Below, in pieces: positions 1-64,000 of a DNA stretch of 64,000 nt. The stretch is from Hormiphora californensis. Its lineage: Eukaryota > Animalia > Ctenophora. The translations under genes and the position numbers were made by a program. The notes under the pieces are model-generated. The model was not told the origin of the DNA, made no database searches, and saw only the letters and a list, made by a program, of their open reading frames with translations. Within the stretch, counting starts at the first letter, position 1. Each line of letters opens with the position of its first letter. Location of the stretch: assembly GCA_020137815.1 (NCBI GenBank), contig CM035350.1:9982001-10046000 (forward strand), written 5' to 3'.

Positions 1-399
1 GCTGACCTTATTATTGCACTTTGCTGCCATAACCAATGTACATGGGAGGTATACACTGGCAAAACTCACTACCTCTCACATTTCTCTCCAGAACAGTTTT
101 ATCTGCTGTCATCCCTTGCTGGATGGGCCACCTGCTTTCATCTCGATAAGATATTTCCTGAGAACCTGGAGAATGAGATGGAAATGTTTATGAAGGAGCA
201 GGGACCTCCGGAAGATGGGGGATATATCATCCTGCCAAACACGCTAAAGAGACATATTGGGCTGTGTGCTAAGAACGTGATAAATGATGGCCGTGCTAAA
301 TATTTACAGGACAATGGATTTGATGTTCGGTTTGTTAAGTATATCCGGGACTCAATATCGCTAGAAAATATGGCGTTACTTGCTCAACCCGCACTTTGA
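1..399 (+). CDS. TRMT13: tRNA:m(4)X 2'-O-methyltransferase TRM13, C-terminal part (5' end outside window)
   Basis: Frame open from base 1: IIALCCHNQCTW...LAGWATC...IGLCAKNVINDGRAKYLQDNGFDVRFVKY...SLENMALLA, matching TRM13 C-terminal motifs. Confidence 0.88.
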   Translation, partial: ADLIIALCCHNQCTWEVYTGKTHYLSHFSPEQFYLLSSLAGWATCFHLDKIFPENLENEMEMFMKEQGPPEDGGYIILPNTLKRHIGLCAKNVINDGRAKYLQDNGFDVRFVKYIRDSISLENMALLAQPAL

Positions 400-969
400 A
401 GTGCTAGAACCGTGATACCGGGTGGTCGGTGCCAGATCTAATTACAGGGAAGTCGAATTGAGATAAGGGTGCGCGCGGTATTTCTGTGCGCGTACAAAGT
501 ACACTTTTTCAGCATTCAGTAGAGTAAGAAGGGACGAGGTTATTGCCGTTCCGTCCTATTTCCTTTAATTTATTGACAGGGAGTGTTTAATATTTGTGAT
601 GTTTTTAACGAAGGGTATTTATGCGTATTTTAAGAAAAGCATTTGTCAATCCAATTAGTTCATAAGTTCAGAAATGCGGTGTCTCTATATTCTCACTCAA
701 ACAACCACCATCAAAAGGTCAACCTCAGCACTGTACGGGTATTTAATGTTTTGAATCGGCGAGAACGATGATCAAAGGAATCTTGTCATCTGGGCCACAA
801 ATTCCTCCTCTCATTCCTCTGGATTCCTCACGATGATATGAAGTGTGATGGCGCGCATGTTGTCATGGACCTTCCACGCGCCAACAAAGCTCCTCTCCAC
901 TCACCGCGCGTTCCGTACAGTCCGCTTCTGAGGTCGATATTTTGTGACGGACCCTTGGCACACAGCATG

Positions 970-2287
970 CTATTCCTGGATCTTTGCGGACGCGTTTGGG
1001 TTCCAGGATTCTATCTTGGGCTTAGTAGTTGTACTCGGGACGTATCTTTCTGCAAATGTACCAGTCATGTTGGCACGATGTTCCATCAGGAATTTCTGTT
1101 CCACGGGGGGAGCATCAACGGGTGTGTCGTCGGTCATGTAATGGAGCCATCTGTGCCACTCAGCCGGAACCTCGGAGGGGTCACTCTTTAGAACAACCCA
1201 GTTCGGTTTATTGTACTGGATCCAACGGTTCCTGGAAATGTATCAGAATTAATTGACATTAACTCCCCAAGCGGGGGTGAAAACTGAACAACGTGTCATT
1301 ATATTGAATAGATGTGTCTTACCGTCCCAGATAATAGTCATTATTTTCGTAATATTCATTTCCAAAGCTATCTCGCCCTACAAGTTCACCATATCGAAAC
1401 TCGTTACAGTTCACATATCTGACAAGAGAGAGAGGGTGAAATTGGGGTGCAAACAAGATGTTTCATACTTCAAAGTACAGTGGGCAAGTAGTACTAAGGT
1501 GGGACACATACTGTAGAAATGATCTTAACGAGTATGGTCTTATTGACGGTAAAGTACAGTGGAGGCAAGTAGTACTCACTTATTGACGGTATAGTACAGT
1601 GGGCAAGTCCGCAAGTAGTACTCACTTATTGACAGTATAGTACAGTGGGTAAGTAGTACTCACTTATTGACGGTATAGTACAGTGGGCAAGTCCGCAAGT
1701 AGTACTCACTTATTGACAGTATAGTACAGTGGGCAAGTAGGACTCACTTATTGACGGTATAGTACAGTGGGCAAGTAATGTACTCACTTATTGACGGTAC
1801 AGTGGGCAAGTAGGACTCACTTATTGACGGTATAGTACAGTGGGTAATTTGTACTCACTTATTGACGGTATAGTACAGTGGGTAAGTAGTACTCACTTAT
1901 TGACGGTATAGTACAGTGGGCAAGTAGTACTCACTTATTGACGGTATAGAACAGTTAACAGTGGGCAAGTAGTACTCACTTATTGACAGTACTAGCAAAA
2001 CTGGGGCGATCGTACCGATCGCAAATCGAGGGATCTTTTTCCACATTTTTTTCTCGATGTCTCTCTCTTTCTGTGTGTCTCTGTCTCTGTCTCTGTCTCT
2101 GTCTCTGTCTCTGTCTCTGTCTCTGTCTCTGTCTCTGTCTCTGTCTCTGTCTCTCTCTGTCTCTCTCTCTGTCTCTCTCTCTGTCTCTCTCTCTCTCTGT
2201 CTCTCTCTCTCTCTGTCTCTGTCTCTCTGTCTCTGTCTCTGTCTCTGTCTCTCTCTGTCTCTCTGTCTCCCTCACTCTCTCTCTCCC

Positions 2288-2346
<59 letters not shown>

Positions 2347-3015
2347 TATGCTATATGCTATGTCAATTTATTTGATTTAGTACCATTATATCGTTGTCTA
2401 TCTTGTTAATATGCTATGTGATGTGATCCGTCTCTTTTTCCTCTCTCTCTCTCTTTCTCTCCCTTTTATGTTTGTGATGTGACCCCTCTAGTTCGCAAGC
2501 AGTTCTCTAGCACTTGTGATACGTGATACCTACGAATCACGTCGTCACACTGACGGATCACGTCGTCACACTGACGGATCACGTCGTCACACTGACGGAT
2601 CACGTCGTCACATTGACGGATCACGTCGTCACATTGACGATAGGGTGTCACATTTCCGTGCAAATTTGCATTAGATATAGTTAGATAGTACAGTGGGCAA
2701 GTAGTACTCACTTATTGACAGTATAGTACAGTGGGCAAGTAGTACTCACTTATTGACGGTATAGTACAGTGGGCAAGTAGTACTCACTTATTGACGGTAT
2801 AGTACAGTGGGCAAGTAATACTCACTTATTGACGGTATAGTACAGTGGGCAGTAGTACTCACTTATTGACGGTATAGTACAGTGGGCAAGTAGTACTCAC
2901 TTATTGACGGTATAGTACAGTGGGCAAGTAATACTCACTTATTGACGGTATAGTACAGTGGAGTTGTCCACATCTTCTTCATGAACCCAAAAAAGGTTCC
3001 CACGTTGCCCGTCAT
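970..3015 (-). CDS. NDUFA12: NADH dehydrogenase 1 alpha subcomplex subunit 12; exons 3015-2939, 1418-1323, 1231-970 (144 aa)
   Basis: Spliced translation GELVGRDSFGNEYYENNDYYLGRNRWIQY...SEVPAEWHRWLHYMTDDTP...NMTGT..RYVPSTTTKPKIESWNP; GT-AG introns with consistent phases. Confidence 0.95.
1470..2960. repeat. 38-bp tandem array (unit GGGCAAGTAGTACTCACTTATTGACGGTATAGTACAGT) in NDUFA12 intron 1, split by a Helitron
   Basis: Roughly 20 near-identical copies in two blocks (about 1540-1991 and 2686-2960), with degenerate copies toward 1470. Confidence 0.93.
1992..2685 (-). mobile_element. Non-autonomous Helitron containing (CTCTGT)n/(CT)n and a 21-bp tandem repeat
   Basis: Minus strand starts TC, ends CTAG, with hairpin GCGATCG-GTA-CGATCGC about 10 nt before the end; inserted between A and T of an otherwise intact array unit, no TSD. 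Confidence 0.85.
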
Positions 3016-3288
3016 ATCGAGCTAGATGCGAGTTGGATAGTGATTATAACAGGGATAATACAGGGGTACCATGATAAAAAGAGAGGGTATTTGTTTGGAG
3101 AAAAACACGGTTTACTTTGTGCCTGAACCACACAATGTGACTAATCTGGAATATATCTACACATATCATACACAATTATTAACAGTGGTCTATATGTACA
3201 ACAATCACACTCTCTCTCTGTATAGAAATAAAAATAGGATAAAATCAAATGTAGGACATGGGTGCGAGCTGCGAGAGTGCAGCGGCGT

Positions 3289-5590
3289 TTACTGCTTAGT
3301 TTTTCGGTGTAAAAACGGTGGTAGAAACTTGGTGATTGAAACCTGTGAATGAAATGTGTGTGATGTGTGTGTGTGTGTGTGAGGAACAATAAATTAACAG
3401 ATCTTAGTACAACGTGTTTCACATTTGTGTGTGTGTGACGTGTGTGTCTGTATAACAGTTCAGTCTGTGTGTGTAATGAGTGCTACCTTTTTGTATGGGG
3501 TATTTGCGTGTTGTGTAATGAGTGCTACCTTTTTGTATGGGGTATTTGCGTGTTGTGACCGGTTTGCAATGATCTCGTCCTCAGCCCGGGACCTCTCAGC
3601 TGTAATGTGGGTAATGGAAATATGAGTATAAATAATGAATATATGAGTATTAATAATATTAGAATGCATGTCAGGATATTCTCTAGCTCTACCTCTCTCC
3701 TTATCTCTTACTCTCTATACCTCTCTCTATATTTCTCTCTCCCTCTCTCTCTCATTCAATCTGAAAGTGTCCACACAGAGCTCTGTTTACTTCGTATCAC
3801 TCTGTCTACAGAGGGTGTTTACTTCGTATCACTCTGTCTACCTGTTTCCTGGATAATTTCTGTCAGATCTTTGATGTAAATTTGAATCTTCTGCAACTGC
3901 TGCTCTGTAGACTCTGAAGGCTGAAAATGAAATGACGTTAGAGATACATTCTAAATACATTCTACAAGATATAACAAGTTGTATAATGTGTGGAGTTCTC
4001 TACCTCTGCTTTTGTCTTCATTTGTTTGTTGATAAGCATAAACAAGTTGTGGGTGGCCATCTTTATTCGTCCCAGTAGGAGAGTCTGTCGAGCAGCCGTG
4101 TTCTTGATATGTGTCCATACACTCTCCCATTTCACTGCAGAGCTCTGGGCTTGCTCCAGGTTCATCTGAGGAGTAGTTTGTGTATGAAATTGTTTACTAA
4201 AAACTCGCCAAAGTTGGAAAAGGGTTGATGTCGACCAGTTTAGGCATAGAAAGTTATAAAGCTATAACCATAAACGCGACTATTGACGATACCTGTAGGT
4301 TTGCAAGTTGGTTATTAAAGTTCATAATGTCATTGTTCTTTTCCTCCATAAACTTCATCAAGTTTGCCTTCTCCCTCTCCAACTTGTCCTGATTGTCAGT
4401 CTCCCGGTCGAGAAGGTGCTGGTGGGTCGTTACCAGTGTATCATACCTGGGGGAGGGGAGGGGATAATTAGGGGGACTTCAAAAGCTTCTTTCATATGAT
4501 GAATCAACAATTCAATCAACATATTCATGATATTATGGGCATGTTATAGTAACGGTAGTCAGTATATAAACCGCAGACTCTATCCTCTCTCTATCCATTA
4601 TAACATGCTGTATTAAAACATAGATCTCATTTTTCCTTAAAGAACCGCTAAAAACTCCGTCCGGCAAGACGATGCATGCGAATGAACAAAAGAGAGACCG
4701 ATTTAAGTATTATACGATCGATAGATCATTTCTACAGAACATTATTCATCTAACGATGTTGGCTGATGAGTATATTATATCGAACATATAATAGAACCTT
4801 CTTACATTCTACCTCTTTCTACTCATTCAATTGGTAACGAAATTACCCCTCTGTATAACATAGGGCATTGCGATAGTAAGGCACGTTTTAGCGTGCCCGC
4901 AATGTAGGGGTAATTGCGTTACCAACTCATTCAACTGAAATTACCCCAATTATTATTTATCATACTCGCTGCCCAAACATAATGAAAATCCATACCTCAT
5001 AATAGCATCCTTGTTTTCAGAGAACTCGTCAGCCTTCTCCAGGACCTTGTCCATATATTTCTGGAATACCATGTGCTTCGTTAGCTTAATCTTCTGATGC
5101 TCCAGGAAGGACTGTAACTTCTCTGAAGGGAATATCGGAGTTTAGAAATCTGAGTGGGAAATGTTATGAAAGGAACATCGGGATCGAATTAGGTCAGGGG
5201 TGGAGGGGATGGTAACTTACTGGACTCAACAGATAGTGCCTCTATTTCTCGCATCCTCTGTAGCTTAGAATCTCGTTCTGTGTTCGCCTTTTTCACGGCT
5301 CTGTTTTTCTTGGCGTCGTTATCTTTTAAAAACTTATCAAACTTCAACAAACTCTCCTTCAGGGTAAATTCCTTTCTCTCCAACTCTTCCCTGCGCTGCT
5401 GGATGCTCTCCATTTTCATTTGAAATTCCTCTTTTTGTGCGTTTAGTGCCTGTTCTACCTCCGTCATCTCTCGTCTCTTCTCGAGAAGTCTGGTGGCTGG
5501 TGTAAGGTGTTCATCTTCCCTCTCTGGCAACTTCACCAGGAGTTTATCCTCAAATGTGGTCCGGAAATACTCCTCGAGAGAAACTGACAT
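3289..5590 (-). CDS. CFAP73: Cilia/flagella coiled-coil protein of the CFAP73/CCDC42 family, about 7 exons (5590-5221, 5122-4996, 4446-4293, 4165-4004, 3920-3842, then near 3599 and 3343; last two less certain)
   Basis: LTPATRLLEKRREM..VEQAL..QKEEFQMKMES..QRREEL..KE..LKESLLKFDKFLKDNDAK and KWESVWTHIKNTAARQTLLLGRIKMATHNLF motifs; splice phases consistent. Confidence 0.85.
4831..4925. mobile_element. Tiny hairpin MITE (TIR TTGGTAACG...), 9-bp TSD CTCATTCAA
   Basis: Inverted termini, exact 9-bp flanking duplication, second copy at 43841-43925. Confidence 0.85.
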
Positions 5591-5760
5591 GACAGCTACT
5601 AGTGGAGAATAGGACATGGAAAATAACTCAAAAGGGAATTCACGCAAAAAACAAAGTATGCGGAAAGATCAAAAAGAGTAAAAGATCGGTCAAAAGTCAA
5701 AGAATAATAAATTTATAAAAATTCACACATCACTTCAACAAGCAATATATGCAAAACAAA

Positions 5761-8307
5761 TTATCGAAGGGTCGTTTTGTAGCCAACATTAGTGACATTA
5801 CCCGCTAGAAAACTATCATAAATACTCTCATAATTCTGCAGATCATCTTTCCTGAGGGAGGGTTTGGTATCTCGAATAGCACCAACTAAATAGTCCTGAC
5901 TGAGCTGTGATCCCTTACCAGCCCTAACTGCCGCTAACTGGGCATTGTACAGCACTGCCTTCATATCTGCACCCGAGTAGAACGCTGTCTCACCCGCCAA
6001 CACCTGGGTACTGACAGTAGAATCAGTTGGGGTTAACCGGAGTAATGCGTTCCATATTTCAACCCGTTCGGGAACACTCGGCATGGGACAGAACACCTTC
6101 TTGCCTATCCTACCGGGTCTGAGAATGGCTGGATCGAGTGTGTCAGGTCTGGATGTGGCAGCTACTACGAACACTCCCTCCTGCTTGCACGATCCCATCT
6201 AGTTCTGTTAGTAAGCTGGTTAACGACCCTGTCCATTACCCCTGTGGTATCATTAGCCTCGGCACGGTGCCAAGGAATCGAACTCATCAAAGAATACTAG
6301 TGCCGGACTGGACTCCCTGGCACGTCGGAACTAGTGCCCTAACAGCATCCTCACTCGCTCCAATGTACTTGCTAAGAAGTTCAGGGACCTTTGACCGTGA
6401 TGAAGCTCATGTCAAGATCAGAGGCGATGGCCTTCACGAGGTGGGTCTTACCAACACCAGGGGGTCCAAAAAGGAGCAGTCCTCGGTTCAGCTGAAAGGG
6501 AATCTGGGCAAAGAGGATCAGGGTACCGGAAGGGGAAGGACCAACATTCTGTGAAGTTCATCCTTCGCCTCGTGAAGTCCTCCACAAGTCCTCCAACACT
6601 ATGTTATCTGATGCTGCCTTTTTTCTCTCGAGCTCCAGAAACTTGCAAACCTCATTCACCTGGCCAGTGTGGGCATTGAGAGAGTTGGCTAACTTTACCA
6701 CCTCTCCAACGGTCAGGCTAGATTTGAGGGAGACATTGGATAGCAGGGACTTAACTTCTTTATCACTCCCCTCCACAAGGGATCGAAGAAGGGGCATCTG
6801 ATGAGCGGAGGTGAGGAGGGGTAAAGTAAACACCTCATCACAAGCATCTCTTACTGTATAATGACAGGATTCATCAGTTTGAGTGGTAATCAGTACCTCC
6901 ACATTACATAACAAGAACCTCTGGAACTCGGTAACTAGTTTCGCTGCTAGACGAGTGCCGAATAGTTCGTCCCCGGAAGCGTCCTCATTCTTAGATCTCG
7001 CAGGGAGCACAGCATCAAGGTTATCCAAAATTAACAAGGATGGTTGATGGTAGGAGCAGTTTGATAAGAGTTCTCCAATCTCCTTCACGACATTTTCCAT
7101 CCGTTTACCCCTTAGGGTTGTGGCATCGTGGTAGCTGATAAAGAAATTGCGGAGGCGTGGTTCCCTGCGGAGAAGCTGACAGAGATATGTCTTCCCCGCA
7201 CCATGGGAAGGTACTGCAGAGGACAGCAGAGACATGGACTTGGTTGTGAAAGGTAGAGAGTTGAGAAGATGATCTATAATCCGTTCAAAGATCAGAGAAT
7301 GCGGATTAACCCCCGTGTTTGGTGATTCTACTTTCAAAGTTTCAGTCTTTTTAATGGACAGCTGTCCGTCAGTTATCGTTACCCAATGCCGAGATATCTT
7401 CTCCTCTATGGGGGGACACACTACCGAGTAACTTGTAATGGTCGACCCCTCAAAAACAGGATACTTTGCCTCCAAAAGGGGTTTTATAACAGAAACAGCC
7501 GGTAGCTGGAGAAGGATAACCTCATTCTGTGAGAAGAAAGAGCGAAGGTAGGAAGGGACAAATATAGTTTTTGATTTTAGGCAGTTTTTGCAGTGTTTAG
7601 CATAACAAAGAAATTGATCAGCATCTGTTGGTTGGTTGATTTTACGAATCAGAGCATGGGATTTCATCGGTACTGAGTGTTTACAAAAACAGCTAATTGT
7701 CACCTCTGCTAACGAGGATGTTTCCCTCTCCTCAGTCTGAGTGAAGACTACTTTTGATAATAATTGGGAAGCATGGTTTAGGCTCACACTTCACTGGCAC
7801 AACTGGTACTCGGTCTGTTATTGATAACCTCGTGAACCCGTTAATGGACATAGATTGGGCGGGTTCAATCAGCCGTGACAATAAACTTGATGAAATTAGA
7901 GGGGCTGAGCCATATCAGTATGGGTTTATCTTTTTGTATTGCTTTCACTTGATTTAACACGAGTTGCCTCGACCTGCTGCCTCTGCAATACAACCAAAGA
8001 GTAATCATCAGGTGTACAGGTGACCGTGACCGCGGTAGCAGGTACAGTGTAAGGAACAGGTTTAACCTGTACATGACCCTCCTTGGCACCCAGCAAATCC
8101 GCCAGAGTTTTATTTAACACCAGACTCTTATCTGATTGCTGTTCATTCACTTTCACAGCTAGTAATCAATGAAGTAGTGTTTTCACTGAACAACAACGAC
8201 ACGACGGTAGGCTGGGATGTGCCTCGAGGAAAGAGGGTCGAGAATGTTGAAGGGGAGCAATGTAGAAAACACGATTGTGATCCATCAAAGCGCAAGTTTA
8301 CTGTCAT
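5761..8307 (-). CDS. PEX1: Peroxisomal AAA ATPase PEX1, apparently intronless, broken by many single-base insertions (assembly error or pseudogene)
   Basis: N-domain [25 protein letters not shown]; D1 GAGKT and LLILDNLD; D2 [63 protein letters not shown]; C-terminal GYKTTL. Confidence 0.85.
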
Positions 8308-8329
8308 CGCTATAATTAATATTTCTGAT

Positions 8330-8830
8330 AGATAATCGATAGCACTAACCGATAACACCAAACATAACCCTAACGGGCAGCCCTAACCCATATGGATTGT
8401 TAAAATAGATGGATGGTTAGCAATGGACGGCAGATTTGGGCGCGATTATAATCTGGGTGCCTTGTGGTCTGTTTACAGGTGCGCGCTACCAAAAGAGTAC
8501 ACCTAAACCCACTTAGACTGACTTTTTTCAAACGGCTATAGCCGTGCAACCACATGGCCGATTGGATTAAACTAAACAAATACAAATACAAATACAATTA
8601 TAATTTATATCCCGCTTTTGGGCCTATGCATTGTTAGTGCTAGGAGGACGCCGTTTCAATCAGTCGATTGAAGCAACGCACCCACCACTAACAAGCCTTC
8701 TAAAGCGGCTCTGTTTGAGAATCGATAGCCCTAACCGATAACCCCAAACCAGACCCTAACCGATAGCCCTAACCCGTCGCGCGCGCTAAAACTACGAATT
8801 GTTAGCAATGAAAGGCACCCAGATTTTAAC
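8330..8830. repeat. Two diverged direct copies of a CCCTAACC-rich motif, probably a repeat-family remnant
   Basis: AATCGATAGC.CTAACCGATAAC.CCAAAC...CCCTAAC at about 8334-8390 and 8720-8778. Confidence 0.5.
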
Positions 8831-9067
8831 GTTTTCCGGCAGATTTTAAGAAGAGATAAAAAACATCGAGGCAGATTTTAAGGTTTGCTGTCGGCCCGGC
8901 GCGCGAACGCGAAGCTGAAGCGAAGCCCGGACTCTCTTTAAAACGCCAAATCACGAGGAAAATGGAACGCGCGAGTTAAAGTGCGTTTCAAACGACTTGA
9001 CCTGAGCTCAGCTAGCTGCATGAATTGTGTTTTTGGCAAATTTGCAACGTCGTTTCCGTTTTTGGCA

Positions 9068-9479
9068 AATAAGGAACCATAATAAAGTTCAAGAGCCTCC
9101 AAGAGCGCACCCCATCCAAGAGAGACCAAAATCAAGAGCGCACCACAATCAAGAGAGACCAAAATCAAGAGCACACCACAATCAAGAGAGACCAAAATCA
9201 AGAGCACACCACAATCAAGAGAGACCAAATCAAGAGCGCACCACAATCAAGAGAGACCAAATTCAAGAGCACACCACATCTGGATAGGGAGCTCTCTTGA
9301 TTGTGGTGCGCTCTTGATTTGGTCTCTCTTGATTGTGGTGTGCTCTTGATTTTGGTCTCTCTTGATTGTGGTGTGCTCTTGATTTTGGTCTCTCTTGGTT
9401 GTGGTGCGCTCTTGATTTTGGTCTCTCTTGGATGGGGTGCGCTCTTGGAGGCTCTTGAACTTTATTATGGTTCCTTATT
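9068..9479. mobile_element. Foldback/MITE: about 200-bp inverted arms built from 30-bp tandem subunits
   Basis: Termini AATAAGGAACCATAATAAAGTTCAAGAGC and its exact reverse complement; mirror-image ORFs on both strands; no clear TSD. Confidence 0.75.
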
Positions 9480-10465
9480 CCGTCAAAAAATTGCCACATT
9501 TTCATTTTTCCTACCGGAATTGTCTAATTTTCTCGTTTCTTACGTGGACCGTGGACCGTGGTGACTGTGTCCAGGACGCTTGAGAAATAGTTTAGGTTCA
9601 CCAGTGCTTCCTTACCTGATTCCATACCACTAAAGGGTTTTGTAGTTTTCGCCCCATTTTATGGCCCTAAATTCTGAAATTTACTGACCTTCTGTAGCAT
9701 ATGCCAAGGTACAGAAATGGCATGCTTAAATTCGTTTAAAAGCGCTTAAAATTTCAGACCCTGCTGGCGTGGCTCCGTGCCCAACACTCCCATATCCCTT
9801 GGGCATTGACCGTGACTGGCGCCCCTAGCCCCGCACACCCAGCTACTTGCTAGGCCGAAAGGCGAAAGCCTAGCGCCGTCCCTGAATTGTGCGACCCTGG
9901 ACCCCATATATGGACACTATCCATAGAAAACCTCACAAACACATGTTTCTGGAATTTTGCTGCTATTTTTTCAACTTAATTAAATAGAAACCTGGTTTTG
10001 GATTTGCACTCCTCCAGTCTCCAAAATCCAGGCCCCTCGCGTTACATGCACCTCGCATGCCACACACATGTATGTCTAGCCTATAGATAGCATACTTGTA
10101 TACTGTTTAAAATGGAAGGCGGTCAATGTATGTACATATTGTCAAATACTGGCCTGCACTAAGCTGAATCAGACATTACATAATTAGAGTTTCAAAAAAA
10201 CCTTCAATTGTTTTGTTTGTTTTGAATTGTGAGTCGTAATGAGTTCCTAAACTATCAATTTAATGTCTAAAGTGATATAGATACTTATCTTAAACTTTGA
10301 CTCCGTGACGGAGTCTCCGTCCTAACCGTACACAATTCGTCAATTATCAAAGTTTCTTGAATGATTTACAGTTTACAGAGTTTGTTGTTATTGTTCAACA
10401 AAGTAATCGTGCCATGCTAAGTAGTAGTAGTTCACTAACACACATCCCCCCAGTGCTATAGGGAT

Positions 10466-23182
<12,717 letters not shown>

Positions 23183-24264
23183 CAATATAGTGTGTGTGTG
23201 TGTGTGTGTGTGTTTGTTTGTGTATGTGTGTTTGTTTGTTTGTGTGTGTATGCGTGTGTGTGTGAGTTAGTACGTGTTTGTTTGTTTGTGAGAGTGATGT
23301 CATTGAATGACGGTGTCATGGCAACCGATTATAATCTCATACGCGGATGTAAATAGTCGTTTTAAAAGATAGACTTTTTTATTTTTTATTTCTCTGCAGT
23401 CATATTCTATTAAAAAGATTCCCCGTATTTTCAGCAGTGTGTAGTTCAAAAAGGTGATGTCCTAGAAGTATTATTATCATTAGATATGCACTGTTCTTCA
23501 GACCTATTACATCTGATGTCAGACCCTGACAGTACAATATGTGTAACGTGTTACACAATATGTAAGCTTCCCCTTTTGATTTAACCAGTGCGAGGAATTA
23601 TTATTACATATGTTGAAAATAACAAGATGAATAATATCTTTAGATTATAATATAAATAATTTATTTTTCAAAGATTACATTTCATCACAGTGATATATAT
23701 GAGATTCTTGTACAATGTACACACACCCCCAGTAATCATCTATAATTATTTATAATTATCTTAAGATCAGCCGTTCTGATTAATTATCTTCCTCATCCTG
23801 TATCTGAAGGACTGAAGATTATTTTAATTTTTGAAGCTCATTTATATTCATCCACAAAGAACTCATGTTGCCACCAGCCATTGCCTAGTAGCTTGTACTC
23901 GTTGTTCTGTCTGGCGACCCCATCTGAGAAGTGTTGCTAGGCAACTCACATGATCGAGAAACCCATGATTTTTTCACAGATTCACAGTCCCCTCACAGTA
24001 ATTAACAGTGTGTAATTATTAATTAATAACGTGTTTAATTACTAGTTACACATTTATATCCACATTTGTCACAGTGATCAGATATTGTATGGTGCTTTTC
24101 AGTCCCCTAATTTATTTATGAGTAAAAATATGACGTGTTTCAATTATATTTTGTGTCTGGGGAAACGGTTCACTAGGAAACGGTTCACTAAATCATGGAA
24201 CACTTCACGGACAGTGAATTGTGGTAGTTGTTGCTAAGCAGCCAGAATGCAGCTTCCAGAATGT

Positions 24265-25402
24265 TCAGTCTAAACATGAGAAGATCCCTTCTTCCTTTTC
24301 CTCTCTAGTCATTGCATCAATATCGATCTCACCAGGCCCTAATCTGGGTGAGGTGGTCTGTCTCGTGATAAGGTGAAGCGCTATCGTCTCAAACAACTCC
24401 CTCACACCCTCTCCAGTCTTACTGCTCGTTCGAAACATCCCCTTAGCACCTGCAAAAAGGGGTGATGCTGATTCTCAAGACTCTTAGATCAGGTCGGTGA
24501 CCGGTGCCGCCAGATAGATTCTCTGGTAAAATGAGCCCTTGTTGCCCCGGGTTACCTATTTCTGATTTGAGATGGGTTGCCTCCTCTCGGGTAGCTTCCT
24601 CCAGCACCCCAGCGTGGTCCAACAGGTCCACTTTAGTGGCAACTAGGTACACACTGCACTGTGGGGCATGCTTCTTCAGCTCCCTGGCCCAGTATCCTGC
24701 CCGCTGGAGGGAATCCTCATCTACCACCTCGTAACACAGGATAGCCGCCTGAGAGTGGGGATTTGTATACAATTGGGTATTGTTGGCAATTCAACGATTC
24801 AGATGACCCCAAATCATTGTTGTGTTTCCCACCTGTGCATCTCGGTAGTAGAGCTTTGTCATTGAGTCGAATTTCTCACTTCCACTCGTGTCCCAAATGT
24901 TCAGTTGTATCTTCTCTTCCTCGGTAAACGAGATTGTCTTAGAAGTGTAGGCAGCACCTGAACAGTAATGTCAAGATCTGTCTAGATACTAGACGGGTTT
25001 AGAGGGCCCCGGTTTAGAAGTCATCACTCCTGCAGGGTACAACTTAGTGTACAAATGTACACTGGAAGGTTGACTTGGAAGGTTAACCTGCTCAGGCAGG
25101 GTATTATAAATTATTAGTACCTGTCTGAGCAATTCAACCTTCCATTGTGAATGTAAACACTAAGTTCTACCCATGTTGTACATGATATACACAAGCACAC
25201 ACTTACCAGAGGCATACAATTACTAGAGGCATAAAGCTGCCCGGGGGGGGGGGGGGGGGGGGCACCTACCGATGGTATTGTATGTGTTATTCTCGTAGTT
25301 GCCTGTGTTCCATCGAATTATAAGGGTCGTCTTCCCCACATTACTCGCCCCCAAGAGAATGACTTTGCGAGTCAGTGGCTCATGCTTCTTCTTACCAAAC
25401 AT
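24265..25402 (-). CDS. RAB24: Rab GTPase, RAB24-like, 4 exons
   Basis: KVILLGASNVGKT, YNTIGAAY, IWDTSGSEKFDSMTKLYYR, AAILCYE, CSVYLVATKVD, TSSKTGEGV; Ser in G3 (DTxGSE) is RAB24-like. Confidence 0.8.
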
Positions 25403-26130
25403 GATAACGAGCTGCTTGAAGCAGTGCTTCAGTTGTATCTATAAGTGAAGTGTGGCTATTGTTTAGGCCAGCAAGGCACAGTTTGTTCAAGAATGTATAC
25501 AATTGCATGCAACAGCACATTATCATGATACTGACAGTAAACACACAACTGATGCAGTTGTAAAGTAAGGGGTTTACTCGCTCTGTATCCTGCTGCTATA
25601 ACATGAGTAACAAGCATACATTGTGATTGTATACTGTATAGTTCCATATTGTAAAAGTAGTATACAGTACATGAAGTTCTGCACTGACAATTACAAGGAC
25701 TATGATTCAGAACTCCAGAAAACAAGGCCAAGCCGTACTAGTACTGGGAATTGTTTTATACAATTACATGAATCATATAAACACAAGGATCACTGTCAGA
25801 GCATTGGCCTGACCCTAGAACTGTGGTCAGAGAATTGGTCTGACAGAAGGATCACTGTCAGAGCATTGGCCTGACCCTATTCTCAGGAGAACTGTGGCCA
25901 GAGCATTGGCCTGGCAGAAGGATCAAGTCTTGGCAAACTAGAATTAGAAAGTGATGTGCTTTCACTTATCCGCAATTTGGTTCTGACGGTCGTGAAATGC
26001 TTTCTTAATTCTTGTTATCTCTCTTCCCATCTCTCTCCCTCTCTTTAATTCTGAAGATGATACATTTTTTGGCATTCATGTTATTGTTCTGGACAAGATT
26101 ATTGCCTTCGAAGAATGGCAGTGGCATGGT

Positions 26131-26256
<126 letters not shown>

Positions 26257-26452
26257 GGGGAAGAATGATAGAATTGGTGGCCGGAAATCAGTGAATTCAC
26301 ACCCCATGGGAAGTATATCTCAGTAACACAATCGGTGCAAGTTAGCCAGACCGGAAAAATATGATGGACCCTGGTACGTCTGGATGGACCCTGGTACGTC
26401 TGGAGACATCAGAGAGGCCGAGTTTTCAAATGTATTTGCCAATGCCAATATA

Positions 26453-27446
26453 CTAGGTCGTTCCAGAAATAACTTCGTGTCGAGATATCTTGGGATCTTT
26501 GAGAGATAGAGACTTCTACCTAGTTTTATCTTGTTCATTGGCCGATTTTCTTTCTGGAAACGTGTTCTGAATTTTATACGGCAATCTTAAGTGCCCAGAA
26601 ATTGGTAATGTGATACCGGAAGTCATTCTGCCGCTGAACGGGGTTCCCAGAGTTTTTTTAAACGCCGCTAGAAAAGAGCTGGTACAGATTTTTGACTTTC
26701 TATGGTGGTCAATCGATAGCCCATCGTCTAAGGATTAGATATATATGCGATTTGGGTCTCGACGCGTTGACTAAAAACCTCTAGGACAGTAAATGTAACA
26801 TGAAAACTTGAAAAATTGCCAAATTTGACCTCAATTTTTGGCCTGTTTTGGGGGTATGTACAAAAACGTCAGTTACTCACTGTCTGGCGCCGCGACCCAT
26901 CTGAGCGCACTGTCAAATTGGGGTCTGGCGCCGCCAGACAGGTTACTCACTTTTATATGTCAACAAATCAAATAATTGGCTTCACTAAGGCATAGAACTT
27001 ACTTAGAACTATCTTTTACTGCAAAGTTTTTGATTATAAGCCACTCCTATAAAACCTGAAGGGACCCGGAAGTGAAATTTTATAATTTTTACCAAACTTT
27101 TTTGGAGGCCCATTGCTCAGCCGAGAATAAAGCTACGATCTTCTATTACATCTTAAACGAAAGATAATTGTCTAATGAACCAGCTTAATGCAACAAAACA
27201 TCCCACAGATGCAATTTTTAAGAAGTACAGCAGTTTCAGCACTATGCGCGTTTTTCCCGTTCAGCGGCAGTTTGAGTTAAATGTGTTTCCGGGTTCGCTG
27301 AGAGCCACCCCTGATAAAAAATTTCAAAATTATTACTGTTGTGAGTAGCCAAGAGTTCAAATAACACGCTACAGAAGGTTGTTTATGAATATCTTCAATA
27401 TTTCTTGAAAATATCGGGACACGAAATTATTTCTGGAACGCCCTAA
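26453..27446. mobile_element. Non-autonomous Tc1/mariner-type element, probably nested in an older element with TGGACCCTGGTACGT inverted motifs (about 26365 and 27550)
   Basis: About 45-bp imperfect TIR (C/T)TAGG.CGTTCCAGAAATAA.TTCGTGTC, flanked by TA on both sides. Confidence 0.65.
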
Positions 27447-27822
27447 TATATGTCGCATAGTACTTTAGTTGGCAATTGGCGGAAACTGCACCACCAGGAG
27501 AAGTTCTCGTTAGAGCAGGGGACCAGAGTAAACAATACCATGTGTACCACGTACCAGGGTCCAGGGTCCAATACTTTGAAACGAAATTACACAGGTTGTT
27601 AACAAAATGTGTTTGGAACAAAAATTAAAAATATTTCATAAACAATTTAAAACTGATTTTGTGCCACATCACATACAAAAGAATGTGCCTCTCTCAAATA
27701 AATACACCCCTCACTGCTAAAAATTGCGGCTGAAAAGTGAAAACCCCTGATATGATATAATGCTTTTTCAAACCCTCTCCCACTCTATCTTGTGTAGAGT
27801 CTAATGAGATAGTTCATGTTGC

Positions 27823-30192
27823 TCATTTCGAATCTGTAGCAAAGATTCCCTCTCTGCTCTTTATGGTTCGTGTTATCATTGCCGATAGGTGCCTCCCCGG
27901 ACCGACCTCCCAGCACTCTAAATCTGATCCGTAGTCGCTAGAAATGTTTTCTATCAGTCCCTGCCATCGAACCTGGGAGTAGTTTATGGGTGTTAACTGT
28001 TAGGGCCGTGTTAGGCCGGTAATATTGAAACAATTTCTTGAACTATAAAGTTGTAACTAGTAGGATAGAATCTCCACCCTAATCGTTACTCACCGGTAGC
28101 AGGAGTTGTTTGCTAAAAAGGTGGCTGATTTGTTCAGGTTCGGTGTGTGCTTGCCCTGTAACGTTACAGTACACAGGAACATGGGGCACGGCCATTGGGG
28201 TACCAACTGAAATGTTATTGGGGGTATTAAGGAACATATTGAGGTGATCATGACCTAGTGGAAGGTTCATTGTGGAGCATGGAACTATAGGACAACTTAC
28301 CCATAACGCGATGGAAGTGCTACTGATGCTGTTGACATTAGAGGGCTGTGGAATGCCCCCGCCACATTAATTCGTTTAGTTTTCACTCTTCTCTCCCTCG
28401 CCATCTCTACCACTCTCTGTAGGGTATCATCAGTTCCTGAGACGGCTACTGTGTTGGGCCAGAGGTAGTTCCCAATCACAGCAACCCCTCCTGTATCACT
28501 CTCTGCTTCAAGTAATAACTTGGATAACTGTGCGGAGAAGGAGATGTTAGTAATACGTAGCAAGGGGGGCGTTAGTTGTACATAGCAGGGGGTGTTAGCG
28601 GTTGTTTGGCACATGAACACCCCGTTATTTTGGTAACTGCGGTGGAGGGGGCCAAAACAAATAGAACACCCTGTATACCCTGTATCAACACAAACTACAC
28701 GTGTATTATACCTCTTGTGGGGGTAGTCCGATAACTGTTAACATCCCAGATGGAGGGCTATGTGAAGCATCATGCATCGCCTTGGCTCTAACTCTAACAA
28801 TACTGAACGCTAGGGGGACAGGGGTACATAGTTAGCAGCTGGTAGTCACACCGACAGTGAGTGAACAATGAATATTGGGGGTGATTAAGAGGAGTGGTTA
28901 CCATGGTTACGAAATGGTTACCATAGTTACACAACTCTAAACCTACCATCTTCAACAGTGAGAGCTCCACTGAAAGCCAGGGCTGTCAGCTCGCCCACAC
29001 TGAACCCAGCCGTGGCTACACAACGCTTCAGAACCTGGAGGGTGGAGGGGTTAGAAACACTGTAGTGTCACAGTAATTGGGAGGAGGAAGTGGGAGGCAG
29101 GAGGAATGTGTTTTAAATGGGTTGTGGGTCACGTGTTTTAAAGTCAATCAATCAATCAATCAATCATAACACCGCTCGGTGGCGGGGTGCCGCTTTATTA
29201 CTGGGCAAAATAATAATACAGTCGGACCCCGATTTAGGGACCCCCGATTTAGGGACACCCCGATTTAGGGACAGGATTTTTTTCCCCCAAAAATTTTTTG
29301 AATTTTTTTTGTGAAATTTTTTGTGAAATTTTTTTGAAAAATTTTCAAAAAGATACCAGCCACGTCCGAATCGTGCTTCGAATCAGTGAATCCCATCGCA
29401 CGCCCCGCCGCCAACCAGAAGTTTCGGAACGAACCGATACGTGATCCCCATGCGGCCATTGAATCACAAGTTCACCAAGCGTCAAAATTTCGATTCGATG
29501 GGGATCACTTTTCGATTCGTTCCGAACCGTCCAATTAGCAGCAGGACACGCGACAAGATGCACCGACTCAAAACACGACTCGGACGTGGCTGGTATACGT
29601 TTAAAAAATTTTACAACTTTTTTGCAAAATTTTACAGTACGATTGTCAATGCTTTGATCGGTGCTCCCCATAAATTTTGAGAGAAAAAGTTATTTTGAAA
29701 TTTTCATACTTCCTAACCCGGTTAGGGTGCCCCGATTCGGCATGGTATCACGTATCGGTTCGTTTTGATATATTTTTATATTTTCCTATTTCTAATCAGA
29801 AATGATCATGTCATCAATATATGAATATTGCATATATAACAGTTAGAGGTGTCTTTAGTCTTAATAATATAGCATGTTGGGCATAAAATAGGTTTTTAAG
29901 GGTCAAATATGGCTCACCCCGATTTAGTGGACACCCCGATTTAGTGGACAAGACCCTTTCCCCCGAGGCTGTCCCTAAATCGGGGTCCGACTGTATTTAA
30001 TAATGTATATATAAAAATATAAAATATATAAAAATATAAAATAAGTTTGTGAACACGGCAACTTTGAGGTGGGGTGGAGATCACATTTCATTGGCTTGCT
30101 GTCTGGTTTGTTTGTGGAGATAAGGAGAGATGAGGCACAAGAGGGGGAGACAAGTTAGGGAGAGATGAGAGAAGCACTTTGAGAGAGAAAGG

Positions 30193-30269
<77 letters not shown>

Positions 30270-31132
30270 GAGAAATAGGTAGGGAGAGAAATAGGTAGGG
30301 AGAGACAGGTAGATACAGGGAGAGAGATTATAAAGGGATAGGGCCGAAGGATAGGAGATGTTGGCAGTGAAAGTAGTAGAGATAGTCAAGATAGCTGAGA
30401 TGGTCATTTGATTATTTCCATTGAGAAATTTGTTGGTGACCACTCGTCGGTCTCGTTGCTATAGCTATGTGGGAGGCTTTGTAAAGTAAGTAGATATCTA
30501 GTTAGTAAATTTTTAAAGGGGTTAAAGAAGTAGTCCTTGAGATGGCGTTGTGATGTTTTTTTATTATTATTATCTGTGTTGAGGGTGGCATTTGCACATG
30601 GCACGATATGATTATACAGAATAGGGCCTATGTAAGCAGCCTGTGGCGCTTACCTCAGGTTTTTCAGTGGCGCTTACCTCAGGTTTTTCAGCTTTAAGCC
30701 ACTCTAAAGCTGCTAATGATGTACAGAGGACAGCTGGTTGGCAATAGTATGTTAGTTTTAGGATCTTTTCAGGTCCCTCCAGACATAACTTTAGGAGATC
30801 ATAGCCCAAAACAGAGCGGGCAGTTTTGAAAATCTCTCTAGCTCCCGGGATATCCAGATATTTTCTTGGCATTCCTACATACTGGGCGCCTTGACCTGGG
30901 CATAGGATTCTTGGTAAAAACTCGGTTTACATCAAGCCTTGTGTAACTGTAATGTGTGGTTTGTTTGTATAACCCCGAACCCGGCCCGTTTGTAAGATAG
31001 TTTCACGGTTCACCCTCACGGCTGAGTCATACCTGGAAACAGTATAGCCACTGGTTTCTCTGTCTCGCTAGATAACGCCCTTCTAGCACACCCTCTCACA
31101 GGAAGTGCCACCGCCGACCTGAACAGTGCCAT
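27823..31132 (-). CDS. MCAT: Mitochondrial malonyl-CoA:ACP transacylase; 3' end approximate
   Basis: Arg-rich presequence MALFRSAV..., LFPGQGAQYVGM, LGYDLLKLCLEGP, CQPAV, catalytic GFSVGE, VAGAFHSPLM, VYCNVT, PVRW, EVGPG; one apparent +1 indel near 28312. Confidence 0.92.
29144..30644 (-). mobile_element. 5'-truncated copy of the right-edge LINE in MCAT intron 2
   Basis: Near-identical to 58743-59470, including the (TTGA)n tail, but interrupted by a MITE. Confidence 0.93.
29219..29993. mobile_element. Tc1/mariner/pogo-type MITE, 23-bp TIR CAGTCGGACCCCGATTTAGGGAC, TA TSD
   Basis: Perfect TIRs; the empty site is visible in the paralogous LINE copy at about 58812. Confidence 0.93.
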
Positions 31133-31844
31133 TTGCTAGAAAGAGAGGGAGTCACGTGAGGAAGAATGACGCCACATTCACTGAATCAGAGACCCCGCGC
31201 GGCATTCTGCGCGTTGATCCGCGCCAACACTTCAGCATGGGAGGGTTGGCGCGTTACAGACTTGTTTTTCTGGATCAGCAGATCAGGGCTTTCTTGGAAA
31301 AACTGCTGTGGGGGGGGGGGGGGGGGTGGATGGCTGCTGTATGGGGCAAGGATGGATATTTCCATGATTGTGATATGTTAGAGATAGAGAGGAATCGTGC
31401 ATGTATAATGTTTACATAACCACACTGCTTAGATGGGATTTTGAACACCATTTTGCACAATTGGCTTGTGTGTAATATTTCTTCTAAAGTTGAGGCTATG
31501 TGCGTGGGTTACACTCACACACTTCTGCACACGTGTATTACTTGTGTGTAAATTGAGGTATGTACCAGAAAAAGCAAAAAATGATACCCTGGTTAGAGGT
31601 ATTATATGGGGGCAGGAAGTTGCTCGAACCCTCTCTCACAGGGGTGACTGGTGAGCGGGAGGGTTAGTTCATGACAAGGGTAGGGAACTGGACGACTTCA
31701 TGGTTTATAAGGGGGGAGGGTCATAAATTACACAAATCGAAGGACACATTAACACAATCAAAAAGAGGTCTCACTAAAGTTCTGTAGAAACAAAACTCAA
31801 CTATTATAAAAGGGATATCGATTAAAATCTGGGAAGATAGTCCA

Positions 31845-33143
31845 TCACCACTGTTTGTTGAGGACAAAGAACCCAATACCGGCTATCACAGCAACCACCA
31901 CTCCAGCTAGTACACCAGTAGGAACACTGAAAGAGAAGGGGACATGCTACAAGGCTGCACAATGGGCTTCCTATGAAGCTGCTTGTTGATATAATACAAG
32001 GAGAGAAGCGATATACTGCTTTACTTGTTGATATAATACTTACAGGAACAAGAAAGAGTTTGGAAGTGCTCAGAACAATAAACATGCAAATAATGCTGTT
32101 CTTTTTTGAAGCACTCAAATCAAACAATTTTATTTTTTGGTCTGTAAAACTTAGAATCTACAAAGCACAACTAATCATTAGTAACTTCACAGTAACTAAT
32201 TATTTATTACGAGATTACACACCCGGATTCGCCACTGTCGGCCATTTTCTGAAAGAAAGAAGAGGGTTAGTTTCATGGAGGATTCATGTAATTCAATATT
32301 TTACGAAATCTAATTTTATTGGATATCAAACATTGGGAGATCCAATTTCAAATCTAGAATTTATGACTGTGCCCCACTCCCCATCCCCAACTGCTGGACC
32401 AATTTGGATTAGGCAGTGTCCCACTCCCCCAATAATACTGTGCGGTACAGTCTGTGCCCAAACTCACCGCTGCTTTCTGTGTACAATCGTCCTCATGAAG
32501 ATCCCCGATATAATACTGACTAAGCAAGTCCCGTGCATCAAGTGAGTGGCCTACATCTTCAAAAGCATATGTGGCCTCTGTACCTGCATGCTCCAATAAC
32601 ACTTCCTCTCCACCAGGATGCTGAGAGGAGAAGATATAACATGGGTTAATACGAACCGAGTTAATAAGCTGTCTTTGTTTCTGAAAACAACTTGAAATAT
32701 TAATTCCTCTCCAACAAACCCCTTACATCCCCCTGTCGGGTTTTATCTCTCCCAAGTAAAACACAACTTGTAATACCTAAGCCGGGAGGGGCCGGGAGTG
32801 AATATGAACATGATAATACAGTTTGCAAATACTCGACAGGGTGACTTGTTCAGACTCACATATCCAAATGATCAACTAAAGCAGGGTATTGCTCCTCAAA
32901 ATGTCAAACTGTACCTATTCCCAAATGTATTTACCAGTTCCAACTAGTATCCAACTATAATATCTAACATACCTCGTTCAAGAACTTGGTGATATCGTAC
33001 ACTTTGTTATGGATTGCCATCCACATATCGTCAGGGGAATTGTGCTCTTTCACTTCCTCCAGTCTGAAAATCTTGCCACTGCTCTTCTGACTGTCCATTG
33101 TAACATCAAGGTTCTTAACAAAGGAATCTTGCTGGGCGGCCAT
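31845..33143 (-). CDS. CYB5: Cytochrome b5, tail-anchored, 4 exons
   Basis: [45 protein letters not shown]...YYIGDL; C-terminal [23 protein letters not shown]. Confidence 0.95.
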
Positions 33144-33327
33144 GACTGTGTTTTGAGGCTATGGAGGGAGCGTGTTATAACATGGCGGTACCGTTCTGAG
33201 ATGAAATACTCCGTTCAACTCGTCAGTCTCCACTCCTACCCCAGTGTTCATAAACATTTAATATTTTGCTCATTCCATCAGATGAAATTTACGAATTAGC
33301 CATTACGAAATTTGAATAGAGGCTTAA

Positions 33328-33607
33328 CCCTTTGAGGACCACAGGCCATATATGACCCATTGCACTAAAGACTGATTTCCCAGCTTCAGGATTAACTTTA
33401 GAGCCCAAACTAAAGCCTAAACGATAGTTTAGACATTTCTCTACCTAAAAATCCAAGTTTCATGCGCAATCATTGATGTTAAGATTTAGATAATTGGGTC
33501 CAAATGATGTTCATTTTGGTCATTTTTTAACTTTTGATGCCATTTCTTTCTGTCTCCACAAAAAATTAGAAAATTCTGTTCGGCCAATCGTTATGGTCCT
33601 CAAAGGG
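33328..33607. mobile_element. piggyBac-type MITE
   Basis: TTAA|CCCTTTGAGGACCA ... TGGTCCTCAAAGGG|TTAA. Confidence 0.88.
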
Positions 33608-33959
33608 TTAAAACGTTCGACAGTCGCCCACACCAGGAAATTTTAGGAGATACCAACCAGTGCCCACGAAATTCCCGGAATCTCCTGCTACAGACATTTT
33701 TTAGCAGGAACGAAATACAAATACTAGCTTCTGGATTTTGCTCTTAAAAGATCACGTCAAACTAATGATCGACGCTGTACCCGCTTGCTGCCAAAAAAAG
33801 CGTCATCGAGGGACGGGGATACCAAGTAAAACCAGATCAAACTTTGAAAAAACTGAAAACGGCCATCTTGTTTTTTGAAAAGTTTGGAGCTGAGTTTTGA
33901 AATGGATGGCGCGGCTCCTAAGCTTTAAATCGTAGCGCGCGATCGTTCAGCCAAATTAT

Positions 33960-34232
33960 TTCGGTTCGTCATGAGCACCTTTGGCGGCATGGGAGATGAG
34001 TTTGAGAAATTCCTCAAGAAGTTATCGAAGAGGGTTTCAGACAAGACCAAGGAACCCTATGCTGAAGTTATCAGCCACTTCAGAACAAGGCTGAGATTCG
34101 GACTTTTGAGGGCCTGTCTGATCGCCCTCAGAGGGAACAGGAGGAAGATCGTGCCCATCAATATGCACGAAGTTGAACTTTTAACGTAAAATGATGAGAT
34201 TTTAGTTACTATTTATTTATTTATTTATTTAT
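33960..34232 (+). mobile_element. 5'-truncated 3' fragment of a CRE-like RLE non-LTR retrotransposon with (TTTA)n tail
   Basis: STFGGMG.E..KFLKKL...S.K..EPY.EV....RTRL.F.LLRA.LI.LRG resembles the CRE-clade C-terminus; simple-repeat tail follows the stop. Confidence 0.6.
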
Positions 34233-34658
34233 GTTTATAAGTCGCATGGGACGTGCGTGGTGTACCAGGAGTGGTGGATTGTGAAGCCACTCTTGTTGTG
34301 TCCCTCTCCCACCTTCTCCGTGTGCCAACACAACACTATACTGGTACACCCGCACAGTCGTGTTCCATTTTTTCACTTTCGGTTCGTGAAAAAAATTCGG
34401 TTCGTGAAAAAATTTCTGTTGAGATTTCTGAAATGTTCTGTCTCTCCAGTCTTCACCTTTACTTGAAAAGCGCTGCCTTATCCCTATCGGGGCCAGCAGC
34501 GTTTGCCAAGTCTTCACCTTGAAAAGCGCTGCCTTATTAATCCTGCCAACTCGCTACTCCCATAACATTAGCTAAAGGGTAGTCATTCAAACTTTTCAAC
34601 ACTACTTTAAACAAATTAATTTGAGGCGGCACCCTCCCTCAAATTTCCCGTGTAGACA

Positions 34659-36227
34659 ATGTCAAACACCAAAGTGGAGGGCATCGATAGCCCAAAGGAT
34701 CCTGAAACCAAGCCGGCGCCAAAATCAGCCGATAAGCCGATCTCCAAGAAAGAAATGGAGGACCGAGCCGCAGCTGTGATCGTCAAACTGGTATCGTTGT
34801 CTGCCCAAACCCACCCGCTCGCTCAAAAAACGCTCCTAGCCTACAAATTTGGTGCGAGTATAACAACCAATATCACCAACCTGGGTAAATCCTCCCGCCC
34901 TGAAGCTTTGGAGGCCGCGGCCTTCCTGGGTATAATACAAGATGCCGATATCTCTAGCTCTGGTGGTAAGAGACCGGCCAAAAATAGGCAAACCTTGAGT
35001 CACCGGATCATCAAGAAGATAGAAAGCCTGTTCCCGGCTCGGTGTACTGACTGTCCCGCCTTATACCAACCCGTTTTTGAAGAGACACCCATCTTCACAT
35101 GCTGGTCATGTTACCGTCACTCCCATGACTGTGAAGTTATCAGTGAGCTCGGAGAGGCCATCTCAAAAATTGGAGGAAGCAATGGCTTTAAATGGCTCTG
35201 CCTGGAATGTGCAGAAAAAACAAGTCTTTCACTCAGAAAGTCACTGACCCTCTACGAAATAGGACGAGACCCCCCAGAAGATCATAAAGATGAAAAGAAT
35301 GATCCAGCTGGAGAATATTCACAATCCGACACCATCGACCTCTCCCAGATTGATGCCTCTCAACAAGTGGAGAAAGAAGGGGAACCAAAACCAGTGGAGA
35401 AAAAAGAGGAACCCCCCTTTGAAAGAATCTCCAAGCCATGTAGTTTCTTCCGCAAAGGAAATTGTCGACACGGTCCAGACGGGACCAAGGAAGTAGACGG
35501 ACAGACCTGTCGATATGAACACAAAGCTCCAGGAATCAACCCTACCCAACCACCAGCCGGAGCCGTGGGCCAGCCTACCGAAACTGACTGTAGGGTGTTT
35601 GTTCAGTATGGACAATGTGAGCACGGAATCAATGGCAAAATCAAAAGAGGTGGAAAGGTATGCCCAGGAAGACATCCTAAAATTTGCAGAAAGCTTAGGA
35701 AGGGAGCGTACGGGAAAAACGGATGCAAAAAAGGATCACAATGCGAGTTCCTTCACCCAAAACTTTGCAGAGGATCTGAATCTAAAGAGAAGGTCTGCCC
35801 AAACCCCACCACATGTAAGTTCTTTCACACAGAAGGAACTCGGCTCGGAACACGACCAGTGGCACCTACTACTGGAAGGGAAACAACTACACAGAGGAGC
35901 GAGGACAATAGCCCCCGTCCCCATACCCACCCCCATCCCTATACCGATGCACTGAACCACACCCCGGAGGGACCGGATTCCTCCGAAACATCGGTTTTTC
36001 TGAAATCCCTGGTAAAGGAAATGAAGGAAGGGTTCCTATATCAGGGTCAACAGATTCAACAGCTGATGAAAGCCCTAATCCAAAGGGATACAAGCTCACC
36101 GGTCAAACCCTTCACCATGGACCACTCAGGGATTATGCCAGACTACATGATGCTACCAACAGAGAGAATAGGAGAGCTACAGACACTCCATCCTCTGACT
36201 CACCGATCTCAAAGGTCCTTCTACTAA
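34659..36227 (+). CDS. LINE ORF1 with PHD-like finger and four CCCH-type zinc fingers
   Basis: CTDC..CWSC...H.C...WLCLEC followed by four C-x-C-x-C-x3-H motifs. Confidence 0.8.
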   Translation: MSNTKVEGIDSPKDPETKPAPKSADKPISKKEMEDRAAAVIVKLVSLSAQTHPLAQKTLLAYKFGASITTNITNLGKSSRPEALEAAAFLGIIQDADISSSGGKRPAKNRQTLSHRIIKKIESLFPARCTDCPALYQPVFEETPIFTCWSCYRHSHDCEVISELGEAISKIGGSNGFKWLCLECAEKTSLSLRKSLTLYEIGRDPPEDHKDEKNDPAGEYSQSDTIDLSQIDASQQVEKEGEPKPVEKKEEPPFERISKPCSFFRKGNCRHGPDGTKEVDGQTCRYEHKAPGINPTQPPAGAVGQPTETDCRVFVQYGQCEHGINGKIKRGGKVCPGRHPKICRKLRKGAYGKNGCKKGSQCEFLHPKLCRGSESKEKVCPNPTTCKFFHTEGTRLGTRPVAPTTGRETTTQRSEDNSPRPHTHPHPYTDALNHTPEGPDSSETSVFLKSLVKEMKEGFLYQGQQIQQLMKALIQRDTSSPVKPFTMDHSGIMPDYMMLPTERIGELQTLHPLTHRSQRSFY

Positions 36228-36298
36228 ACTGCAGGTCGATCTCACCAGCAGCTGGTGGGGAGACGAAATGGAAACTCCCCTACATCCAGGAAACACTG

Positions 36299-39235
36299 AT
36301 GTCCCCGAACTCAAACGAACCACCTGTTTTAGCAGTGGGTATCACCGAAACGTGGCTAAAAAGTTACATATCAGATGCCCAAATATCGATTCCCGGGTAT
36401 GTTACTCTGAGAGCAGATAGAGAATTGAAAGTCGGAGGAGGTTGCTTGTTATACATCAACAAAGACGTGCCGATTACAAAACAATTTTCATGGAGTGACC
36501 GCCAGACAAGTCTTGTAACCGCTTTCTCCGAACAGAAAAACCTTTTCTTTGCCTGTATGTACCGACCACCAGACACAGAGGAAAAATCGTATGCAGAATC
36601 TCTAACGAAACTCCAAGCAGAGATCAACTCGGTTATCGAGGAAAATGATGGGCGAACACCAGAAATTGTTATCATCGGAGACTTCAATCTCCCAAACATA
36701 GATTGGGAAACAATGACATTTCCATCTCAAGGAGGAAGAGAGGCTGGCCCTTACCACCAAACTCTTGAATTCGTCAACGAGAATTTCATTACACAACTTG
36801 TCACAACCCCAACAAGAGGAACGAATATCCTGGATCTGGTGTTCACAAACACCCCTGAATACTTTGCAAATGTGACAACTGTAGATAGCAAAATATCTGA
36901 CCATCGTGTAGTGGAATGTACCATGGCATACAACCCATTGGACAGTGTGGTTAACGCTAAAACTGAAGATGACCCCTTCAGAAAAGTGAAGATACATAAT
37001 GTTGACTACCTCCCAATGAAAACACAACTGTGCGAAATAGACTGGGATGGACTACTCCAGCTCTGCAAAAATGGTGATGTTTATGACCTTGAGCAGTTCA
37101 AGACCTACGTAACCCAAATCGTACGTGAAATTGCAGAAGAAACTCTCCCTGGTAAGGCCGAACACGGAAAAGAAAAAAGGCATAAACAGAGGATATCTGA
37201 ATCTTTTAAACGGAAGTCAAGAAAAATAAAGAAGAAACTAGAAGGAGATCTTGGCCCACTCAGTAAGGAAACTCTTTATGAGGAACTGGACCTCCTAACT
37301 GTCAGAAGGAAGGAGAAGATCCTTGAAAACCTAGACCAAGAGGAGATAAACGCAGTCGAAACGATAAAAAACAACCCTCGTTTCTTCTACACTTATGCGA
37401 AAAAGAAGTCTAAAACAGCTTCAACAATCGCACCACTGAGGAGACAGGATGGAAGCCTGACAACCGACAGTGCTGAGAAAGCACAGCTACTACAAAACCA
37501 ATATGTAGGAGTGTTCAGCAACCCTGCTGATGTAGACGCTGAGAAGAGCCTGACCTGGATTAAGTCGGAACCAAATCTGGTCACTGAAAACTTTGACTTT
37601 ACGCCAGAGGATATCCAGTCCGCCCTAAAGGAAATTGATCCGTATGGAGCGGCACCGGACGGTGACATCCCGGCTAGGATTCTTTATGAGTGCAGAGCAC
37701 AGCTTTGCTACCCTTTTTGGCTCCTCTGGAACAAATCAATGGAAGAGGAAGTCATCCCACCGTCTATGAAGAAACAACAAGTAGTACCCATCTTCAAAAA
37801 AGGAGATAGAACCAAAGCTGCGAATTACCGCCCCGTCTCCCTCACGTCAAATGTCATCAAAACATTCGAACGTGTCATGAAGAAACACCTTGTCCAACAC
37901 TTCGAGGAGAATAACCTATTTCCCGAATCTCAGCATGGGTTCCGGAAGCAACGGAGCTGTCTCACCCAGTTGATTGAACACGTGGATACAATCCTAAAAG
38001 AACTAAGGGAGGGAAACGAAGTCGACGTCATATATGTCGATTATGCAAAGGCATTTGATAAGGTCGACATCAGCGTTCTACTTGCAAAATTAGAACGTTA
38101 CGGTATCCGCGGAAAAGTTCTCAGTTGGATCAGATGCTTCCTGACCGACAGATACCAAACTGTCGTGGTGGATGGAAAACTCTCATCACTGGAGAAAGTG
38201 CTTAGTGGAGTTCCTCAAGGAACCGTACTCGGGCCAATACTCTTCATCATATATGTTGCGGACCTAAACTCAGCCGTGGTACACTCAACAACCAAAACTC
38301 TTGCGGACGACACTAAACTCATAAAGGGAATTGAAAGGGAAGTGTCACATGACCAACTCCAAGAGGACCTGACAAAAGTGGGAATTTGGTCGAAGGCCAA
38401 CAACATGAGTCTGAACGAAGATAAGTTTGAGGTTTTGCAATACTCTCTCAACAAAACTCAACTACTTAAACAGTTACCATTCACCCAAGACCTCCAAACG
38501 TACTATACTCCAGAGGGACTCAAGATTGAACCAAAACATTGTGTCCGTGACTTAGGGGTCCAACTGTCAGATGATTTATCCTGGGAACATCAAATAGGAA
38601 AAATGACATCTGACGCCCGAAAGATAAGTGCATGGGTATTGAGGGCCTTCAAAACAAGGGAGGAAAAAACTATGACTATCCTGTACAAAAGTCTGGTCCG
38701 CAGTAAACTGGAATATTGCTGTCCACTATGGGATTCGCCAAAGATCTCTGACATCCAGGACGTTGAAGCAATCCAGCGGAAGTTCACCAAACGGATCAAG
38801 GGAATGGCTGAACTAAACTACTGGGAGCGTTTGAAAAAGCTGAATTTCACTTCCCTTCAACGCCGCCGAGAACGTTACAGCATCATAATGATGTGGAAGA
38901 TGGCAAACGGCAACGCACCCAACAACATCGGCATCCGCTTTTATAACAACAACCGTCTCGGGAAAAAAGCGGAGGTCCCAACATGTCCCACAAACACACA
39001 GAAGTCAGTCGCGACGAAGTACCACAACTCGTTTATCTGTAGAGCGACTCGACTATGGAACACACTACCCAGGGAAGTGAACTTAGCGGAAGACCTACCG
39101 TCGTTCAAGGTACTACTAGGGGAATGGATGAAGAGATTTCCGGATCGCCCACCGGTTCTCGGATACCCAAAACAAAACAACAATTCAATCTTGGACTGGA
39201 TACGGATCGTTTCCAGGGAGGGGGAGGCTCTGTGA
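36299..39235 (+). CDS. LINE ORF2: APE endonuclease plus reverse transcriptase; the frame is open from about 35913
   Basis: ITETWL, YRPP, GDFNLP.IDW, LDLVFTN, SDH; NYRPVSLTS, QHGFR, DYAKAFDKV, SGVPQGTVLGP, LADDTKL. Confidence 0.95.
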   Translation: MSPNSNEPPVLAVGITETWLKSYISDAQISIPGYVTLRADRELKVGGGCLLYINKDVPITKQFSWSDRQTSLVTAFSEQKNLFFACMYRPPDTEEKSYAESLTKLQAEINSVIEENDGRTPEIVIIGDFNLPNIDWETMTFPSQGGREAGPYHQTLEFVNENFITQLVTTPTRGTNILDLVFTNTPEYFANVTTVDSKISDHRVVECTMAYNPLDSVVNAKTEDDPFRKVKIHNVDYLPMKTQLCEIDWDGLLQLCKNGDVYDLEQFKTYVTQIVREIAEETLPGKAEHGKEKRHKQRISESFKRKSRKIKKKLEGDLGPLSKETLYEELDLLTVRRKEKILENLDQEEINAVETIKNNPRFFYTYAKKKSKTASTIAPLRRQDGSLTTDSAEKAQLLQNQYVGVFSNPADVDAEKSLTWIKSEPNLVTENFDFTPEDIQSALKEIDPYGAAPDGDIPARILYECRAQLCYPFWLLWNKSMEEEVIPPSMKKQQVVPIFKKGDRTKAANYRPVSLTSNVIKTFERVMKKHLVQHFEENNLFPESQHGFRKQRSCLTQLIEHVDTILKELREGNEVDVIYVDYAKAFDKVDISVLLAKLERYGIRGKVLSWIRCFLTDRYQTVVVDGKLSSLEKVLSGVPQGTVLGPILFIIYVADLNSAVVHSTTKTLADDTKLIKGIEREVSHDQLQEDLTKVGIWSKANNMSLNEDKFEVLQYSLNKTQLLKQLPFTQDLQTYYTPEGLKIEPKHCVRDLGVQLSDDLSWEHQIGKMTSDARKISAWVLRAFKTREEKTMTILYKSLVRSKLEYCCPLWDSPKISDIQDVEAIQRKFTKRIKGMAELNYWERLKKLNFTSLQRRRERYSIIMMWKMANGNAPNNIGIRFYNNNRLGKKAEVPTCPTNTQKSVATKYHNSFICRATRLWNTLPREVNLAEDLPSFKVLLGEWMKRFPDRPPVLGYPKQNNNSILDWIRIVSREGEAL

Positions 39236-40029
39236 GGAACTGACACCTGTGTAGTTTGTACACGAAGAAGATTACAAGATTACAAGATTACAAGATCGTT
39301 TTTTTGGAACATTGACATCCGTGTTCAGTGTCATTGCTCTGTGTTGAGAGCCTCAAGCAAGCGGCAAGCCCTCTGCGATTGCTGTCGATAGTAGAGTGAC
39401 TGTTCAGTGTTGATCCTGGAATTGTATTTTGTGTTTTAAACAGGGTGAAAGTCAGTAAATTTTCGAATTTTTGTTTCTGATTTAAGCACTTCTGGAAACA
39501 AAATTTCTTTGATACCATCTTTGCTTTCATACCAGGTCTTAACCCCAATATGATTGGGCCAATCACAATTAATGCTTTGTCTGGACTCAAATCTAATTAA
39601 ACCAAGTATGAGCTATTTGCTAATTGGTCAATCAGAAACCAAACACTTCCACTCAAGCAACTAGCAATACAGATAAATATGTGTCTACTGTCTCATAGTA
39701 TTTGTTCATTGTTGTAGATTTAGCAAACACATTAACTGGTTTCATGTGGTGCTCCAGGAATTATCTGGCATGGCCTACAGTGTTTTGATGTCATTGCCAT
39801 TGATAAATTTAGATTTTAGCTCTTTGCAGTTTTGGATGGAACAAGGGCGGAAATGTGATTACTGTTGCGTGTTCCGATATTTAGTGACTTCATCTAGCTA
39901 TTATTGGAGTTACAAAACATGATGTCTTTATGAATATTGCTGCTTGTGTACGCTTTGAAATCGCTCATTTCTTAGTAAGCTGTGTGCGCCAGTTATCTGT
40001 CTGCTCTGACCTCATAGTTTGCGGTATTA

Positions 40030-40160
40030 CCATTTGATAACCGTTGTAACCTTAGCATTTAGTTACCGGTGTAACCCTAGCAACCGTTGTAACATTTGTA
40101 ATCCTAGTAACCGTTGTAACATTTGTAACCCTAGTAACCGTTGTAACCCTAGTAACCTTT
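40030..40160. repeat. Degenerate GTTGTAACCCTAGTAACC minisatellite just upstream of the GOLD-gene acceptor and ATG
   Basis: Several imperfect 18-27-bp units. Confidence 0.7.
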
Positions 40161-40169
40161 GTATAGGTT

Positions 40170-41153
40170 ATGTCGCTGAGTGATGAGACGGATGAAACTC
40201 AAGTGTCGACAAGGACAGGGGATGGAGACTCCTCCTCAGACAAGAGCCTAGAAAGCGGTGGTGTAACTCACAGTACTCCCAAGATAGTGCCAGTATCCCT
40301 TCACGATGCATCACTACATGCTCTCCTGGCATCTGTACCAGAGATCTCCCCCATTCTTACACACAAAACCATGGCTACCTCTAGTAGCAGCCTGCAGTAA
40401 GTTGCTGAACTTCTCACAGTATGTTTCCACTATGTTTCCTGCTGCTACTGCAATACCAGCTGGTGGGTTATGAATCCCAATGTTAAAACTATATCCTCCC
40501 CCATCAGTTCTCACGAGACGTCTCCGGTGACATTTCGACAACCGATTTGTTTGGATCCAATTCTCAAGTCGCCTGGAGTCCGTAGATTCACGCACAAACG
40601 CAACAAGTACGTTGTTTTTTAACACACAGAGAGAGAGAGGAGATTTGCTGCAAGAGATTTGGCATGCAAGCTACTCCTGCGAATGAGTGTTGAGAGATGT
40701 TAGTGTTATAGGCCCCCCCGGCTACTCAGTAGCCCACAACATAACACCACAACATAACACCTTCTATTATAACACATTCTATTCCCAGTAGTATAACACA
40801 TTCTGTTCCCAGTAGTATAACACCTTCTATTCCCAGTACAGTATAACACATTCTATTCCCAGTACAGTATAACACATTCTATTCCCAGGTCTGCGCCAAT
40901 TCAAGGTCATCCCTACCTGGTGGATCCAGCTCTAATTAATAGACAGAAGTCCCTGGATGAACTATACAAGGTACACATAACCCCTTTGTACGCTGGCAAG
41001 GGAGGGGGGTAGCTTCGTTACCAAGTATTCCATGATGCACCCCGCCTCCCTCATGAGTATACTATTCCCCGGCCCTTTCCCATTTTACCCCGCTTGGCCA
41101 GTCACTGTTTCTTCCTGGCTAGACGTCTCTCAGTACTAGACAAGTTCTCATTA

Positions 41154-41227
<74 letters not shown>

Positions 41228-44200
41228 CATGCAACTGTCCAAGTAATAGCGTGTGTTCGGCCATGTTTTCTGCCATTGGCAGTGACAAATTAGTGCTACT
41301 GCAATTTACCTTTCTGGCCTTCCTCTTTTTCTCAAATCTATCTCTTTTTCTCTATCTCTCTCTTCTCTCTGTGTTTCACACCTTCACCGTTTCTGAGTGC
41401 GGATTAGCGTTTGTTAACACAGACACGTACACAGCAGGAATGCTATTGGCAGACACAGTGCTCTCCAAATTATATCTCCGTAACATAGGTGGAGAGATAG
41501 AGAAAGAAAGAGAGAGTTTCCCGCTTTCTGTCTACACTCTACATGCACATTATTATTTCCCGCTCTCTGCCTCTCAACTCCTATCCCTCCCTAAAGGCCT
41601 CTATAATACCGTCTATACTATGTCTCCCTCACCTCGACCCGCCGGCCGCCCTCCCTTTATCCCCCTTCCATTGGCCTCCATTTCTTATACTCATCCATTT
41701 GTTTCAGGTGATTGACCCTAGTAAGCCCCTGAACAACTCCTCCACTGCCTCAACTGATGAAGGCATCTGGACCGGCAATGAAAGTGCCCCTAGCTCTGAG
41801 GAGAAGATTGACGATGTCTCATCATGCCTTACTGTGAGTTACTGATATATTAGTTTACCCATGAGTACATTAATGTATTCTCAGACCCATCCTTCATTAA
41901 GTAATACATCCATCGTGTCACGGTATACTACCGCGCCTAACAATATCGAATTATTATCTCTGTCTGTTATTATTGTCGACATCATGTATCCCCTCTCCCA
42001 CTGTATACACCTCTCCTTCTCTGTATCAATCTCTGTATTACACATACATTGTATCCTCTCTGTATAACTGTATCGCAGCGTGACGCAAACCCACATTTCA
42101 CTAAATCATAATAGGCCAAATTCGTGACATAATAACAAGAGAAGGATGTATTTCTCTGTGGTGGGAAAAAGGAAAATGTGTAGAAAGGAAAATCATGGTG
42201 ACAGAATGTGACACCAGCGTTTAAATATCCCAGTATCTTATGTCATCTGGATATCAGGAATTAATATTTGTGAACAAGTTACTACCGGTACCACTGAGAG
42301 CGGGAGAATAGGACTAGGGAGTTTGGAGAGAGGGGAGGTGAGAAGCGGAAAACTGTCTGCTGTGAAGTTACTGTGCAGTGCTATGTGCGAGATATAGTAG
42401 TGCCATGTGAAGTTGGAGAAACAGCATTCAGCAGGCTACAGGCGGGAGGGGGGGTGGAGATATTTCAGGAATGACGCAATGAAGTAAATAGAATTACTGG
42501 GCTTCCAGAATTAAATAGAAACTTGCGTGGGAGAGGGTAGAAATTAGTGCACACTTTTTGTGCACATGTTACACAGGTCAGTGTCTGGCGTCTCCCCTAC
42601 CGAACTGTAAAATGTAGGTGTATGGTGTGTGGCACTGTACTTCAGAATTAAGGTTTAGTGTGTAGTGTGTAGTACTGCACTATATGTAGATATAGTAGAT
42701 AGGTATGGTACACATGTTACACCTCATGTGACTGTTTAGTGCATGTGTAATTACACTGGCAGTGTCTAGTAGAACTCTCTTCAGTACACACGAGGTGAGA
42801 AGAAGCTCTCTAGTGATAACTTGTGCTGTTGCACAATACAAGTGATAACTAATATATTTTAACTCCAGACTCGACTTTAATCTTTAGTAATTCCACGTCT
42901 ACTGCAGCTGCTGGTACTGAAAAGAACAATGATCAACATTTGTGTGCTCAATGAATAAAGAGAAGATAGGAAGAGAGAGAGACCTATAGAAAGGGAGAGA
43001 GAGAGGGAGAGAGAAAGAAAGAGAGGGAGTGGTTGTGTCTTCAAATTCTATTGTACTGTGAGGCCAGAGCATGTGCCGCTTTTGTGCAATTTCTCTGTTT
43101 AGTACTCAACTTATTCAAATCCATGGTGTTAAAGAATAATGAGTAATGACCATCGGTCAGGACTCAGCTAGTATAAACTGAATAAATACAGACAGCAGAG
43201 ACGTGTGATCAATGATCATCCACATACAACTGTCATTACAAGATAGGATTGAGTGCCCCCTTTTCACTCACCTTCGCTAAGTGGAGCCCTCTTCTTGTTA
43301 AGTGGAATTACCGAAATAGTTCTACAAATTACAATATCAGGTTTCTAGGGAGGAAAGCAGATTACACAATAATAGTTCACCGCTTCCATGAAGTGGATTT
43401 TAGGGGTGATAGGGTTTCACAAGTTCTCATTCTCTCTCTGTATTGCAACACTCCCACTGTCCCTAACTTCTCTCACTCCCCCGCACATGTCACATGTGTC
43501 ACCTGGGTGTCGACATCTCTCTCAAGCTCAGCTACCTCCCTTTCTCCCTCAGCTACCTCTACCTCTCTCTTTCTGTACCTCTCTACCTCTCACTATATCT
43601 CTCTCCCTCAGCTACCTCTACCTCTCTCTTTCTGTACCTCTCTACCTCTCACTATATCTCTCTCTCCCTCAGCTACCTCTCTCCCTAACCTACTACCTCT
43701 CTCCCTAACCTACTACCCCTTGTGACGCACTCTTCTGACGTATATCATGTACCAGAGCGATGTACTACCCAGGGCGTTGATAGTTTGGCAATTCAGCCTG
43801 AAACATATCTCCCTGACTTTCTTGACACCCCCAGAAACCCTTGGTAACGAAGTTACCCCTCTGGGCATTGCGATAGTAAGGCACGTTTTAGCGTGCCCGC
43901 AATGTAGGGGGAACTGCGTTACCAACAGAAACCCTTCCTTCCTAATAACCCTGTGCAGTAGTGACCCATTCCCTAATTCCCTAACCTCCTACACCAAGCT
44001 AATCCCTCTTTCTCCCCAGTCATGTGATCTAGACGAGGTTGAACCAAGTGGTGGTGATGATATTCTGTGTAACGAATTCTCAGGTAAAATGGGACCCTTG
44101 GCACTGTTATCATTCCCCATTCTCTTTGTTTATTAGGTCATGTTTTTATGTTTTTGTTGTCGTGATGTATTTACCATGCACACATAATGTTTACTGTGCG

Positions 44201-44706
44201 TGTCACTGCTGCAGCGTGTCACTGCTGCCGTGTCGCACATAAAGGGAGCGTCACATAGGACTTAGAGCTAGAGGGAGTATCCCACACAGAAAAATAGAGT
44301 GAGTGTGACAGACAGAGAAATAGAGGGAGTGTCACTCACTCTGTTGACAAATGACACAGATATATTTTAAACAATCTGGAGTAATTGAAGTACTGGTTAT
44401 GTGAGAGATGTTATGTTACAGAGATATGGAAACTTGACCCCGCTCTGATAGTGTCATATAACATTCCTATTTTATCAAGTTGAGATAACATGGTAGCACA
44501 GTTGAGTAGCACAGTGGTAAAATATAGGATTAACCAGTAGGATTATTGGGTCTGCCCGCTAGAAGACAGGGGAGAGAGGAAGGAGAGAAGATGTTCTTTG
44601 TCAAGTGAAACCTATGATGGGAGAAATGCAGTAGTTGGGTTTTATATATTGTGTCGTTGAAGAAGCACCGTACAGTCTTGCTTTGTTATTGTTGTGCTCT
44701 TTGATG

Positions 44707-44769
<63 letters not shown>

Positions 44770-44850
44770 TCTCTCTCCCTATATCTCTCTCGCACACTCC
44801 TTCACGGACGTCGGGCATGCGGAGTGTTTGTGCAGTAGCATCCATAGAAG

Positions 44851-44923
<73 letters not shown>

Positions 44924-47900
44924 GGGGGGAGTTGGTCCACCTGCCACCACCTCCAATCGGTTTCCCCCGGGCAACGGGGTCACACGGAGTACCTTTTTCC
45001 CCATCCCCTTTTCCCCCTGTTCGATTTCCAGGTCCGTGTGGCCGCGGCTGAGCGTGGCTGTGTATTATAAATACGGAAAAAAATCAAAAAAGACAAAACC
45101 CAAAAACATCTTCTTGGCTAGGCGGCCCACAGTGTAACGACGCCAACTATTACGTTCCTACCCCGCCTTCTCCGGCTCAGGGTTACCAGTGGAACAGGCA
45201 TCTTCCAGCCAACTGTGGACCCCCAATGCCCCTTCATCTACTAACCCACTAACCAATCCTGTTTTTTTCCTACTAACCCCTAACCAGATTCAGTAGTAGA
45301 GCCCCGCTCCGGGGAGGATAGACTATCCCGGTCCAGAGAAGATTGATTACCCAGTTCCAGAGAGGAAAGATAGCCCCGTTCCGGAGAGGATAGTTTACCC
45401 CCCCCCCCCCCCCCCAAGAGGATAGTTTACCCTGTTCCTGAGAGAATAGTTTACCCCGTCCCTGAGAGGATAGATTTAGCCCCGTTCCAGAGAGGATCGA
45501 TTACCCAGTTCCAGAGAGGAAAGATAGCCCCGTTCCGGAGAGGATAGTTTGCCCCGTTCCTGAGAGGATAGTTTACCCCCCCCCCCCCCCCAAGAGGATA
45601 GTTTACCCTGTTCCTGAGAGAATAGTTTACCCCGGCCCTGAGAGGATAGATTTAGCCCCGTTCCAGAGAGGATCGATTACCCAGTTCCAGAGAGGAAAGT
45701 TTGCCCCGTTCCGGAGAGGATAGTTTGCCCCGTTCCTGAGAGGATAGTTTTACCCCCCCCCCCCCCCCCAAGAGGATAGTTTACCCTGTTCCTGAGAGGA
45801 TAGTTTAACCCGGCCCTGAGAGGATAGATAACCCCGTCCCTGAGAGGATAGTTTACCCGTCCCGGAGCTTTACACCATATTAATAATACACACCCGAACG
45901 CTGAAAGTGTCGGTTCGTGCTGAAAAGCTGAAAGGATGGACGGGCAAACCATCTACTAACGGACCAAATGTGGCGGTGGGATTCCGTTACCGCTGTGCAC
46001 CGGTGGCAGTGTTAAGACCCCCAAACCCGGCTCTTCTTCTAACAAACCGATGACTATGTATACACAGTGATTGGTTTGAAACTCACCCCCAAAACTTACT
46101 CATCTTTTCGACATGAGTACTAACACCCGTAAACCAAGGAAGGTCTGGTCTAAGCAAGAGAACCTAGACTTGGTGTACTGCTACTACAGCAGCAACCCAG
46201 GCACATCCGGATCCTGGAAGAGGCTCGAACGCCTATGGGAAGACAAGGGACACGACCCATTAACAGGTGCCAAACTCTCAAGCCAGTTCAGATCGAATAG
46301 AGAAATCTGGACACATGGTAACACCGCAGGAGATGGCTGATCAGCGAATGCTAGCAGGGCTAGCAGCATCTGGCCTAAATATACTCCCGGAAGTGGACCT
46401 CACGGTGAATGATAACACTGCGGGTCCGAGTACCTCGGCCAATGGGGACACCGACACCCCACCCCCACCACCACCCCCAACTAGAGCGCCACGAACGAAA
46501 TGGACCACTGAAATGAACATTACGCTCGTGTTCATCCACTCGTACTCACAACCGGACAAAAGAGGAGTATGGACCCGAGTGGAGGAAAGGTGGTCAAAGA
46601 CAACCTACCCTTCGAAGACTGATGACCAGCTTAGATCCCAACTGAGATCTATAACTCAGTCGGGACTCCTTTCACCACAGAAGCTGATGGAAATAAGAAC
46701 AGCGGCCATAGCCGACCGTGAAGAAACTGAATCGGCACGACAGGCTGTGCTAGAAGAAAACCCACCCCCAGAAGCCATTGAACCCCCCACAAACCCAGTG
46801 GAAGAGGAAGGGCCATCACCGAACCCGGAAATCAGGGAGCAGTTCAAGAAACTACTCGAGGAACCAAGCTCCATCAAAGTCACTGACCTGAGACAGGTCC
46901 CCTGGGGGAAACTACGAGTGGCAATTGACCGACTCAGCCCGGTAATCAAGTCTTTTGAAACCCCAGACCTTACCACGTTGAACACACTACTGATGGCTGT
47001 AGCCCACGTGGTCCGAGAACAAATGGGCATTGAGGCACCTAGTGAAACTACCAGTAACTCCCCCAGAAAGAACAAGCAACCGATGTGGCTGCGACGACTT
47101 GAAGAAAGTGTTGCCAAACTTCGCTCAGACCTCTCCAGGCTGACCGAAATGAGCAGAGGAGCCACCCAGAAGTTCCAAACTATAGATACTATCTATAGAA
47201 GATACCCACTCCTGCCCAAGAAAGGCTATAAGCAAGTAATAGAGGAGGTCAAACAGAGATTGCTAGCGAAGGCCGGAAAGATAAGACGATACAAGAAGAA
47301 GCAGCAGACCTTCGCTGACAATAACCTGTTTCAGAACAACCAGCGCAACTTCTACAGAAAGTTGGAGAAACGAGGATCAGACCCCATACCGCATGAATCT
47401 ACACCAGAGGACCAGACGAGGACACTTAACTTCTGGAAAGACATATGGGAGAATGACGTCGGCCACAACACTGAAGCGGAGTGGTTAGATGACATCCAAG
47501 AGAACTTTGAGGCGGTCAACCAGCAAGAGGAATTCCAGATCACCACGGAAAGAGTGTCTGCCCGTGTGAAGGGAATGACCAACTGGTCGTCCCCAGGTAT
47601 AGATGGCCTGCATGCCTTCTGGATCAAGCACACAACTTGTCTCCATGGACGGATAGCTGAGCTGCTCAATGAAAGTCTTACTACAGGCCAGGTCCCAGGA
47701 TGGATGACTGAAGGCAGAACATACCTGCTGATGAAAGACCCCAAGAAAGGAATGAGCGATCCGGGGAACTTCAGACCCATAACCTGCCTCCCAAACCTCT
47801 GGAAGTTATATACAGGAATGCTGTCAGAAGAGATATACCTACACCTCGACGTAAACAGACTCTTCCCTGAAGAGCAAAAGGGTTGCCGCAAGAAGAGCAG

Positions 47901-50900
47901 GGGATGTAAAGAACAGTTAGCAATCGACAAACTTATCCTTCGTCATTGCAAACGTACAAAGTCTTCTCTGTATATGTCCTACATCGACTATCAGAAGGCA
48001 TATGACTCGATTCCAAACTCCTGGATCCTGAAGTCAATGGAGATGTGCAAGATAAACCCTCAGATAATCCGACTATTCGAATCATCGTTCCAACAGTGTG
48101 TTGTTAATATAGTCCAATCTGGCTCAGCCTTAGGCCAAATACACATCAAGAGAGGCCTCTTCCAAGGAGACGCCGTCTCCCCGATTCACTTTATTATCGG
48201 CCTGATCCCCTTGTCCATGCTCCTAACTAACCAAGGAAGAGGCTACACCATATCTAACCCAGAAGCTCTAGATACCGATATTAGTATTAACCACCGCCTA
48301 TACATGGACGATCTTAAGCTGTATGCCAGCTCAAAAGAGGACCTTCAGCAGCTCTTAGCAGTCACTGAGAAGTTTAGCACTGACATCAACATGTCCTTTG
48401 GTCTGTCCAAGTGCGGAGCTCTAGACATTGTGGACGGAGTCAGAAGTCGGATGCAGGGAATAAGCCTACCAAGTGGAGACAGAATACCCGAGGTGGAAGA
48501 TGGAGGCTATAAATACCTCGGCATCCTGGAGGTTGACCGTATTCTTCATCAAGAAATGAAAGCAAAGGTCAAAGCTGAATACACTCGAAGAGTCAAGAAA
48601 CTACTGTCCTCGAGCCTGCAAGGCAAGAACCTCATCACAGCAATCAACACATGGGCAATACCTGTGATCCGTTACGGTGCCGGAATACTGGACTGGTCCA
48701 CTTCCGAAGCCAGTGGACTAGATATGATGACTAGGAAGATCCTGAGAAGAGGAGTCATCAAGAGCAACAGTGACATTGACCGGCTGTATGTTAGCAGGAA
48801 ACTGGGAGGAAGGGGTCTCCAGCGGATTGAAGATGTCATTGTGAAGGAAGAGACAGGACTTGTGACATTCTTCACCAAGTCCACGGACCCCAAGATCTGT
48901 GCCCTCCACACGGCGATGCAGACTGAGAATATGCTCACTGGACCTCCAGAAGACGCAGAAGCCCTGAAGGAAAGATTACAGGCGGAACTTGTAGAGAAAT
49001 GGAAGAGCAAAGTGCTACATGGAAGATTCCTGAAGCAACTGGAAGAAGGGGGATGCGACCCTGATTCGACCTGGGCCTGGCTCAACAAAGAGAGCCTCAG
49101 CAGATATACCGAAGCCGATGTATTTGCTGCCCAGGATCAAGCCATTCGCACGAACTGGATAAAAGCTGCCATAGAGAAAGAGCAAGGAGTGACTGAGAAG
49201 TGCCGTATCTGTAACGAACACAACGAGTCGGTGGAACACATCCTAAACGGATGCACGAAACTCGCCAACGGAGACTATAAGCACAGACACGATCGAGTAG
49301 CTGCCGCCCTACACTGGGGAATGTGCAAAGACTACGGATTTCCTTCTGAATCAAAGTGGTGGAGCCACTATGCAGAGAAAGTGCTCGAGAATGAGAACTG
49401 CAAGATCCTCTGGGATTTCCACATACAGACGGACAACCCCATCCAGGCATGTAAACCTGACTTGGTCCTTCTAGACAAACTAAAGAAGGAAGCGCTACTG
49501 ATCGACGTCGCTGTACCAAAAGACAGGTCAGTCTCGGACAGGGAGATGGAGAAGATCGAGAAGTACCAAGATCTTCGGAGGGAGCTCACACGAATTTGGG
49601 AACTTAAAAAGGCCACGGTCATCCCTATCGTGATCGGAGCCCTTGGCGGAGTCAGCCCCCGACTGGAGAAGTACCTGACTGCCATAACCCGCCAAATTTA
49701 TCCCTCCCAGCTCCAAAAGTCAGTCCTCTTCAACTCGATGAACACGCTCCGGAAAGTTCTCGACATGTAATACACCTCCTGAGCTGTCTCCCACTGTATT
49801 TGGATTTATTTTAATTATATTTATACCTTTCTACCCGTTCCTGCTTGCCACTAGGTTCCCCTAGATTCAGACGATTTGCTGCTTCTGTTCCTGATAAGTT
49901 GACCCTTCTTAGACTCCGTTCCAGATGGTTGGGCTTCTTTCCAGATAGTTTAGGAGGTCTTGTGCTCCGTCACTTGACTTACTTGACTTGACTTAGGGCG
50001 GATTCCACGAGTGGTATTTCCGAACTCCATGAATAACACTTCTCCACCCGACACGATCAGTCATAACAGTAGCCAATTCGGAGGTTTCCCTGAGTCCCGT
50101 GTCCCGCCTGAGTACATCCACAAAGGTCTGCTTTGGTCGCCCTCGCCTGGAATTTCCGTGGAGAGGCTCCCAGAGTATGACCTTGTTGAGCGTAAGTTCA
50201 GGGTGACGCACAGCGTGACCGGCTAGTCGGAGTCTCCTTTCCGCTATTTTGGTGCTAAGGATAGGTAGATTTCCGATACCATACAACGTGGCATTGCTCA
50301 TTTTAAGGAGGTACTGGTTTTTATTTAGTGCCATCCGTAGCATCCTCGTGTAGGTACCGTCAAGACTCCTTTCCATGTCCTTGGTGAGCGTCCAGCTTTC
50401 GCACCCATACAACAGAACTGTTTCAACCGTTGCTACAAAAAGTCTGGCCTTGATCTTATCGTTTAGTTTCGAATTCCAAACAGTCCTAAGCCCGTGACAC
50501 GCGTTCCATGCTTTCGCCTTCCTAACCTTAATGTCCCTCTTAGAGTCCCTTACCCACGATCCGAGATATTTGAAGTCCTCACTCAACTTTATCTTAGTGC
50601 CATCGATACTGTGGAGAGGACCGGGGTCTGGTATACCCTCAACCATGAACTCTGTTTTCGCCCGGTTTATCTCGAGACCCACCTCCTTACAGACACTCTC
50701 TACCTCCCGCATGATAACGCCAAGATCCTCCACTGAGTCTGCTAGGAGAGCTACATCATCAGCAAAGTCTGTGTCAGTAACCCTCTCCGCTCGTACTCTT
50801 CTACTCCGGGCTGGTTTCAGTGTGAATCCGATATCAGGGTGCCTCTCCAGTGCTGTTCGCATACAGTAATCGAGCACAATAATAAACAGGTAGGGCGCTA

Positions 50901-53777
50901 GAGTATCCCCTTGCAACACCCCGGCGACTATTTCAAATATATCCGTGAGGCCGTCTGGGGTGAGGACCTGAGCTCTTGTATTACTGTACATCCACTGGAT
51001 GAGGTCGACAATCTTCCCTGGGATGCCATAAGCCCTGAGAACTTTGATCATGCGCTTCCGGTTAATGGAGTCGAAGGCCTTAACGAAATCCAAAAAGGCT
51101 ACTGCCAGTGGTAGTTGTTTGGCAGTAGCTCCTTCGATGAGTCTCCTAAGCGTGAGGATGTGGCTGACTGTGGACCGTTCCTCTCTAAAACCGTTCTGGG
51201 AATCGAGTAACACAGTCTCGATGTAAGGCCGTATCCGGTGAAGTAGCATACGGTTCAGGGTTTTCGCAACTATAGAGGTAAGTGAGATGCCTCTATAGTT
51301 TCCGGGTTGAGAGAGGTCGCCCTTTTTCGGCACAGGGACAATATTACTCAGAGTCCACTGTTCCGGAATTCCCTTTCCGCACAAGGCATCGTTGCAAAAG
51401 GTCAGCACGAGGTCATCAATGTCGCATCGCTTCAAAATCTCGGGTGCGATGGCATCATTTCCGTAGGCCTTATCCTCCTTTATCCGATCCTTCGCCTTCT
51501 TAAATTCCTCTTCAGTAAAGGGACCATCGTAGATATCTGCTCGGGGAAGCACTTCCGGGATGTCTTGATCTACTTCATCCGGAGGTTCTGTCCCGAGGAG
51601 CAACTGGAAGTGGCTGAACCATTTGGCTTTCCGATCGTCTGGGGACGTTCCTTCAATTTGGATGGGGTGTTTGTCCTTCCTCCCAGAGATTTCGTTTACT
51701 AGCCTCCATGATTCCTTCGTCTTCGCGTTCCGAGTGGCTCTCTCTACACTCTTGATTTTCCTATCGAGATGCTCTTCCTCGACGGCTAGGTACGCTTCAG
51801 TGAGTGCCTCTTTGCCTTCTTTCACAGTGGAACGTGTTTCTTCTGAAGGTGAGGTAGCCTTCCGTCCAGTACCGTCCGAGAGAAAAGTCCAGAGTCTTCC
51901 CTTGTTCTTCCGGAACCTAACGTTGGCTACTTCCAATCTGGTCTCCTCAACTGTCTCCTGGAGCAGCTCTCCATTTCTACTGGTATGTTGATGGAAATAC
52001 CACCCGAAGCCAGAGTCCTCCCAGCCAATTCTGGCGTTGAAATCTCCGGCAACGACAAGGAGGTTATGAGCTGGAACAGTATTGATGTAGTCCCTGAGAT
52101 CGTGGTGAAATTTTTCAACTTCCTCTACATTCGCACACTCAGTGGGCGAGTAAACCGAGATGACTGTCAGTTTCGGATTACCGACCAAGGTAATGGCTAG
52201 AATTCTATGGGACACAGCTCGTATCTCGCAAATGAGCTTCGAGTACTCAGTTCTCATCAGAACTCCAACCCCTCCAACCGATGCCCCTGCGCCATTGCGC
52301 CAGGCTGTAGATGTGATAAGAGTTTCTCCTGGCCCAGCCTGAATCTGCCTGACTGTGTCTGCGTGGACAATGCGGTGTTCCTGCAAAGTGATTATGCCCA
52401 AGCCATTGTCAGCAAATTGGTAAACCAGCTCTTTTAACTTTTCCTTAACACGGAGCGTTCGACAGTTAAATGTTCCAATGCGTGTATTAAGTCGAGTCAT
52501 AGCTATTCATATTGTTTTTCTTGGTTGCAGTATCCCAGGTGGGTCACCACTTCACCTGGCTGAGTCACTTTCAGTTCATCAAAACAGCATGTATGGCTGA
52601 GCTGGATAGACTGTTGGTGAGCAGTTGTCTAAGCAGAGGTCTGGTCCACAAAGACAATATAATGTCAGTGTGGGGACTCCCTATGCTATTGCACTGTTTA
52701 GCCCACGCGGGCAATGGCCGCTTACGCAGCCTGCGTGGTTACCACTCCTAGGTCATCGGGTGCCAAACCGACCGGGACCTAAGTGCATCCCCCTACTGGT
52801 GAGTCTTTTAAATAACAGAGACAGTAGAGAGCAGGAGCTCCGTCACCATGAGCTTTAATTCCCCTGTATTTATTTTCTCTTACTTTAACCCATATGTACA
52901 TTGTTCAACCTACCCTTATGTACATTGTTCTACCTACCTTTACTCCGCAGGCCCTCCGGGCCCTCAGATCCAACAGGATCCGGGCTCGGGGGATTTAACC
53001 CTGTTTCCACATGGGACCTTACGGCCCCATGTGGGAGTGGTGCGTGTTGTGGACCGAGAGAGAGAGAGAGAGAGAGAGAGAAAAGAGAGGGAGAGAAAAA
53101 AGAGAGGATGATTGTTTCTGTTGACTGTTGAAAACACAGACAAACGTACACTACATATATACCCCACAATCCCGAACATTATTCTCTCTGTGTATCCCAT
53201 TATTCTCTCTGTGTATTTCTCTAAGATACAATATCTACATTCTGGTAATGAGAGAGATGGCAATGCTCGGATAGAGAGAGATAGAGATGGCAATGAGAGA
53301 GATAGAGATGGCAATGCTCGGATAGTAGGAATGTCCAATATTGAGGGAGTTTTCTGTAATCCTCCCTCTCTATCTCTATTATAATACCTGCTTTATATAG
53401 TCTCTAAAGCCCCCTCTCCCCTTTCAATAGTATCAATGTTTTGGTTACGTCACCCAAGCCCCCCCCCCCCAAGTCCCAACCCACAAATCACATTATAATC
53501 GAATAATAGCATGGCCAGGGGTGTATGATTTATGAGTCATTATCCATCATTATGAATCGCTATTATTATCATAATAATGAGGCCCAATATATAATAATGT
53601 CCCTCTGAGAGGGAGAGAGGTATAAAAAAGAGAGATAAAAGATAGAGAGAGAGATGAAAGATAGAAAGAGAGAAAAAGAGAACGAGTATTGTGCTAGTAG
53701 CCTTGAAGGAAGTACGGACAAGAAGAGCAAGCCGTAGTTATAAAGAGAGAGAGCGGGAGAGAGCTGAGAGAGAGAGA

Positions 53778-53862
<85 letters not shown>

Positions 53863-54855
53863 GTGAGTGAGAGAGAGCGGGAGAGAGAGAGAGAGAGAGA
53901 GAGAGCGGGAGAGATAAGAGAGAGAGAGAAAGGCTTACACAAAGCCTGGTTGTTACACATCACACATATGTGAATGTAAGCCATGGTCTTGGCAACCCTC
54001 CTGTAATCCTGTATGCTGCTATACCACCGATGGTAGTTGAATCATTATGAAGCTAATAAACAGTTATCCGATCACCCAACTGTCTTGAATCATGCAGTTA
54101 GGGAAGTCTAATATAATATGTGTGTGTCTCTCCCATATATGTGTGTGTGTCGTGTGTGATGGTATAATGTCGGCCAGTGTGTACTGTGTTATACGCAGCA
54201 GTGTACTGCCGACATGTACGCAGCACCTGAGTGTCACGTACCAGGAAACATGGCAGGGACATATTATATACATGATATAATACAGCGGGGACATAGTGAC
54301 AGGAAGGGGGGTTATTAGGATAATTATTACAAAGGATAATGTTTATTAATAGGCTCTAATGCGTCACATGTTGAACGTCATGTGACACCAGGTGGCTAAT
54401 GGCTCTCTCCATGGGATGTCGTGTAACAATAATGGGTAATAGTGGCTAATGGTGTGAAGTGTACCAAAGTAATGGTTGAAATTGGAATGTGATTATCAGG
54501 GGGAATCACGTACAAGTGTATTGTGCAGTGGTATTGTACTGCAGTACTAGGTACTACCAGCTCTGCACTGTACTGATACTATCACTACTGCTGCACTACT
54601 GTTACTATCACTGGGCTTCCTGTCTCAATAAAAGTGAGCGAGACTGACTCGAAGTAGTATGGTGAATGTTTTTGTGTTAGTACACTGTACAGGGTGTGTA
54701 TTATATTGTTGACATGACAACGAGAGAGTGTGTGTAGGTTTACTGTTATTGACAACACGTACTGTACTATCCACGCCCAGGTGATGTAATAAGTGTACAT
54801 AAACATCCTAAACAGATTTCCGGGTCTAGTCAGCACCACATTGTATCTCTATCTA

Positions 54856-54926
<71 letters not shown>

Positions 54927-57669
54927 TCTCTATCTTCCTTTATCTCTCTCGATCTCTATCTCTATCTATCTCTATCTATCTCTATCTCTTTCTCTCTAAA
55001 CGCAATAAACCACACTCCTGCTTTCCAGTTACTACCAATTAACCCAGGAAGAAGAAGAATCCTTACAATACTGAACAAAACCCAGTACTTAGTAAAACCC
55101 AGTACTGTAAGGAGGTTTCCGGTTTTGCTTTCAGATTGTACTAAGTACTGAGTTTTGTTCAGTTACTTAGTACAATCAGAAAGCCAAACCGGAAAACCAT
55201 TATGTTTATTCAACCCCTCCTTTCCCCGCAGTTTCAACCCCATTACTAACCCCATCATCCCTCAGGTGTTCCTGGTCTTGTCAGTAGCAGTACATGGGTC
55301 GGGGTACAGCTGGAACAAAATGATGACAGTCTCGTCTCCGTTAAAGTCGGGTGAGTTACTTAGCATTAGCTGTTAGTAGACAATGCTTGTATTATCATAT
55401 TTGGGAATATATCGAAGATTTATAACTATCCAGTTATTGAATATAATAACTGTCTTGGTGCAGCAGTCAATTTGGATTCTCTCTGCATCCCATTTATCCC
55501 TATCATGGGCATCCACTGCAGCAGTAGATTGAGGCAGAGACTGGCTTGTTGAGCTCGTGCCTCAATGAATTAATATATCAGAGAGACTGGCTTGTTGTGC
55601 TCGTGCCTCAATGATTAATATATTAGCTGTATATTGAGTAGAGAGAACAAGAGAGAGGGGGATAGATAGAGAACAGAGAGAGAGATAGAGAGAGGGGAGG
55701 GATATAATTCATTATTCAATAATATTATAACTAGACACACACCCATGGTTTGGTGAGGGGATTCATTTATCAATATTTACGTGTTTATTATATGAGCAAG
55801 AGAGAGGTAGAGAAGGATAAAGAGAGAATGATACTGATTAAGAAAGAAAGAAGATAGCTCTGTAATCTTGCTGCTTGCTAATGATAAGTTGTTCACTGTT
55901 TTTGACACCGACAGAAATAGATCAGAGCAGCTAAAATCAAGAAGAATGGGAGAGAGACATAGATAGAAAGAGAGGCAGAAATGCAGAATGGGAGAGGCAG
56001 AGACAGAAAGAATGATAGAAAGAGAGGGAGATAGAGAGTGAGAGAAATGGAGATAGAGAGTTAGAAAGAGATGGAGATAGCTGATAGAGAGTGAGAGAAA
56101 TGGAGATAGAGAGTCTTCTGGGAACATTGATTGTAGGGAACATTCCAGACGTTCATTCTGGCAAAAAGCCAGGCTAATGCCCTGCTATTTACAGTCCTGC
56201 ACTATCTCTCCTGAACCCTCCCTAACCTCCTTCCCATTTCAGTTCAAAGTCATCTCACGTGGTCCATTTCTCTGTAAAGGCTGGTGACATTATTACTTGG
56301 GAATTTGCCACTTTGAAACGGGACATTGGATTCGGTGAGTTGGCCAATATCCAAGAGGCTAAGAATATATTAATATTCGGTTATTTTAGAATATAGGCTA
56401 CTGAGAGGCCTCCTCCTCTCACAGCGTCCCTGTCTCTGATTCCCCGGGCAACTACTTAACCGCGGTTGAGGTAGCGCGCGGTGTGATATTTGTACTGGTC
56501 GCTACCTGAGAAAGGGGAGATGTCAGCACTTTCCGTACATGCGCGCAGCCCACTGTAAACAAACACCGGGCGGCGATTTTCAGAGCGATCTGACCGACTG
56601 CAATCATTAAAACATGTGTGTTGACCAATGACCACTAATATACCATTTCTCAGGAATACTGTTTGAGTGTTCTGTGGTCGAAGAGAGGAAGATGGAGGAT
56701 GGAGAAGTGAGCGATGTGGTAAGTCTGACGTCAGAGATAGATAACGGCAATTGCCACACTCACCTTGTGCCTTGTTATCTAATATCTTATATCATATCTC
56801 TTTTCCCCTCTGAATCTTGACTTACTGAAGTGTTAACCCTGTCTTCCTATTTCCAGGACTCAATAACATCTGGCTATGGAGTTATCCCCATTCTGCCAAT
56901 ATTCAAAGTCAAGTGTGATATCTCTCCAATCTTTGGGAGTCACGAAGCTGTAACTGATGGGGTTTACGTGATGACTTGGGACAACTCTTACTCCCGGTAA
57001 GAAGGGGGGAATACCTTCTAGATTATAGGATGAATTTAGCGGAAATACCTTCTAGATTATAGAATGAATTTAGTGGAAAATACCTTCTAGATTATAGGAT
57101 GAATTTAGTGGAAAATACCTTCTAGATTTGAGGATGAATTTAGTGGAAATACCTTCTAGATTTTAGGATGAATTAGCATTGGTGTCCTTTAAGGGGACCC
57201 CCCGACTCCGTTCTGTTGAAAATCTCTCCATATTTAGGATAACAATTCCCTCAACCCACCCGGCACCCACATATTCATATTCCTAACTCTCCCTCTCTAC
57301 ATATTCATATTCCTAACTCTTCTCTCCCTCTCTCTCAGGTTCTTCGCCAAGGATCTCTACTACAGGATCAGTACCCAGACCGAGATCTCCTCCAGAGACT
57401 TCCATAGTAGCATGTTGTGTTATCCCGCTCTGAGAGACCTGGAGGAGGAGGAGGAGGAGGGAGGTGCAATCCAGGGATGCCTGATTGGAAGTGGTAGTGC
57501 CAGTCCCAGAACGAGTAGTGAGAGCAGTGATTGCAATGAGCTGACCATCTGTGAGGAACACCACTCCAACAATAACAACAATAACATTGTAGTTATAAAG
57601 CAGAACAACCAAAATGAAACCAAGACTGTTTACTTTGATGCCTCCCAGTGTAGTATCCAGACGCTATAA
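40170..57669 (+). CDS. GOLD-domain protein (TMED8/ACBD3/SEC14L-type GOLD) with Ser/acidic flanks; exons near 40170, 40890, 41708, 44020, 55266, 56242, 56654, 56857, 57339
   Basis: ITWEFATLKRDIGFGILFE...PILPIFKVKCDISPIFGSH....GVYVMTWDNSYSRFFAKDLYYRI; linkage of the 5' exons inferred from splice phases. Confidence 0.75.
43841..43925. mobile_element. Second copy of the tiny TTGGTAACG MITE, 9-bp TSD CAGAAACCC
   Basis: Same internal sequence as 4831-4925 with a different TSD. Confidence 0.85.
45300..45862 (+). repeat. About 24-bp tandem array (GAGAGGATAGTTTACCCCGTTCCT) with higher-order structure in the R4 5' UTR
   Basis: More than 20 related units; a poly-C variant recurs three times. Confidence 0.85.
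46113..49770 (+). CDS. R4/Dong ORF: two Myb-like repeats, RT, CCHC finger, PD-(D/E)xK endonuclease; one +1 frameshift near 46297
   Basis: RKVWSKQEN and RTKWTTEMN repeats; FRPITCLP, IDYQKAYDS, RGLFQGD, YMDDLKL; CRIC..HILNGC, RHD, KPDLV, IDVAVP, EKIEKY. Confidence 0.92.
49974..52836 (-). mobile_element. RTE-clade LINE with 10-bp TSD GCTCCGTCAC and (AAGTC)n tail
   Basis: TSD at 49964-49973 and 52837-52846; the tail abuts the stop codon. Confidence 0.92.
49993..52500 (-). CDS. RTE ORF (APE plus RT) with an in-frame internal deletion removing the APE C-terminus
   Basis: GTFNCRTL, LQEHR, YSPT, GDFNAR; NYRGISL, GVLQGDTLAPYLF, DFADD, LLYGCESW, RRLRLAGH; no IDY or SDH motif. Confidence 0.88.
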   Translation of the reverse strand: MTRLNTRIGTFNCRTLRVKEKLKELVYQFADNGLGIITLQEHRIVHADTVRQIQAGPGETLITSTAWRNGAGASVGGVGVLMRTEYSKLICEIRAVSHRILAITLVGNPKLTVISVYSPTECANVEEVEKFHHDLRDYINTVPAHNLLVVAGDFNARIGWEDSGFGWYFHQHTSRNGELLQETVEETRLEVANVRFRKNKGRLWTFLSDGTGRKATSPSEETRSTVKEGKEALTEAYLAVEEEHLDRKIKSVERATRNAKTKESWRLVNEISGRKDKHPIQIEGTSPDDRKAKWFSHFQLLLGTEPPDEVDQDIPEVLPRADIYDGPFTEEEFKKAKDRIKEDKAYGNDAIAPEILKRCDIDDLVLTFCNDALCGKGIPEQWTLSNIVPVPKKGDLSQPGNYRGISLTSIVAKTLNRMLLHRIRPYIETVLLDSQNGFREERSTVSHILTLRRLIEGATAKQLPLAVAFLDFVKAFDSINRKRMIKVLRAYGIPGKIVDLIQWMYSNTRAQVLTPDGLTDIFEIVAGVLQGDTLAPYLFIIVLDYCMRTALERHPDIGFTLKPARSRRVRAERVTDTDFADDVALLADSVEDLGVIMREVESVCKEVGLEINRAKTEFMVEGIPDPGPLHSIDGTKIKLSEDFKYLGSWVRDSKRDIKVRKAKAWNACHGLRTVWNSKLNDKIKARLFVATVETVLLYGCESWTLTKDMERSLDGTYTRMLRMALNKNQYLLKMSNATLYGIGNLPILSTKIAERRLRLAGHAVRHPELTLNKVILWEPLHGNSRRGRPKQTFVDVLRRDTGLRETSELATVMTDRVGWRSVIHGVRKYHSWNPP
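57005..57175. repeat. About 32-33-bp tandem repeat x5 directly after a GOLD-gene donor site
   Basis: GGAAATACCTTCTAGATTATAGGATGAATTTAG units. Confidence 0.88.
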
Positions 57670-59018
57670 ACTCAGAGAGTATTACATTTGAGTTGTGTTA
57701 CTATGGTAACCAGCTAAAAACTCAATTGAAAAATACTGGGTTACCATGGTAACATATGAAACTCTAAAGAAGGGACTAATGTGTGTGCAGCATGATGCGA
57801 GTGTGTGTGTAAAACGAGAGAGACATGTGTTTGTTTGTGTGTGGAGATTTTGCCTTCGTTCCTCGCAGTTCGAGGTATTAGTTGTATTTTGTGATCTGTT
57901 CTTACTTCTTCTTCTGCCGGCGGTTTGTGCAGTGTTGAATCTAGTGTGTTTTTGTATTTCAAGAGAGATTTGAAGGCCCATCCTCTGAGAGAGGTCTTGA
58001 GATGCTATGTTAACAGCGGAGAATCTTCGCTATGAGTTCTTTATCTGCAGTAATCTTGTGACCCCCCTCCTCTCCCTAGAGGGGGGGTCCAGCAGCTCCA
58101 CCCTCTTCCTGGGAGGGTCCAGCAGCTCCTCATGAAGAGGGGGGTCCAGCAGCAAGAGAGAGCTTTACTTTTGTCAATGATACGCTATTTTTCCAATCTC
58201 TTTCTCTAATATTAAATTTCTGTGTTTTACTTTTAAAAAGACTTTATAATACCGACCCTCGGGATTTAAATAAACCTCATTGTTTAGCAAGACCACGTGT
58301 TTAGCAACTCCACGTGCTCTATATTTCTCACAGTCTACTATAATAATCAACAAACTCCATTCTTATATTGACCAAGAACCACTGAATGAATAGTTTACCA
58401 TCATTGCAGTTGCTCACACAACAATTCCAACAATTCCCCTCCTGGCTCCTCACCAAATAACCCTCCATCGACTTCTTTTAGCACCATGTCAATCACACAC
58501 ATCTCGGAAACACACCCAAACAACCTCGCACCTGTGAACACGATGTGCCACAGAGAGAGGGGGTCTACATCCCCCGGCCACTTCCGGTAGAGCTGCTGCT
58601 CTAATTCACACCAGCAGTTCACGTGGGGTTCACGTCAATTTCAGAGAAATGTGTGACGTTAGTGGAAAACCAGGGGTGTGTGACGCTTACTCCCTTATCT
58701 GTTCCCCCCACCCCCATGTCACCACCACCCCTGCAGTGTTCCTCAATCAATCAATCAATCATAACACCGCTCGGTGGCGGGGTGCCACTTTATTACTGGG
58801 CAAAATAATAATATTTAATAATGTATATATAAAAATATAAAATATATAAAAATATAAAATACGTTTGTGAACACGGCAACTTTGAGGTGGGGTGGAGATC
58901 ACATTTCATTGGCTTGCTGTCTGGTTTGTTTGTGGAGATAAGGAGAGATGAGGCACAAGAGGGGGAGACAAGTTAGGGAGAGATGAGAGAAGCACTTTGA
59001 GAGAGAAAGGGGGGAGAG

Positions 59019-59095
<77 letters not shown>

Positions 59096-59229
59096 GAGAA
59101 ATAGGTAGGGAGAGAAATAGGTAGGGAGAGACAGGTAGATACAGGGAGAGAGATTATAAAGGGATAGGGCCGAAGGATAGGAGATGTTGGCAGTGAAAGT
59201 AGTAGAGATAGTCAAGATAGCTGAGATGG

Positions 59230-62200
59230 TCATTTGATTATTTCCATTGAGAAATTTGTTGGTGACCACTCGTCGGTCTCGTTGCTATAGCTATGTGGGA
59301 GGCTTTGTAAAGTAAGTAGATATCTAGTTAGTAAATTTTTAAAGGGGTTAAAGAAGTAGTCCTTGAGATGGCGTTGTGATGTTTTTTTATTATTATTATC
59401 TGTGTTGAGGGTGGCATTTGCACATGGCACGATATGATTATACAGAATAGGGCCTATGTAAGCAGCCTGTCTTTTTGATCGCTCTAGTCGGAACTCGGGA
59501 ACATCGAGTATTTTAATTGGGAGACTAGTGGATCTAGTGTAATACTGGGGCGCAGAGGTGGGGGATGTTGGAGAGAATAGTAACTGGATGTTGTCAGGAG
59601 CAACTTTTAGTCTGGTTTTTTGGATTAAACATAGGATTGATTTTGTGATGATGTTGGGTAGTGCTAAAAGTTTGTGGGCGGTGAAGATAGGTTTAGTGTG
59701 GGAGGGGATGGTACCTGATTTGCTGTCGTAGAAGAGTCTGGATTTGCTATTGAGGGCCCTGACACCTTTTTTTTGGGCCGAGAATAAGGGTTTCAGTGAA
59801 TTCTGGGATGCGGTTCCCCAAACGGATGCACAGTAGAGCAGATGTGATTCGATAAAGCTGTTGTAGAGGCACTTGAGAGACTTGAGAGGCAGTACTCCTC
59901 GCATTTTGTATAAGATGCCTGCGTTGCGACCTACTTTTGCGGCTAGTGCTGTGACATGATGTTTCCAGCTTAAATTAGAGTCTATGATTACCCCGAGGAA
60001 CTTAGCATGATCGGTCGCTATTATTTTGACGCCTCCGAGATGGATTTGTAGTTCGGAGACTCGTGATCGATCCCTGTTGGTGAATACGAGAAGCTTTGTT
60101 TTGCCTATATTGAGTTTAAGCCCGTTACCGCCAACCCATCTATCCACCGCGAGAAGAGCTCGGTTGACTCTCTCTTCTAGCTCTTCGAAACTGTCGGCTG
60201 ATATGATGAGATTGGAATCGTCCGCGAATATGAAGAATTTGGCTAAAGGAACTGCAGCTGGAAGATCATTAATATAGATAAGAAATAGAGTCGGGCCCAG
60301 ATTTGAGCCCTGGGGAACGCCGTGTTTTATGACACGATCTTCGGAGTTATTGTTATTGACACAGACATATTGCATTCTTTGACGCAAGTAAGACGAGAAC
60401 CATTCTAGGTTGCTACCTCTGACTCCGTAATGCTCTAATTTATGTAAGAGAAGACGGTGATCTACCATATCGAAGGCCTTGCTAAAATCTAATAGGAGTA
60501 GTGCGGTTACTTTTTTGCGTTCGAGGGCTCGGATAATGGCATTTTGTGCTTCCAGAATAGCGTGCTCGCAGGAATGTGACCTTCTGAAACCATATTGTGA
60601 TGTGAATAAAATATTATTAGTGTTTAAGTGCTTCGTAAGGCGGGTTAACATAATTTTTTCATAAATTTTTGAGAATGTGGGAAGTAGAGAGATTGGTCGG
60701 TAGTTGGCGATATCTGTGCGTGAGCCCTGTTTGAATAGGGGAATGACTTTGGCTTTCTTTAATTTACTGGGGAAAATACCCTGGGCGAGGGATGCCGCTA
60801 CTGTGTGTTGCAGGATATTGGAAATGGGATCTACTGCGGCTTTTAGAGGTGCTATTCCCGTGTCGGAGGTTGCTCGTATTTTCAGCGACTTAACAGTCTC
60901 TTTTATTTCTAGTACTGTTACGGGTTCTAGCGACATGTTAGATTTACATCTTGTATCTGGCGAGAGGCTAGGTTGAGAGCAGGAAGGGTTACTGGAAGAA
61001 TCTTTTAGTTTCTGTGCTATGTTGGTGAAGTAGTCATTGAACGCCTCAGCTATTTTCGTGTTGCTGGTTATAGTTTCGCCTTCATAGTCAATCTTACTGA
61101 TCTGAGCTTTGGCCTTACGTGTTCTATTCAGGAGCTGGTTTATTAATTGCCATTGCTTTTTGCAATCACTACTATGACGTTCCATGTACTGATTGTAGTA
61201 GCGGTGTTTTGCAATACGTATGTGTTTATCTACAAACTTTTTCATACGTGTGTAATAAAATTTGTTTTGAGGAGAGGGATGGAGGACAAATTTGCTGTAA
61301 AGGCGATTTTTGCGGGCACACGCACAGCGCAGCCAATCAAGAATCCAGGGTTTATTCTCCCGTTCCTTGCGTCGCTTTGGTTTACTAAGGGGAAAGCATT
61401 TATTGTAGACACGTGTGTATTCTTCATAAAATTTATTGAATTTTTGGTCTGCATCTTCTACTAGGTTCAAAAAGTCCCAGTCGATATTATTGATTTCATG
61501 GACAAAATTCTGGGTGGCCTGTGTAGTGATAGGACGGGTGTCGGCGCTGCATTGCCCTAACATTTTATGGATCTTTTCGTTATCTGTGAGAAAAGTTGCA
61601 AATGTAACTAGGTGGTCCGACAAATCGACATCTGTGAGAACTCCTGATTTCGTTACAGTGTGACAGGAGTTTGTAAATATGTGGTCAATAAGGGTTGCCG
61701 AGTGGTCGGTTATGCGTGTGGGGCGAGAGATTAGTGGTGAAAAGCCAAACTCATTGAGTTTATTAACAAAGTTCGAACAAATATCCACTTTTCCATAATC
61801 TAAGAGATTTAGATTACTATCGCCTGCTAAGATGATAACTTTATTTCTGTGGCGATGGAGACCCGAGAGAATGTTTTCAAATTTATCAAGAAAAGCGGTT
61901 TGATCAGAATTTGGAGACCTATAGTAGCTAGTTATAACAATATTCTTGCCATTGTTTCGGCAGATTTCCAGGGTTAGAAATTCCCCTGAGTTATAACTTG
62001 AATTGTCGCTAAGTTGATCTAGGGATTTAATGTTTAACAGATCGCAGAAATTTTTGTTAACGTAAATAGCAAGACCGCCTCCTTTACCACTGTAATCTGG
62101 CGGGAATCTGGGTGAAGGGCTGATGGAAACCTTCCAGAGCCAGCTCCTCGCCGCTGAAAGGGAGATTAGAGGGGTTGCAATTGGTCTCGTTGAAACAAAG

Positions 62201-62896
62201 GACGTCGAATTTCCTGAAGAAGCTCAAGTTCTCGTTAATATTTGTAATGCTCCCTGCTAAAGACCTGATGTTAGCAGAGAGGACTTGAAGCTCGCCAGTT
62301 TTTTGAGTTTTGATGGCGGTGTGTGAGCGGTAATTACAGGATCTCAGAATTTCAGATGGTATTTCCCAATCCTCCGCGGATTCATCCGGAGAGGTATGCC
62401 CTACATAGTTAATGAAGTTTTTGTGGTCGTACGGATTGAACGAGCTGGAGTTACGGCAGATGCGAGTGATGGGCGGGGCAACGTAGCCCGGAAGAACGTC
62501 TCCAGCGCACGTCCTACAGCCTAGCGATCCCATGGAGCATTTGGGATGGGTGTAACGCTCACAGAGCCAGCATTGGCTCATCTTTGGGAGATTGCCAATT
62601 TTTTTGCAGATGTGGCAGGTGATATTGTATAGTGCAGCGAGAGTAAGTGGAGTAGAGTTTTCATTTGTAGGGAGAAGATCTAGTGGAAGAGCTGATCTCG
62701 TACATGGTTCACATGTCCAGGTACAAGCGAGGCCAGAATTTTCTAGGATAAGTATATCAGTAGGGGCTAAATTTACACACTTAGGGTGGAACGACATGTT
62801 GCATTGGTGACAATTAACATTTTTCTTGTGTTTCCAAATTTTAGTTGTGCAGTTACTACAGTGCTGCATCTGATGTTGGTAGTAGTTATTATACAA
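59230..62896 (-). CDS. LINE ORF2: two PHD fingers, APE and RT; one frameshift near 62095
   Basis: Cys-rich N-terminus, ANIRSL, FNET, GGGLAIYV (shifted frame), YRSP, GDSN, RPTRIT..SATLIDHIFTN, SDH, NYRPISLL, DFSKAFD, GVPQGSNLGP, FADD. Confidence 0.9.
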
Positions 62897-63172
62897 ATAT
62901 TATACGTTATGTAAGTAAAGTAATGAGGCTGGGGTGTTACTGAGAAGATTAGGGAACCTTATGTTCAGTAGCACAGCAGCCTAACAAAAAAGAGATAGGC
63001 TAGGCTAAGTTGAGAGTATTAGAAAGAAGAAGGTGGGGGTTAGGATTGGGGGGGGGGGAGGGGTTGAGAAGTTGAGTTTGGAAAGTTAAGTTAATTTGAT
63101 GTTGTGGGGACAGCAGGTTATAAAGTGAGCGTGTTGTGAATATAAAATGATGATTCAGATGACCCGTTGTGA

Positions 63173-64000
63173 TCAGCCTACATACCCCTGTATGTCTCTG
63201 AGTTCCGCTCTGAGTGGCCAGAGGCGCCAGCCCTGCCATCTACCCGGCCCACCATAGAGATGGTCGGTAAGGTGGATGGCGATGGACCTCGATAACCTAC
63301 GCTTGACGGTGGGGAGCAGGTGTATACCGTGACGTTCGTCCAGTATACGACTGCCCCTGCACCACAACCCTCTTGCTTCCGCATGAGTGTCAAGGAAGAG
63401 AAGGTTGGGGAGAGCACCTGATAACTCAAAAAGTTCAAAGTTCGTGTCCTTCACCTCATAATTGACCCATTTTCCAGTGGTGCGAGATGCCGTTTCTAGG
63501 AGAGAGTTTATCACGAACGTGGTGCCTGGATGTTTAACGCAAAGGCGCCGGATCATCGGACCCACTATCTCAATTAGAGACCATGCTCGGTGACCATATC
63601 TTGTGATGTCGTTGATGCCAGCCGAGATGAATACTGTATCAGTGCCCTCAAACATGTGGGAGTATTTGTCCAGGTCAGTTAGCTGATAGAACTGACGGTA
63701 TACCACCTGTAGACCTGGAATACCAGATGGGAAGTCCCTATCGATGCCACTGAACATAGAATCCGACAGTATTAGAACCCGTTTAGGAGGGCGCCGGGGA
63801 GTCTCGGGTTCTTTAACAGGGGGAACACGGGAAGGGGTGTCGGAGATGGGGATGGGGGACAGTTTACGGAACGTCAGTGAGATGCGGGGCTCCTTCACTG
63901 CTGGCTCCCTGGGAATACAGTGCTCCCAGTTCTCTTGGCATTCCCGGGAGAAAGCATACCCTGAACCATGATGCTGGGGATGGGTGAATGTGACCTTCGC
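63173..64000 (-). CDS. LINE ORF1 C-terminal part: AlkB-like 2OG-Fe(II) dioxygenase end fused to an SGNH esterase-like domain
   Basis: Frame open from 64000: HGSGYAFSRECQENWEHCIPREPAVKEPRISLTFRK, then VLILSDS...AGINDI...D..HGIHL. Confidence 0.75.
   Translation of the reverse strand, partial: AKVTFTHPQHHGSGYAFSRECQENWEHCIPREPAVKEPRISLTFRKLSPIPISDTPSRVPPVKEPETPRRPPKRVLILSDSMFSGIDRDFPSGIPGLQVVYRQFYQLTDLDKYSHMFEGTDTVFISAGINDITRYGHRAWSLIEIVGPMIRRLCVKHPGTTFVINSLLETASRTTGKWVNYEVKDTNFELFELSGALPNLLFLDTHAEARGLWCRGSRILDERHGIHLLPTVKRRLSRSIAIHLTDHLYGGPGRWQGWRLWPLRAELRDIQGYVG

Follow-up and report, generated by a model that had tools for sequence, protein, structure and literature searches.

The DNA stretch analysed here ends within the ORF1 of a LINE retrotransposon from the ctenophore Hormiphora californensis, and the relatives of this ORF1 join an AlkB-type dioxygenase and an SGNH esterase in a single protein, an architecture that we regard as almost certainly real. 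The stretch, hereafter the window, comprises 64,000 nucleotides (positions 9,982,001 to 10,046,000 of contig CM035350.1, assembly GCA_020137815.1). A first-pass annotation had proposed such a fusion, conserved and linked to ORF2, and the protein relatives, genomic loci and alignment described below all agree with that proposal.

The window holds the 3′ half of ORF1 on the minus strand (63173..64000), a frame of 275 aa that is open at the window edge and whose letters agree with those quoted in the annotation. It is 81% identical to the C-terminal part of a 568-aa relative, P0009; the remaining ~290 aa are predicted to lie beyond position 64000, and contigs in runs X2 and X4 extend ~500 nt past the window end. 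All on the minus strand, the frame comprises the C-terminal strands of an ALKBH2/3-like AlkB domain (63866..64000; Pfam, ALKBH3 match and alignment of relatives), a Pro-rich linker (63782..63865; family median 32 aa, 22% Pro) and an SGNH hydrolase domain (63251..63781; Pfam and predicted fold) with DS, GxND and GxH blocks. The distal iron His is residue 27 and the two 2-oxoglutarate Args of the RxxxxxR motif are residues 39 and 45, while the position of the HxD motif falls beyond 64000. Taken alone, the domain matches of the window are weak: residues 9–45 match positions 151–194 of Pfam 2OG-FeII_Oxy_2 (E 0.011) and residues 93–209 match Lipase_GDSL_2 (E 0.005), both under the curated cut-off, and residues 8–51 match human ALKBH3 (E 5e-4). 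The C-terminal AlkB signature that had been noticed by eye becomes firm because two relatives continue the same protein upstream, P0009 and P0001, the latter being 82% identical across all 275 aa of the window query and running on through the HxD motif.

Word-based searches returned three and five relatives, respectively, each with a precomputed PF13532 domain. P0009, a cluster mate of P0001, matches PF13532 with 56.7 bits (cut-off 31.2) and is likely a complete ORF1, with a low-complexity start, a long helix, the AlkB domain, the Pro-rich linker and the SGNH domain; complete ORF1s among the relatives show the order coiled coil, ALKBH2/3-like AlkB, Pro-rich linker and SGNH hydrolase. In a profile search over 1.84 billion representatives at 50% identity, from which the best 150 clusters were used, both domain profiles (built from these same proteins) were covered over at least 70% of their length in 113 clusters, and partial matches to both domains were found in 138; the 12 AlkB-only members among the best 150 stop in or just past the linker. 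The upstream HxD motif, for which the annotation had advised a search, is present in 136/136 aligned relatives.

Downstream of ORF1 and on the same strand, a spacer of ~300 nt with a C-rich run (62870..63172), which individual contigs of both X5 and X6 span, leads to an ORF2 of ~1212 aa (59230..62869), in which Pfam and alignment to relatives identify two PHD fingers, an AP endonuclease (APE) and a reverse transcriptase (RT); the annotation had noted neither the PHD fingers nor the frameshift described next. In the assembly this ORF2 is split into two minus-strand frames, with the PHD fingers in 62084–62899 and the endonuclease-RT in 59230–62223, by one extra base at ~62093. Because this base is absent at full depth in all three DNA runs, and because the frames read across ~62093 align in register with relatives as a single ORF2, the frameshift is probably an assembly error or private to the window copy. 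The endonuclease and RT score above the Pfam cut-off, and their catalytic motifs are intact in the window and in two loci, L022 and L024, recovered from metagenomes.

These loci come from one pattern scan of JGI metagenomes, which gave 90 matches, five of which were fetched (L021–L025). L022 (6935 bp; ORF1 of 688 aa, ORF2 of ~1235 aa) and L024 (6865 bp; ORF1 of 594 aa, ORF2 of ~1235 aa) are whole intact LINEs, each with a 5′ UTR, an unspliced ORF1, a ~550-nt spacer, a PHD-PHD-APE-RT ORF2 and a 3′ UTR; L021 holds ORF1, a spacer and the N-terminal 368 residues of an ORF2 of this type. Linkage to ORF2 in other copies, which the annotation had put forward as a check, was thus found in 3/5 loci, the other two (L023 and L025) ending too early, ~300 nt past ORF1; it is on these three loci and the window, rather than on the 113 clusters, that the linkage is based. 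The ORF2s of the window, L021, L022 and L024 are 36–47% identical to one another and 24–32% identical to the ORF2 of the other CR1-like element of the window, and the corresponding ORF1s share 30–42% identity. L025 holds the SGNH part only and adjoins an integrase-like frame. The 5′ UTRs of L022 and L024 each contain four tandem 18-bp repeats (L022:4–117 and L024:115–187) of unrelated sequence, possibly promoter monomers.

One might still suppose that the AlkB-SGNH frame belongs to the host, or to another element, and lies beside a LINE by chance, given that the 5′ half of ORF1 lies outside the window and that 2/5 loci show no ORF2. We consider this very improbable and largely refuted: order, strand and type of ORF2 are the same in the window and three loci, the two loci devoid of ORF2 stop inside the expected spacer, and the frame recurs in more than 100 clusters. 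A spliced host gene, which the annotation had named as the outcome that would speak against its reading, is at odds with the single unspliced frame observed in 4/4 loci with a whole ORF1. Moreover, two clusters combine full-length members with broken ones that are almost identical to them and lie on other long contigs, as expected of transposon copies, and the family is mobile.

Further evidence of mobility comes from the 3′ end of the element. The 3′ UTR (58743..59229, minus strand) contains a (TC)n tract and ends in (TGAT)n repeats, and the window holds a 5′-truncated second copy at 29148..30644 (minus strand), with ~730 bp of the 3′ end at 98.5% identity. The region common to both copies is 58743–59470, that is, the tail of ORF2 and the 3′ UTR, and both have the (TGAT)n tail. 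The near-identical truncated copy previously announced at 29144–30644 therefore stands as a recent insertion, but it amounts to only ~730 bp of the 3′ end interrupted by a 775-bp unrelated insert (29219–29993), and it lacks ORF1; it shows a recent 5′-truncated insertion and is uninformative on AlkB. The insert itself, which presumably is a Tc1/mariner-type non-autonomous element, has terminal inverted repeats and a TA duplication and, lying inside the truncated LINE copy, is younger than it. At the 5′ junction of this copy, a minus-strand frame (~30645–30900) that we take to resemble malonyl-CoA:ACP transacylase terminates, beside a likely splice donor, in a tandem duplication of 24 bp. A conserved 3′ hairpin, suspected by eye, was unsupported by folding z-scores for four 3′ ends (−1.1, 0.04, −1.08 and −0.47).

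Several other features lie in the window. Minus-strand exons at 5189–7790 belong to a host gene for an AAA ATPase, presumably PEX1-like, and to a DUF4200 coiled-coil protein; a palindromic element of ~430 bp with nested inverted repeats occupies 9059–9489. An RT element that consists of one ORF with a zinc motif at its C-terminus, and which we take to be R4/Hero-like (46264–49770, plus strand), faces, 3′ end to 3′ end, an RTE-like frame for endonuclease and RT (49993–52506, minus strand). The other LINE mentioned above, presumably CR1-like by motif (34656–39235, plus strand), is an apparently intact two-ORF element whose ORF1 has CCCH zinc fingers according to weak Pfam matches. This ORF1 type is missing from Table 1 of a survey of LINE ORF1s (PMC4120745).

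The AlkB domain of the family was analysed in an alignment of 136 proteins of at least 380 aa (out of 170, some near-duplicates included), with a median pairwise identity of 34%. All five catalytic residues (H-D-H-R-R) are kept in 131/136 proteins; by column, the His and Asp of HxD are both found in 136/136, the distal His in 99% and the two 2-oxoglutarate Args in 99% and 100%. The set of lid and substrate residues (Arg, Tyr-x-Tyr, Tyr, Glu) is kept in 127/136. Searched against the PDB, the family profile matched ALKBH3 (E 4e-23) and ALKBH2 (E 1e-21), the next matches, NMAD-1 and ALKBH8, reaching only ~1e-3. The structural model of P0009 has a mean pLDDT of 68, with most of the AlkB region at 74–93; among the matches listed by Foldseek, ranks 1–25 are ALKBH2/3 (E 1e-15 to 3e-12), followed by ALKBH5 (3e-9), and the top 12 PDB matches have a TM-score of 0.65–0.70 by target and an rmsd of 2.1–2.8 Å. 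The domain is thus predicted to be a double-stranded β-helix with a nucleotide lid, nearest to ALKBH2/3, and the ORF1 dioxygenase is probably active.

Two features set the family apart from ALKBH2/3. The asparagines of the NxY and RxN motifs are replaced, by Thr in 111/136 proteins (Asn being kept in 16) and by Ser in 132/136, respectively; chemistry or specificity may therefore differ from those of ALKBH2/3. The Ser form also occurs in the viral AlkBs that we fetched, which were themselves selected by that motif. Besides, the basic insertion and the RKK loop of ALKBH2, which underlie its preference for duplex DNA, have no counterpart in the alignment of the family with PDB sequences and, given this role, their absence points to putative single-stranded substrates. 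With a median pI of 5.95, the AlkB domain is mildly acidic and on its own no obvious RNA binder.

The C-terminal domain of the window ORF1 has a confidently predicted fold (pLDDT 91.6) that matches SGNH hydrolases (Z 16.9, rmsd 2.5 Å, 167 aligned residues), which bears out, by the structural route that had been suggested, the SGNH blocks read by eye. The four SGNH residues (S, G, N, H) are kept in 121/126 proteins covering the domain. The replacement of the block-V Asp is also confirmed, the window having a His three residues ahead of the catalytic His; at this DxxH triad position the family shows Asn in 62, Asp in 39, Arg in 11, His in 8 and other residues in 3 of 123 proteins. Of the two residues specific to transposon esterases, H191 and S228, the position of the former, read by eye without a direct alignment, is occupied by Ser in 117/136. 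The esterase domain is basic, with a median pI of 9.0. The structure of the zebrafish ZfL2-1 esterase is not among the fold matches listed for the window domain; it is domain-swapped, according to the accessible sections of its description (PMC3905857), and the swap may lower its score.

Between the four loci with a whole ORF1, amino acid identity is 46% in AlkB, 44% in SGNH and only 29% N-terminally of them. At four-fold degenerate sites the loci agree in 25/97 cases in AlkB, which is the chance level, and in 35/111 in SGNH. As amino acids are kept while synonymous sites are saturated, both domains are, on these comparisons, under long-term purifying selection. The purifying selection for which the annotation had suggested looking is therefore apparent across diverged loci and the family as a whole, but young copies carry no such signal: in runs of the window's organism, 5/15 variants are synonymous (expected share 0.24, p 0.29). 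In some contigs of these runs the distal His or one of the 2-oxoglutarate Args is changed, which fits copies in decay. Over the AlkB-linker part (63529–63972), the summed contig depth in runs X5 and X6, which does not measure copy number, exceeds that over the SGNH 3′ part and spacer several-fold, with many variant contigs, possibly reflecting additional subfamilies or derivatives with deletions. Run X8, assumed to be RNA, yielded five short pieces less than 90% alike, none of them in ORF1, and is neutral on expression.

The host of the family is likely a ctenophore. A taxon label was found for 1/28 clusters, namely P0067 from Pleurobrachia bachei, which is sister to the closest relatives of the window in the tree, and Ctenophora is the commonest taxon in 4/5 Atlas rows, on one to three labelled members each. 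As to the origin of the AlkB domain, the closest Atlas clusters without the fusion consist of phage and giant-virus proteins (score 0.94–0.95). Against the family profile, one of 20 viral loci (L003:7920–8462) scored 92 bits, compared with 85 for human ALKBH3 and at most 76 for the others, which makes it a lead as to the donor; these viral AlkB loci were picked by motif, and the AlkB tree is unrooted and does not include host ALKBH2/3. One of the 20 viral loci (L020) was rejected as not a real match, and none of 21 candidate short stand-alone relatives scored. Searches of viral contigs for the AlkB-SGNH fusion gave AlkB-only matches at 20 loci and none in a second scan (0/67), while a further scan matched 1/16 with no locus returned; a search of prokaryote genomes with a pattern of close relatives, a weak test, gave 0/28. 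It is possible, at slightly less than an even chance in our judgement, that an old and highly diversified ctenophore LINE lineage took in an ALKBH2/3-type dioxygenase, perhaps viral, and depends on it for repair of its template in cis.

As for function, we think it on balance probable that the protein is the ORF1 product of a two-gene LINE and that its AlkB domain removes m1A and m3C from the RNA or the first-strand DNA of the element itself, which would enable RT read-through. LINE ORF1 proteins coat their own RNA and act in cis, and the methyl groups of m1A and m3C, which lie on the base-pairing side, block reverse transcriptases. The ORF1 protein would coat the element RNA, its many copies would bring the AlkB enzyme to its own template, and the enzyme would clear these lesions from the RNA template or the first-strand cDNA, allowing the RT to read through. 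Because the enzyme would be brought to its own template, the element would be favoured in cis and the active site kept by selection. An ALKBH2/3-type active site, as predicted here, favours repair of m1A/m3C damage over the erasure of host m6A marks. Against template repair, most LINEs, to our knowledge, do well without AlkB.

Alternatively, the same element could use its enzyme on host nucleic acids, either 3mC and 1mA in target-site DNA or m1A and m3C in host tRNA or other RNA. ALKBH2 matches the family as closely as ALKBH3 does, ALKBH3 is active on tRNA, and the two PHD fingers of ORF2 suggest contact with chromatin; we nevertheless judge this fairly unlikely, as the basic loop and RKK motif of ALKBH2 are missing in the alignment and a benefit in trans would be open to free-riding elements and thus presumably harder to keep over more than 100 lineages. 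A further reading is that the enzyme removes a mark written by the host on the element RNA, either m6A or m1A placed by an enzyme, so that the RNA would escape surveillance. This has been proposed for an orchid Gypsy element, a precedent that the annotation does not mention, whose AlkB demethylates m6A in single-stranded RNA in vitro, according to the accessible part of that report (PMC9289625), and the replacement of both Asn throughout the present family could alter specificity. Yet the orchid enzyme is ALKBH5-like, whereas in sequence and fold the present family is far nearer to ALKBH2/3 than to ALKBH5 or NMAD-1 and keeps ALKBH2/3-type lid residues in 127/136 proteins, which makes such erasure unlikely here. 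Finally, the AlkB fold might serve mainly as an RNA-binding or lesion-sensing module, catalysis being incidental. It does sit between coiled coil and esterase, in a class of ORF1 proteins otherwise devoid of a structured RNA-binding domain, none being known among the esterase ORF1 proteins of Repbase according to the accessible sections of PMC3905857. However, this is quite unlikely in view of the acidity of the domain and of its iron and 2-oxoglutarate ligands, kept at 99–100% per column and unneeded for binding alone.

Returning to the repair of the element's own template, the conservation of the AlkB active site across more than 100 diverged lineages suggests that, in this host at least, retrotransposition is limited by methylation of the template or the product. 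ORF1 proteins have been seen as RNA chaperones, and for those of the esterase type no structured domain that contacts RNA is known; if our reading is true, the family would add a sixth type of ORF1, and no LINE before it would have been shown to alter its own template chemically. It also offers many naturally diverged AlkB variants of compact size, which may help to remove marks that block RTs from RNA before it is sequenced.

The architecture described here is new, real, conserved and widespread within its lineage, and is a variant of the esterase-type LINEs. As a lead only, the esterase ORF1 and the PHD fingers at the start of ORF2 would place the element in the L2 lineage (L2/Crack/Daphne/Kiri) of the CR1 group, which its C-terminal motif, we assume, also fits. 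A survey of 448 Repbase elements gives, in its accessible text, PHD fingers in this position for L2 subgroup 5 and CR1 subgroup 4, and does not contain the words "AlkB", "2OG" and "oxygenase" (PMC4120745). The literature searched, with Repbase, subscription journals and genome supplements outside its scope, contained no LINE AlkB, the only retrotransposon AlkB being that of the orchid Gypsy (PMC9289625, accessible part). Likewise, "AlkB" is absent from the accessible portions of a survey of CR1-group ORF1s (PMC13343379), a review of giant transposons (PMC6431247) and a paper on LINE DNMTs (PMC5890265), and no LINE AlkB is named in those of PMC4738411.

Among known systems, the type IV ORF1 protein of zebrafish ZfL2-1, of the CR1 group, is alike in its coiled coil preceding an SGNH domain, its Ser/Gly/Asn/His residues, its basic esterase domain and its APE-RT ORF2 (PMC3905857; PMC4120745), and the sections available for esterase ORF1 proteins report hydrolytic activity, oligomerization through the coiled coil and binding to lipids or membranes (PMC3905857). 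In contrast with this type, the present family has a whole AlkB domain between coiled coil and esterase, and the triad Asp in only 39/123 proteins. Human ALKBH3 and ALKBH2 are the best PDB matches in sequence and fold, with aligned HxD..H..R..R and lid residues, but they are ~26–28% identical to the family, which has Thr and Ser for the two Asn and shorter loops, and is fused and multi-copy. SymbioLINE-Dnmt also places a nucleic-acid-modifying enzyme under purifying selection in a LINE ORF1; that enzyme is a dinoflagellate cytosine methyltransferase, that is, a writer, with no esterase mentioned in the accessible text (PMC5890265), whereas ours is of the demethylase type. The Ty3/Gypsy elements of Phalaenopsis are likewise retrotransposons with a fixed AlkB-family dioxygenase; as far as the available text describes them, they are recent LTR elements of one orchid genus in which a separate extra ORF encodes an ALKBH5-like m6A demethylase (PMC9289625), whereas the present elements are non-LTR, carry an ALKBH2/3-like domain fused within ORF1, show saturated synonymous sites and form more than 100 clusters. 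The best functional analogy is offered by the AlkBs of plant RNA virus replicases, which are related to ALKBH2/3, serve an RNA-templated replicon and repair methylated RNA, according to the accessible part of PMC2553587; viral polyproteins also head our viral fold search. There the domain lies within a viral replicase, and here in an ORF1 with an esterase. The present family is a third independent capture of AlkB by an RNA-templated replicon, after plant RNA viruses and orchid Gypsy elements, and the first that we found in the LINEs of animals.
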